DNA from: an uncultured Clostridia bacterium
Lineage (GTDB): Bacteria > Bacillota > Clostridia > TANB77 > CAG-508
Length of the DNA: 56,833 nt
Direction: 5' to 3'
Assembly (NCBI GenBank): GCA_934167365.1
Contig: CAKPKU010000002.1
Span: 1 to 56,833, forward strand
The translations under genes and the position numbers were made by a program. The notes below the pieces were generated by a model. The model worked only from the letters and a program-made list of their open reading frames with translations. It was not told where the DNA came from and did no database searches. Position 1 is the first letter of the stretch; every line of letters begins with the position of its first letter. Below, piece by piece: positions 1 to 56,833 of this stretch.

Positions 1-74
<74 letters not shown>

Positions 75-165
75 ATAAGTGCTCCCTAGAACGATTCTTA
101 TTCTAATCTAAATTATATTAATTGTCAATAGATTTTTTAAAATTTTTTAAAATAAAATATGTTAG

Positions 166-194
166 TTGAAAGCTTAATAAAAAAATGATAATAT
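166..194 (+). promoter_or_regulatory. Putative sigma-A promoter of addA (TTGAAA-17 nt-TAATAT, TG-extended)
   Basis: TTGAAA lies at 166-171 and TAATAT at 189-194, about 45 nt upstream of the addA ATG. Identified by eye only. Confidence 0.4.
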
Positions 195-236
195 GTGTAT
201 ACAAATGATAAAGTAGAAAGGATGGTTTGATAATAA

Positions 237-3200
237 ATGGCTGAAGTTAAATGGACTAAAGAGCAACATGATGCAATATATGACAGCGGATCAAATATTT
301 TAGTTGCAGCAGCAGCAGGCAGTGGTAAAACAGCAGTTCTAGTTGAAAGAATCATAAATAAGGTTATTAATGAAAATGTAGATATAGATAAAATTTTAGT
401 TGTTACATTTACAAATGCAGCAGCTAGTGAAATGAGAGAGCGTATTTTAGAAGCTATTTATAAAAAAATGGAGGAATTCCCTGATAATAAAAATCTACAA
501 AGACAGGTTATTTTAATTAACAAAGCTAGTATTTGTACCATAGATTCTTTTTGTTTAGATATTATAAGAAATAATTTTTTTGAAATAGATACATCCGCTA
601 ATTTTAGAGTAGCAGACACAACTGAAATAGAGCTTTTAAAACAAGAAGTAATCGATGATATTTTTGAAGAAAAGTATATAAATAATGATAAAGAGTTCTT
701 AAAACTAATTAATACATATACAACTTATAGAGATGATGAGCCTTTAAAAGCCCTTATATTAAGCATTTATAGATATATTCAAAGTAGTCCATTTCCCGAA
801 GAATGGCTTAATAAAAAAGTAGAGCTATTTAACTTAAAAAACTCACTAAATGAAGATTTTTCAAAAACTATATGGGGAGCTATATTATTAGATTTTTTAA
901 AAGAAGAGCTCAATGATTATATTATAAATCTAAAAAAAGTAGGACAAGATTTAAATAAATTTGATGAACTTGAAAAATTCAAAATGGTAATTAATGAAGA
1001 TATAATTAATTTAGAATATATTAAGGAAAATTTAAACAATTGGGACAGTGCATATGAAAAAGCAAACAATATAAAATGGCCTAATTGGCCAACAGACAGA
1101 AAAGTAACATTAGAGCTAAAAGATGAAGCAAAAGGAATTCGTGACTTTGTAAGAAAAAAATATAATTCAACAATTTCAAAAATTCTTTTATATAATTCAA
1201 AAGAAGCAAATGAAAATATTTATAATATGTATGATATATTGAAATCAATCGAAAATATAATAATTGAATTTTCTGAAAGTTTTGCAAAAAGAAAAAAGGA
1301 AAAAAATATTGTAGATTTTAATGATATAGAACATTTTGCACTAAAAATATTATTAAAAAAGGATCAAGGCAAAGTTATTGAAACAGATATAGCAAAAAAA
1401 TATAAAGAAAAGTTTGTTGAAATTGCAATAGATGAGTATCAAGATAGTAACCTAGTTCAAGAATATATATTATCAAGTGTTTCTAAAGGTAATAATGTTT
1501 TTATGGTTGGAGATGTTAAACAAAGTATTTATAAATTCAGACAAGCCAGACCAGAGCTATTTTTAGAAAAATATGAAAAATACAATCTAAAAACAGAAGA
1601 TATACATATAGGACAAAAAATACAATTATTCAAAAATTTCAGAAGTAGGCAAAATATTTTAGATGTTACAAATATGATTTTTGAAAATATAATGAGTAAA
1701 CAATTAGGTGATATTTTATATGATGAAACCGAATTTTTAAATTTAGGAGCAGATTATAAAAATCCAAGCACAGATATTACAAACTTTGCAGGTAAGGCAG
1801 AGCTTAATATAATAGATTTAAAAGAGCCAGAAATAAATGTATTTAAAGATGATGATGATTCAGAAAATAATACTAACACAGAAAGAATAGAAGATGTAGT
1901 TTTAGAAGCAAGATTTGTAGCAAATAAGGTAAAAACATTATTAAATAGTGATTACATGGTGTTTGATAAACATACAAAAGATTATAGACATATAACATAT
2001 AAAGATATAGTAATTTTATTACGTGCGACTTCAGTAACAGCACCAATATATGAAAACGAATTGGCAAAAATGAACTTTCCAGTATTTAGTGATGTATCTT
2101 CTGAATATTTAGAATCAATGGAAATACAAACAATAATGTCTGTATTAAAGGTAATAGATAACCCGATGCAAGATATTCCACTTGTAACTGTATTAAGGTC
2201 AAGTATAGCAGGATTTTCAGATAATGATTTAGTAGAAATAAGAGCAAAAAATAAAAAACAGTCATTTTATCAATCATTAAAAGAATTTGATGGAAATGAA
2301 ACATTAAAGAACAAAATAGATATATTTTTAAACAACATAAAAAGATGGCAATCACAAGAAAAATATATGGCACTTGATGAGTTAATTTGGCAAATATACT
2401 TAGATACAGGATTTTATAATTATGTAACATTAATGCCAAATGGCGCATTAAGACAAGCAAACTTAAAAATGTTATTTGAAAGAGCAAAACAGTACGAATC
2501 TGCAAGTTTCAAAGGATTATTTAATTTTATTAACTTTATTGATAAATTACACACAAGTAGTGGAGATTTAACATCTGCAAAACTAATAGGTGAAAATGAA
2601 AATGTAATTAGAATAATGAGCATACACAAAAGTAAAGGTTTAGAGTTTCCAGTTGTTTATTTATGTGGAACAGGAAAGCAATTTAATATGCAAGACTTAA
2701 ATCAAAATATTTTATTACATCAAGATATAGGAATAGGTCCTAAATATATTAATAATGATAGAAATATTGAATATAATACACTTGCTAAAGAAGCAATAAA
2801 AATAAAAGCAAAAACAGAATCATTATCAGAAGAAATGAGAGTTTTATATGTTGCTTTAACAAGAGCAAAAGAAAAGTTGATAATAACAGGTATTTGTAAA
2901 GATGCAGATAAATCATTTAAAGAAAAACAAGAGCTAATTGAAACATATAAATCAGTAGATTCTACAAGAATAAATGAGTCAATTTTAAAAAGATATAAAA
3001 CATATTTAGATTGGATAGTACTAGTTTACTTAAATAATATAAAAAATGTAAAAGATTATATAGATCTAGAAATATATAAAAAAACTGACTTATTACAAGA
3101 ATTTGATAAAAAAGCTGAAAAAATAGAAGAGCGAAATATATATAAAGAGCTAGAGCAAAGATCTAAAAATGTTAAACAAGAAGATATTGAAAAAATGAAA

Positions 3201-3896
3201 AAAGATTTATTGTGGATATATGGTTACATGGATTCAGTAGTAATTCCTACCAAAACATCTGTAACCAAAATAAAAGAAATTGAGAATACAGAACAATTAG
3301 TAAGTTTAGAAGAGCTATCTGCTAAAAAAGAATTTAAGCAGGAAATAGCAAAACCGAAGTTCTTAAATGAAGAGCAAAAAATATCTAGTGCACAAAGAGG
3401 TACTTTAATGCATTTGTGTTTTCAACGATTAGATGAAAAGAAAAATTATACAAGATCAGATTTAGAAGGATTTGTTCAAGATTTAGTTAATAGAAATATT
3501 ATAACTAAATTAGAATCTGAAAGTATTGATATAAACAAGCTTGTCGATTACACAAGCTCAGCTTTATGGAATGAATTAAAAAAAGCTAAAAAAGTTTATA
3601 AAGAGCAACCATTTTATATTAATTTAAAATCAAAAGATATATTTGATAATAATACAGATGAAGATGTATTAGTTCAAGGAATAATAGATTTATATTTTAT
3701 AAATGAAAATGATGAAATTATACTAGTAGATTACAAAACAGATAAAGCTAATGAAGGTGATGAACAAAATTTAATTGATAAGTATAAAAAACAGTTAGAA
3801 ATATATACTAATGCTCTTTCACAGTCATTGCAAAAAAGTGTTTCAAAAAAATATATTTATTCAGTTTCATTAAATAAAATGATTGAATGTGAGTAA
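237..3896 (+). CDS. addA: ATP-dependent helicase/nuclease subunit A (AddA)
   Basis: 1219 aa. The N-terminus WTKEQHDAI...VAAAAGSGKTAVLVERI is a UvrD-like Walker A region. The protein also has IDEYQDSN and VGDVKQSIYKFRQA motifs and a C-terminal RecB-like nuclease region (GIIDLYF...LVDYKTD). Confidence 0.95.
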   Translation: MAEVKWTKEQHDAIYDSGSNILVAAAAGSGKTAVLVERIINKVINENVDIDKILVVTFTNAAASEMRERILEAIYKKMEEFPDNKNLQRQVILINKASICTIDSFCLDIIRNNFFEIDTSANFRVADTTEIELLKQEVIDDIFEEKYINNDKEFLKLINTYTTYRDDEPLKALILSIYRYIQSSPFPEEWLNKKVELFNLKNSLNEDFSKTIWGAILLDFLKEELNDYIINLKKVGQDLNKFDELEKFKMVINEDIINLEYIKENLNNWDSAYEKANNIKWPNWPTDRKVTLELKDEAKGIRDFVRKKYNSTISKILLYNSKEANENIYNMYDILKSIENIIIEFSESFAKRKKEKNIVDFNDIEHFALKILLKKDQGKVIETDIAKKYKEKFVEIAIDEYQDSNLVQEYILSSVSKGNNVFMVGDVKQSIYKFRQARPELFLEKYEKYNLKTEDIHIGQKIQLFKNFRSRQNILDVTNMIFENIMSKQLGDILYDETEFLNLGADYKNPSTDITNFAGKAELNIIDLKEPEINVFKDDDDSENNTNTERIEDVVLEARFVANKVKTLLNSDYMVFDKHTKDYRHITYKDIVILLRATSVTAPIYENELAKMNFPVFSDVSSEYLESMEIQTIMSVLKVIDNPMQDIPLVTVLRSSIAGFSDNDLVEIRAKNKKQSFYQSLKEFDGNETLKNKIDIFLNNIKRWQSQEKYMALDELIWQIYLDTGFYNYVTLMPNGALRQANLKMLFERAKQYESASFKGLFNFINFIDKLHTSSGDLTSAKLIGENENVIRIMSIHKSKGLEFPVVYLCGTGKQFNMQDLNQNILLHQDIGIGPKYINNDRNIEYNTLAKEAIKIKAKTESLSEEMRVLYVALTRAKEKLIITGICKDADKSFKEKQELIETYKSVDSTRINESILKRYKTYLDWIVLVYLNNIKNVKDYIDLEIYKKTDLLQEFDKKAEKIEERNIYKELEQRSKNVKQEDIEKMKKDLLWIYGYMDSVVIPTKTSVTKIKEIENTEQLVSLEELSAKKEFKQEIAKPKFLNEEQKISSAQRGTLMHLCFQRLDEKKNYTRSDLEGFVQDLVNRNIITKLESESIDINKLVDYTSSALWNELKKAKKVYKEQPFYINLKSKDIFDNNTDEDVLVQGIIDLYFINENDEIILVDYKTDKANEGDEQNLIDKYKKQLEIYTNALSQSLQKSVSKKYIYSVSLNKMIECE

Positions 3897-3908
3897 TGGA
3901 GGGAAAAT

Positions 3909-4145
3909 ATGAGATTAGATAAATTTTTGAAAGTGTCAAGAGTAATAAAAAGAAGAACAGTCGCCAATGAAGCGGCTGATAATGGTAGAGTATCTGTAAA
4001 TGGTAAGGTAGTTAAACCAAGTTATGAAGTTAAAGTTGGAGATATTGTTGAAATTCAATTTGGAGATAAAATATCAAAATTTGAAATAATTGAAATTCCT
4101 AAAGTACAAGGAAAAAACATGCCAGAGCTTATAAAAATCTTATAA
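3909..4145 (+). CDS. S4-domain RNA-binding protein (YabO/Hsp15-like)
   Basis: 78 aa beginning MRLDKFLKVSRVIKRRTVANEA...V.VNGK..KPS, which is a typical S4 fold signature. A GGAGGG RBS lies upstream. Confidence 0.8.
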   Translation: MRLDKFLKVSRVIKRRTVANEAADNGRVSVNGKVVKPSYEVKVGDIVEIQFGDKISKFEIIEIPKVQGKNMPELIKIL

Positions 4146-4325
4146 ATAAAATAACACTAAAGTAAAGCAAAATTTTAAAATGAAATAAGAAAATATAATT
4201 AACAGGTAGAATGCATAAAAATTAGGTTACATAATTTACAAATCTATAAACATATGTTAAAATATAGTTAAATTATTCTAGCCTAAAATAGGTTGCCCCT
4301 AGAAAAGAAAGGTAGATGAGATCTT

Positions 4326-5063
4326 GTGTTGAAAAAAGGTTGGAGTAGAATTTACAAAAATCTAGTACGCTCTAGTATAGCTGGTGTCATATACACTGTG
4401 GCGTTAAGAGAATGGGTCCCAGAAAATTGGCCACATTTTTTTAATTCTATTGTAAGTGCCATTGTAATAGCACTAAATGCAATAGATCCGGTATTTTCAA
4501 GTAAATCAGTGTTAAAACGGCAAGGAGTAGTGGCATTAATTTCATGTTTGGCATTAGCAATGTTTCATGAAATAGTTAATGCTATACCAGAACAATTGTG
4601 GTGGCAAAATGCAATGCTAGTAGCATTGTTAGGCAGTATTTTCATTATAAGATTTGAATCATTAATTCCATATGATAGGAATCTAAATAATGATATTTTA
4701 AAACTAAAGGATTTTTTTATTGCTATATTAAATTCATTAGGAATGTATAGGGCAATAAAGTGCTTTTTAATTGATGACTTTTTAGCAATATTATTCACAT
4801 CGACTATTATAATAGCTAGTATGACGAAATTTTCTAAAGACAATAAAGAGCTCTTTGATAATCAAGTGAAAATAGCAGTAATAGTAACATTAACTACTGC
4901 AATGTTTATAACATGTATAAGTTCAGAAGTTAATATATATATATTGTTAATTATAGGATTAGCTATTGTAAATCCGTTATTGACATATATGTTAACTAGA
5001 ATTTCAACTGATGAAAGTGAAAAGAAATCAAATGAGCAATCAGAAGAAAAAAATGGTAACTAA
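4326..5063 (+). CDS. Hypothetical multi-pass membrane protein
   Basis: 245-aa ORF with several hydrophobic helices and an acidic/Ser-rich tail. It uses a GTG or TTG start. I recognise no family. Confidence 0.6.
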   Translation: MLKKGWSRIYKNLVRSSIAGVIYTVALREWVPENWPHFFNSIVSAIVIALNAIDPVFSSKSVLKRQGVVALISCLALAMFHEIVNAIPEQLWWQNAMLVALLGSIFIIRFESLIPYDRNLNNDILKLKDFFIAILNSLGMYRAIKCFLIDDFLAILFTSTIIIASMTKFSKDNKELFDNQVKIAVIVTLTTAMFITCISSEVNIYILLIIGLAIVNPLLTYMLTRISTDESEKKSNEQSEEKNGN

Positions 5064-5111
5064 AGTCATGCACGGGCAATGCATACTTTAGATAAGGAAA
5101 TATTATAATAA

Positions 5112-5150
5112 AAAGCAAAGCATAAAACAATATTTTATGCTTTGTTTTTT
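5112..5150 (+). terminator. Rho-independent terminator
   Basis: AAAGCAAAGCATAAAA / TTTTATGCTTTGTTTTTT hairpin followed by a T-run, after the 4326-5063 gene. Confidence 0.8.
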
Positions 5151-5494
5151 ATATAATAGGAAAGTTCTACATATGGGTATAAATTAAATTAACGGTAAAT
5201 TTAATTTGTTTAATATTTTAAAGAAGGCGATTTCCTATTATATAAAAAGGCTTCGCCAAACATTGCACACAAAATTACTGCGTAATTTTGGCGCGCGAAC
5301 AATTTGACGCGGACTTTGTCCGCTATTGTTCTAATAGAATTTAAAATCAAAATATAAATTAACTTAACAATTAAACATATATAAAGATAGAGATTTTTAC
5401 TACAATATATAAAATGCATTGCAAAATATTTTATATATTATTATAATAGTAAAATACTAATTCAAAAATAAAAATAGATAAATATAAAAACAAG

Positions 5495-5523
5495 TTGACA
5501 AAACAGTTAAATAATATTAAAAT
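5495..5523 (+). promoter_or_regulatory. Putative promoter of the tyrS T-box leader (TTGACA-17 nt-TAAAAT)
   Basis: TTGACA at 5495-5500 and TAAAAT at 5518-5523. Confidence 0.55.
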
Positions 5524-5529
5524 GTAGAA

Positions 5530-5762
5530 AATTTAATTAACTATGTAAAAAGACGAAAAGTAGAATTTTAAAATTCAAAATAAAGAGAGATAATGCAAGG
5601 TGGAAATTATCAGAATTTAAAATTTGAATTACACATCTTATAGTAGTTACGTTTAAGATTACGAAAATCTAAACAAGGCAAAGTTTAAATAAAAATTTTG
5701 TAAATAAAGGTGGTACCACGAGCTAATTCGTCCTTTAATCAGGATCAATTAGCTCTTTTTGA
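5530..5762 (+). promoter_or_regulatory. T-box riboswitch leader (Tyr specifier UAC)
   Basis: Stem I elements are present (AGACGAAAAGTAGAA, AGAGAG). A candidate specifier TAC at 5630-5632 is followed by A. The T-box sequence AAAGGTGGTACCACGAGC lies at 5707-5724. It overlaps the terminator GAGCTAATT...AATTAGCTCTTTTT (5720-5760), directly upstream of tyrS. Confidence 0.85.
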
Positions 5763-5881
5763 TTTTTGTAATTAAAAAAGTTAAATGAAAGAATTATTAA
5801 AAAATTAATAGTAAAAATTGCATTAATATTTTTAATAATAAAAACAATCATCAAAATCCAAAAACAATAGGAGGAATATTT

Positions 5882-7045
5882 ATGGAAGGATTAGATTTAA
5901 TTAAAAGAAAAGCAGTTCAAATCATTTCAGAAGAAGATTTAGAACAAAAACTAAAATCAGGAAAAAAATTAACAATAAAATTAGGAGCTGATCCAAGTAG
6001 ACCAGACTTACATTTAGGTCATACAGTAGTTTTAAGAGCATTACAAACATTTCAAAAAATGGGACATGAGGTTGTATTTATAATAGGAGACTATACTGCA
6101 ATGATAGGAGATCCAACAGGAAAAAGCAAAACTCGACCAGCACTAACATATGAACAAGCACATAATGCAGGAGAAAGTTATTTCAAACAAGTAACAAAAA
6201 TACTAGATCCAGAAAAAACAAGAATAGTATACAATTCAGAGTGGTTATCAAAATTAGACTTAAAAGATGTTTTAGGATTAGCAAGTAAATACACAGTAGC
6301 AAGAATGCTTGAAAGAGATGATTTCAAAAAAAGATACGAAAATAATCAACCATTAAGTATGCATGAAATGTTTTACCCATTAATGCAAGGATATGATTCA
6401 GTAGCTTTAAATGCAGATATTGAAATTGGAGGAACAGATCAAACATTTAACTTAATAGTAGGAAGAGAGCTTCAAAAAAATTACGATCAAGATCCACAAG
6501 TAGTAATAACATTTCCACTTTTAGTAGGATTAGATGGAAAAGAAAAAATGAGTAAATCATTAGACAATTATATAGGAATTGATGAACCAGCAGAAAAAAT
6601 GTATGAAAAAGCAATGAAAATACCAGATGAGGTTTTATTTGACTATTTTAAATTAACAACAGATATTGATTTAACAGAAGCACAAAACATAATAAAAGAA
6701 GATATAATAAAAGCACATAAAGTATATGCAGAAGAAATAATAAAGATGTATCATGGAGAAGAATTTATATCATCAGCAGAAGAGCGATATAATAAAGTAG
6801 CCAAGGGTGGAATTCCAGAAAATATAAAAGAGGTAAATTTAAGTAATGAATCACAAGAAATGAAACTATGTGATATATTAACAAAAGTAGGTTTTGCATC
6901 TTCAAAAAGTGAAGCAAGAAGAATGATACAAGGTAATGGAGTAAAAGTAAATTCAGAAGTAATAAATGATATAAATGCAAATATAGATTTAAAAGGAGAA
7001 GTTATTGTTCAATTTGGAAAAAATAAATTTATAAAGGTCGTTTAA
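5882..7045 (+). CDS. tyrS: Tyrosine--tRNA ligase
   Basis: 387 aa with the class I HIGH motif (DLHLGH), KMSKS, and a C-terminal S4-like domain ([17 protein letters not shown]). Confidence 0.95.
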
Positions 7046-7059
7046 TGAGGTGAAATTTT

Positions 7060-8544
7060 ATGAAAAAATTTACAATAAAAAACATACATATGATTGTTAT
7101 AATAATAGGAATATTATTCAATGGAATAGGAATTTTTCATAATACTATATGGCTTGATGAATGTTATTCCGTAGGAATGGCAAGGCACAATATAGTAGAT
7201 ATATGGAATATTGGAGGGCATGATGTACATCCAGTACTATATTATTGGATATTAAGTGGAATAAATGTAATATCAGGAGGAAGTATAATAGCATATAGAA
7301 TCTTTTCATTAATATGTATAGCATTATTAGGAATATTAGGATATACACATATTAGAAAGGATTTTGGAGAAAAAACAGGATTATTATTTTCATTTTTTAC
7401 CTATTTTCTTCCAACAGTATGCACATTTGCAAATGATATAAGAATGTATGCATTAGCAATTCTATTAGTAACAATATTAGCAATATATGGTTATAGAATA
7501 TTTAAAGGTGATACATCATGGAAGAATTGGATAATTTTTGAGTTAACAAGTTTAGCATGTATATATGTTCATTATTATGGACTAATGGCAGCAGGAATAA
7601 TAAATTTAGTAATGTTAATAAATTTTATAAAAAATGGAAGAAAACAATCAAGAACAAGAATAATATTATTTGGAATAATACAATTTTTATTATATGTTCC
7701 ATGGATATTATATTTTATAGGACAAATAAAACATGTATCAAAAGGATTTTGGATAGGATTTGAATTTCCAAACACCTTAATGGAATTGTTAAGTTTCCAA
7801 TTTATAGGAAATATTAATTATTATATAGGATTTGCATTTTCAATAATTCTGTATATATATTTGGGAGTAAAACTACATAAAATCAATAAAAATAAGGAAA
7901 ATATTTTACCAGTAAAATTATCAATAGGAATATATATAGCAGTAATAATAGCAGCATTAATAGTTACACTTTGTGCAAAAACTTCAATATTATATTATCG
8001 TTACTTATTTGTAGTAACTGGACTATATATATTTACATTAAGTTTTATAATATCAAGAGAGCAAAATAAGAAAATAATAGCAATAATATGTTTAATAACG
8101 ATAATTTTAGGTATAGCAAGCAATATTGTTATGATAAAAAATAATTATAGTAAAGACAATCCAAAACCAATTGAATATATGCAATCACAAATTCAAGAGG
8201 GAGATTTTATTGTATATAAAAGTATAGGAGTAGGATCAGTAATAGCAGTAAACTTTCCAAATAATTCACAATACTTTTACAACGAAGAAGATTGGGGAGT
8301 AGTAGAAGCATATAAAGCATTTTCCCCACAAATGGAAACATGGATAAATGATGATTTTATGAATAACTTGTCAGGTAGAATATGGGTAATAGATGAAATG
8401 AGTGATGCTTGCTATGAACAATTATTTAATAACGATAATTATAAATTTATAAGCCGAGAAACATTTCAAACAAAATATCAAAACTACTATTATATCATAA
8501 CATTAGTAGAAAAGAATAAGGTGCCCGAAGATAATATAAATTAG
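7060..8544 (+). CDS. GT-C fold membrane glycosyltransferase (GT39/ArnT-like)
   Basis: 494 aa with about 10 or more TM helices. An early loop acidic motif (IWLDECYSV) is typical of PMT_2/ArnT-type enzymes, and there is a soluble C-terminal domain. Family assigned by pattern only. Confidence 0.6.
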   Translation: MKKFTIKNIHMIVIIIGILFNGIGIFHNTIWLDECYSVGMARHNIVDIWNIGGHDVHPVLYYWILSGINVISGGSIIAYRIFSLICIALLGILGYTHIRKDFGEKTGLLFSFFTYFLPTVCTFANDIRMYALAILLVTILAIYGYRIFKGDTSWKNWIIFELTSLACIYVHYYGLMAAGIINLVMLINFIKNGRKQSRTRIILFGIIQFLLYVPWILYFIGQIKHVSKGFWIGFEFPNTLMELLSFQFIGNINYYIGFAFSIILYIYLGVKLHKINKNKENILPVKLSIGIYIAVIIAALIVTLCAKTSILYYRYLFVVTGLYIFTLSFIISREQNKKIIAIICLITIILGIASNIVMIKNNYSKDNPKPIEYMQSQIQEGDFIVYKSIGVGSVIAVNFPNNSQYFYNEEDWGVVEAYKAFSPQMETWINDDFMNNLSGRIWVIDEMSDACYEQLFNNDNYKFISRETFQTKYQNYYYIITLVEKNKVPEDNIN

Positions 8545-8555
8545 GAGAAGTTTAT

Positions 8556-9455
8556 ATGAATGAAAATATGTTGAAACAAAAGAGAATAATTGGATTTTCA
8601 TTAGGTATATTTTTAATAATAGTAGAACTCGTGGCATTTGCTATATCATTTGTATTAAAAAAGATGAATATAATAACACAAAATAACATCAATTTAGTAA
8701 CATATATTATAAATGCTATATCAATATATGTTATAGGTTATGGAATATTAAAAGTAACACTAAGAAATATAGAAACATCACCTAAAAAAGAAAAAACAAA
8801 AATAAGATTTTCAGAAATTTTATTGTTGATATGCATAACAATAGGAAGTGGACAAATTGTTAATATCATAACACAAATAATAATTAGCTCTTTTAAAATG
8901 TTATTTAACATTCAAATAAATAATAATGTAACGAATTTATTACAAGAATCAAATCCACTATATATGATAATATTCGCAGCAATATTAGGACCAATAATGG
9001 AAGAGCTAATATTTAGAAAAACACTTATGGAAAAATTAAGAATATATGGTGATAAAACTGCAATAATATATACTTCAATTGCATTTGGATTATTTCATTG
9101 TAATTTGGCGCAAATACCATATGCAATTGCAGTGGGTTGTATATTAGGATATGCAAAAGTAAAAACAAATAGTATAATAGTACCAATATTACTACATATC
9201 ATAATAAATAGTTTAAGTGTAATATTAATGATAGCTCTTAAAAGAACATCATGGATAGCTATGATTTTAATAATGTTATTTATTTTAACATGTGTAGTAT
9301 TAACATTGGTTTTTATACCTATAAAATTAAGTAAAAAGGAAGTACAAATAGAAAATGAAAGTAATTATGAAAAAAAGGGCTTATATAAAAATATAGGTTA
9401 TATTTTTTCAGTAATAGCAATAGTAATAATAACAATAGTATCATCTATTGGATAA
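8556..9455 (+). CDS. CPBP family intramembrane glutamic endopeptidase (CAAX protease/Abi)
   Basis: 299 aa polytopic protein with the CPBP motifs EELIFR, FGLFH and HIIINS. Confidence 0.85.
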   Translation: MNENMLKQKRIIGFSLGIFLIIVELVAFAISFVLKKMNIITQNNINLVTYIINAISIYVIGYGILKVTLRNIETSPKKEKTKIRFSEILLLICITIGSGQIVNIITQIIISSFKMLFNIQINNNVTNLLQESNPLYMIIFAAILGPIMEELIFRKTLMEKLRIYGDKTAIIYTSIAFGLFHCNLAQIPYAIAVGCILGYAKVKTNSIIVPILLHIIINSLSVILMIALKRTSWIAMILIMLFILTCVVLTLVFIPIKLSKKEVQIENESNYEKKGLYKNIGYIFSVIAIVIITIVSSIG

Positions 9456-9482
9456 AAAAGTAAATGGAGGAAAGAATAAAAA

Positions 9483-10337
9483 ATGGATATAATAAAAGCT
9501 ATAATTTTTGGTATAGTAGAAGGAATAACAGAGTGGCTTCCTGTAAGTAGTACAGGTCACTTAATTTTGTTAGAGGGATTTATGAAATTTAAAAATGTAT
9601 CAGAAGGCTTTTTTGATATGTTTGAAGTTGTAATACAATTAGGAGCAATACTTGCAGTAGTATTAATTTATTTTAAAGATATATGGCCTTTTACAAATAA
9701 ACAAGGAAAAGGATTCACTAAAAGAGGATTATTATCACATTTAGATAAAAACATTACACAATTATGGGGAAAAATTTTAGTAGCATGTATACCAGCAGCA
9801 GTAATAGGACTTTTGTTTGATAAAAAATTTGAAGAGCTATTTTACAATCCTACATGTGTAGCAATAGCATTAATAGTGTTTGGTATAGCATTTATAGTAA
9901 TAGAAAATTGGCATAAAGGAAGAAAGTCAAGAATCACAAGAATAGAAGGAATAACATATAAAGATGCATTAATAATAGGAATGTTTCAATTAATAGCAGC
10001 AATATTTCCAGGTGTATCACGTTCAGGAGCAACAATTATAGGAGCTTTATTAATAGGAGTATCAAGAAAAGTATCAGCAGAATTTACATTTTATTTAGCA
10101 ATTCCAGTAATGTTTGGAGCAAGTTTATTAAAAGTAGCAAGATTTGGTTTCAGCTTTACAGGAACAGAAATAATAGCACTAATATTAGGAATGTTATCAG
10201 CATTTGTAGTATCATTGTTTATAATAAAATTCTTAATGAATTACATAAAGAAACACGATTTCAAAGTATTTGGTTGGTATAGAATTATACTTGGAATAAT
10301 AGTCATATTAATGGCTTTATGTGGAGTAATAAAATAA
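9483..10337 (+). CDS. uppP: Undecaprenyl-diphosphate phosphatase
   Basis: 284 aa with the hallmark BacA/UppP motifs EGITEWLPVSSTGHL and PGVSRSGATI. Confidence 0.95.
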   Translation: MDIIKAIIFGIVEGITEWLPVSSTGHLILLEGFMKFKNVSEGFFDMFEVVIQLGAILAVVLIYFKDIWPFTNKQGKGFTKRGLLSHLDKNITQLWGKILVACIPAAVIGLLFDKKFEELFYNPTCVAIALIVFGIAFIVIENWHKGRKSRITRIEGITYKDALIIGMFQLIAAIFPGVSRSGATIIGALLIGVSRKVSAEFTFYLAIPVMFGASLLKVARFGFSFTGTEIIALILGMLSAFVVSLFIIKFLMNYIKKHDFKVFGWYRIILGIIVILMALCGVIK

Positions 10338-10515
10338 AAAAGTAATAATTTTTGTATTCAAGAATATAATTTATTATATAAAAGTACTTTACAATATCAA
10401 TTTTTTCTGGTATAATGTAAACTACTTTGAAAACATTGTAATAAAAAAAACCTTCAAGTTTTTGTAAACACAGAAAACAACATTGTAAAATTTATTTTTA
10501 GGAGGTGAAAAAAGA

Positions 10516-10803
10516 ATGGACGTAAACGAACTAAAAGTCCTTTTAAAGGAAAAGGCGGTCTCAATAAAACAATTTGGGAAAAATGGTAGCTATCTAGTTA
10601 TAGATAGTTTAGAGGACGAATATCACCACATAAATCTTGTATACTTTCAAGATTGTTGTGTAAAAGGAGCGCTCTTGGATATCGTAAATTACAGAAAATT
10701 TATGGACATGTCAAAAGAAGATAGAGTTATAGCAATCTGGGGACTTGTATCAGGTCGAAAGATTGACTACATTCAAAATGAACTTTTTGAGTTGCTAGAT
10801 TAG
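10516..10803 (+). CDS. Hypothetical small protein
   Basis: 95-aa ORF with a strong RBS (AGGAGGTG), a TGGTATAAT-type -10 box about 100 nt upstream, and a terminator hairpin (AAATACTG/CAGTATTT) downstream. Slightly higher GC than its surroundings. Confidence 0.55.
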   Translation: MDVNELKVLLKEKAVSIKQFGKNGSYLVIDSLEDEYHHINLVYFQDCCVKGALLDIVNYRKFMDMSKEDRVIAIWGLVSGRKIDYIQNELFELLD

Positions 10804-11062
10804 AAGTAGAAAAAGAAAGAGACAAAAATACTGTGAGATATTATCTTGCAGTATTTTATTATATAATAAGAAAATTCTATAATATAGGTACAGATTAAAT
10901 TGGTAGTAAAAAAGAATTATTTGACTTTTTATTAAGAGTTTCTTATTATAAAAAACATTTAACATAAATTTATTGCGTAATTTTTGCATATGAGCAATTT
11001 AATAAAAACTTTGTTTGATATTTATGATAAAGTGATACATAAAGTATGTATAAGGAGGAGAA

Positions 11063-12346
11063 ATGGAAGATTTAAAAAATATAAAAGATGTAAAAAGAGA
11101 GGTAAAAAATATCCAAAGAAAAATACAATACAATAAAAAAATATTGCATGGAAGTGAGAAAAAAGCATATAAATTAAACTCATATAAAGAATTTGAAGAA
11201 ATTTATATAAAATATGGATCTGAATTATATTCTAAATATGTACCAAAAAGATATAGAAATAAAGATATAAAAGCTCTATTAAAGAATGGCAGATTTATAG
11301 AGCTATATAATAAACATGGGAAAAAAGAATTTGAAAAGTATGAGTATAAAATTAGAAGAATAGATATACGTAACGAAACAGGAAGTGAAGTAAAAGCATA
11401 TTTAGATTCGGTAGAAAATGTATTGAAGAAAAAGGCAATACCGGCAATATTAACAGTTGGAATTGTTGCACCAGGATATATAGCAACACTATCAGATTAT
11501 CAGAGAAAGTGTGAAGAAGATAAATATGGTACAGAAATACAAGCCTATATAGATGAAGTAAATGAGTATGGTGCTAAAATTAAGTCATATAATTTAAATG
11601 ATCTTCAAAATATAATGAAAGTTATGAATGATATGTGGGAAAATATAGTTGGTTATGGAAATCCTAATATAAATCTTACTTCATGTATGGGATTAGATAT
11701 GGCCACTGAAGATGCTACTGGTGTATGTAGAAATATGGCAGATGATATGGCAAGAAAATTAAATGCCATTGATGAAAAATATAATGCTAGAACAATAATT
11801 ATATATGAAGATGGAAGTGGATATGAATTAGCTAATATAAAACGAGAGATTGTTAAAGAAGAAAATGAAGAGCGAGGAATATTAACTGAAAGTCAAACAA
11901 AATTAATAACAGATACTATAACAAAATTTTTAGGAAATCATGTAGCAGTTTTAATAGATTTGCCAGAAAAAAATGTAAAACTTGTAATAGATCCAACAAA
12001 TCCAGGAATAGGTATGTTTCAGAATGGAAAAATAAAAATGTTTAATAGCAAAGGTGAAGATCCAATAACATTTACAGTTAAACCATTTGGAGAATCAATA
12101 ATGGGATTAAAAAAACTTGCCAGTTTGCCTGAAGAATATATATCAAGTATTGGTTTAAATGATTATGAAGAGCTAGAGCGAGAATTTGGTGTAGATGCTC
12201 AAAATACAGCATTGAAACAAATAAGAACATTAGGAAATGATTGGATTGATACAATTAAAGTTGATTTAGTAGATCAAAACGACAAAAAGGAGCAGAAAAA
12301 AGAGCAAAAGCTTATTATAAATAAAAATGAAGATATAGAAAAGTAA
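11063..12346 (+). CDS. Membrane-anchored transglutaminase-like cysteine peptidase superfamily protein (putative)
   Basis: 427 aa with a Lys-rich N-terminal region and one TM helix (AIPAILTVGIVAPGYIATL). A candidate Cys-His-Asp triad is arranged as in the transglutaminase core: GVCRNMADDMARKL...ARTIIIY, then GNHVAVLIDL, then LVIDPTNPG. Confidence 0.55.
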   Translation: MEDLKNIKDVKREVKNIQRKIQYNKKILHGSEKKAYKLNSYKEFEEIYIKYGSELYSKYVPKRYRNKDIKALLKNGRFIELYNKHGKKEFEKYEYKIRRIDIRNETGSEVKAYLDSVENVLKKKAIPAILTVGIVAPGYIATLSDYQRKCEEDKYGTEIQAYIDEVNEYGAKIKSYNLNDLQNIMKVMNDMWENIVGYGNPNINLTSCMGLDMATEDATGVCRNMADDMARKLNAIDEKYNARTIIIYEDGSGYELANIKREIVKEENEERGILTESQTKLITDTITKFLGNHVAVLIDLPEKNVKLVIDPTNPGIGMFQNGKIKMFNSKGEDPITFTVKPFGESIMGLKKLASLPEEYISSIGLNDYEELEREFGVDAQNTALKQIRTLGNDWIDTIKVDLVDQNDKKEQKKEQKLIINKNEDIEK

Positions 12347-12380
12347 AGAATTATAAAATAATAGAAAAAATATATAGAAA

Positions 12381-12402
12381 AGACACTTCAAAAGAAGTGT
12401 CT
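12381..12402. terminator. Bidirectional terminator hairpin between convergent genes
   Basis: AGACACTTC-AAAA-GAAGTGTCT, flanked by A/T runs. Confidence 0.75.
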
Positions 12403-12406
12403 AAAT

Positions 12407-13465
12407 TTATTTGGTATAACCAGTATTTTTTATAATTTTTTTACTAATTTCTTTTACTGTATCTGTTGTCTCATAATCTTTTTCATCAAATAAATCTTTA
12501 TGTAATTGAGAAACATTGCTTTCAAGATCAACAGGCACACCATACCATCTATCTTTTGTAATTCCTTTCGTATTATATGGCCACCCAAAGTTATTTGTAA
12601 CATTAAATGATACAATTTTTGGAATCATATTCATAATTTCTTTTTGACTTATATTAGTAGAAACATGAGGTAACATAGTATCTAACAATTTATTTAATTC
12701 AGAAACCTTCATAGTTTTGGCTTTATTAAATACAGCCATTAAAACATCTCTCATACGCTCTGTTCTCTTATAATCTCCACCATCTGTATAGCGAATTCTT
12801 GAGTAAGCTAAAGCTTGAACACCATCTAATGTATATGTACCTGGAGTTGTAATATTAGAAGATGATGTGCCGAATTGCTTATTTAGTGAATTTATATAAT
12901 TATTAATATATTTTACTTCTTGAGAATCTATTTTTATAGTAACACCTTTTACGCAATCAACAGCAGTACGAACAGTATCAAAATTAATAGCTACAAATTC
13001 TGTTATATTTAAATCTAAATTTTTATTTAAAGTACTTAATGCAAGTTGAGGCCCACCATAAGAATAAGCATGTGTAACTTTATCTAATCCATAACCATCT
13101 ATGTCTAAATAGGTGTCTCTATATACAGATATTATTTTTATATCATTTGTTTTTTGGTTTAGGCTTAAAATCATTATACAATCACTTCTATTACCAGTTC
13201 CAAAAGTATCTTTTCTAGCATCAATACCTAAAAGAGCAATGTTACGGTAATTAGATAACTCATCTTCAACATTTTCATCAATATAAATATCAGAGCTCGT
13301 AATATTCATATAATTAATTTTTCCAATTTTATTTTTAAAAAAGAAATATGCTGAAATAAATGCTGTTAAAACAACAATAATAATGGCAATAAAAATTCCA
13401 AGAAAAATTTTTGCAATTAACTTACCAGTTTTCTTTGGTGCATATTCAGTATTATTTTTTGACAA
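12407..13465 (-). CDS. LCP (LytR-CpsA-Psr) family glycopolymer ligase
   Basis: N-terminal TM anchor followed by the LCP signature (LGIDARKD...RSDCIMILSLN). The ORF track extends to a GTG at 13474, but that codon abuts the AAGGAG RBS. The TTG at 13465 has better spacing. Confidence 0.88.
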   Translation of the reverse strand: MSKNNTEYAPKKTGKLIAKIFLGIFIAIIIVVLTAFISAYFFFKNKIGKINYMNITSSDIYIDENVEDELSNYRNIALLGIDARKDTFGTGNRSDCIMILSLNQKTNDIKIISVYRDTYLDIDGYGLDKVTHAYSYGGPQLALSTLNKNLDLNITEFVAINFDTVRTAVDCVKGVTIKIDSQEVKYINNYINSLNKQFGTSSSNITTPGTYTLDGVQALAYSRIRYTDGGDYKRTERMRDVLMAVFNKAKTMKVSELNKLLDTMLPHVSTNISQKEIMNMIPKIVSFNVTNNFGWPYNTKGITKDRWYGVPVDLESNVSQLHKDLFDEKDYETTDTVKEISKKIIKNTGYTK

Positions 13466-13609
13466 ATTATTCACTCCTTTATAAAATATAACTGTAAATA
13501 TAGCATAAATAATAAAAAAAGTAAAGAGAATGGTAAAAGTTAGATATTATGTTAAATTTATACTTTAATTTTATATTGATTGAAATTGCAAAAAAAATCT
13601 GTAAAGCTA

Positions 13610-13638
13610 TTGACAAACTTATGTAAATTAAGTATAAT
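13610..13638 (+). promoter_or_regulatory. Consensus sigma-A promoter (TTGACA-17 nt-TATAAT)
   Basis: TTGACA at 13610-13615 and TATAAT at 13633-13638, upstream of the small-ORF pair. Confidence 0.7.
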
Positions 13639-13711
13639 AAAAAACAGTGTAAGTGGTTACACAAAGAAGAATATAAACCCCGTAAAAAGTAATTACTTTG
13701 GAGGTCGTGTA

Positions 13712-13915
13712 ATGAACAAGTATATTTGTAAAGAGTTTGAAAAGGCACTAAAAATCCACTTAGATTCAAAAGACATAGTGGAAATTCCTGTAGCTTATTA
13801 TCAAGGAAATGAAGGCGTTGAAAGAAACAGAGTGTTTGCAACAATTGTTGATGGGCGTTTAATTTGTTGTTTTTACTACGAAGAGGATAATGATTGTCTC
13901 TTTGTAAAGTTTTAA
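13712..13915 (+). CDS. Hypothetical small protein (paralogue 1 of a tandem pair)
   Basis: 67 aa starting at the ATG preceded by a GGAGG RBS. The 111-aa track ORF from 13580 would run through the promoter. Confidence 0.55.
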   Translation: MNKYICKEFEKALKIHLDSKDIVEIPVAYYQGNEGVERNRVFATIVDGRLICCFYYEEDNDCLFVKF

Positions 13916-13943
13916 ATGTAAACAGATTAGAGGAGGTCTTGTT

Positions 13944-14153
13944 ATGGATTCAAACTTAAGTAGAATTTCTTACAAAATTGCTACTTCAACTGGAGTAGTG
14001 ATTGAACCAGAGTGGATTGCAGAAATCCCTATAGCCAAGTGTCCGTATTCTAAAACGGATATTGAATGTAAAATATACGCAACTCGCACGGGCGAGATTC
14101 TTATAATAGCGTATTGCTACCGAAATGGCGAAATAAAAATAAAGGTAATATAA
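13944..14153 (+). CDS. Hypothetical small protein (paralogue 2 of a tandem pair)
   Basis: 69 aa with an AGGAGG RBS. It shares the pattern EIP[VI]A...[VI][FY]AT..G.[LI]I..[FY]CY with the upstream ORF. Confidence 0.55.
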   Translation: MDSNLSRISYKIATSTGVVIEPEWIAEIPIAKCPYSKTDIECKIYATRTGEILIIAYCYRNGEIKIKVI

Positions 14154-14155
14154 TA

Positions 14156-14187
14156 AAAATACTCCATCGAAAGATGGAGTATTTTTA
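14156..14187 (+). terminator. Rho-independent terminator
   Basis: AAAAATACTCCATC-GAAA-GATGGAGTATTTTT. Confidence 0.85.
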
Positions 14188-14349
14188 TTATCATGAATAA
14201 GAAAACCTAAAATATATGGTTAATTGAAGAATTTACCAATTAAATGCTATTTTAAAGTAAAATATAAGTTAAATTTTATGTGGCAAAATTAAATCAAAGA
14301 AATACAATATCTGTCAAAAAAAAGATGTCGATAATTGTCATGGAAAATG

Positions 14350-14377
14350 TTGACATAAAAGAAAAACATGATATAAT
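14350..14377 (+). promoter_or_regulatory. Near-consensus sigma-A promoter (TTGACA-16 nt-TATAAT, TG-extended)
   Basis: TTGACA at 14350-14355 and TGATATAAT at 14369-14377. It is preceded by three TGTC[AG] boxes at 14312, 14326 and 14336. Confidence 0.7.
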
Positions 14378-14432
14378 GTAAGCGATTTCTTGTATAAACA
14401 ACCTATATATAAATTTTTAGGAGGGAAGTACT

Positions 14433-16073
14433 TTGCTAAAAAAATATAGTTACGACGAGAAAGTAAGAATCATGTATGAGATTATTGAAAGCAATCGGAG
14501 CCGAGGCGGAATAACGTACGGCGAATTAGTTGAAATACTTATTACACTATTTGAACATAAATATAATAGGAGTAATAATCCGATTATAAAGAAACTCTTG
14601 CAATACAATAACTCTAGAAGTATACCATATAACGTTGATGTAAAGCTTTTGAAAAATGGTAAAAAGGTAAAATTTTCATCACCAGTTATATTACCACCAA
14701 AAATCCGAAAAGAGTTCGTAAGAAAAAAACATGCAAGATTACAAAATGGTCTTGATGATCAATTAATTAAAATGCTAGATACACTTACGAATTTAGTTAA
14801 TGAAAACAAGAATAGAGGCTTAACTCTCAAAGAAGCAGAGTCATTTTTAAGAGTTATATTTAAGCAAAAATGTCTAAACATAGCCAAAATAATCAATTTC
14901 GGAAAGTTTTATGGGAAACCTATAAACAAAAAATTTTTTGTAAGACAAACAAAAGATGTCCCATTAATTATTCCAAATGATTATAAGGAAGAATACAAAC
15001 TTCTTGTAGAAGTAGAAGGCAATGTATTTAACCTTAGGGACAATAATGTAACGATTCTTTATCTTGACAGAAAACTAATAAAATCAGAAGATTTGACAAA
15101 ATTGTACAAAGATAATTCAAAAAAAGTCTTTGACTATCTAGTGAAAGACATAATTTCTAAGTACAGAGGAAATTTTAAAATTTGTATTTTTGAAGATGAT
15201 CTTCTTGAGCTCGATAAAAACAAGAATGACAGAGTAAGTTTTTACATTTTAAAGTTTATTTCGACATCTGAGAATATAGAATTTGTAAGAAAAAAAAGAC
15301 CTGCTTCAAAAGAGGACATAATCAATTTTTGCAAGAAAAATAGTGCAACATTAGTTTCGGGTTCTGAAAAACTCTTATCGTTGGCAATTCTCAATAATGT
15401 AAGAACATATATTCCAAAGGAATATATAAAACAAACTCCGAATCCACTAAAGGGAAAAGGAATTGTAGTTATTGACTCAAACATTGCGTCACCTGCTGAT
15501 ATAGATTATTTATGTAGCAAGTTTGGGACTATTGCAATTTCAGACATTCAACTGGAAAAAATCGGCATGGGCGGATATTTCGCAAGGATATGCGCCTATT
15601 ATGGAATGATAAAAAGAACATCTTTAATTGAACAGAACAAAGATAGATCAATTGTCGAGTTCTGTAAGAAAGTAAAGGCAGATATGCTGTACTCAAAGGA
15701 TTATGGCTGTATTGCATTTGCTAAAATGCAAAGAGTTCCTTGTACACTAATAAAAAATAAACATTTTGCTGAGTCTACAGCTGTAAGCTTAATTCAGCAA
15801 GTAAAGGAGGAAGAGCTTTATGAAGAATTGCGAAAGAATGAAGGAGAAGACATAAGGCTCGACTTTTTTGAAAAAAGAATGAAGAAAGGAAATTCAAGGT
15901 TTGTTATAAATAATTTATATGTAGAATTCAAAAATTCTATGTATAGAAATTCTAGTACCCTTGAAAACGGTGGGTATATCTTCGTGAAAAATGGCAATTT
16001 AGCCATACAAATAAAGGTGATAGATAAAGAAAAAAGAATTGGAAGAATAACATCAGTTAGGAGAACAAAGTGA
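14433..16073 (+). CDS. Hypothetical 546-aa protein (orphan)
   Basis: Long ORF with a TTG start after an AGGAGGG RBS. It contains two similar N-terminal helical modules (VRIMYEIIESNRSRGGITYGELVEILITLF and LIKMLDTLTNLVNENKNRGLTLKEAESFLRVIF). I recognise no family. Confidence 0.75.
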   Translation: MLKKYSYDEKVRIMYEIIESNRSRGGITYGELVEILITLFEHKYNRSNNPIIKKLLQYNNSRSIPYNVDVKLLKNGKKVKFSSPVILPPKIRKEFVRKKHARLQNGLDDQLIKMLDTLTNLVNENKNRGLTLKEAESFLRVIFKQKCLNIAKIINFGKFYGKPINKKFFVRQTKDVPLIIPNDYKEEYKLLVEVEGNVFNLRDNNVTILYLDRKLIKSEDLTKLYKDNSKKVFDYLVKDIISKYRGNFKICIFEDDLLELDKNKNDRVSFYILKFISTSENIEFVRKKRPASKEDIINFCKKNSATLVSGSEKLLSLAILNNVRTYIPKEYIKQTPNPLKGKGIVVIDSNIASPADIDYLCSKFGTIAISDIQLEKIGMGGYFARICAYYGMIKRTSLIEQNKDRSIVEFCKKVKADMLYSKDYGCIAFAKMQRVPCTLIKNKHFAESTAVSLIQQVKEEELYEELRKNEGEDIRLDFFEKRMKKGNSRFVINNLYVEFKNSMYRNSSTLENGGYIFVKNGNLAIQIKVIDKEKRIGRITSVRRTK

Positions 16074-16518
16074 ATATATAGGTTGTAAACAGCTGCTTTA
16101 TATAAGGTAGCTGTTTTTTCTATCACTCAAAATGAAGTAGATTGTTATTGTTAAATTTTTTATTTAATTTTTAGTTCAGTACAATGTGGGTTACCTTATT
16201 ATGAAGAAATAGTTCAAACTAAATAGAATAGATAGATACAGAAGAAAGCAATTTTATGGAAAATTAAATTGCTTTCTTTTAATATTTTTTCAGCATGAAT
16301 AAGATGTCGAAAAAGCTAAAAAAACGGTAAAAATAATTGACAAATGTGGAAAAATATAGTTTAATAGAAAACAGCGATGTAAACGGAAAATAGAAAGCAA
16401 ACAAGTAAAAACTATTAGAAAGTAGCTATTCTCTAACAGTTTTAAAGTATACATAAGAAAAAGGTATTGCATAGAGCAATATATAAAGGATGTAAAACTA
16501 AAAAATGGGGGATTTTCT

Positions 16519-17280
16519 ATGGAAAAAGTAATGACAAGATATGAAGAAACAGAGCCTAGACAAACAATATCAAAATCAATGGTAAAGGGAAAATTGAAAT
16601 CATTAAGAAAAGTATCAAAAACATATAGAGCATTACAAATAGTAAGATATAAGACACAAATAGGAGTATATAAGTTTGTAAAAAGAACAGTCGATATATG
16701 TGCTGGAATAGTAGGTACAATGTTATTGATTCCAATAATGGCAGTAGTAAAAATAGCATACTTAAAACAAGGAGATCATGCCCCTGTTTTGTTTAAGCAA
16801 AAGAGAATTGGAAAAGATGGAAAAGAGATTGAAATATATAAAATAAGAAGTATGGTATACAATGCAGAGGAAGTATTAGAAAAGTTAATGAGGGAAAATC
16901 CTGAAATTAGAGAAGAGTATACTAAAAATAAGAAATTGGAACATGATCCAAGAATTACAAAAGTAGGTGCATTCATACGTAAGACAAGCCTTGATGAATT
17001 CGGGCAATTTGTCAATTTATTAAAAGGAGATATGTCACTAATAGGCCCACGACCATATTTACCTAGAGAAAAGAAAGATATGGGAGAATATTATGAAGAC
17101 ATAATAGCATGCAAACCAGCATTAGGTGGAGTATGGCAAGCAAGAGGAAGATCAGAAGTAGGTTTTGAAAATCGTTGTAGGTTAGATAGATTTTATAATC
17201 AACATAAGGGATTATGGTTTGATTTTAAAATATTAATATGGACTGCAATATCTGTATTCCAAAATAAAGGAGCGAAATAA
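16519..17280 (+). CDS. Initiating sugar-phosphate transferase (bacterial sugar transferase, WbaP/CpsE C-terminal type)
   Basis: 253 aa with one TM helix and the motifs PVLFKQKRIGKDGKEIEIYKIRSM, DEFGQFVNLLKGDMSLIGPRP and GGVWQ. Confidence 0.9.
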   Translation: MEKVMTRYEETEPRQTISKSMVKGKLKSLRKVSKTYRALQIVRYKTQIGVYKFVKRTVDICAGIVGTMLLIPIMAVVKIAYLKQGDHAPVLFKQKRIGKDGKEIEIYKIRSMVYNAEEVLEKLMRENPEIREEYTKNKKLEHDPRITKVGAFIRKTSLDEFGQFVNLLKGDMSLIGPRPYLPREKKDMGEYYEDIIACKPALGGVWQARGRSEVGFENRCRLDRFYNQHKGLWFDFKILIWTAISVFQNKGAK

Positions 17281-17296
17281 AAGGGGAATAAAGCAA

Positions 17297-18406
17297 ATGA
17301 AAATAGCAATGTTAGGACATAAACGAATTCCATCAAGGGAAGGTGGAGTTGAAATAGTAGTTGAAGAGCTATCGACAAGATTAGCCCAAAAAGGTCATAC
17401 AGTAGATGTATATAACCGAAAAGGAAATAATGTATCAGATAAAAATATAAAAACAAAAAAGATAAAAGAATACAAGGGAGTAAATATAAAAACAGTATTT
17501 ACAATAAATAAAAAGGGATTAGATGCACTAATTTATTCACTTTTTGCAAGTATAAAGGTTTTATTTGGTAAATATGACTGTATTCACTATCATGCAGAAG
17601 GCAGTTGTGCGATGTTATGGTTACCACACTTATTTAGAAAAAGAACAGTAGTAACAATACATGGATTAGATTGGCAAAGATCTAAATGGGGAGGATTTGC
17701 AACAAAGTACATAAAATTTGGAGAAAAGATGGCTGCAAAATATGCTGATGAAATAATAGTTTTATCAAAGGGTGTACAAGAATATTTCAAAAAAACATAT
17801 AATAGAGAAACTAATTTCATAGAAAATGGTGTAAATAAGCCAATAATAAAAGAGCCAAACATAATAAAAGAAAAATACAATCTAGAAAAAGATGACTATA
17901 TATTATACTTAGCTAGAATAGTACCAGAAAAAAGATTAGATTTGCTAATAGATGCATTCAAAAAAACAAATACAAGTAAAAAGCTAGTTATAGCAGGAGG
18001 AGCAAGTCATACAAATGATTTTTATAATGAAATAAAGCAAAAGGCATCAGAGGATTTAAGAATAATAATGACAGGATTTGTTCAAGGAGAAGAGCTACAA
18101 GAGCTATTTAGTAATACATATTTGTATTGTTTACCAAGTGATGTAGAAGGAATGCCAATTAGCCTATTAGAAGCAATGAGTTATGGTAAGAATTGCTTGG
18201 TGAGTGATATAGAAGAAAATACGCAAGTATGTGGAAAGTATGGAGTGACTTTCAAAAAGAGCGATTTGAATGATTTAGTAGAAAAATTGAACTTATGTTT
18301 AGATGGTTTGAATAGAAAAAATGAGCAAGAAATTTCTGATTATATATTAGAAAAGTATAACTGGGATGAGGTTGTAAATAAGACTGAAAAGTTGTATAAA
18401 AAGTAA
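17297..18406 (+). CDS. Glycosyltransferase (GT4/GT-B fold)
   Basis: 369 aa. The N-terminus IPSREGGVEIVVEEL and a C-terminal EGMPISLLEAMSYG motif (E-x7-E type) support the call. Confidence 0.85.
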   Translation: MKIAMLGHKRIPSREGGVEIVVEELSTRLAQKGHTVDVYNRKGNNVSDKNIKTKKIKEYKGVNIKTVFTINKKGLDALIYSLFASIKVLFGKYDCIHYHAEGSCAMLWLPHLFRKRTVVTIHGLDWQRSKWGGFATKYIKFGEKMAAKYADEIIVLSKGVQEYFKKTYNRETNFIENGVNKPIIKEPNIIKEKYNLEKDDYILYLARIVPEKRLDLLIDAFKKTNTSKKLVIAGGASHTNDFYNEIKQKASEDLRIIMTGFVQGEELQELFSNTYLYCLPSDVEGMPISLLEAMSYGKNCLVSDIEENTQVCGKYGVTFKKSDLNDLVEKLNLCLDGLNRKNEQEISDYILEKYNWDEVVNKTEKLYKK

Positions 18407-18444
18407 GGTGTTGACTAAAAAATAAAGGAGAGCATAGTGATTTT

Positions 18445-19632
18445 ATGGATACGATAGAAGTTGTAAAGAAAAATGATTGTTGTGGCTGTGGTAGTTGTGT
18501 ACAAAAATGTCCTAAACAGGCTATTTCAATGGTAGAAAATGAAGAAGGATTTTTATATCCACAAATAAATAAAGAAAAATGTGTTGATTGTGGTTTATGT
18601 AGTAAAGTTTGTCCACAGTTGAAAAGTTTAAAAATGGTTGATAAAGAATATCCAAAAACATATGCAATGAGAAATAGAAATAACGAGGATTTATCAAAGA
18701 GTTCATCTGGAGGAATTTTTTCAGTTATAGCTGACTATGTTTTTGAAAATGGTGGTGTAGTTTTTGGAGCTGCATATGATGATGAATTAAATGTAAATCA
18801 TATAAAAGCAGAAAATCAACAAGAGTTAGAAGCATTAAGAAGTTCTAAATATGTACAATCTAATATAGGTGAAACATATAAAGGAGCAGAAAAGTTATTA
18901 AAAGAAGGTAGAATAGTGCTTTTTACAGGTACACCTTGCCAAATAGCAGGGTTGAATTCATATTTAATTAAAGAATATAAGAATTTGATAACTTGTGATT
19001 TAGTGTGTCATGGAGTGCCAAGTCAAAAATTATTTCATACATATATTGAATATTTATCAAGAAAGTTTAATTCAAGAGTTGTTAAATATAATTTTAGAAG
19101 TAAAGATAAAAATGGTTGGGGACTTTTCACTAAAGTTGAAACTGAAGATGGAAAAATCAGGTATATAAAGCCAGATTTCGATCCATATTATAGCAATTTT
19201 TTGGAGAGTACAACTTACAGATTAAATTGTTACCAATGTCACTATACAAACTGTAATAGAGTTTCTAATATTACTTTAGCAGATTATTGGGGGATTAGCG
19301 GAATACATCCAGATTTTTATAAAGAAGAAGGAAATTCTCTAATTTTAATTAATGATAAAAAAGGTGAACAAATATTTGAGAAAATTGCAGATAAAATAGA
19401 ATACATTCAAACTGATTTAGGAAAAGCAGCTAATCATAATAAAAATCTAGTTAGACCATCAAAATATTCAAATGAAAGACATAGAATTTATATTGGAATT
19501 TATGAAAAAAGTCCAGAACAGTATATAAAAGAAAATTTAAAAGTAAAATTAACAGGGAAAAAGATAATAAAGTCAGTTATCCCAAATAAAATGCAAAAAA
19601 TATTAAAGAAAATGAGAGGAATGGTAAAATAA
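18445..19632 (+). CDS. Coenzyme F420 hydrogenase/dehydrogenase beta-subunit-like FeS protein
   Basis: 395 aa with two N-terminal 4Fe-4S ferredoxin motifs (CCGCGSCVQKCP and CVDCGLCSKVCP) and an FrhB-like body. This family commonly partners pyruvyl transferases in polysaccharide loci. Confidence 0.8.
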   Translation: MDTIEVVKKNDCCGCGSCVQKCPKQAISMVENEEGFLYPQINKEKCVDCGLCSKVCPQLKSLKMVDKEYPKTYAMRNRNNEDLSKSSSGGIFSVIADYVFENGGVVFGAAYDDELNVNHIKAENQQELEALRSSKYVQSNIGETYKGAEKLLKEGRIVLFTGTPCQIAGLNSYLIKEYKNLITCDLVCHGVPSQKLFHTYIEYLSRKFNSRVVKYNFRSKDKNGWGLFTKVETEDGKIRYIKPDFDPYYSNFLESTTYRLNCYQCHYTNCNRVSNITLADYWGISGIHPDFYKEEGNSLILINDKKGEQIFEKIADKIEYIQTDLGKAANHNKNLVRPSKYSNERHRIYIGIYEKSPEQYIKENLKVKLTGKKIIKSVIPNKMQKILKKMRGMVK

Positions 19633-20741
19633 TGATAAGAGTTCTACATTCAGTTAGTAATATGGATAGAGCTGGAATAGAAACTATGATAATGAACTAT
19701 TATAGGCATATTGACAGAACGAAAGTGCAGTTTGACTTCCTAGCCAATAAATCAAAACCAGGGGCTTATGATGAAGAGATAAAGTCTTTAGGAGGAAGAA
19801 TATTTTTATCACCTGGACTTAATCCTGTGAAATGGTTTGAGTATCAAACGATGGTGAAAGAGCTATTAAATAGTAATCCAGAAATAAAAGTTGTTCATTC
19901 ACATAATGGTGCTTTTTCATTACAAGCACAATTAGCAGCTAAAAAATGTGGAATAAAAAATAGAATAACACATGTTCATGGTACAAAGATTGATCTTAAT
20001 TTAAAACTACCATTAAAATTATTATATAAAACTCAATTAAAAAAGGTATCAAATAATTACTGGGGTTGCGGAACAGAGGCTGTTAAATATTACTTTGGAA
20101 ATAAAATAATTTCATCAGGAAATTATAAAGTAATTCATAATGCCATAGAAACCAAAAAATTTATATATAACAGTGAAAAGAGAGCAGAATTAAGAGGAAA
20201 ATATAATTTAGAAAATAAGTTTGTCATTGGAAATGTAGCAAGATTCATGAAACAAAAAAATCATACATTTATATTGGATTTGTTTAAAGTAATCCTTCAA
20301 AAAGAGCCTAATGCAGTTTTAATGTTGTTAGGTGATGGTGAATTATTAGAAACTATGAAAAATAAAGCTAAAGAGTTACAGATTGAGAAATGTGTAATGT
20401 TTTTAGGAAATGTAAGTAATGTAAATGAAATGTATCAAGCAATGGATTTATTTTTATTACCATCACTATTTGAAGGCTTACCAGTAGTTGGAATTGAAGC
20501 TCAAACAGCAGGATTAAAGTGTATTTTTAGTAATACAATTACAGATGAAGTAAAGGTAACTGACAATGTAGAATTTTTAGATTTAAATAAAGATACATTA
20601 GAGAAATGGGCTGATACTATATTAAATTATAGGGAATATGAGAGAAAGAATACTGAACAAGAAATTATAGATTCAGGATATTCAATTGAGATTGAGGCAA
20701 AAAAATTGCAAGAAATATATGAAAAGATGGGAGAACAATAA
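19632..20741 (+). CDS. Glycosyltransferase family 1/4 (GT-B)
   Basis: 369 aa with the C-terminal motif LLPSLFEGLPVVGIEAQTAG. Confidence 0.85.
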   Translation: MIRVLHSVSNMDRAGIETMIMNYYRHIDRTKVQFDFLANKSKPGAYDEEIKSLGGRIFLSPGLNPVKWFEYQTMVKELLNSNPEIKVVHSHNGAFSLQAQLAAKKCGIKNRITHVHGTKIDLNLKLPLKLLYKTQLKKVSNNYWGCGTEAVKYYFGNKIISSGNYKVIHNAIETKKFIYNSEKRAELRGKYNLENKFVIGNVARFMKQKNHTFILDLFKVILQKEPNAVLMLLGDGELLETMKNKAKELQIEKCVMFLGNVSNVNEMYQAMDLFLLPSLFEGLPVVGIEAQTAGLKCIFSNTITDEVKVTDNVEFLDLNKDTLEKWADTILNYREYERKNTEQEIIDSGYSIEIEAKKLQEIYEKMGEQ

Positions 20742-20743
20742 TA

Positions 20744-21826
20744 ATGAAAAAAATTGGTATATTAACACACCATTATATTCACAATTATGGAGCTTTTTTA
20801 CAAGGATATGCATTACAAGAGGCGGTAAAAAGTTTATATCCAAATGATGAAGTTTATATGATAGATTTCGTAAATAAAAAACATGCAATAAAAAATACAT
20901 TGGGATGGTTTAGATTTAATCCAAATAAAGATTCAATAAAGTCATATATGCAAAAAATTAAATTACCAAGAATATTTAAAAAAACACAGAAAGAGTATTA
21001 TAATTTAACTAAAAGAATAAAAAATACAGAAGATTTAAACAATCTTAATCTAGATGCAATTATTGTAGGTAGTGATGAGGTATGGCACTATGAAGATATA
21101 GCAAGACATCCAATGAAATTTGGTTATGGAGTGAAAGTTCCTAAACTAATTGCTTATGCACCAAGTACTGGAAGTTCAAATGTAAGAGGAGAAATACCAG
21201 AATATGTGAAGGAAGGAATGAAAAGTTTTACTGGACTTTCAGCAAGAGATGATAATGCAGAAGAACTAATAAAAAATGTATTAGGAAAAGAATGTACAAG
21301 GGTTTTAGATCCCACATTGTTATATGAATTTCCAGAATATAGTAGTAAGTTTGTAGATTATATAAAATCTCAAAAATATATTTTAATGTACTATTGTGAT
21401 AATTTACCAATAGAAATAAGAGAAAGTATTATTAAATATGCAAACAAAAAAGGATATAAAATATTTGGTGCAGGTGAATATAAGAAATGGTTTACTGAAA
21501 CTTTTGTAGATATTGATCCGTTTGAATGGGTGGAGGTTTTTAGAAACGCACAATTTATATTTACTGGTACATTTCATGGAGCAGTTTTTTCAATAAAAAA
21601 CAAGAAAAATTTTTATTGTTATTTATCGAATCAAAGCAGAATTAAAAAGGTTAATTCTTTGTTAAGACAATTTGAAATAGAGGGAAGAGTTTTAAATATG
21701 GATAATTACCAAGGTAAATTTGATATTATCGAAAATAATGATATTAATTATGAAAATGTATATAAAAATATAGAAAAATATAGAGATATTAGTTTAAATT
21801 ATTTGAAGGAGAATATAGAGCAATGA
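20744..21826 (+). CDS. Polysaccharide pyruvyl transferase family protein
   Basis: 360 aa with the motifs IGILTHHYIHNYGAFLQGYAL, VGSDEVW and GTFHGAVFS, which match the PS_pyruv_trans pattern. Confidence 0.8.
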   Translation: MKKIGILTHHYIHNYGAFLQGYALQEAVKSLYPNDEVYMIDFVNKKHAIKNTLGWFRFNPNKDSIKSYMQKIKLPRIFKKTQKEYYNLTKRIKNTEDLNNLNLDAIIVGSDEVWHYEDIARHPMKFGYGVKVPKLIAYAPSTGSSNVRGEIPEYVKEGMKSFTGLSARDDNAEELIKNVLGKECTRVLDPTLLYEFPEYSSKFVDYIKSQKYILMYYCDNLPIEIRESIIKYANKKGYKIFGAGEYKKWFTETFVDIDPFEWVEVFRNAQFIFTGTFHGAVFSIKNKKNFYCYLSNQSRIKKVNSLLRQFEIEGRVLNMDNYQGKFDIIENNDINYENVYKNIEKYRDISLNYLKENIEQ

Positions 21827-22395
21827 TTAAGTCAAAAGAAGATTATAAAGAGTATTTAAGATGTGATCAAATTGCACTTGGAAAAAAATATAAAAAACCT
21901 AAATTAGTTGGTGATGAGATTTGGCGTTTTCAAATTATGATGAGAAAAGCAGAATACTATAAAAATTGTTCAAAAAGTATATTAGGCAAAATATATTCAA
22001 AATGGCTTCAATACAGATATTATAAAATGAGATTAAAATTAGGCTTTTCAATTCCTTTAAATGTATTTGGACCAGGTTTATCAATTGCCCACTATGGTAC
22101 TATTGTCATAAATGGCAATGCTAAGGTAGGTAAAAATTGTAGGATACAAGAGTGTACAACTATTGGAGCTACAAATGGAAGCAAGAAAGCCCCAATATTG
22201 GGTGATAATATTTTTATAGGAAGTGGAGCTAGAATTATAGGAAATGTAACTATTGCTAATAATATTGCAATTGGTGCAAATGCTTTAGTAAATAAGTCTT
22301 TTGTTGATTCTAATATAACTATAGCAGGTGTTCCTGCAAAAAAAATAAGTGATAATAATTCTTTTTCTAATTTAAATTCAAATCTTAATTTTTGA
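21823..22395 (+). CDS. Hexapeptide-repeat O-acetyltransferase (serine acetyltransferase-like)
   Basis: 190 aa with left-handed beta-helix repeats (IGSGARIIGNVTIANNIAIGANALV). It overlaps the upstream gene by 4 nt. Confidence 0.85.
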   Translation: MIKSKEDYKEYLRCDQIALGKKYKKPKLVGDEIWRFQIMMRKAEYYKNCSKSILGKIYSKWLQYRYYKMRLKLGFSIPLNVFGPGLSIAHYGTIVINGNAKVGKNCRIQECTTIGATNGSKKAPILGDNIFIGSGARIIGNVTIANNIAIGANALVNKSFVDSNITIAGVPAKKISDNNSFSNLNSNLNF

Positions 22396-22407
22396 AAGAG
22401 GTATAAT

Positions 22408-23418
22408 ATGATAAAAGTTAGTATTATTATTCCTGTATATGGAGTGGAAAAATATATTAAAAGATGTTTGGAGAGCTTGATAAATCAAACATTAAAAGAA
22501 ATTGAAATTATAATTGTAAATGATGGAACAAAGGATAATAGCATGAAAATATGTAGAGAATATCAGAGTTTAGATTCAAGAATATCAATTTACGAGAAAG
22601 AAAATGAAGGGTTAGGATTGACTAGAAATTATGGTTTAAAATATGCTGTGGGTGAATATGTTGCCTTTTTAGACTCAGATGATTTTATAGATATAGATTT
22701 TTATGAAAAACTATATAATGATGCTAAAAAGAATAATTCAGATGTTTGTTTTACTAATTACAAAATTAAAAAGAGTGATGGAACGGAATTTGTTTCAAAA
22801 AGAAGTAATATTCCATTTGAAGAAAATGTACTAGATAGTAAAACCGTTTTATATAATATAATGCAAATTCCAACAAAAAATCAAAGAAGAAATTTTATAG
22901 GAATGAGTGTTTGGAGAAGTGTATATAGGAAATCATTGATTGATAATAATAATATTTTATTTTGTTCAGAACGTGATTTTATATCTGAAGATATAATTTT
23001 TAACATAGACTTTTTAAGTAAAGCTTCAAAAGTGAGTTTTATAAAAGATACCTACTATTATTATTGCGAAAATCAGCAATCATTAACTCATATATATAGG
23101 AAAGATAGATTTGAAAAACATAAAATATTATATAATGAACTGAAGCGTAAGGCACTTGAACTTGATGATTTTGAGAATATGGAAGTTGGAATATGCAATA
23201 TGTTTATTAATAATGTTAGAGCTGATATAAAGAATGCTTTTAAATATAATTCAGAAAAAGAAGCTAAAAAAGAAGTTGAGAAATTTATAAATGATAGTGA
23301 AGTTAAATATGCATTAAAGAAAAAAAGCAAGGAAGATTTTAGAAAAAACATTTTTGATTTTTCAATGAAATATAGACTTATTTTTTTATTAAAATTATTT
23401 TGTAAAATAGGAAATTAA
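22408..23418 (+). CDS. Glycosyltransferase family 2
   Basis: 336 aa with VSIIIPVYGVEKYI, IIIVNDGTKD and the FLDSDD (DxD) motif. Confidence 0.9.
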   Translation: MIKVSIIIPVYGVEKYIKRCLESLINQTLKEIEIIIVNDGTKDNSMKICREYQSLDSRISIYEKENEGLGLTRNYGLKYAVGEYVAFLDSDDFIDIDFYEKLYNDAKKNNSDVCFTNYKIKKSDGTEFVSKRSNIPFEENVLDSKTVLYNIMQIPTKNQRRNFIGMSVWRSVYRKSLIDNNNILFCSERDFISEDIIFNIDFLSKASKVSFIKDTYYYYCENQQSLTHIYRKDRFEKHKILYNELKRKALELDDFENMEVGICNMFINNVRADIKNAFKYNSEKEAKKEVEKFINDSEVKYALKKKSKEDFRKNIFDFSMKYRLIFLLKLFCKIGN

Positions 23419-23597
23419 AGAAGAGAGTAATTGATATATGTTAAAAAAATAATTTGTACACCAGATGAGTAGTATGCAAAAAAGTATATATTGAAGATCC
23501 AAAAGAAAATGAGATGAGAAATTAAATTATATAATGAAAAGTGAAAAGAAAATTTTAAAAATTAAGAGAAGTTTCTTTAAGGTATAGAAATTGTTCG

Positions 23598-24812
23598 ATG
23601 AAGGGGAAAAAAATGAAAAATTTAAAAATAAAACCAGATGTATGGATATATACAATTTTAATTGCAATATCATTAATATTTGAAAATAAAAAAATAGGAA
23701 ATTGGAGTTTAGCTTATTTTATATCTTTACCGATTATGTTAATTATAATTATCATTTCAATAAAGAAAAATCCTATTATAAAAAAAGATGAATTGAAAAA
23801 TGGATTTGTTTTTTTAGCATTTTCTGTTTTCTTCTCGGCTGTGACTGTATTTTTATATTTTTTACATCCAATATACACAGGAAGCTTTACTAGAGGAATT
23901 TCAAATAATCTTTTTATGTTATTATCAGCAATAATGGCAATATTATTCTTTCATTCAGATAAAGAGAATACTATAAAGGTTTTTTTTAATGCTTGTTGTA
24001 TTGCATATGGTTATGAAATTTTAATATATATATATACTAACGGAATAGAAAATGTTATAAGAAATTATTTTACTAGCAATGAATTAGAAATTCATAAATA
24101 TGGATATATTTTTGGATTATTTATTTTATATTATTTTGCTTTAAAAACAAATAAAGAGTCTTCTGATAAATGGCGAAAGATACTAGCTATCATGTTTTGC
24201 CTTTTAGTAGGAAAAAGAATTGTTGAAGTGGCTGTAATATTTTTGATTATACTTAGTAGAATTTTAAAAAGGTTATCTGTAAAAAAAGTAAGATTTCTTT
24301 CAGTTCTTTTAATTATAGGAATATACTTTTTTATAAATTCGATTCATTCAGGAAGTTTGCAAGAATTAGCAACTAAATATGATATTGACTTTTCCGGAAG
24401 ATTTATTTATTATGATTTAGTAGATAATTATTATGATGTATCAATCGGTTATATTGGTTATGGCATTGGATTTGTAGACAAAATAATGAATAATGCTTTA
24501 AAATCTAATTCAATTTCTTTTTCTGCTGGGCTACATAATGATCTACTAAGGTATTATATTGATTTAGGATTCATTTTCTTTGGATTATGGTGTATATTTT
24601 ACATGATATATTTACCAACTTTCTATGCTAGAGAATATGATAAGAAAATGTACAATATAGTTTTTATAATAATATTATATAATTTCATTAATTATATGGT
24701 AAGTAATTTAACTACATCTTATCATTATAATATGATTTATATAGTCGTAATATTAAATATTGCAAATTATATGAAAAAATATAACAATAAAGGAGAAAAG
24801 GTAAATGGATAA
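23598..24812 (+). CDS. wzy: O-antigen polymerase/ligase-like membrane protein (Wzy-type)
   Basis: About 400 aa with 10 or more TM helices, located in the polysaccharide locus. The likelier start is the ATG at 23613, which follows a GAAGGGG RBS. Confidence 0.65.
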   Translation: MKGKKMKNLKIKPDVWIYTILIAISLIFENKKIGNWSLAYFISLPIMLIIIIISIKKNPIIKKDELKNGFVFLAFSVFFSAVTVFLYFLHPIYTGSFTRGISNNLFMLLSAIMAILFFHSDKENTIKVFFNACCIAYGYEILIYIYTNGIENVIRNYFTSNELEIHKYGYIFGLFILYYFALKTNKESSDKWRKILAIMFCLLVGKRIVEVAVIFLIILSRILKRLSVKKVRFLSVLLIIGIYFFINSIHSGSLQELATKYDIDFSGRFIYYDLVDNYYDVSIGYIGYGIGFVDKIMNNALKSNSISFSAGLHNDLLRYYIDLGFIFFGLWCIFYMIYLPTFYAREYDKKMYNIVFIIILYNFINYMVSNLTTSYHYNMIYIVVILNIANYMKKYNNKGEKVNG

Positions 24813-25806
24813 AATAGATTTTGTTATTTTGTGGGTAGATGGAAATGATCCAATGTGGAAAGAAGAGAAAAATAAATATTCTCCAAAATTAAAGAATGAT
24901 GATAATAATGGAGAAAATAGATTTAGAGATTGGGATAATTTAAAATATTGGTTTAGATCAGTAGAAATCAATGCAAGTTGGGTAAACAGGATTTTTTTCA
25001 TAACATGGGGACATGTGCCTAATTGGCTAAATTTAGAAAATCCAAAATTAAAAGTTGTTAAACATTCAGACTATATTCCAAAAGAATATTTGCCAACATA
25101 CAACTCTAATACTATAGAAATGAATTTATATAGACTTAAAGATCTATCTGAAAACTTTGTTCTTTTTAATGATGATATGTTTATAATGAATAAAACAAAA
25201 CCAGAAGATTTTTTTAAAAATGGCTTACCAGTTGAGATATATTCCGAAAGAATTGCAGAAGTAAATAAACCAAATGATCCATATATACATACTTTGGTAA
25301 ATAACATAGCTATTTTAAATAAGTATTATTTAAAAAAGGAAGTTTATAAAAAGTCACCTTTTAAGTACATTAACTTTAAGTATGGTATAAAAAATAATCT
25401 TTCTACAATAATTTTGTCTAAGTTTAAAAATTTTTCTATGATTGATAATGCTCATGTTGCTGTACCTTTAAAGAAGAGTGTTCTAGAACATATATGGCAA
25501 ATAGAATTTGAAATTTTAAATAATGCTTCAAAGAATAAATTTAGAAATTTAGATGATGTAAGTCAATATTTAATAAGATATTTTCAGTTAGCTTCTGGAA
25601 ACTTTTATCCTAGAAAGTATAAAGAAAGTAAAATGTATAAATTAAAAGATGATAATACATTTATTGGAAGAGATATAGAAAAGAAGAAATATAAATTAGT
25701 TTGTTTTAATGATTCTTTAGATATTATTAACTTTGAGCAAGCAAAAAAAACATTAAATACTTTTTTGAGTAAAAAATATGATATAAAATCTAACTATGAA
25801 ATTTAG
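24805..25806 (+). CDS. Stealth-family sugar-1-phosphate (capsule phosphotransferase-like) protein
   Basis: 333 aa with a CR1-like motif (IDFVILWVDGNDPMW) and a CR2-like motif (RFRDWDNLKYWFRSVE...IFFITWGHVPNWL). It overlaps wzy by 8 nt. Confidence 0.8.
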   Translation: MDKIDFVILWVDGNDPMWKEEKNKYSPKLKNDDNNGENRFRDWDNLKYWFRSVEINASWVNRIFFITWGHVPNWLNLENPKLKVVKHSDYIPKEYLPTYNSNTIEMNLYRLKDLSENFVLFNDDMFIMNKTKPEDFFKNGLPVEIYSERIAEVNKPNDPYIHTLVNNIAILNKYYLKKEVYKKSPFKYINFKYGIKNNLSTIILSKFKNFSMIDNAHVAVPLKKSVLEHIWQIEFEILNNASKNKFRNLDDVSQYLIRYFQLASGNFYPRKYKESKMYKLKDDNTFIGRDIEKKKYKLVCFNDSLDIINFEQAKKTLNTFLSKKYDIKSNYEI

Positions 25807-25836
25807 GAAGTATGTGATGATGAAAGGATAAAATTT

Positions 25837-26964
25837 ATGAAAAATATTTATTTAAATTGTGTATATAAAAGAAACTTGGGTGATGATATTTTTATAAAGA
25901 TTATATGTGAACGTTATAATGATTGTAATTTTCTAATTCCCAATTATAGAAAAGCAGAAATTATTCCTAAAATTAAAAATTTGAAAAACTATAATATTAA
26001 TCAAAATTTATATGAAACATTAGGAAAGTGTACATATAGGATTAACTGTAGAAATCCAATTGATACATTTTTGATTAGAAAATGCGATTATGTAGTAACC
26101 ATTGGCGGTTCAATATTTATGGAAAGCAAAGACTTAAAAAAATATAAGGATTTTTATTGGTATAAGAATTTAGATAGGAAATATTTTATTTTAGGTGCTA
26201 ATATTGGTCCTGTATATACAAAAGAATATATCGATAATATAAAGAAATATATATTAAAGAATGCAGCTGGAATTTGTTTTAGAGATAATAAGTCATTAGA
26301 ATATATAAAAGGAGATTGCAGAAATGCTAAATGTTATCCTGATATTGTGTTTTCTTTAGATATTGAAAGATTTAAACAAGTTAAGAAAAAGAGAAAGGTC
26401 ATTTTTTCAATTATAGATATAAAGTCAAAATCAAAACAAATGAAAAATCCTAAGATAGAAGAGTATGAACAGTTAATATCCAATTTAATTCAAAAATTTC
26501 ATAGTGAAAAATATGAGATTTTAGTTATGTCATTTTGTGAAATAGAGGGCGATAATATATATGTAAAAAAGTTAAAAGAAAAGCATACATATATAAAAGA
26601 ATATTATTATGATGGGAATATTGATGAAGCTTTAAAAGAAATTTCGGAATCGGAAGTAATCGTTGGTACAAGATTTCATGCTAATGTTTTGGGTTTCATA
26701 TTTAATAAGATTGTAATACCTATTATATATAATGATAAGACAAAAAATCTATTAAATGATATAAATTTTCAGGGGACTTTCTTCGATATAAATAATTTAA
26801 ATAAAGATAGTTTTGACAATATTAATATAGAAACAATAAAAAGAGAAAATAGAATATTGGATATTGATTATTTAAGAAAAGAAGCAGAGCATCATTTCGA
26901 TGAACTTGATAAGGTGTTAAAAAATGATAATAATATACAATTAAAAAATAAAAATGATTTATAA
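25837..26964 (+). CDS. Polysaccharide pyruvyl transferase family protein (second copy, divergent)
   Basis: 375 aa with NLGDD, GGSIF, GANIGP, FRD and GTRFHANV motifs. Confidence 0.75.
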   Translation: MKNIYLNCVYKRNLGDDIFIKIICERYNDCNFLIPNYRKAEIIPKIKNLKNYNINQNLYETLGKCTYRINCRNPIDTFLIRKCDYVVTIGGSIFMESKDLKKYKDFYWYKNLDRKYFILGANIGPVYTKEYIDNIKKYILKNAAGICFRDNKSLEYIKGDCRNAKCYPDIVFSLDIERFKQVKKKRKVIFSIIDIKSKSKQMKNPKIEEYEQLISNLIQKFHSEKYEILVMSFCEIEGDNIYVKKLKEKHTYIKEYYYDGNIDEALKEISESEVIVGTRFHANVLGFIFNKIVIPIIYNDKTKNLLNDINFQGTFFDINNLNKDSFDNINIETIKRENRILDIDYLRKEAEHHFDELDKVLKNDNNIQLKNKNDL

Positions 26965-26997
26965 AAGCAGCAAAAAGTGTATAAGGAGATTTAAAAA

Positions 26998-28545
26998 ATG
27001 GAAGAATCAAGAACCAAAAATACAATTCGAAATGTAAAAACTGGTGCAATAGTTCAAATGGTAAACAAAATTATGGCTTTTGTAGTTAGAACAGTTTTTA
27101 TAAAGATGCTAAATACAGAATATTTAGGCGTGAATGGTTTATTTACAAATGTTCTAACAATATTATCGTTTGCTGAATTGGGGATTGGAACAGCTATTAT
27201 TTTTAATATGTATAAACCAGTTGCAGAAAATAATAAAGAAAAAATAAAGAGTTTAATGAAATTATATCAGAAATCGTATAATATGATTGGGATAATTGTA
27301 TTTATATTAGGTTTATGCGTAATACCATTTATGAATATTATAGTAAAAGATGCTCCTAATATAAAAGAAAATCTTATTGTTATATACTTATTATTTTTAT
27401 TTAACACAGCATCATCATATTTCTTTACATATAAAAAATCAATAATATATGCACATCAAAAGCAAAGTATTATTAATAATATAGATAGCATATTTTATTT
27501 AACAAAAAGCGTATTAGAAATTATATTCCTAATATTGACTAAAAATTTCATAGTATATCTTATTATACAAATATTAGGAACATTTATTGAAAATGTTATA
27601 ATTTCAATAAAAGCTGATAGAATGTATCCATACTTGAAAGAAAAGAATGTGAAAAAATTAAATAAGGATGAGAGTAAAAATATCTTTGATAATGTTAAGT
27701 CATTGGTAATATATAAATTTGGTGGAGTTATTATGAATGGAACGGACAACATTCTAATTTCATCACTCGTAAATGTTAGTACAGTCGGAATATGTTCAAA
27801 TTACACATTAATAATAAGTTCAATTAAAACAATCATTTTTTCAGCATTAAACGGCGTTACAGCAAGTGTTGGAAATTTGAATGCTGTTGGAGAGCCAAAG
27901 CAAAAAGAAAAAGTGTTTTATCAAATTACGTTTGTTAATTATATAGTATATTCTTTTTGCGCGATAGCATTTATTGTATTATTAAATCCATTTATAAAAT
28001 TATGGTTAGGACAAGACTATATTTTAGGAATAGCAGTTTCAATTTCATTAGCAGTAAGCTTTTTTGTTGAAGGATTAAGAAATCCAGGATATACGTATAG
28101 AACAACATTGGGATTATTTAAAAAGGCAAAATCTACACCGTATATAGGAGCAATTACAAATATTATACTTTCAATATTGCTTTGTAAGTGTTTTGGTGTT
28201 GCAGGAATATTTATTGCAACAGCAATAGCACAACTTGTATCATATTCATGGATTGATCCATATCTAATCCATAAATATGAGTTTAAGACACCTGTTAGCA
28301 AATATTTCAAGAAGTATGGTATTTATTCAATTGTATTTACTGTTAGCACATGTATAACTTTATTAGTATCACAATTAATTACAATTGAAGGAATTATTGG
28401 ACTTATATTAAAGGCAATAGTTGTTTGTATAATTCCAAACTTAATTAATTTACTAGTATATTATAGAACTGAAGAATTTATAGAACTAAAAATAAAAATA
28501 TTAGATCCAATAATTAATAAAGTTACGAGAAAATTTAAAAAGTAA
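26998..28545 (+). CDS. wzx: Oligosaccharide flippase (Wzx, MOP superfamily)
   Basis: 515 aa with about 14 TM helices and the N-terminus TKNTIRNVKTGAIVQ typical of polysaccharide biosynthesis (Wzx) proteins. Confidence 0.85.
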   Translation: MEESRTKNTIRNVKTGAIVQMVNKIMAFVVRTVFIKMLNTEYLGVNGLFTNVLTILSFAELGIGTAIIFNMYKPVAENNKEKIKSLMKLYQKSYNMIGIIVFILGLCVIPFMNIIVKDAPNIKENLIVIYLLFLFNTASSYFFTYKKSIIYAHQKQSIINNIDSIFYLTKSVLEIIFLILTKNFIVYLIIQILGTFIENVIISIKADRMYPYLKEKNVKKLNKDESKNIFDNVKSLVIYKFGGVIMNGTDNILISSLVNVSTVGICSNYTLIISSIKTIIFSALNGVTASVGNLNAVGEPKQKEKVFYQITFVNYIVYSFCAIAFIVLLNPFIKLWLGQDYILGIAVSISLAVSFFVEGLRNPGYTYRTTLGLFKKAKSTPYIGAITNIILSILLCKCFGVAGIFIATAIAQLVSYSWIDPYLIHKYEFKTPVSKYFKKYGIYSIVFTVSTCITLLVSQLITIEGIIGLILKAIVVCIIPNLINLLVYYRTEEFIELKIKILDPIINKVTRKFKK

Positions 28546-28642
28546 GATAAGAATACAATAATTCGACAAAAGCGAAATTAATATATAAAAATCTATGGTA
28601 TCATAAGGAATAACCCATAAAGATGTCAAGAAGTGTATGTGT

Positions 28643-28913
28643 ATGGATAAATATGATTATAATATAGTAGACAAAATTATAAGAAGAAAAGTAGATAAAG
28701 TAGATATATATAACTATTTCTTCACAAGAAAGCAAATAGAAACTTTTGAAAAATTGAAGATGAATTGTATGCAATATATGATTTTGATCAAAAAAAAAGT
28801 GAGCTATTAAAAATAACAAAGCAAACCATAAATAATATAGTTATAACATTAGAAGAACACAACGAAATTGTTAATATAATTTATATGAATATAAATTATA
28901 AAAGAATACAGTA
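28643..28913 (+). pseudogene. Frameshifted small HTH-like regulator
   Basis: Frame 1 reads MDKYDYNIVDKIIRRKVDKVDIYNYFFTRKQIETFEK and then runs into a stop at 28808-28810. A second frame opens at the GAAAAATT run and reads KIEDELYAIYDFDQKKSELLKITKQTINNIVITLEEHNEIV...RIQ*, ending at 28913. Joined, the two give about 90 aa with a helix-turn-helix-like segment. Confidence 0.45.
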
Positions 28914-28949
28914 AAGGTATATTAATTTCTAACTTTACTGTATTTTTTT
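28907..28949 (+). terminator. Rho-independent terminator
   Basis: ACAGTAAAG...CTTTACTGT followed by T8. Confidence 0.75.
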
Positions 28950-29086
28950 TGTGCTCTTCCAAATATAAAATCATAGTACTCGTAAATTTTCTAGGGGGAA
29001 TTACTTGATTTGAAGTATACCAGAAAAAAATAATATTCAAAAATTCCACATTAGAAAAGCGTAGCATTGGAGAAATAGCAGATTAA

Positions 29087-29638
29087 ACAGCCCATTGTAC
29101 ATTTTTTAGCTCTACACCGTGCAATTGTGCTGAAATAGAATATGTTTCTTTTAATAAAAAATGTCATCTAATTAATAACAATGAAACTTATGATGTAGAA
29201 CACGGAAAAGATATATACATGAAAGCATTTTTAAGCAATATAGCTCTTTGTGACTCTTGCACAAATTGCAAGTTTAAAAAAGAAAACAGAGCATCTGACA
29301 TTACATTAGCTGATTTTTGGGGAATTAATAATATAAGACCAGATATGAATGATGAAAAAGGAACATCATTAGTAATAGTTAACTCTGAAAAAGGCAAGTT
29401 ATTATTCGAAGAAATCTCAAATATAATAAAAAGCGAAGAGGTAGACTTTCACACAGCAATAAAACCAAATCCAAGCATGAATACCGTATCACCAAGAAAT
29501 AGTAAAAACGATGAATTTTTTGCCGATATTAATAAAATACCTTTTGATGAACTAGTAAAAAAATATATACCAGAGCCATCAATTGCAAAAAAGGTGATGA
29601 GTAAAATGAAGAGGATTGTTAAAAAAATATTAAAATAA
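29087..29638 (+). pseudogene. Truncated FrhB-like (F420 hydrogenase beta-like) gene remnant
   Basis: Only the C-terminal part is present. ...CDSCTNCKFKKENRASDITLADFWGINNIRPDMNDEKGTSLVIVNSEKG aligns by eye with ...CYQCHYTNCNRVSNITLADYWGISGIHPDFYKEEGNSLILINDKKG of the intact copy at 18445-19632. The ferredoxin N-terminus is missing. Confidence 0.75.
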
Positions 29639-29758
29639 ATTGAAAACATGGAATATTGAAAAATATTCTGTGTTTTTTATTTTTTCGACAAATTGTGACA
29701 AATTTTTCAAAAGATTAGAGCTAAAGTAGATATATTAATTATAGAAGGAGTAGATTTT

Positions 29759-31771
29759 ATGTATATTAAGAAACTAATAATAAACAATTATAAAAGCATA
29801 AAAAATGAAACATTTGAATTTAGCAAAGGAATTAATGTATTAGTCGGAAAAAACAATGCAGGAAAAAGCAATATAGTATCAGCTTTAAATGAAGTCTTGT
29901 CTGATAAAAATAATACTACAGGTTATGAAGACAAAATTTTTTATACAAATGATATTGATAAAATTAAACATGGATTTATGATTATTGCCGAAATAGAAGA
30001 ATTGGAAAACTTAGATTTTGAGTATTTAAATAATATCAAAAAAAGTGTAGGTTTAATAAAAATCAATGATTTTTTCAGTGAAGAGAATCAAGATTGGAAA
30101 AGCGAATGGGTAATTAAAGAAGATGATGAACTAAAAGAAAAATATGAAGAGGAATTAAGTGGAAAAAAAAGTATTTCATCAAATATATTATATTGGAAAA
30201 AGAAAGATGAGTTAATTAATCTGTTAAAAAACACAGAAAAAATATGGTTATACAAATATTATAACAAAGATACAGATACAAATTTATTAAATATTATAAT
30301 TAAAGAAAAAAAAATAACAAGTCTAGCACCAAATAATTATTATAGAATGGTATATGTTAATCAAAATGTTAAATCAACTCTAATTACAAGTTTGGTTGTA
30401 CCAGCCTTTAGATCACCAGAAACAACTTTAAAAATTAACAAATGGTCATGGTATGGAAAATTATTGCAAAAAAAATGGAACGAATGTTGTGATAATGATG
30501 ACATAAAAAATATTGATGATGCAGCACAAAAATTAAAATTAACTGTAGGAAAAGTATATAATGATTTAAAAGAACAAGTTAACATTCAATTATCACATGC
30601 TTTAAGCTTAATGAATATAAATGTTGATATAAACATGTTAGAAAACAAAAAGGAAGATTATTATAAAAATATAAGGCTATATATAAATGATGGTGTTGAA
30701 ACACCTTTAGAAAATAAAGGAAGTGGGTTGCAGAGCCTAATTATAATAGAATTATTTAAATTATATTGTAAAACATTTAATAAATCATCATTACTTATAT
30801 TAGAAGAACCTGAACTTTTTTTACATCCACATGCGAAAAGAATGTTATCAGGTATTTTAAAGGATTTTTTAGAGATTGATAGCGTGATAAAAAATCAAAT
30901 TATTGTAACAACACACGCTCAAGAGTTTGTGGAAGATGTTGATATAGAAAATATAAATGTTATAAAAAAGGGTGAAGAGGGAACCAAAAAAAGCAAGATA
31001 AATGTTAATCAATATGATTTAAAACAGCTACAAAAATTAAAAACAGAGCTAATATATAAAAATGCAGAAATGTTTTTTGCTGATAAAGTTATTTTGGTTG
31101 AGGGAGAAGAATATATATTAATTCCTAAAATTGTGGAACATTTATATGGAAAAAATATATTAAATAGTAGAGATATTTCAATTATAAAAGTTGGAGGAAA
31201 ATCATATTTTGACATATATAGAAAGGTATTAAATGATTTAAATATTGAAAATTATATTATTGCTGATTATGATATATTATATAGGGAATTATCACCATTA
31301 ATTGATGAAGAAGACAATAATAAATTGAATGAAATAAAAACTAAAATACCAGAAAAATTGAAATGTAGCGGAAAAGCCAAAAAGGCAATTGGTAGTTTAG
31401 ATTGGAAAAAATTAGTAGAAGTTGCAGAAAAGATTATATCAGAGAAAAAATATAATGATGATTTAGAATCAGTATGGTCAGATTTTAGACAAAGAATATA
31501 TGAAAAAGTAAAACTTAATGACTTGAATGAAGAATTAAAGAAAGAAATGGTAGCTTTTATAGAAGGATTGTATAAAAAATATATATTTGTTATGAAAAAA
31601 GGAGAGCTTGAAGATTATTATAGAAAAGAAAACTTTACAGATGATATAAATAATTTAAGCAAAGGACTAAAGCCATATAAAATTGTTGAGCTAGTTGCAT
31701 TAGGTGAAGATATTGATAAGTATATTTGTATAGATGAATATCAGGAAATATTGGATAAGATTTTGCATTAA
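29759..31771 (+). CDS. OLD-family ATP-dependent endonuclease (ABC-type ATPase + TOPRIM)
   Basis: 670 aa. ATPase motifs: Walker A GKNNAGKS, ABC signature-like GSGLQS, Walker B LLILEEPELFLHP and H-loop VTTHAQ. The C-terminal TOPRIM has VILVEGEEY, KVGGKSYF and IIADYD. Confidence 0.8.
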   Translation: MYIKKLIINNYKSIKNETFEFSKGINVLVGKNNAGKSNIVSALNEVLSDKNNTTGYEDKIFYTNDIDKIKHGFMIIAEIEELENLDFEYLNNIKKSVGLIKINDFFSEENQDWKSEWVIKEDDELKEKYEEELSGKKSISSNILYWKKKDELINLLKNTEKIWLYKYYNKDTDTNLLNIIIKEKKITSLAPNNYYRMVYVNQNVKSTLITSLVVPAFRSPETTLKINKWSWYGKLLQKKWNECCDNDDIKNIDDAAQKLKLTVGKVYNDLKEQVNIQLSHALSLMNINVDINMLENKKEDYYKNIRLYINDGVETPLENKGSGLQSLIIIELFKLYCKTFNKSSLLILEEPELFLHPHAKRMLSGILKDFLEIDSVIKNQIIVTTHAQEFVEDVDIENINVIKKGEEGTKKSKINVNQYDLKQLQKLKTELIYKNAEMFFADKVILVEGEEYILIPKIVEHLYGKNILNSRDISIIKVGGKSYFDIYRKVLNDLNIENYIIADYDILYRELSPLIDEEDNNKLNEIKTKIPEKLKCSGKAKKAIGSLDWKKLVEVAEKIISEKKYNDDLESVWSDFRQRIYEKVKLNDLNEELKKEMVAFIEGLYKKYIFVMKKGELEDYYRKENFTDDINNLSKGLKPYKIVELVALGEDIDKYICIDEYQEILDKILH

Positions 31772-31813
31772 AAGTTTTAAAATATTAACAAGAAGAGAGG
31801 TGTAATAATTATT

Positions 31814-33706
31814 ATGGAAATAGCATCAAAAGAAGAAATCTTAAAACAAATAATGAAATATACAAATAATGCAATGTCTAATTATGCATTTTTAATAGAT
31901 GGTGAATGGGGATGTGGAAAGACATATTTTATAAAAAAATATGTTATACCAAAAATAAATGTAAATGGAAAAAAAGCAATATATGTTTCATTATATGGAA
32001 TAGAAAATATAAAAAATTTAGAAGAAAAAATATATATGCAAATTTTAGAAGAAATTTTTCCAGAAAATAGAGTAATGAGTATTGTGAAAAAAGGAGGAAA
32101 TTTCTTTTGGAATTTAGCAGAAACTACAAAAGAAGTTATAGAAAATAAGTTAGAAATTAAATTACCAGAAATCACCAGAAGTAATGTCGTAAACATCTTA
32201 AGAAGTACAAAAATGTTAAACGATTGTGTTCTAATATTAGATGATTTAGAAAGATGTAATATTCAATTAAATATTATATTAGGTTATATAAATAACTATG
32301 TTGAAAATAGAGATTGCAAATGTATATTAGTAGCAAATCAAAAGGAAATGTCCAAGATGAGATTATATAACAATATTGAGCAAAAATTATTAGTGGCACT
32401 TAATAGTAAAGTAATAATAAGTGATGAAGAAGAAAACACTAAAAAAGATAATAGAAATATAACTATAAAAGAACTATTTGATAAATCAGAAGAAATTTTT
32501 AACGAAAGTAATGAATATAAACATATAAAAGAAAAAGTAATAGGTTGTACAATGTATTACAGAACTGATTATGATGATATAATATCAAATATAGTTGCAG
32601 ATATTAACTTGAGTGAAAGAACAAAAGTAATAATAAAAGAATGCAAAAATGATATTTTAAAGAAGATAGAAGAATATGAACATTTTAATGTCCGTACATT
32701 AAGGTCAATGATATTACAGTTTAATGAAATTGTAGAATGTATTAATATAAAAAATGAAGAATATTATCAAAATGCTATGAAAAAGATGTTGATAATATAT
32801 TTAGAAGAATGCATTATTTATAAAAAAGGAATTCGTATTCAAATAAAAAATAGTACATATAATGATTTTTTATTTGAATATGAACATAGTTTTTTTAAAT
32901 CCATGAGAAATTTTATAATGTATAATACTCTTGATAAAAAATTGTTAAATAAGGAATTTAACATATACATAAAGACTTTAATTGATAAAAATGATAATCC
33001 AAATGATCCTCTTAATGTTTTATATATGAGTTATATATTTTTGAAAGATGAAGATGTTGAGAAGAATTTAGAGTTATTGAAAAAAAAGTTAAGGGAAGAT
33101 AAATATTCTATGGAAGTTTATTCTAAAATTATTATGATATTAATTACACTAAAAAACATTGGATTTTCTGAAGATTATTTGACAGATGCTATAAAATCAA
33201 TGAAATATAATATATCTAATAGAGAAATCTGCGATAATGAATTTGATGATTTTGGATTCTATTTTAGAAATAGTGAAGACTGTATTGAATATAATAAAGT
33301 TGTAGAGCCAATTATACAGGAAATTGAAAAACAAAAACCATTGTATAAATTAAATTATTTAATACAAGGAAATGAGTGGGGAGAAAATTTATATGATTTT
33401 TGTTCAAAAGAAAAAGGGATGATAGCATCAAGAAAAAAATTTCTTGCGTTATTAGATATACAAAAAGTAATAGATATGTTGGAAAAATCTGAATCAAAAG
33501 ATATAATTTATTTTTATAAAGCATTAGAGGAGGTATATAGCTTTTCTAATTTAGAAGAGCTTTTTTCTAATGATTTAGAAAATTTTAATAAATTAATAGA
33601 TGGAGTCAAAGAAATTCACTCAAGAGATAGAATAAAAAATATGAATCTAAATGACTTATTAGAAAAATTAAAGAGCATTTCAATGAATTTAAATCATGGT
33701 AAATAA
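31814..33706 (+). CDS. KAP-family-like P-loop NTPase without transmembrane insert
   Basis: 630 aa. Walker A is FLIDGEWGCGKTYF. Walker B is LILDDLERC, matching the DDLDRC hallmark of KAP NTPases. ILVANQ looks like sensor-1. There is a long helical C-terminal region, and no hydrophobic helices lie between Walker A and B. Confidence 0.65.
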   Translation: MEIASKEEILKQIMKYTNNAMSNYAFLIDGEWGCGKTYFIKKYVIPKINVNGKKAIYVSLYGIENIKNLEEKIYMQILEEIFPENRVMSIVKKGGNFFWNLAETTKEVIENKLEIKLPEITRSNVVNILRSTKMLNDCVLILDDLERCNIQLNIILGYINNYVENRDCKCILVANQKEMSKMRLYNNIEQKLLVALNSKVIISDEEENTKKDNRNITIKELFDKSEEIFNESNEYKHIKEKVIGCTMYYRTDYDDIISNIVADINLSERTKVIIKECKNDILKKIEEYEHFNVRTLRSMILQFNEIVECINIKNEEYYQNAMKKMLIIYLEECIIYKKGIRIQIKNSTYNDFLFEYEHSFFKSMRNFIMYNTLDKKLLNKEFNIYIKTLIDKNDNPNDPLNVLYMSYIFLKDEDVEKNLELLKKKLREDKYSMEVYSKIIMILITLKNIGFSEDYLTDAIKSMKYNISNREICDNEFDDFGFYFRNSEDCIEYNKVVEPIIQEIEKQKPLYKLNYLIQGNEWGENLYDFCSKEKGMIASRKKFLALLDIQKVIDMLEKSESKDIIYFYKALEEVYSFSNLEELFSNDLENFNKLIDGVKEIHSRDRIKNMNLNDLLEKLKSISMNLNHGK

Positions 33707-33710
33707 AAAA

Positions 33711-33757
33711 TTAAAGATTGCGGCATGATTATTATTGCAATCTTTAACATTTTTTTG
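33711..33757 (+). terminator. Rho-independent terminator ending the OLD/KAP operon
   Basis: TTAAAGATTGC...GCAATCTTTAA followed by a T7 run. Confidence 0.8.
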
Positions 33758-33803
33758 TATATTAAATAAAGTAATAAAATTCATAACAAATAATGAGGCA
33801 GAA

Positions 33804-34102
33804 GATGTCATCAGTAACACAGCGAATAAACACTATAAAACAATCCAAAGGAGGTTACATACCACCAAAAAAATTTGCAATTTCGAAAAAAGTGATAATG
33901 GAGTTTTAAAAATCGTTTTAAATTTGAAGGTGGGTACATTGATGTTATTAGCAGTGGCGATGGAAACTTTCTAACAGAAGATACTTTATGGGATTTTTAG
34001 GTTTTATCAGGAAACATTACAAGTAAAAATACATTACAATTGCTAATTTATTATATAATGTGTTCAAAGCGTTTGGCTTTTTTGAAAAATGAGGAATATT
34101 AA
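33804..34102 (+). pseudogene. Degraded small PD-(D/E)xK-like gene (frameshift plus in-frame stop)
   Basis: MSSVTQRINTIKQSKGGYIPPKKF... stops after 34 codons. A second frame continues FEGGYIDVISSGDGNFLTEDTLWDF*VLSGNITSKNTLQLLIYYIMCSK..., with a TAG where a D-F-K motif would be expected. Confidence 0.5.
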
Positions 34103-34424
34103 AAAGCAAAAATAATTAATATAATAACTTATTTATGTTTGAATTAAAAACATATTGTAAGGATTTGTATAATCTAAAAGATGAATATAAAACTGAAACA
34201 ATAACTGGTGTAACAGATTATGATGAAAATTCTAAACTAAAAGATAATGATATAGCATGTATAAAAAAATGTTTTGGAAAAAAACTGGAAATAAAAAGTC
34301 TATGTTTTTTTGTTTTTACGACAAATTACGACAGATTTTGCAAAAAAGTTACTTTATAATATACTGGAATATTGAATTACCAATAAGTAATTTTGTATTT
34401 AATATTACTGGAGGAGAAGAAAAA

Positions 34425-34838
34425 ATGAGAGATTTGGATATTATTGAAAGAAATAGTGAAAATTGGTTAAGAATTAAAAATGTGAAATATGAATTAACTG
34501 GAATTAAATTAAAGGAAAATGAGTATATCAATATTGAATTTGTATTATCAGAAGTAATTGATGAAATGAAAAATATTAGAAAGAATGATAATGAAATAAA
34601 AAGTATAAGTACAACAGCATATTATGAAACATTAGAAGAATTGTTTGGTCAAAAGAAAAGCATTAGTGAAGTTTTTTTTATAGATGAAAAGAAGTATTCT
34701 ATAGAAAATAGTTGTGTAGATAAAGCTTTTATTTGTGATATTATGATAAATGGCAGAAAAATTATTGATACTGATTATTATAGTAAATTGAGTAAAAATA
34801 CTAGAGAGTGGATGGATAAAAATATATATGTGCAATGA
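34425..34838 (+). CDS. Hypothetical protein
   Basis: 137 aa starting at the ATG that follows a GGAGGAG RBS. The upstream part of the 193-aa track ORF covers a TATAAT box and tandem CGACA boxes and is probably not translated. Confidence 0.55.
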   Translation: MRDLDIIERNSENWLRIKNVKYELTGIKLKENEYINIEFVLSEVIDEMKNIRKNDNEIKSISTTAYYETLEELFGQKKSISEVFFIDEKKYSIENSCVDKAFICDIMINGRKIIDTDYYSKLSKNTREWMDKNIYVQ

Positions 34839-35186
34839 GTTAGAAATATAAAATAATATATAATTCCATATAAGAAATATTGTTTAATCAATTTAGTCAA
34901 AAGAAAGCGTATAAATAAAGGGCAGGAGGAAAGTGATAATTTAGTTTCAAGTTAGATGAGGGGGATTTGTTAAATATTTGGAAATGTTGAACTTCTTGAT
35001 GCCTGATGATATGGAATACTTAAAAGTAATTGATAAAGATGATGAATGTATTTATGATAAAGTAAGCAGATTAGTTCTAACAGATTTAGTATCATCAAAA
35101 TTTTTAGTAAATAATGAAAATGGTTATTTAGTACAGGAGTTTCATATAAGCAATGAGAAAAAAAGTTTATAGAGATAATAAGCTGC

Positions 35187-35210
35187 TAATGATAAAATAA
35201 GAATGTACAA
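35187..35210. repeat. 24-nt direct repeat, copy 1 (TAATGATAAAATAAGAATGTACAA)
   Basis: Identical to 37974-37997. This copy forms the left arm of an intact terminator hairpin (AAGAATGTACA-ATTT-TGTGCATTCTT). Confidence 0.9.
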
Positions 35211-35499
35211 TTTTGTGCATTCTTATTTTCGAGATTTTGTACATTTTTATATTGACATTAACAATTTTTTTAATAAATTAATTTATAATTTTTTTATTAA
35301 TGCTGATTTTTCATGTCTAATATTCAATTCTTTTCATTCAATAAATTTGATGAAATAGAATATTTGAATTTGTTAATTATTTAATGGAGTTGTATGATGA
35401 AATGTAGAAGGAATAAGTTAGAAGAGGATATAGTATAGAAAATTCTATAATATGACTTTATCAATGGAAGTATTAAAATAGAAAAAAAGGAGACTTGTT

Positions 35500-37008
35500 A
35501 TGAATTTAAAATTATTTAATGAACAAAATGAATATGAACAGTTGGTTAGAAGATTCAAAGCAAAAGAATCAATAGAATATTTAGGTAAATTGTCTTATTA
35601 TGCATATACAAATGGAGATAATGGAATTTCAAAATTTGAGGATATTCTAAAATAAGACCATTCGATAAGAATAATTGGAGATGGAGTGGGTCAATGGGAG
35701 CTAGTTGAGTTAGGTTTTGACATAATTAAATACAGTAATAATTATAGAGGAAAAAGTTTAAATGATAATTCATTAATTGAGTTACTTTCAAAAAAGAGAA
35801 AACTAAAGGATTTCATATTGAAAAGTAAGAAAAGTCAGATAACAGAAGATAATAAAGATTATTACTTTCAGTGTTTAGCAAATGAACAATTTGATTATCA
35901 AAATATAAGACCAATAGAAAAATTTAATAGATTATATTATTTAATATGCATAATATGTAAAGAAAAATTAGAAAAGAATCCAAATTATATTGATTTCACA
36001 AAGGAATTTAAAAAAATTACTGGATTTGAGTATAGTGAATTTTATGAAAGTATTATTATATTACTAGTAGGTAGTATAGAATTTAATGAAAGCAATCTAA
36101 ATGTGGTTATGGATGTGTTAACTAAATATGGTTTTTTTTCGAAAAAAAAAGAACAAATATATAAGGTTCTTGAATATTATTCGAATGATTATGAGTTTTA
36201 TAGAAATCAAACAGATTATATTATGTTAAAGTCATATCCAATAGTAAAAACTTCCAAAGAAAGAGGTTGTTATATTATAGCTAATATATATGCCTTTATG
36301 TATAGTTTTTCTGAAATATTATATTGGACAGTAAAAGACTATTATTACCAACGAAATAAGAAGGATAGAAGGTTTCCATCTTTTTTTGGAAAATGTTTTG
36401 AAGTTTATTTACAAAATATTCTTGATGAATATGAGATAAATTATGAAAAAATACAAGAAGATCATGAGGAAAAACCAGATTGGAAAATAGAAATTGGAAA
36501 TTATATTTTCATTGTTGAACAAAAATCGGCTATATTATTAAAATCTACTAAATATATTAATTATGAAGAGTCAGAAAAAGCATTAAAAACTTATATGAAG
36601 AGAAATATAGAAAAAGGTTTTAGTCAATTAAAAAATTATAATATTGATGGAAATGGTAAAACAATTATAAGAATATGTTTAACATATGACAATATGTATT
36701 TAGAAAAAAACTTAATTGATATAATTATAAAAAAAACTAAAGATAATGTATATTCTAATGGATTGTATTGGATTATTGATATCGGTGAATTTGAGAGATT
36801 CTTGTATTTAGGTGTAATTGATGTAAATAATTTTAATCTTATAGTTGAAAAAAAGATAAAAATAAAAGATGAATTATCGAATTATATAAATAAAATATGT
36901 AATGATTATTTATTAAATAAGCACAATTTTTTTGGAAAATTTAAAGAATCTATTTTAAGTCAAATGAAGAATCAAATTGATGAGGATGTCCAAAATATAA
37001 TAAAATAA
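35500..37008 (+). pseudogene. PD-(D/E)xK nuclease-like gene interrupted by one in-frame TAA
   Basis: A 51-codon ORF (good RBS AAAGGAG, ATG at 35500) ends at the TAA at 35653-35655. It is in the same frame as the 440-aa ORF 35686-37008. The C-terminal region has a PD...E-x-K-like motif (EKPDWKIEIGNYIFIVEQKS). Confidence 0.6.
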
Positions 37009-37422
37009 CCAATAATGAGGAAAGGGCATAGCTCTTTTCTCTGTTAACTATTATATGATATTTAAATTGAAAATACAATATAAAAAAATTACACCATCCA
37101 GATATGTTAAGTACAACTGTCCACGAAAATGAACAAAAAGATAAAAAATAAGATTACTGAAACATTAATATTCATATAAATATAAGTCATTCCTATTATA
37201 GCAATATCATAAATACACTTAACTCTATTAAACCAATACTACAACTATCGAGAAATGGTTAATTGATATTATTTTGTCAATGGTTTATAAAATCTATTAT
37301 TTTGTCAATTTTTGTCGAACTTTTATATGGTTTTTTTCATAAAAAAATATATATACACAGAATTCATCAAATAATATAATAAGAGAAATGATAAATTTAT
37401 TAAAAATTAAAGGAGGTGTCAT

Positions 37423-37878
37423 ATGAAAATCATAAATGCAGTAACAATATCTGAATTCTTTTTGTCAAAAAGGGGCTTAACTCCAAAGAAAATTCAAAAA
37501 CTAGTATATTATGTATGGTTTATTGCATTAAATAATCAAAGCTCTGATAATATCGAAAATACATTATTCGATGAGCAACCTGAAGCATGGATTCACGGTC
37601 CTGTATTTCCAAGTTTGTATAAACAATATAAAAGTAGTGGTTGGAATGAAGTATCACAAACAAAAGAGCAAAATCTAGAAAATGATGATTTAAAAAGCTT
37701 CTTAAATGATGTATGGAATACATTTGAAAAATATTCAGCTGATCAACTTGAATATATGACACATCAAGAATTACCTTGGATAAATGCACGTAATAATATT
37801 AGCAGCATAGAGCCTTCAAATAATATTATTACAAAAAAGGATATCTTTACGTATTATAATAGTTTAATAGATGCATAA
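37423..37878 (+). CDS. Panacea/DUF4065 (SocA/GepA-like) antitoxin-domain protein
   Basis: 151 aa with LTPKKIQKLVYYV...EAWIHGPVFPSLY, the signature of the Panacea domain. An AGGAGG RBS lies upstream. Confidence 0.75.
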   Translation: MKIINAVTISEFFLSKRGLTPKKIQKLVYYVWFIALNNQSSDNIENTLFDEQPEAWIHGPVFPSLYKQYKSSGWNEVSQTKEQNLENDDLKSFLNDVWNTFEKYSADQLEYMTHQELPWINARNNISSIEPSNNIITKKDIFTYYNSLIDA

Positions 37879-37987
37879 AAAAATTAAATTGCTAGTTCAA
37901 GATAATAACGGCAAAAAAACACTTATAAAAGCCAATAAAGAATTAGTTAATAATAGACAGCGTGAAATTGTGTTAATGATAAAATAA
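37871..37987 (+). pseudogene. 38-codon ORF translationally coupled to the Panacea gene (possible truncated toxin)
   Basis: The ATG overlaps the Panacea stop codon (ATGCATAA). The ORF ends inside the 24-nt repeat junction at 37974-37997. Confidence 0.3.
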
Positions 37988-37997
37988 GAATGTACAA
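37974..37997. repeat. 24-nt direct repeat, copy 2
   Basis: Identical to 35187-35210. The hairpin right arm is missing here, and the sequence runs directly into the radical-SAM remnant. Confidence 0.9.
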
Positions 37998-38445
37998 AAA
38001 ACAGAAAAAAATATTAGCAAATGAACCTGTAAATTACATGGAGTTACGATCTCCTTGTGGTGGTGCAATCGGACAGTTAGCATATTATTACGATGGTAAT
38101 ATTTATACTTGTGATGAAGGCAGAATGCTAGCTGAAATGGGTAATGACAGTTTTAAAGTTGGAAATGTTTATGAAAATACATATAACGATTTAGTAACAA
38201 GCGATTCAGCTAAAACAGTTTGTGTTTCTTCTTGTTTAGAGTGTTTAACAAAATGTCATAGCTGTGTATATATGCCATATTGCGGAACTTGTCCAGTAAT
38301 AAATCTGGCTCAAGAAAACAATATATTTTCTAGAGCTAATGAAAATTATAGATGTAAGATTTATAAAGGAATGATAAAGGAATTGTTTAGATATATTGAG
38401 ATGGGTGATGATGACGTTATTAGGATTTTTAACGGATGGTTATAA
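37990..38445 (+). pseudogene. 3' fragment of a radical SAM/SPASM-domain maturase gene
   Basis: The 151 aa cover only a Cys-rich SPASM-like C-terminus (SPCGGAIGQLAYYYDGNIYTCDEGR...CLECLTKCHSCVYMPYCGTCPV). The N-terminal CxxxCxxC radical-SAM core is absent. Confidence 0.6.
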
Positions 38446-38599
38446 CTTTGTAAAAAAATATAATATAAAAATTTGAAAATAACAATTATAATTATTTGTT
38501 AAGACACTATTATAAATGGGATATAAAATAAAGAATTAACACGAATAAAATTCTAAAATGCAAAAAAATATATAAAAAACAAAGTTTTTGCAACACTAC

Positions 38600-38737
38600 T
38601 GCAAAAACTTGACAAAGAATACAGAGCTTAGGTTATTGGATCATTATCCTAAATTTTTATTAACAATGGATATAGATACAGAAACATCTTACAATGGTAT
38701 AAGAAAAATTAATGTACTCGATTGGTTGTTGGATTGA
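38600..38737 (+). pseudogene. 3' fragment of an AAA ATPase (DUF4143-type) gene
   Basis: Reads ...ELRLLDHYPKFLLTMDIDTETSYNGIRKINVLDWLLD*, a typical C-terminal tail of that family. There is no upstream ATPase domain. Confidence 0.45.
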
Positions 38738-38911
38738 TTATATAATATGTAAAAGGTAAAAAATTCAATTCATAATTACATACAATGATGACGAAAAGTA
38801 AAAAAGTTCACTAAAGTGGACGAAAACTATAAGCAATTCTTATAGTAAATGCATTGAGAAAAACCACAGTAGATTTATGTTATTTCAGTTATTAAACAAT
38901 TTTGAATGTCG

Positions 38912-38962
38912 AAAAATGTCGAATATTGCAACATGATTATCATTGCAATATTCGACATTTTT
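38912..38962. promoter_or_regulatory. Perfect 20-bp inverted repeat carrying TGTCGAA boxes, upstream of cas6
   Basis: AAAAATGTCGAATATTGCAA (38912-38931), an 11-nt loop, then TTGCAATATTCGACATTTTT (38943-38962). A further TGTCGAA at 38907-38913 lies 10 bp before the box at 38917-38923. Confidence 0.7.
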
Positions 38963-39071
38963 TGATTTAATTTAGTTGAAAAGAATATATAACCTATTGA
39001 TTTTTTATATGTTTTAATATTTAATACAAATAGAAAAATTAACCACAAAGTAAAAAAAGGAGGCACAATAT

Positions 39072-39752
39072 ATGCAATATTACAATATAAAAGTAGCTGT
39101 ATTATTAAAAAGTGATACAAAAACATTTGAAAACTATGAAAAAATATCTAAATTAATATCAGCTTCAATGCTAAAAGATCAAACATTAAAACAACTGCAC
39201 GAAGAAAACAGATATAAAAATTATGTTTTTTGTAATTTATACCCAATAGAAAAAGATGGTGTATATAAAGCTGGAAACATCTACACATTTCAAATACGAA
39301 CAATTGACTTTAAATTAGGTCTAAAAATAAAACAAGTATTAAATAACTTTCAAAACGAGGAATTTAAAGTAATTGTAAGTGACCTAGAAAGCAGTACTCA
39401 AAGAAAAATTAGTACTTTAGCCACTCTAACACCAGCTATAATAACATCAAACAAAGGTGATTATTTAATAAACAATGATATGAATTGGGTAAAAGAGCGA
39501 ATATTAGCAAATGCTCAAAAAAAGTACAACCAATTATACAACGAAAAAATAGATATGGATTTCATAAAATCAATAAAACAAACTAACAACAAACCAATAA
39601 AAATACCATACAAAAATATAAATATTCTAGGATATAAATTTGAAATAGAGGTAAAAGATGATCCAATTTCACAAAATCTGGCATATCTAATACTATCAGT
39701 AGGACTACTAGAAAAAAATGCAGAAGGCTTCGGTTTCTGTAAAGCTAAATAA
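39072..39752 (+). CDS. cas6: CRISPR endoribonuclease Cas6
   Basis: 226 aa, first gene of the operon, with a C-terminal Gly-rich loop (EGFGFCKAK). Synteny matches type I-B. Confidence 0.8.
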   Translation: MQYYNIKVAVLLKSDTKTFENYEKISKLISASMLKDQTLKQLHEENRYKNYVFCNLYPIEKDGVYKAGNIYTFQIRTIDFKLGLKIKQVLNNFQNEEFKVIVSDLESSTQRKISTLATLTPAIITSNKGDYLINNDMNWVKERILANAQKKYNQLYNEKIDMDFIKSIKQTNNKPIKIPYKNINILGYKFEIEVKDDPISQNLAYLILSVGLLEKNAEGFGFCKAK

Positions 39753-39775
39753 AAAGCAAGGAGGTGTTTTATTAA

Positions 39776-41578
39776 ATGACATATGACTTAATACAAACAT
39801 TCAAACAAATATTTAAAGATGATAAAGTTGTTTTAGATTCATACAAAATGGATGCTGGATATTACTATTTAGCAAAAAAAGATGGAACTTTACAACGATT
39901 GATTGTTAATAAGGATAATGAAAGTGATGATTATGAATTGTATAAATATTTAAAAGTAAGAGATTTTTATAGTAAATATTTAAATTCAAATAAAGCAATT
40001 GACACAGGATATACAGAAGTTATTGGAAAAACAAAATATTCAATGCTAAAAAAAATATGCAGTAACAATATATATACGTTGTTTTTCAAGAATAAATTTG
40101 TAGAAGGCTTATGCAATTCCGACAATAGCAAAGATTCTGTTAATCTAGAAATATTTAAAAAGGGAATTAACAAATATTACGAATCTTTAGGAAAGTTAGG
40201 AAGCTCTAAGGAAGAAAAAATATTATTAAGTGAGTTTTATAATAAAGAAGAGCTAGAAAAAGCTAAAAGCAAAATGATAAATGCTTTTTCTTTAGTATAT
40301 TCAGACTTCATGAAGGAAGATAAACCAAAAGAAACTTGGATAAAAATATTTTTAGAAGAAGGATATGATGAATATATAAAAGCCGCAAATATATATTTAA
40401 CACTAAAATTATTTAATACAAATAGCAACAATATTAAAGTCGATGATGAAATTTATGGTGTAAATAACTATAATTATGGACTAAATTCAAAGAAACCATA
40501 TCTAGAATTAAAATCTACACCATATAAAGTAAGCTCTTTAATATCAAAAGAAGACGTTAATATCTTAAATAATATGTATAAATGGTTATACAATAATGGT
40601 GTTAGCGAAACAGTACTAAAATTACCAAGAGAATGGGATTTCAAGGGTATTGCTACTGAAAAAAGTGATATATTAAATAAAGATTTATATTTGATAAAAG
40701 TAGCAGGAAACAATGGCGTAGCAAGAGTTGACGATTTTCAATACATAACCAATTTTACTACGAAAATCAGAAAATTTGTTGTTAATGATACAATCCGCAA
40801 AGTAGGCAATGAATTTAAAACTGAAAATATATATGGTCTTGAGTTTTATACAAGTAATACATGGATTGCTAATAATAGTAAATCTGAAAAAAATTATTTA
40901 AGAGATTCTTATTATGATTTTGAAAATAAAGTTTCAAAATCAATAGCAATATCTAATTGGAAAAAGGATTTTTTAAAGCAGAATGCAACAATATTTTTTG
41001 AATTATTTCAAAAAGAAGATGAAACAAATTTTGTTCATAATTTAAATAAATTTGGAGTGTATCTAATTGAAAATACTATTATTGAAGAATTAGAGAAAAA
41101 TAAACAATACATATCTAATCCATTTAATTCAATAAATACAATGAATTTATGGATTGCATATAAAAAGTACTTTTGTAAAGAAGGAGAGGTTGATGAAGAA
41201 ATGAAAATTAACAATGTACAAGAGGAGTGTTTCAAAATTTTGCAAGATAATAAAACAATACAAACTGATGAACAGTATTACTTTTTAGCTGGACAAATAG
41301 CTTTTTACTTGTTAACTCAAAGCAAGGCTTCAAAACTAACACAAGATATGACAGCACCATTTGTAAAAGCTGGAAATTTAAAAAAATTAAAAGATGAGCT
41401 TAGATGTTTATACGAAAAATATAATTATGAGCTATATTTACAAGATGATAGATTTAACAACATATTTTCTCAATTATTATTACAAGAGCCAGATACTAGT
41501 GTTAAAGATAATAAAGATTTAATATTAGCAGGAATGCTTTCAAGCAATATGTTTTATACAAAAAAAGAAGATAAATAG
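39776..41578 (+). CDS. cas8b: Type I-B large subunit Cas8b
   Basis: 600 aa, assigned from its position between cas6 and cas7. I recognise no strong motif. Confidence 0.7.
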   Translation: MTYDLIQTFKQIFKDDKVVLDSYKMDAGYYYLAKKDGTLQRLIVNKDNESDDYELYKYLKVRDFYSKYLNSNKAIDTGYTEVIGKTKYSMLKKICSNNIYTLFFKNKFVEGLCNSDNSKDSVNLEIFKKGINKYYESLGKLGSSKEEKILLSEFYNKEELEKAKSKMINAFSLVYSDFMKEDKPKETWIKIFLEEGYDEYIKAANIYLTLKLFNTNSNNIKVDDEIYGVNNYNYGLNSKKPYLELKSTPYKVSSLISKEDVNILNNMYKWLYNNGVSETVLKLPREWDFKGIATEKSDILNKDLYLIKVAGNNGVARVDDFQYITNFTTKIRKFVVNDTIRKVGNEFKTENIYGLEFYTSNTWIANNSKSEKNYLRDSYYDFENKVSKSIAISNWKKDFLKQNATIFFELFQKEDETNFVHNLNKFGVYLIENTIIEELEKNKQYISNPFNSINTMNLWIAYKKYFCKEGEVDEEMKINNVQEECFKILQDNKTIQTDEQYYFLAGQIAFYLLTQSKASKLTQDMTAPFVKAGNLKKLKDELRCLYEKYNYELYLQDDRFNNIFSQLLLQEPDTSVKDNKDLILAGMLSSNMFYTKKEDK

Positions 41579-41591
41579 AACGTGGAGGTAG

Positions 41592-42506
<915 letters not shown>

Positions 42507-42521
42507 AAAGGAGGATTTTAT

Positions 42522-43298
42522 ATGCTAGAAACAATAAAATTTGAGTTATCTTCTAGAATGGCAATTATAAAAAAGCCTGATAGTAATGAAACTTATTATA
42601 CATATACTTTTCCTCATAAAATAATGATCTACGGTATTTTAGGAGCAATTATTGGCTTAAATGGATATAACTATTATTCATTAAAAAAATGTTTAAAAGA
42701 AGATGTTGAAGAGCTACCAGAATTTTATTCAAGACTTTGTAATTTAAAAATTGCTATTGTTCCATATATAGATAATAAAAACTTCAAAAAGAAAATTCAA
42801 AGTTTTAATAATTCAGTTGGATATGCCTCACAAGAGCAAGGTAATAATTTAATTGTAAAAGAGCAATGCTTGGAAAATCCAAAGTGGGATATTTATATAA
42901 TGGATAATAATTCAGATGAATATAATAAAATAAAAGAATATTTATTAAATCGTAAATGTGAATATATTCCATATATTGGAAAAAACGACCATTTTGCCAA
43001 TATTAAAAATGTAGAAGTTTTCAATATTGAAAGCAAAAGTAATAGTGAAAAAATCGATAGTATTTTTGACAAAGATATATTAGCAGATTATATTGATGAC
43101 TTTGATGAAATGTTTGCCTGGAATTTTACAGGAAAAAAGGACAAAGAATACGAATATACAGAAGTAAATCCAACTAAGCTAAATGAAAAAATTGGATATA
43201 CAAATTTTAGACAATTTATTTTTACAAATAAATCTTTGAAAATAAAGAAAAATTCGGATTTATTTTTGGTAAATGGTAAAATAATTTATTATTTTTAG
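42522..43298 (+). CDS. cas5: Cas5 (type I-B)
   Basis: 258 aa RAMP protein. The N-terminus (F.L....A.IKKP.SN) and synteny support the call. Confidence 0.8.
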   Translation: MLETIKFELSSRMAIIKKPDSNETYYTYTFPHKIMIYGILGAIIGLNGYNYYSLKKCLKEDVEELPEFYSRLCNLKIAIVPYIDNKNFKKKIQSFNNSVGYASQEQGNNLIVKEQCLENPKWDIYIMDNNSDEYNKIKEYLLNRKCEYIPYIGKNDHFANIKNVEVFNIESKSNSEKIDSIFDKDILADYIDDFDEMFAWNFTGKKDKEYEYTEVNPTKLNEKIGYTNFRQFIFTNKSLKIKKNSDLFLVNGKIIYYF

Positions 43299-43309
43299 AG
43301 GTAGTGTGT

Positions 43310-45751
43310 ATGAAAAGCAAATATATAGATGAAATTATAAATGATAATAAATATACATATTATGCACATAGAAAAGAGAGCAACTGCGAAAAAGAGCTGC
43401 TCTCTTCTCATTTAAAGTTAACATATATGTATTATAAAAAAATGGAAAAATATAAAAAATTAGATGATAAAGTTATAGGTATCATTAAAGATGCATTTGG
43501 TGTGGAAGAAGAAATTGCAAAAATAATATATGAGTATTTTGAATCTGCAATTTATTATCATGATGCTGGAAAAATTAATCCGTTATTTCAAAAAGATAAG
43601 ATGCTGAATGATTTAGGGTTAACACCAAAATTCAAAGATAGTACACATGCAGCATTATCAGCGCGTATTTATATAGATTGTATGCAAAAAAATATTAATG
43701 AAGAAAATATAGATGGAAAATCTAAAATTTTATTATATTACGCAGTATACTATTTTGGATATATTATATCTAGACACCATACAAATTTAGAAAGCATTAC
43801 AGAGCTTGCAGATGCAATTAAAGGAAAAAATATTCCTCAAATATTTGATGGCTCAGATGAATTATATGAAATCCATTTAAATACAAACAGTGTAAAAAAA
43901 TTCTTTGATAGATTTGAAATTAATTCAATAAGTTTATACATATTGTGTAAAGTTTTATACTCATGTTTAGTTAGTGCTGATTTTTATGCTACATATGAAT
44001 ATATGACTGGGAATACTGTCCCAATTGATACAGATAAAAATGATAATTTATTTGATAAATATGATAACTCTGATTTAATTAAGTCTATCAGAAAATACGA
44101 AAATAAAGAAAAAGATATTTCTGGTATCAATAAATTAAGAAGTGACATATTTTTAGAGGCAGAGCACAATTTATTAAAAAATATAAATAATGATATTTTT
44201 TATATAGAAGCTCCAACTGGTGCTGGAAAAACAAATATGGCAATTAATATTGCTAAAATTCTATATAAAAATAATCCTAATATAAAATCAATACAATACA
44301 TATTTCCATTTAATGCTATTATTGAGCAAACAGATAATACATTTGGCTCTTATTTTGATAAATTTAGCGATTATATGGTTATAAATTCAGTATCTTCTAT
44401 GGTTAAGGATATAAACGAAAATTTAGATTATGAGCAATTTTATATAAAAAATGTATTTAAACATTTTCCTATTATTATAACATCACATGTTAATTTATTT
44501 AATACATTGTTTGGAACAGGCAAAGAGCCAAATTATGGCTTATATCACTTAATTGATAGTGTAATTGTTATAGATGAAATTCAAGCATACTCTAACAAAA
44601 TATGGAGAGAAATGATTGAAATGTTTAGTAAGTATTCAAGCTTATTAAATATAAAATTTGTAATAATGTCAGCTACATTACCAAGATTAGATAATTTACT
44701 TAATAAAGATAACCAAAATAGCGAAGTTTTGAATAATAGTTTTGCGAAATTTTATGCCTTAATACAAAATACAAATAAGTATTATCAAAATGAAATTTTT
44801 AAAAATAGAGTTATTTTAAATTTTGATTTATTAGGTAAAAAGATAGCAAAGGAAGAGCTTATAAAATTTATTATTATGCATAAAGATAAAAAGGTTTTAG
44901 TTGAGTGTATAAAAAAAGATACAGCTGATGAATTGTATAAATTATTATCTAATGAAGCGGATAATGTTCAAATTTTAACTGGGGATGATAACAAATATAG
45001 AAGAAATGAAATAATAAAAATGAGCAAGCAAGATGAACCAATTATTATTGTTGCAACTCAAACAATAGAAGCAGGTGTTGATATAGATATGGACATTGGT
45101 TTTAAAGACATATCATTTATTGATGGAGAAGAGCAGTTTATAGGAAGAATAAACAGATCTAGCAAAAAGAAAAATTGTATTGCGTATTTTTATAATATGG
45201 ATGATGCAAGGGGAGTTTACAAAAGTGATAATAGACTAGAATTTAGTTTGGAAAAAGAAGAGGTTAGACAATGGCTAAAGAATAAAGAATTTGATAAATT
45301 TTACAACAAAGTATTAACAAAAATATACGAAAAGTCTGAAGAATACACTAATGAAAATATAGAAAACTTCTTTGATAATTGTAAATATATTAATTATAAA
45401 AAAATTCAAAAGAAAATGGAATTAATAAGAAAAGATGATTCAATACAATTATTTCTTAATTACACAATTGATTATAATGGTTCGAAAATAAAAGGATGTG
45501 ATGTATTTGAAGAGTATAAATCTATTTACTTAGATGATTCTTTGGGATATGCAGAAAAGAAAATAAAATTATCAAGTATAGCTGAAAAAATGAGTTTATT
45601 TATGTATACAATTTATTCTAAAGATACAAACATTATAGAAGGCGAACAATTTGGAAATATGTATTATATAGAAAATGGTGAGGATTATATTGAAAACGGA
45701 AGATTTAATAGAGCAAAATATCTAGGAAATGGGGATGGTCTATTTTTATGA
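43310..45751 (+). CDS. cas3: Cas3 HD nuclease/helicase
   Basis: HD domain (YYHDAGKINPLFQ; SRHH), helicase Walker A (APTGAGKT), a DExx box (VIVIDEIQAY) and motif VI-like FIGRINR. The ATG at 43310 is preferred over the GTG at 43304 because of RBS spacing. Confidence 0.93.
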   Translation: MKSKYIDEIINDNKYTYYAHRKESNCEKELLSSHLKLTYMYYKKMEKYKKLDDKVIGIIKDAFGVEEEIAKIIYEYFESAIYYHDAGKINPLFQKDKMLNDLGLTPKFKDSTHAALSARIYIDCMQKNINEENIDGKSKILLYYAVYYFGYIISRHHTNLESITELADAIKGKNIPQIFDGSDELYEIHLNTNSVKKFFDRFEINSISLYILCKVLYSCLVSADFYATYEYMTGNTVPIDTDKNDNLFDKYDNSDLIKSIRKYENKEKDISGINKLRSDIFLEAEHNLLKNINNDIFYIEAPTGAGKTNMAINIAKILYKNNPNIKSIQYIFPFNAIIEQTDNTFGSYFDKFSDYMVINSVSSMVKDINENLDYEQFYIKNVFKHFPIIITSHVNLFNTLFGTGKEPNYGLYHLIDSVIVIDEIQAYSNKIWREMIEMFSKYSSLLNIKFVIMSATLPRLDNLLNKDNQNSEVLNNSFAKFYALIQNTNKYYQNEIFKNRVILNFDLLGKKIAKEELIKFIIMHKDKKVLVECIKKDTADELYKLLSNEADNVQILTGDDNKYRRNEIIKMSKQDEPIIIVATQTIEAGVDIDMDIGFKDISFIDGEEQFIGRINRSSKKKNCIAYFYNMDDARGVYKSDNRLEFSLEKEEVRQWLKNKEFDKFYNKVLTKIYEKSEEYTNENIENFFDNCKYINYKKIQKKMELIRKDDSIQLFLNYTIDYNGSKIKGCDVFEEYKSIYLDDSLGYAEKKIKLSSIAEKMSLFMYTIYSKDTNIIEGEQFGNMYYIENGEDYIENGRFNRAKYLGNGDGLFL

Positions 45752-46239
45752 AAATAACAGGAACTATAATTAATTATTATTTTCATTGCAAACGCCAATG
45801 TTATTTATTTGCTAATAGAATAAATATGGAAGATAATTCTGAAGATGTAAGAATTGGTAGAGTATTACATGAAATAAGAGCAAAAGATGGCAAAAATACT
45901 GAAATTAAATATGACAATATGGTTTTAGATAAGATAACAGATAAGTATATTGAAGAATTTAAAAAAAGTGATGCTGATGTACAAGCTGCACGAATGCAAT
46001 TATTATTTTATTTAAAAAATTTAGCAGATAAAGGTGTAAAAAAAGAAGGAAGATTGGTATGCAAAGAAAAAAATAAAAATGAAAAGATAGAAAAAATAGT
46101 ACTAGATGATATTACTGAAAAGGAGCTAAATCAATGCTTAAATGAAATTGAAGTATTAATAAATAGCACGAATGTACCTAATGTAGAAAATGACAAGAAG
46201 TGCAGTAAATGTGCATATTATGAATATTGTTATATATAA
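45748..46239 (+). CDS. cas4: Cas4 RecB-like exonuclease
   Basis: 163 aa with an N-terminal Cys (HCKRQC) and the C-terminal CSKCAYYEYC FeS cluster motif. It overlaps cas3 by 4 nt. Confidence 0.9.
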   Translation: MKITGTIINYYFHCKRQCYLFANRINMEDNSEDVRIGRVLHEIRAKDGKNTEIKYDNMVLDKITDKYIEEFKKSDADVQAARMQLLFYLKNLADKGVKKEGRLVCKEKNKNEKIEKIVLDDITEKELNQCLNEIEVLINSTNVPNVENDKKCSKCAYYEYCYI

Positions 46240-46252
46240 GGATGTGATGTAA

Positions 46253-47254
46253 ATGAAATCAGAAAGTAAGTATATTTTTTCAAAAGGGGACTTTACCAGA
46301 AGTGATTTCAGTATAAAATTTAAAAATGAAAGTGGAAATTTTTATTTACCAATAGAAAAAGTAAAAGAGCTATATTGTTTTAATGATGTTACCATTTCTA
46401 CTAAATTATTAGACATATTAGCAACTGCTGGAATAATAGTTCATTTTTTCAATTATTATGGAAATTATATTGGTACATTTTATCCTAAAGAGAATTTAAT
46501 AAGTGGTAGATTGATCGTAAAACAAGTTGAAACATTTCAAAATTATAGAATCGAGATTGCAAAAGCTTTTGTTAAAGGAATTGCACAAAATATTAAATCT
46601 ATATTATATCATTATTACAGACATGGTGTTAAAGAAATAAAGCCTGTTATAGATTTTTGTAATAAAGATGTTGAAAAACTATTAAGCAAGGCGAAAGATA
46701 TCAAACAAGTTTTATCTGTTGAAGGAAAAATTTGGGCAGAATTTTACGATTCTTTTAAGTTTTTTCTACCAGAAGATTTTATAATAAATAAAAGAGTAAA
46801 AAGACCACCAGACAATCCAATGAATGCGTTGATATCATTTGGTAATACATTATTATATACAAAAACAATATCAGAAATTTATAATACTCATTTAGATCAA
46901 TCAATATCATTTTTACACGAGCCAAGTGAAGCTAGATTTTCATTAAGTCTAGATTTATCAGAAGTATTTAAACCTGTAGTGGTTTATAAAACTATATTTG
47001 ATTTGGTAAATAATAAGAAAATAAAAGTAGAAAAACACTTTAATGCTAAATTAAACTATTCATTATTGAATGATGAAGGAAAGAAAATTTTTATTTCTGC
47101 TTTTGAAGATAGGTTAAACCAAACTTTTGAACATCCTGTATTAAAAAGAAAAATTACATATAAACATGCTATAAGATTAGATGGATATAAATTGATAAAA
47201 TTTATCACAGAAGGAAAAGAATTTATACCGTTCGATATAGAAAAAAAGGAATAG
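46253..47254 (+). CDS. cas1: Cas1 integrase
   Basis: 333 aa with conserved Cas1-type segments (EGKIWAEFY, RPPDNPMNALISFGNTLLY, SFLHEP). Confidence 0.95.
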   Translation: MKSESKYIFSKGDFTRSDFSIKFKNESGNFYLPIEKVKELYCFNDVTISTKLLDILATAGIIVHFFNYYGNYIGTFYPKENLISGRLIVKQVETFQNYRIEIAKAFVKGIAQNIKSILYHYYRHGVKEIKPVIDFCNKDVEKLLSKAKDIKQVLSVEGKIWAEFYDSFKFFLPEDFIINKRVKRPPDNPMNALISFGNTLLYTKTISEIYNTHLDQSISFLHEPSEARFSLSLDLSEVFKPVVVYKTIFDLVNNKKIKVEKHFNAKLNYSLLNDEGKKIFISAFEDRLNQTFEHPVLKRKITYKHAIRLDGYKLIKFITEGKEFIPFDIEKKE

Positions 47255-47282
47255 AAGCGGAGAAACGGAGGAATTTTCAAAT

Positions 47283-47570
47283 ATGGCAAAGAATATTAAT
47301 TATAATTATGTTTTTTTATTTTATGATGTAGGAGTAAAAAGAGTTAACAAGGTTTTTAAAAAATGTAAAAAGTATTTAAATCACTGGCAAAAATCAGTAT
47401 TCAGAGGACCTTTAACAAATTCAGAAATATTAGAGCTAGAAAATGAACTAAAAAAGATAATAAACAAAGAAGAAGATTTTATTTCAATAATCAAAATAAT
47501 GGATTTCAAAAAAATAGGCGAAACAACATTAGGAACAGCAGATAAGAATACTGAAGACATATTTATATAA
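47283..47570 (+). CDS. cas2: Cas2
   Basis: 95 aa with the typical Cas2 N-terminus (FLFYDVGVKRVNKVFK...QKSVF). Confidence 0.9.
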   Translation: MAKNINYNYVFLFYDVGVKRVNKVFKKCKKYLNHWQKSVFRGPLTNSEILELENELKKIINKEEDFISIIKIMDFKKIGETTLGTADKNTEDIFI

Positions 47571-47716
47571 AAAAGAATTTTCCAAGGGAATTACAGAAAT
47601 GCTTGAAAAATCGAAGGTTTGAAAAATAGTAATTAGCTGGAAAAAATGTTGGAAAGATATTGATTGTTTGGGATTTATGGTGTATAAGTATAAAGAAGAT
47701 GCCAGTAGTGGCGTTA
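47571..47716 (+). promoter_or_regulatory. CRISPR leader
   Basis: 146-nt AT-rich spacer between cas2 and the first, perfect repeat. The degenerate repeats lie at the opposite end of the array. Confidence 0.7.
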
Positions 47717-50700
47717 GTTTAACTTTAACATAAGATGTATTTAAATTTTTTTACTTTTTCTACTTGCTTTTTTACATCTTGCAGTTTAACTTTAACATAA
47801 GATGTATTTAAATTATGATAATGAACCTATAATGTCACTAAAGTTTAAAAGTTTAACTTTAACATAAGATGTATTTAAATTTGAGGGATTAACAAGACGC
47901 TGGAGAATAATATTAGGTTTAACTTTAACATAAGATGTATTTAAATTGCTGAATAATACTATAACAATTATTGTTTGTTCCAGTTTAACTTTAACATAAG
48001 ATGTATTTAAATTGGTGTTATTGCTACTTTGCCTATGTCTGTTATTTCGTTTAACTTTAACATAAGATGTATTTAAATAAAAATAGACACAAAAAAAATG
48101 ACAAACAAATTAGTTTAACTTTAACATAAGATGTATTTAAATGAAAATGCAAAATTACAAAAAGAAAATGTGGATATGTTTAACTTTAACATAAGATGTA
48201 TTTAAATAAATTCAAGATATGAGTGCATTAGAAATAGTACTAACGTTTAACTTTAACATAAGATGTATTTAAATGCACTATTATTTTCAATAGATACTTT
48301 ACAATCTATTGGTTTAACTTTAACATAAGATGTATTTAAATTCTTTTAAATTTTCATTTACTTTTTTAGTTTCATCTAGTTTAACTTTAACATAAGATGT
48401 ATTTAAATAAGTATCTTGAATTAATATATCAAGTATGTCTTTATGTTTAACTTTAACATAAGATGTATTTAAATTAATTTTTTGTTTTTGTTGGTGTATA
48501 TGCTTTTCCGTTTAACTTTAACATAAGATGTATTTAAATTACCAATTTCTATTCGCATAAACTCCTGCCCAAAAGTTTAACTTTAACATAAGATGTATTT
48601 AAATTGGCTAGTTCTTGATATGTTGTATTATATTTCTTAGGTTTAACTTTAACATAAGATGTATTTAAATCACAATTTAGGCAAAACAAACACACAGTAA
48701 ATCAGTTTAACTTTAACATAAGATGTATTTAAATAAAATAAAGAGTTTAAAATTGATTTAAAGTTATCTGGTTTAACTTTAACATAAGATGTATTTAAAT
48801 AGGTATACACAACCAACTTGTCCACCTAGAACCTTTGTTTAACTTTAACATAAGATGTATTTAAATATTGTAGAAGGTCTTTTTTTACTAAGAATGTGAT
48901 TAAGTTTAACTTTAACATAAGATGTATTTAAATTAACTATACAATATAACTTTCTTTTTTTGTTTATGTTTAACTTTAACATAAGATGTATTTAAATGAA
49001 ATAATCTTGAAAAAGCAAATTATAAAAAAATGTGTTTAACTTTAACATAAGATGTATTTAAATATGTTTTGGTATGTTATATAAGTTTCTTCCTTGCCGT
49101 TTAACTTTAACATAAGATGTATTTAAATTTTGTTATTGAAAAAATGAGTCAAGCAATTGCAACAGTTTAACTTTAACATAAGATGTATTTAAATTTACTT
49201 GCTAAACTACAATCAGCAGGATATATGAAAGTTTAACTTTAACATAAGATGTATTTAAATGGAATTGCAACTGATATGGTTGTAACAACTGCAAAAGGTT
49301 TAACTTTAACATAAGATGTATTTAAATGGCTTTTTTGTTGGACTAATAATTTGTCTTTCCATTGTTTAACTTTAACATAAGATGTATTTAAATTTAGCTC
49401 AAAGGACATCAGCAAATGAAAAAATAAAAGTTTAACTTTAACATAAGATGTATTTAAATACTGATTTTCCACTTCCAGCCGATCCTTTCATGACGTTTAA
49501 CTTTAACATAAGATGTATTTAAATAGTAATCTTTTTGTTCTTTTTGCTGTATGATTTTTGTTTAACTTTAACATAAGATGTATTTAAATGGTGCATTAGA
49601 TTTGCAAATGGTAGGATTAAATAATGTTTAACTTTAACATAAGATGTATTTAAATTTCCTCCTATACCTGTATTTTTCAAAGTTGTCAGGTTTAACTTTA
49701 ACATAAGATGTATTTAAATTTTTTATTACCGTTTAATGTGCACTCATAATACATGTTTAACTTTAACATAAGATGTATTTAAATAACGAATTAGAAGAGC
49801 TAAAAGGAAATTTAAAAGAGTTTAACTTTAACATAAGATGTATTTAAATATAGAGTGTGAGCCTCTAGCGCGATTATGTCGAATGTTTAACTTTAACATA
49901 AGATGTATTTAAATTTTGTCTAAAACTAAATACATTTCTATTACAAGCCGTTTAACTTTAACATAAGATGTATTTAAATTCTGTATTTGCAAAATTTTCT
50001 AAAATTGTATCTGCTGTTTAACTTTAACATAAGATGTATTTAAATTAAAAATGCATAAAAAATCAACTCCCAAAAAAGATGTTTAACTTTAACATAAGAT
50101 GTATTTAAATTCTTTTTGTGTTGGCAACTTTCCATAACCGCAACGAAGTTTAACTTTAACATAAGATGTATTTAAATCTCGTAACCTGCCATAAACAAAA
50201 TAGCTAATTTATCGTTTAACTTTAACATAAGATGTATTTAAATTAGATGTCTCCAGCTAAATCTCCAAACATCCAACGGTTTAACTTTAACATAAGATGT
50301 ATTTAAATACAAAAGTATTATATTTATTAATAACTTCAATGTGTTTAACTTTAACATAAGATGTATTTAAATACACTATCGTTAGGAGTTTCCATATTTT
50401 TACCATGTTTAACTTTAACATAAGATGTATTTAAATTAGTTGCCTTTTCTGGAGGAAAAGATAGTGGACTGCTGTTTAACTTTAACATAAGATGTATTTA
50501 AATAATAGCAACTATTACTAAAAATAATCTTTGGAGCAAGTTTAACTTTAACATAAGATGTATTTAAATCTTTCTTAACTTTATGAATATATTATAGCAC
50601 GGAAGGTTTAACTTTAACATAAGATGTATTTAAATTCCTTTCATATTAAAAAATTTTTATTTAAAATTACCGTTTAACTTTAACATAAGATGTATTTAAA

Positions 50701-51874
50701 TTTGTACGTATTTCTAGCTTTAGCAACTTCCATATGTTTAACTTTAACATAAGATGTATTTAAATTAATTAATTTCTGTTAATGAATTCTCATCTTTGCG
50801 TTTAACTTTAACATAAGATGTATTTAAATACATTAAACATATTGCCAGATCCAAAACGTAGCCATTCGTTTAACTTTAACATAAGATGTATTTAAATGCA
50901 ACTAACCATTTTAGCATTCCAGATTTCACATCTGTTTAACTTTAACATAAGATGTATTTAAATCTTTCTAAAATTTTTTTAATTTCTAAAAACATATCGT
51001 TTAACTTTAACATAAGATGTATTTAAATCATAAAGAAATTTTAGGAAAATGGAATAATAAACGGGTTTAACTTTAACATAAGATGTATTTAAATTGTAGC
51101 CCCACCAGAAATGAAATTATTATATCAATGTTTAACTTTAACATAAGATGTATTTAAATAAACAAAAAAATAGGAAATCAATATTACAACGGATATGTTT
51201 AACTTTAACATAAGATGTATTTAAATTACACAATGGATAATAACGCAGATACAAAAATGACAGGTTTAACTTTAACATAAGATGTATTTAAATTTAGAAA
51301 GTACGAGTGCAAAGGCAGTTAATTTTGGAGGTTTAACTTTAACATAAGATGTATTTAAATTTCACTATAGTTTACTCCAAAGATTGCACTAACTATGTTT
51401 AACTTTAACATAAGATGTATTTAAATGTCGTATTTATTGTTAAATCATATTTTAAATTTTTAAGTTTAACTTTAACATAAGATGTATTTAAATATTTTAG
51501 GCAAATTATTAAAATAATTAAATTGTGCGTTTAACTTTAACATAAGATGTATTTAAATATTCGCCGTCTTCTGTTGCCTCTATATGTGTTATAGTTTAAC
51601 TTTAACATGAGATGTATTTAAATGTAGAATCTTCTTTTGTACTCATTTCTGCTGTTGGTTTAACTTTAACATAAGATGTATTTAAATGTTGCAACCAATG
51701 TTATTGATAAACAAATTTCAGAGTTTAACTTTAACATAAGATGTATTTTTAAATTCGGATGGCAAAATCCATAATGTCATTTTACTACGTTTAACTTTAA
51801 CATGAGATGTATTTAAAAACTCCTTTTACGATTAATTTTGAAAAGTTTAACTTTAACACGAGATGTAATTAAAT
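47717..51874 (+). CRISPR. CRISPR array, 64 repeats / 63 spacers, repeat GTTTAACTTTAACATAAGATGTATTTAAAT
   Basis: I counted the repeats one by one (first at 47717, last at 51845). Repeats are 30 nt and spacers mostly 34-39 nt. Four of the last five repeats (51594, 51723, 51789, 51845) carry substitutions or an insertion, and the last spacer is only 26 nt. Confidence 0.98.
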
Positions 51875-52006
51875 ATTATTTTTGGTCCTAAAATGGTATA
51901 CCATTATGGCTCAAATTTAGCATCAAAAAATACCGTACAGATGTTTACTTTTTTGAAAATATATGTAATAATAACTTATATTAAAATTTCACGAAAGGAA
52001 AAAGAT

Positions 52007-54055
52007 ATGATAGATTTAGAAAACAATGTAAAATTTATTAAAGGAGTAGGTCCAAACAGGGTACAATCTTTAAATAAATTAGGAATATTTACATTAAAAG
52101 ATCTAATAACGTATTATCCAAGGGCATATGAAGATAGAAGTATACCCAAAAAAATTTCAGAAACCACAGATGGAGAAGATGTATTAATAGAAGCAATAGT
52201 AGTATCTAGAATAATAGAGCTAAAAATCAGAAAGAACATGGTAATGTACAAACTTTCTGTTAGAGATGAAACTGCAACCTGCACTATAACATGGTTTAAT
52301 CAACCATACCTAAAAAAACAATTTATATATGGCGAAAAATATAGCTTCTTCGGAAAGATACACAAAAAAGGTAGTAGATATGAAATGAATTCTCCAGTAT
52401 TTGATTCAAAAAACACAAACAAACATACTGGAAAAATAGTTCCAATATATCCAACGACATTCAGTTTACCACAAAACACATTAAGAGGAATAATTGAAAA
52501 CGGAGTTAATCAAGTAGAAAATAAATTAGAAGAAAAATTACCTGAATATATATTAAAAGATTATAAATTATTAAACATAAATGATTCAATAAAATCAATT
52601 CACATGCCTCAAACATTTGAAGATTTTAAATTAGCTAGAAGAAGATTAGTTTTTGAGGAGCTTTTAACAATGCAACTAGCATTATTAAATTTGAAAAGCA
52701 GTTGGAAAAAAGAAGAAAAAGGAATTAAATATAACGAAAATATCAATATGTCAGATGTAATTTTTGATTTGCCATTCAAACTAACAAAAGCACAAAATAA
52801 AGTATTAGAAGAAATCAATCATGATATGGAAAATGAAAAATCTATGAATAGGCTTTTACAAGGAGATGTAGGATCTGGTAAAACAATAGTAGCAATAATA
52901 TCAGCATATAAAGCAGTAAAATCAGGCTATCAAGTAGCCGTTATGGCTCCAACTTCAATTCTGGCAACACAGCATTTAGAAAGTTTTTCGAATATACTAA
53001 ACAAATATAATATAAAATGTGAACTATTAATAAGTAGTGTAACAAAAAAACGAAAAGAAGAAATTTTACAAAAATTAAAAGATGGAGAAATAGACATTTT
53101 AATAGGTACACATGCAATTTTGGAAGAAAATGTAATTTTCAAAAATTTAGGTTTTGTAGTAACAGATGAGCAACATAGATTTGGAGTAAGACAACGAAGC
53201 AAAATTGTTGCAAAAGGAACTAATCCAGATGTATTAGTAATGACAGCAACTCCAATACCAAGAACTTTAGCTCTAATTTTATATGGCGATTTGGATATAT
53301 CAATAATTGATGAATTACCACCAAACAGAAAAGAAATAGAAACATACGCAGTAGGAAAAGAAATGGAAAATAGAGTAAATAACTTCGTAAAAAAGCAAAT
53401 TTTAGAAGGTAGACAAGCATATATAGTGTGTCCACTAGTTGAAGAAAATGAAGAAATAAATGCCAAATCAGTATTAGAGCTTTCAGAACATTATAAAAAT
53501 GACATTTTTAAAGAATTTACAGTTGAATATATACATGGAAAAATGAAACCAAAAGAAAAAGATGAAATTATGCAGAAATTTAAAGATGGAGAAATAGACA
53601 TATTAATTTCAACAACTGTAATAGAAGTAGGAGTAAATGTTCCAAACTCTAGTATAATGGTAGTTGAAAATGCAGAAAGGTTTGGTTTAGCTCAACTTCA
53701 TCAGTTAAGAGGAAGAGTTGGAAGAGGAGAATATCAATCATATTGTATATTAAAATATAATAGCAATTCAGACATTGCACGAAAACGAATGGAAATAATG
53801 CAAAAAACAAGTGATGGATTTGTAATAGCAGAAAAAGATTTAGAGCTAAGAGGGTCTGGCGAATTTTTTGGAACAAAGCAACATGGACTTCCTGAATTTA
53901 AAATAGCTAATTTATTTGAAGATATGGATATTTTAAAAGAAGTTCAGTTATTAACAAGCAAGATAGAATTAGAAGATAATAAATTAGAAAGACAGGAGCA
54001 TTCAGGATTAAAAAGTTTAGTAAGCGAGATTTTTAATGGAAGAGTTGAAATGTAA
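52007..54055 (+). CDS. recG: ATP-dependent DNA helicase RecG
   Basis: 682 aa from the ATG that follows a GAAAGGAAAAAG RBS. It has [10 protein letters not shown], the helicase motifs GDVGSGKT and TDEQHRFG, and QLRGRVGRG. The track ORF start at 51893 would extend into the CRISPR trailer. Confidence 0.95.
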
Positions 54056-54073
54056 ATTATATATAAAAAAAAC

Positions 54074-54102
54074 TTGACAAATTATGTAAAGTAATGTAAA
54101 AT
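54074..54102 (+). promoter_or_regulatory. Putative promoter (TTGACA-17 nt-TAAAAT, TG-extended)
   Basis: TTGACA at 54074-54079 and TAAAAT at 54097-54102, upstream of the LysM/VanW gene. Confidence 0.5.
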
Positions 54103-54204
54103 ATATTCATTCTCAATTTTAAAAGCAAATCAAATTAACGATTTGCAATTGGTGTTTTTCTGATTTCACCGTTTTACAAATGATAGGAGGTTCTAAGGAA
54201 CATC

Positions 54205-54987
54205 ATGAACACTAAAAAATTGTCTTTATTTGTTTCAACCCTTGTTTGTATTATGGTTGTTGCAACCATAAATGCAATCAGTGTATGTGCTGATGCATAC
54301 ATAGTTCAAGAAGGTGATACTCTTTGGGGTATTGCTAATGAATATGATACAAACATTGAGGAATTAAAAAAAATTAACGACATCAAAGATGACATAATTA
54401 TTGTTGGTACAACCATAGAGGTACCACAAGGCCAAGATGAAAACAATTCTGAAGAACAATCTTCAGATGAAGAAATTGTTAACCCTTTTGAAAAAGATGT
54501 TATTTATGACGACGTGGTGTGTAACAAAGAAGATAATACACCAACAATCCTATATACTGCAGATATAACATGCAGTTTGGGTTGGGCAAGTTTCTATAAC
54601 ATAAATCATGCGACTGAATTTCTAGAAGATTATGTTATTTATCCAGGAGAGCAATTTTCATGGGAACAAATTCTTGGCGGCAATACTTATGAACAAGGGT
54701 ATGTTGCTGGAAAGGCTTATTCTGGAGGTCAACTGGTTCAATCACCAGGTGGTGGCGTATGCGTATTGTCTACTGCACTAATGCAAGCAGCAAGAGGTGC
54801 TGGAATGATAATAACGGAGAAATGGCCACATTCTGGTTACGTTAGCTATGCTTCTGGGGATGATGAAGCTGCTGTATCATATGGTAGCAAAGATTTAAAG
54901 TTTTTTAATTGTTTAAGCTATCCAGTAAGGTTTGACTTTGAAATTTCTCATAAGCATACAATCGTAAAAGCTGTAAGAGCTGAGTAG
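54205..54987 (+). CDS. Secreted LysM-domain / VanW-like protein
   Basis: 260 aa with a signal peptide, a LysM domain (YIVQEGDTLWGIANEYDTNIEELKKIN) and a VanW-like C-terminus (GGGVCVLSTALMQAA...DLKFFN). Confidence 0.8.
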   Translation: MNTKKLSLFVSTLVCIMVVATINAISVCADAYIVQEGDTLWGIANEYDTNIEELKKINDIKDDIIIVGTTIEVPQGQDENNSEEQSSDEEIVNPFEKDVIYDDVVCNKEDNTPTILYTADITCSLGWASFYNINHATEFLEDYVIYPGEQFSWEQILGGNTYEQGYVAGKAYSGGQLVQSPGGGVCVLSTALMQAARGAGMIITEKWPHSGYVSYASGDDEAAVSYGSKDLKFFNCLSYPVRFDFEISHKHTIVKAVRAE

Positions 54988-55030
54988 TCGACTAATTTAA
55001 GTTTTAGAAGTTATAGTAAAAAATCAGACA

Positions 55031-55066
55031 AAAATCTCAGGTAAACTTTTTACCTGAGATTTTTTG
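55031..55066 (+). terminator. Rho-independent terminator
   Basis: AAATCTCAGGTAAA...TTTACCTGAGATTTTTT. Confidence 0.85.
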
Positions 55067-55124
55067 TATTTATATATAAAACTTTTTAATAAATAGTGGG
55101 AAAAATTTATATAAAAATTACATT

Positions 55125-55733
55125 TTATAAATGATAATTAGAAATAAATATACCTATTTCAATAAAGCACAAAGCTGTACAAATGCTACATATAAGGTTA
55201 CTCACAGTACCATTAGCAGTGCAAAATTTTAATGCAAATTTAAAATCCCAAGGATAAAAAATTTGAACTTTTTTCTTATTGAATAAATCAAGAATTATAT
55301 GTGAAAGCATTGATATTCCAAATGAAAAAGTGGCACTAGGTAAAATTAAAAATACAATTGCTGAAAGTGTTAAAACACAAGGTACAGAATGCATAAAAGT
55401 TCTATGAGGCTTGTGCATACCGAAGCTACAAACTAATAAAAATGCTAGAATTCCTATTAAAATTCTACATAAATTAGTTTGCTTTAAGATAAATGCAATA
55501 ATTCCAATATGAAATACACCATCTGCGATTGAGCATAAGATAATCATTATTATAGATATTGTTAATATTTTTATAAGATCTTTATGTGATTCTGATGTTG
55601 TAACATCAATATCTGAAATAATACTTCCAATAGTTGCAGTAGTTATACATATAGCTAAGGCTTTTATACTGTTGGGTTGAATAAGTGCAGTTGTAATTGC
55701 AATACCAGCTGCAATATGTGTTTTACTAGTCAT
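55125..55733 (-). CDS. Membrane-bound metal-dependent hydrolase (YdjM/DUF457-like)
   Basis: 202 aa from MTSKTHIAAGIAI..., preceded by an AGAAAGGAAA RBS. It is polytopic, with His residues (HKPHRTFMHS, SHIILD) typical of the family. The track ORF adds 20 unlikely N-terminal residues. Confidence 0.7.
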   Translation of the reverse strand: MTSKTHIAAGIAITTALIQPNSIKALAICITTATIGSIISDIDVTTSESHKDLIKILTISIIMIILCSIADGVFHIGIIAFILKQTNLCRILIGILAFLLVCSFGMHKPHRTFMHSVPCVLTLSAIVFLILPSATFSFGISMLSHIILDLFNKKKVQIFYPWDFKFALKFCTANGTVSNLICSICTALCFIEIGIFISNYHL

Positions 55734-56121
55734 AATAATTTTCCTTTCTGTAAATAATATAAAGATTATACCAATAAGTATAAGATAAGGCAATTATTAT
55801 ATTTTATAAAAAATAATTCTCATTGAAAATAATTGATTTCTATGTAAGTTCATTTTATAGATTAATATCTAAATAATGTACGTAATTAATTATAAAATCA
55901 TATAATGATAATTGAAATAGCTTACGGTTATTAACTCTTGGTATAATATTTAAAATAGAAGATAGAAATTTGAACTAAAGCATATATGATTTATTTTATA
56001 GCTAAATTAAATCCAATAGTATATTTATTTTTTATATTTGTAATTTGTGCAATAATTCAAAAAATGTTTTAGCAAGAAAAATATCTAGAATATTACAAAG
56101 AATGTAAAGATTTAGTGAGGA

Positions 56122-56664
56122 GTGATGAAAATAAATAATAAAATATATGTAAATGTACATAAAGACAATACTGCAATACTAATATTTCCAGATTATAATA
56201 TAGAAACAACTGCATATATCGGAAAAAATGGAACAACATTTAATAAAAAAGAAGGTGATGGAAAAACACCTTTAGGCGAATTTGATTTAGGTTTAATAAT
56301 TGGAACAAATTTAAATGAAGAAATAATAAAAAAAGTAGATATGGAATATATACAAATAAATGACAATATGTATTGGGTAGATGATCCAAAATCTAAATAT
56401 TATAATCAGTTAGTAGATGTAACAAAGGTAAATAAGGATTGGAATACAGCAGAACATTTAACAGAATATTCAAAACAATATGAATATGCAATAGAAATTA
56501 AATCAAATCCACATAATGTGCCAAATAAAGGTAGTGTAATACTTTTACATTGTAAATGTAAACAATATACAGAAGGATGTGTTTCCATACAAAGGAATAT
56601 AATGAAAAAAATTATAGAATTAGTGAATTCAAATACCAAAATAATAATATCTAACAAAATATAA
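56122..56664 (+). CDS. L,D-transpeptidase catalytic-domain-like protein (YkuD-like)
   Basis: 180 aa with GDGKTPLG and LLHCK....TEGCVSI, resembling the H-x(n)-GC active-site motif. The start is the GTG at 56122 or the ATG at 56125. Confidence 0.55.
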   Translation: MMKINNKIYVNVHKDNTAILIFPDYNIETTAYIGKNGTTFNKKEGDGKTPLGEFDLGLIIGTNLNEEIIKKVDMEYIQINDNMYWVDDPKSKYYNQLVDVTKVNKDWNTAEHLTEYSKQYEYAIEIKSNPHNVPNKGSVILLHCKCKQYTEGCVSIQRNIMKKIIELVNSNTKIIISNKI

Positions 56665-56681
56665 ATTCGTAAAAAAGAAAA

Positions 56682-56720
56682 AACGGAAAATAATATTAAG
56701 CTATATTTTTCCGTTTCTTA
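56682..56720 (+). terminator. Putative terminator
   Basis: AACGGAAAA...TTTTCCGTT hairpin with a weak T-run. Confidence 0.5.
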
Positions 56721-56833
56721 TATTAATTGATGTATATAAATTACAAAAAAATTAATTTTTATTGGTGTCAAGAAGTTTCGGAAAATAATCCGAGAATATA
56801 ATAATTTTTACGAAACATAAAGATAATATGAGT

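Follow-up and report, generated by a model that had tools for sequence, protein, structure and literature searches.

The OLD-family nuclease gene (gene 1) and the soluble KAP-like NTPase gene (gene 2) described here are probably separate defence modules of one gene each, which assort independently, lie side by side in a cargo hotspot, and are transcribed together only in this lineage. An initial annotation of the window (the whole 56,833-nt stretch of DNA that was analysed) had instead read them as a self-contained, candidate undescribed two-gene system. Its description of the genes held: two ORFs of 670 and 630 aa, 42 nt apart, were confirmed at their coordinates (Table 1), and all the motifs that it quoted were found in the two proteins.

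The locus and its flanking signals

Genes 1 and 2 have the same orientation, with a terminator-like hairpin on each side. The upstream hairpin (29642-29677) has a predicted folding energy of -15.1 kcal/mol (z -3.7), precedes a U-run, and is kept 5′ of the OLD gene in sister strains. For the downstream hairpin (about 33711-33747), folding gave -11.9 kcal/mol (z -2.5), followed by U7. Both flanking terminators of the initial annotation were thus recovered, although a simple terminator scan had overlooked them because it needs at least three G-C pairs. The 42-nt spacer is unstructured (-0.1 kcal/mol, z +1.6) and carries the RBS GAGAGGTG, and therefore no sign of termination was seen between the two genes, which are probably read as one transcript. 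Contigs of at least three metagenome samples show the pair in an identical arrangement. Together with the single terminator-bracketed unit, this argues that the genes are co-expressed and stably kept together in this lineage.

Between the upstream hairpin and gene 1 lies a conserved block, TTCGACAAATTGTGACAAATTTT, with only two matches in the window versus 0.19 expected. As it occurs at the matching position 5′ of the OLD gene in L084-L089, it probably belongs to the promoter/operator of gene 1. The first of its GACAAATT half-sites overlaps an exact reverse 0A box (TTCGACA, 29684-29690, by sequence match). A second putative 0A box, TGTGACA, matches at 5/7 positions, so that the tandem 0A-like boxes noted before were borne out for one box and only partly for the other. 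Both are inside a conserved terminator+promoter block, TCGACAAATTnnGACAAATTTT, which recurs 5′ of the sister-strain OLD gene and at 34319-34339. Sister strains have this block after the gene for UDP-glucose dehydrogenase (L084 12717, L089 11908). Its second copy in the window delimits the cargo region on the right. On the left, the variable region is bounded by the truncated FrhB/FdhB-like gene, at the 3′ end of a capsule/EPS gene cluster; in the sister loci L084, L087, and L093 this gene is full-length (371-385 aa vs 139 aa here).

As annotated before, a type I-B CRISPR-Cas locus follows the pair (cas6-cas8b-cas7-cas5-cas3-cas4-cas1 at 39072-47254), with an array of about 62-64 repeats at 47717-51818. 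Neither a UvrD-like helicase nor a reverse transcriptase or retron RNA was found near the pair in the window.

Table 1. Features of the gene 1-gene 2 locus (positions in the window)
Feature	Position	Strand	Description or basis
Truncated FrhB/FdhB-like gene	29219..29638	+	139 aa; Pfam FrhB_FdhB_C 4e-8
Intrinsic-terminator-like hairpin + U-run, 5′ of gene 1	29642..29683	+	Folding energy
Conserved block TTCGACAAATTGTGACAAATTTT	29684..29706	+	Two GACAAATT half-sites about 10 nt apart
Gene 1	29759-31771	+	670 aa ORF, predicted OLD-family nuclease
Intergenic spacer, 42 nt	31772..31813	+	RBS GAGAGGTG, no hairpin
Gene 2	31814-33706	+	630 aa ORF, predicted soluble KAP-like P-loop NTPase
Terminator-like hairpin + U7, 3′ of gene 2	33711..33757	+	Folding energy
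Non-coding/remnant DNA, arrived with gene 2	33758..34121	.	blastn vs L084, L087, L089, L097, L098
Terminator+promoter block, second copy	34280..34339	+	Weaker hairpin + CGACAAATTACGACAGATTTT

Family assignment of the two proteins

By its sequence, gene 1 is an OLD-family ABC-ATPase/TOPRIM nuclease, as first annotated (Pfam AAA_15, 1.2e-39; OLD-like_TOPRIM, 1.2e-18; PADLOC Old, 1e-43; GajA, 3e-39). The ABC-type ATPase (residues about 1-400) carries the motifs GKNNAGKS at residue 30, GSGLQS at 321, LLILEEPELFLHP at 345, and VTTHAQ at 383. It is followed by a TOPRIM domain (439-505; VILVEGEEY at 444, KVGGKSYF at 477, IIADYD at 500) and a helical C-terminal region. In a sequence-profile search of the PDB, the class 1 OLD of Thermus scotoductus (TsOLD, 6P74) was the only match (2.5e-17), at low identity and spanning gene-1 residues 305-520 only. 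Gene 1 thus appears to be a class-1-type OLD. The top Foldseek matches of a low-confidence model were GajA, TsOLD, and the retron-Eco8 OLD. Like the class 1 OLD proteins (P2 Old, TsOLD, and that of Vibrio cholerae), gene 1 lacks a conserved helicase or reverse-transcriptase partner. However, it exceeds TsOLD (528 aa) and P2 Old by about 80-140 aa and has an additional helical region C-terminal to TOPRIM (residues about 510-670). Unlike class 1 OLD, its type is often packed tightly against another defence gene, as in an operon. Many relatives were found at 82-83% and at 56-64% identity.

Gene 2 is a predicted soluble KAP-like P-loop NTPase and a member of the PADLOC family PDC-S49. The KAP assignment of the initial annotation passed the Pfam KAP_NTPase threshold weakly (1.6e-6; 28 bits vs a cut-off of 20), and all three PDC-S49 HMMs matched (1.6e-50, 6e-41, and 3e-27, the last being PDLC05030, which covers the full length of gene 2). 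An NTPase domain (residues about 1-250), with Walker A at 30-37 (GEWGCGKT at 30) and Walker B at 140-147 (LILDDLERC at 140), precedes an all-helical C-terminal region (about 250-630). Residues G30, K36, D143, D144, E146, and R147 are invariant across 80 homologs. Hydropathy revealed no transmembrane segment, in agreement with the earlier reading (Kyte-Doolittle peak of 1.2 in a 19-residue window, vs 2.9 for a canonical 934-aa KAP protein in L093).

The PDC-S49 family comprises 317 representatives (50%-identity clusters, E<=1e-30), all of about 630-690 aa, and none of them is an OLD fusion. Gene 2 shares a length of about 640 aa and the architecture with hundreds of relatives. It has nevertheless diverged from them, its identity to any other sequence being 39% at most (38-39% to its nearest relative outside this strain), and differs from the full-length relatives, which are lone genes, in being co-transcribed with an OLD gene. 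PDC entries of PADLOC are unvalidated candidates (PMC11514479). This holds for PDC-S49, on which no literature was found, and the defence role of the family is a candidate one.

The initial annotation named KAP ATPases in defence only as Tmn, an incomplete picture. QatA is a KAP-family NTPase (PMC13279940), PADLOC includes PifA and QatA models, and an antiphage role was validated in 2026 for single-gene KAP NTPases that carry unknown C-terminal regions as fusions (PMC13552941). Like gene 2, QatA, PifA, EF_KAP, and the gut-metagenome ORFs of that study (PLoS Biol 2026) have an N-terminal KAP-type NTPase; the EF_KAP group also shares with gene 2 a C-terminal region of about 300-400 aa without known domain. 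Both Walker B and the C-terminal region are needed for EF_KAP defence (PMC13552941). EF_KAP, in contrast to gene 2, has transmembrane helices, and gene 2 has only the NTPase domain in common with an E. faecalis plasmid KAP protein (31% over 177 residues). Gene 2 matched neither the QatA nor the PifA models of PADLOC. The best Foldseek match of its AF2 model (pLDDT 82.8) was RdrA of RADAR, a ring-forming defence ATPase with a helical C-terminal region. This match is marginal (E about 1e-3, TM about 0.3, 10-13% identity), and no RdrB-like adenosine deaminase gene is adjacent to gene 2.

Distribution of the two families

Relatives of gene 2 numbered 455 in genomes, and the best 80 of these, from distinct species, were inspected with 7-kb flanks. 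None of the 80 loci had an adjacent OLD gene. A phmmer search with gene 1 over the same loci gave no OLD at E<=1e-3; with filters off, it detected a single one in L038, a genuine gene on the opposite strand 3.1 kb away, which doubles as a sensitivity control. Full-length relatives (L001-L031) showed no recurrent neighbour. A homolog on a Bacillus cereus plasmid is a lone gene with a small serine recombinase alongside, and the closest relative (P0003, L093) follows the same capsule genes without an OLD gene.

For gene 1, only about ten independent contexts were sampled, and none had a KAP-like neighbour. Downstream of relatives at 56-83% identity, five other unrelated genes were found, or none. 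DNA of the sister strains L084, L087-89, L097, and L098 is about 85% identical to the window between 29643 and the stop codon of gene 1. This similarity stops at 31753-31771 (blastn), the left edge of the spacer, and 31772-34121 has no counterpart in L084, L087, L089, L097, and L098 (blastn). The position after OLD is taken in sister strains by unrelated 258-aa or 192-aa genes. In other relatives, the next genes are (i) a 226-aa gene and an ApeA-like gene or (ii) those for AlbA_2/HATPase_c_4 proteins, while no gene follows in L090-92 and L113. As judged from these alignments, gene 2 is shown to have come on a 2.35-kb segment that carries no other gene and brings its RBS and terminator along. 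The segment was inserted precisely behind the stop codon of gene 1, where it replaced the sister-strain cargo.

In the other loci compared, the two families thus lack adjacency, and gene 2 is already catalogued by PADLOC as the single-gene candidate PDC-S49. The central two-gene claim of the initial annotation is therefore unsupported.

Alternative readings and a possible mechanism

A dedicated, obligate two-gene system, with a KAP-like sensor or regulator and the OLD TOPRIM as effector, would be consistent with a single transcription unit between two terminators that recurs unchanged in three samples. It is also a common defence design to combine a nuclease with an accessory NTPase (10.1101/2025.07.10.664194), and QatABCD pairs a KAP NTPase with a nuclease (PMC13279940). 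However, outside this lineage the pairing was not found, close sister strains lack gene 2, its nearest relative stands alone in the same hotspot, and the divergence depths differ greatly (83% identity to the nearest relative for gene 1 vs 38% for gene 2). By its lack of co-occurrence in the loci compared, an obligate system is largely refuted, and we regard it as most improbable. It is very unlikely, too, that one or both genes serve outside defence, as a repair or maintenance ATPase-nuclease and a cellular KAP-like NTPase in a variable region by chance. Such roles are suggested by about 40 distant PDC-S49 members that, across species, lie between a comFC-like gene and spoVT, a conserved housekeeping position, by the candidate status of PDC entries, and by an archaeal OLD-family ATPase that acts in the cell cycle (PMC12796447). 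Close relatives of both genes are nevertheless patchily distributed; they adjoin R-M, ApeA-like, Schlafen-like, or CRISPR-Cas genes or sit on mobile elements, and sister strains carry other cargo instead, which is the behaviour expected of defence cargo.

Somewhat less improbable, if still unlikely, is that this OLD clade is a generic ATPase-nuclease companion of whichever defence gene is adjacent, downstream or upstream, with gene 2 an interchangeable partner. About 7/10 contexts have a gene at -41 to +50 nt from the OLD stop codon, which is overlapped in L099 (by 41 nt) and L101 (by 14 nt). In L090-92, the OLD gene lies 32 nt after a type II R-M pair, and OLD plus the AlbA_2/HATPase_c_4 gene are the only DNA common to two different mobile elements (L101, L105), between which the two genes move together. 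The partners also look defence-related (Schlafen/AlbA_2, ApeA-like PDC-S58, PDC-S49), and the clade may often work with its downstream neighbour. Yet genes found after OLD occur at the hotspot without it (L093, and relatives of the 258-aa gene in L116 and L117), the Methanomethylovorans relative (L113) lacks a neighbour in the same orientation, and the R-M-linked L090-92 have only unrelated genes, more than 280 nt 3′ of OLD. Genes in defence islands of low-GC Firmicutes are often tightly packed or overlapping, and no domain is common to the partners as a possible interface.

We therefore favour independent modules, for which single-gene KAP NTPase defence (PMC13552941) and single-gene class 1 OLD defence (PMC12392090) are published precedents. 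The hotspot would be a variable cargo site at the 3′ end of the capsule-polysaccharide gene cluster, and co-transcription would start from the conserved promoter block 5′ of gene 1. By analogy with characterised class 1 OLD, the ABC ATPase of gene 1 may act as sensor or regulator, and its TOPRIM domain, judged from its family, as a two-metal nuclease that, on sensing of phage infection, nicks or degrades nucleic acid. Gene 2 would probably oligomerise, by analogy with Tmn, the ring-forming RdrA and QatA, and validated single-gene KAP NTPases; it might recognise a phage component with its helical C-terminal region and respond via nucleotide hydrolysis.

Functional synergy of the two genes is possible by analogy with Tmn and Gabija, likewise a KAP/YobI-type P-loop NTPase with helical sensor arms beside an OLD-family ATPase-nuclease system. 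The analogy has its bounds: gene 2 is soluble, unlike the transmembrane decamer Tmn, and matched no PADLOC Tmn model; Gabija requires GajB, which is absent at this locus; and while Tmn and Gabija associate with statistical recurrence, OLD with PDC-S49 was found only once. Speculatively, any cooperation would be of this system-level type and not obligate, with ATP depletion by the NTPase relieving inhibition of an ATP-sensitive nuclease. There is published precedent for synergy between independent defence systems, since Tmn and Gabija co-localise and synergise via NTPase-driven ATP depletion (bioRxiv 10.1101/2022.08.21.504612; PMC13001434).

Layout of the cassette and its flanks

The cassette comprises the OLD-family ATPase/TOPRIM gene (gene 1) and the KAP-like NTPase gene directly downstream (gene 2). 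Both ORFs were recovered co-oriented, with the positions and the spacing reported in the initial annotation, and all of the motifs quoted there were found where expected. The terminators that were said to bracket the pair were confirmed by folding as two hairpins, each followed by a U-run; both are AT-rich and had been overlooked by a simple terminator scan. The spacer between the genes carries a ribosome-binding site (RBS) but no structure. Given this spacer and the flanking hairpins, it is therefore plausible that this operon-like layout represents one transcription unit. Consensus matching upstream of gene 1 placed no promoter with confidence. At least three metagenome samples yielded contigs with the identical arrangement, which is therefore not an assembly artefact.

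The G+C content of the window is ~25%, as in Clostridia. On the 5′ side, the cassette is preceded by a capsule/EPS gene cluster whose last gene is a truncated FrhB-like gene. On the 3′ side follow small or unannotated ORFs, a SocA/Panacea-domain gene, and then a complete type I-B cas operon with its CRISPR array, in agreement with the neighbouring CRISPR-Cas locus described initially.

Coordinates of the cassette, its flanking elements and further features of the window
Feature	Position	Strand	Remarks
Capsule/EPS cluster 3′ end (hotspot)	29219-34404
Upstream hairpin with U-run	29642-29677		-15.1 kcal/mol, z -3.7 (folding)
Terminator hairpin plus TCGACAAATTnnGACAAATTTT block, one copy	29642-29706
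Gene 1	29759-31771	+	ORF, 670 aa
Gene 2	31814-33706	+	ORF, 630 aa; spacer after gene 1, 42 nt
Downstream hairpin with U-run	about 33711-33747		-11.9 kcal/mol, z -2.5 (folding)
Terminator hairpin plus TCGACAAATTnnGACAAATTTT block, other copy	about 34280-34339
440-aa ORF	35686-37008		between cassette and CRISPR-Cas
SocA/Panacea antitoxin-domain gene and following ORF	37423-38445		151 aa each
Gene at the Cas8b position	39776-41578		600 aa
CRISPR array	47717-51818		about 62-64 repeats of GTTTAACTTTAACATAAGATGTATTTAAAT

Family assignment of the two proteins

The assignment of gene 1 to the OLD family was borne out by Pfam matches to AAA_15 (1.2e-39, residues 1-391), AAA_21, and OLD-like_TOPRIM (1.2e-18, residues 439-505). 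The ATPase motifs (Walker A, signature/Q-loop, Walker B, and H-loop at residues 30, 321, 345, and 383) were invariant in 14 homologs, as were the TOPRIM acidic residues E448, E450, E451, D503, and D505. The best PADLOC model was Old (1e-43), with many GajA models close behind, and the AriA HMM covered the ATPase part only (residues 1-391). In PDB sequence searches, the only match to extend past the generic Walker A region was 6P74, the class 1 OLD of Thermus scotoductus (TsOLD; 2e-13 for the single sequence, 2.5e-17 for a profile). An AlphaFold2 model was built on P0121, a relative of 673 aa that is 99% identical to gene 1, from a shallow alignment of 14 sequences. In a Foldseek search with this low-confidence model (pLDDT 66), GajA, TsOLD, and the retron-Eco8 OLD scored about equally, so that the predicted structure confirmed the OLD family but did not separate class 1 from class 2.

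Genetic context defines the classes of OLD (PMC10568477; PMC12392090), and class 2 is marked by a helical insert in the TOPRIM domain (PMC10568477). Gene 1 is of class 1 type when judged by its context and its nearest relative: there is no UvrD-like helicase, reverse transcriptase (RT) or retron RNA nearby, its domains are fused, and its nearest relative is TsOLD. Gabija (class 2) was rejected, as no UvrD/PcrA/Rep-like helicase (GajB) adjoins gene 1; a scan of every ORF of 110 aa or more from 22408 to 47254 gave Cas3, at 43304, as the only helicase. A retron (class 3), which would bring an adjacent RT and an msr/msd ncRNA, was rejected as well, with no RT domain among the neighbours, no Rfam match near the cassette, and a retron Eco8 NCBIfam score of 25 bits against a cut-off of 250. 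PARIS (class 4), in which the ATPase (AriA) and the TOPRIM (AriB) come from separate genes, was likewise rejected, since both are fused in the single ORF of gene 1. As expected of a single-gene class 1 system, gene 1 relatives had no conserved partner, with five different downstream genes or none in ~10 contexts, with the caveat that one OLD sub-clade travels together with an AlbA_2 gene.

For gene 2, the initial call of a KAP NTPase held, albeit weakly: the Pfam threshold for KAP_NTPase (PF07693) was passed with 28 bits against a cut-off of 20, and the best stretch covered only the N-terminal residues 9-43. All gene 2 homologs listed carried PF07693, and a Bacillus cereus homolog scored 2e-11 over residues 2-179. 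Gene 2 matched all three HMMs of PDC-S49, a PADLOC family of single-gene phage defence candidates (1.6e-50, 5.9e-41, and 3.4e-27, the last spanning residues 8-626, i.e. the full length). PADLOC searches at E ≤ 0.1 returned PDC-S49 models only, with no match to Tmn, QatA or PifA. An exhaustive search yielded 317 cluster representatives of PDC-S49 at E ≤ 1e-30, all of about 630-690 aa and none fused to an OLD domain. The Walker A residues G30 and K36 as well as D143, D144, E146, and R147 of the DDxER Walker B motif were invariant in 80 homologs.

The AlphaFold2 model of gene 2 (pLDDT 82.8) consists of an alpha/beta P-loop domain (~1-250) followed by an all-helical region (~250-630), corresponding to the long helical C-terminal domain proposed initially. 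Between Walker A and Walker B lies a helical insert of about 70 residues (60-137). Transmembrane (TM) helices inserted in the P-loop domain are reportedly typical of the KAP family, since its original description by Aravind and colleagues in 2004. The insert of gene 2 occupies the place of these canonical helices, yet it is hydrophilic (mean Kyte-Doolittle value -0.29). The maximum over 19-residue Kyte-Doolittle windows was 1.2 for gene 2 and remained below 1.6 in 75 of 80 relatives, while a canonical 934-aa KAP protein used as control (in locus L093) reached 2.9. The protein is soluble by this measure, and the absence of a TM insertion noted at the outset stands. Foldseek searches gave only marginal matches for the model, the best being RdrA of RADAR (~1e-3), followed by ORC/Cdc6-type AAA+ proteins; the C-terminal helical half had no significant match despite the good model. 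A PDB profile search gave nothing either.

Compared with known systems, gene 2 differs from Tmn (YobI/KAP-type, with TM segments after Walker A) in lacking both a Tmn HMM match and a TM segment. QatABCD was rejected, since gene 2 has no QatA match and no QueC-like (QatC) or TatD-like (QatD) neighbours. It agrees with PDC-S49 in HMM match and in single-gene layout, its full-length relatives being found without a recurrent neighbour. No paper found mentions PDC-S49. This large, uniform, soluble KAP-like family is unvalidated, and combines a confident model with no recognisable effector domain.

Co-occurrence of the two families and the capsule-locus hotspot

The initial annotation had presented the pairing of OLD with a soluble KAP protein as a candidate undescribed two-gene defence system, and had proposed recurrence of the two families as neighbours in other genomes as its test. 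For gene 2, one genome per species was scanned, which gave 455 relatives, and the best 80 of these 455 were taken with 7-kb flanks. A phmmer search with gene 1 (E ≤ 1e-3) detected no OLD gene in any of these 80 loci. With all filters off, a single match appeared, on the opposite strand and 3.1 kb from the gene 2 relative (locus L038); by Pfam it is a divergent OLD gene, and it serves as a positive control for sensitivity. The full-length relatives (L001-L031) had no recurrent neighbour. A B. cereus plasmid homolog, which aligned end to end at 26% identity, is a lone gene adjoining a small serine recombinase. Relatives of gene 1 are numerous, at 82-83% and at 56-64% identity; the nearest relative of gene 2 reached 38-39%.

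The reverse test, on the neighbours of gene 1 relatives, rests on ~10 contexts from direct look-ups, because a metagenome scan with gene 1 as single-protein query gave 2 loci only (the query patterns were too specific) and a viral-contig scan with the gene 1 alignment gave 4 distant relatives only (25% identity). The OLD gene was found with the following surroundings: (i) in sister strains (L084, L087-L089, L097, L098; OLD gene 82-83% identical to gene 1, same chromosomal site), an unrelated 258-aa or 192-aa gene in the position after OLD; (ii) among more distant relatives, a 226-aa gene and an ApeA-like gene; (iii) also among more distant relatives, a Schlafen/AlbA_2-HATPase_c_4 protein; (iv) behind an AlwI-type restriction-modification pair, nothing adjacent; and (v) on an archaeal plasmid, a convergent neighbour gene. 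The pairing was thus seen in 0 of 80 gene 2 loci and 0 of ~10 gene 1 contexts. The two families are not neighbours in the loci sampled and gene 2 already belongs to PDC-S49, which leaves the proposed two-gene system unsupported.

Two of these contexts deserve a closer description. In L099 (7024-9068), an OLD relative with 64% identity is overlapped by the 226-aa gene, which is of unknown family and is followed by a 439-aa HEPN_ApeA protein matching PADLOC PDC-S58. In L101 (5001-8436) and L105 (5001-8397), an OLD gene 62% identical to gene 1 and the Schlafen/AlbA_2-HATPase_c_4 gene are 16 nt apart or overlap by 14 nt. This pair is the only DNA common to the two loci (~80% identity over 3.2 kb), and sits in an integrase-bearing element in one case and in a relaxase/serine-recombinase element in the other. 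As a candidate for a genuine co-mobile two-gene OLD module, it is more convincing than the pair of the window.

The origin of the arrangement can be read from the sister strains. Their DNA is ~85% identical to the window from 29643, in the terminator/promoter block, to the stop codon of gene 1, but shows no similarity to window positions 31772-34121. A gene 2 remnant in these strains was rejected, as tblastn found none. Relative to the sister strains, the window has exchanged the gene next to OLD on its 3′ side, another two genes, and the UDP-glucose dehydrogenase gene for a 2.35-kb segment, which carries gene 2 along with an RBS and a terminator of its own and whose junction falls exactly at the OLD stop codon. 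The terminator hairpin plus TCGACAAATTnnGACAAATTTT block occurs in exactly two copies in the window; they were found by blastn, alignment, and pattern search, whereas a repeat search missed these copies, which differ by indels. In the sister strains, the block precedes the OLD gene and follows the dehydrogenase gene, and the cargo is flanked by a ~500-bp repeat made of the dehydrogenase 3′ end and the block.

The same site, the 3′ end of the capsule/EPS cluster, is variable in L084, L087-L089, L093, L097-L100, L116, and L117. There, PS_pyruv_trans, Polysacc_synt, and FrhB-like genes are followed by strain-variable cargo, i.e. OLD, PDC-S49, or 258-aa, 192-aa, 220-aa, and 345/390-aa unknown genes in varied combinations. 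The cargo borders are direct repeats of about 70-500 bp, comprising the dehydrogenase 3′ end and the terminator/TCGACAAATTnnGACAAATTTT block. The window no longer has the dehydrogenase, and its FrhB-like gene has been shortened to 139 aa. P0003, the nearest gene 2 relative (38%), follows the same capsule genes in L093 without an OLD gene, and relatives of the 258-aa gene fill the site without OLD in L116 and L117. Since each gene is found at the same hotspot without the other, the components assort independently. With its repeat-marked borders, the 3′ end of this clostridial capsule locus forms a well-defined hotspot for cargo, which could be mined for further candidates. In L093, a second, canonical KAP NTPase, the 934-aa protein (10245-13049), lies 2.3 kb downstream of the P0003 gene (6001-7896); it is strongly hydrophobic in segments around residues 157 and 203, and its PADLOC match to PifA/QatA is weak.

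Readings of the gene pair and neighbouring island genes

What the data show is ordinary stacking within a defence island, where a recent cargo swap has brought together two single-gene modules that are known or catalogued. Both genes are new, divergent members of kinds that are known or have already been catalogued. A conserved pairing would have given OLD nucleases a fifth genetic context and would have been the first case of a nuclease with a soluble KAP partner. An obligate OLD plus KAP system is largely refuted by the lack of co-occurrence. A modular OLD with an exchangeable partner retains some weight: in some cases the OLD stop codon is overlapped by the downstream gene, and OLD with its AlbA_2 gene is shared by two different mobile elements that otherwise have no DNA in common, but the genes that follow OLD also exist without it. 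That the adjacency is functional in the window appears unlikely to us. If so, either this OLD clade would be a promiscuous companion nuclease, wired to whichever defence gene lies directly downstream (here the KAP-like NTPase; elsewhere a Schlafen/AlbA_2-HATPase protein, an ApeA-like one, or small unknown proteins), or the soluble KAP-like NTPase would act upstream as a trigger, depleting ATP and thereby unleashing the OLD nuclease. The latter would constitute an operon-encoded, cytosolic counterpart of the Tmn-Gabija synergy.

For the two stacked modules, a mode of action can be proposed by analogy. Gene 1 would act alone as an ATPase-regulated TOPRIM nuclease, as characterised class 1 OLD proteins do (PMC10568477; PMC12392090; PMC12445682). 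Gene 2 may be an oligomeric NTPase, like validated single-gene KAP NTPases, Tmn, and QatA (PMC13552941; PMC13001434; PMC13279940); its helical C-terminal region might recognise a phage component, and nucleotide hydrolysis would then drive the response. More speculatively, both could synergise through ATP depletion, as described in the literature for Tmn together with Gabija and Septu (10.1101/2022.08.21.504612; PMC13001434). A co-transcribed OLD and KAP-like pair is a natural construct for asking whether the Tmn-Gabija synergy extends to cytosolic NTPases and class 1 OLD.

PDC-S49 as a whole may also have a role outside defence. In ~40 uncultured Clostridia species (L032-L080), a distant member lies between a comFC-like phosphoribosyltransferase gene and spoVT (at about 7000-9000 of the locus; up to 9e-78 against the PADLOC model). 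A mobile defence gene would not be expected in such a conserved housekeeping position, which casts doubt on the defence label for part of PDC-S49.

The 440-aa ORF between the cassette and the CRISPR-Cas locus had no Pfam or PADLOC match, was also found in this strain's other contigs, and may be another uncharacterised island gene. The SocA/Panacea protein is followed by an ORF with a weak SPASM-domain match; the two could be a toxin-antitoxin pair or a gene remnant. The protein at the Cas8b position had no Cas8 Pfam match, its sole match being sub-threshold, to CTD7 of ABC-3C systems (0.0066). The cas genes are on the plus strand, and Rfam CRISPR-DR3 matches the minus strand of the array, whose final repeats (51594 and 51789) deviate slightly in score.
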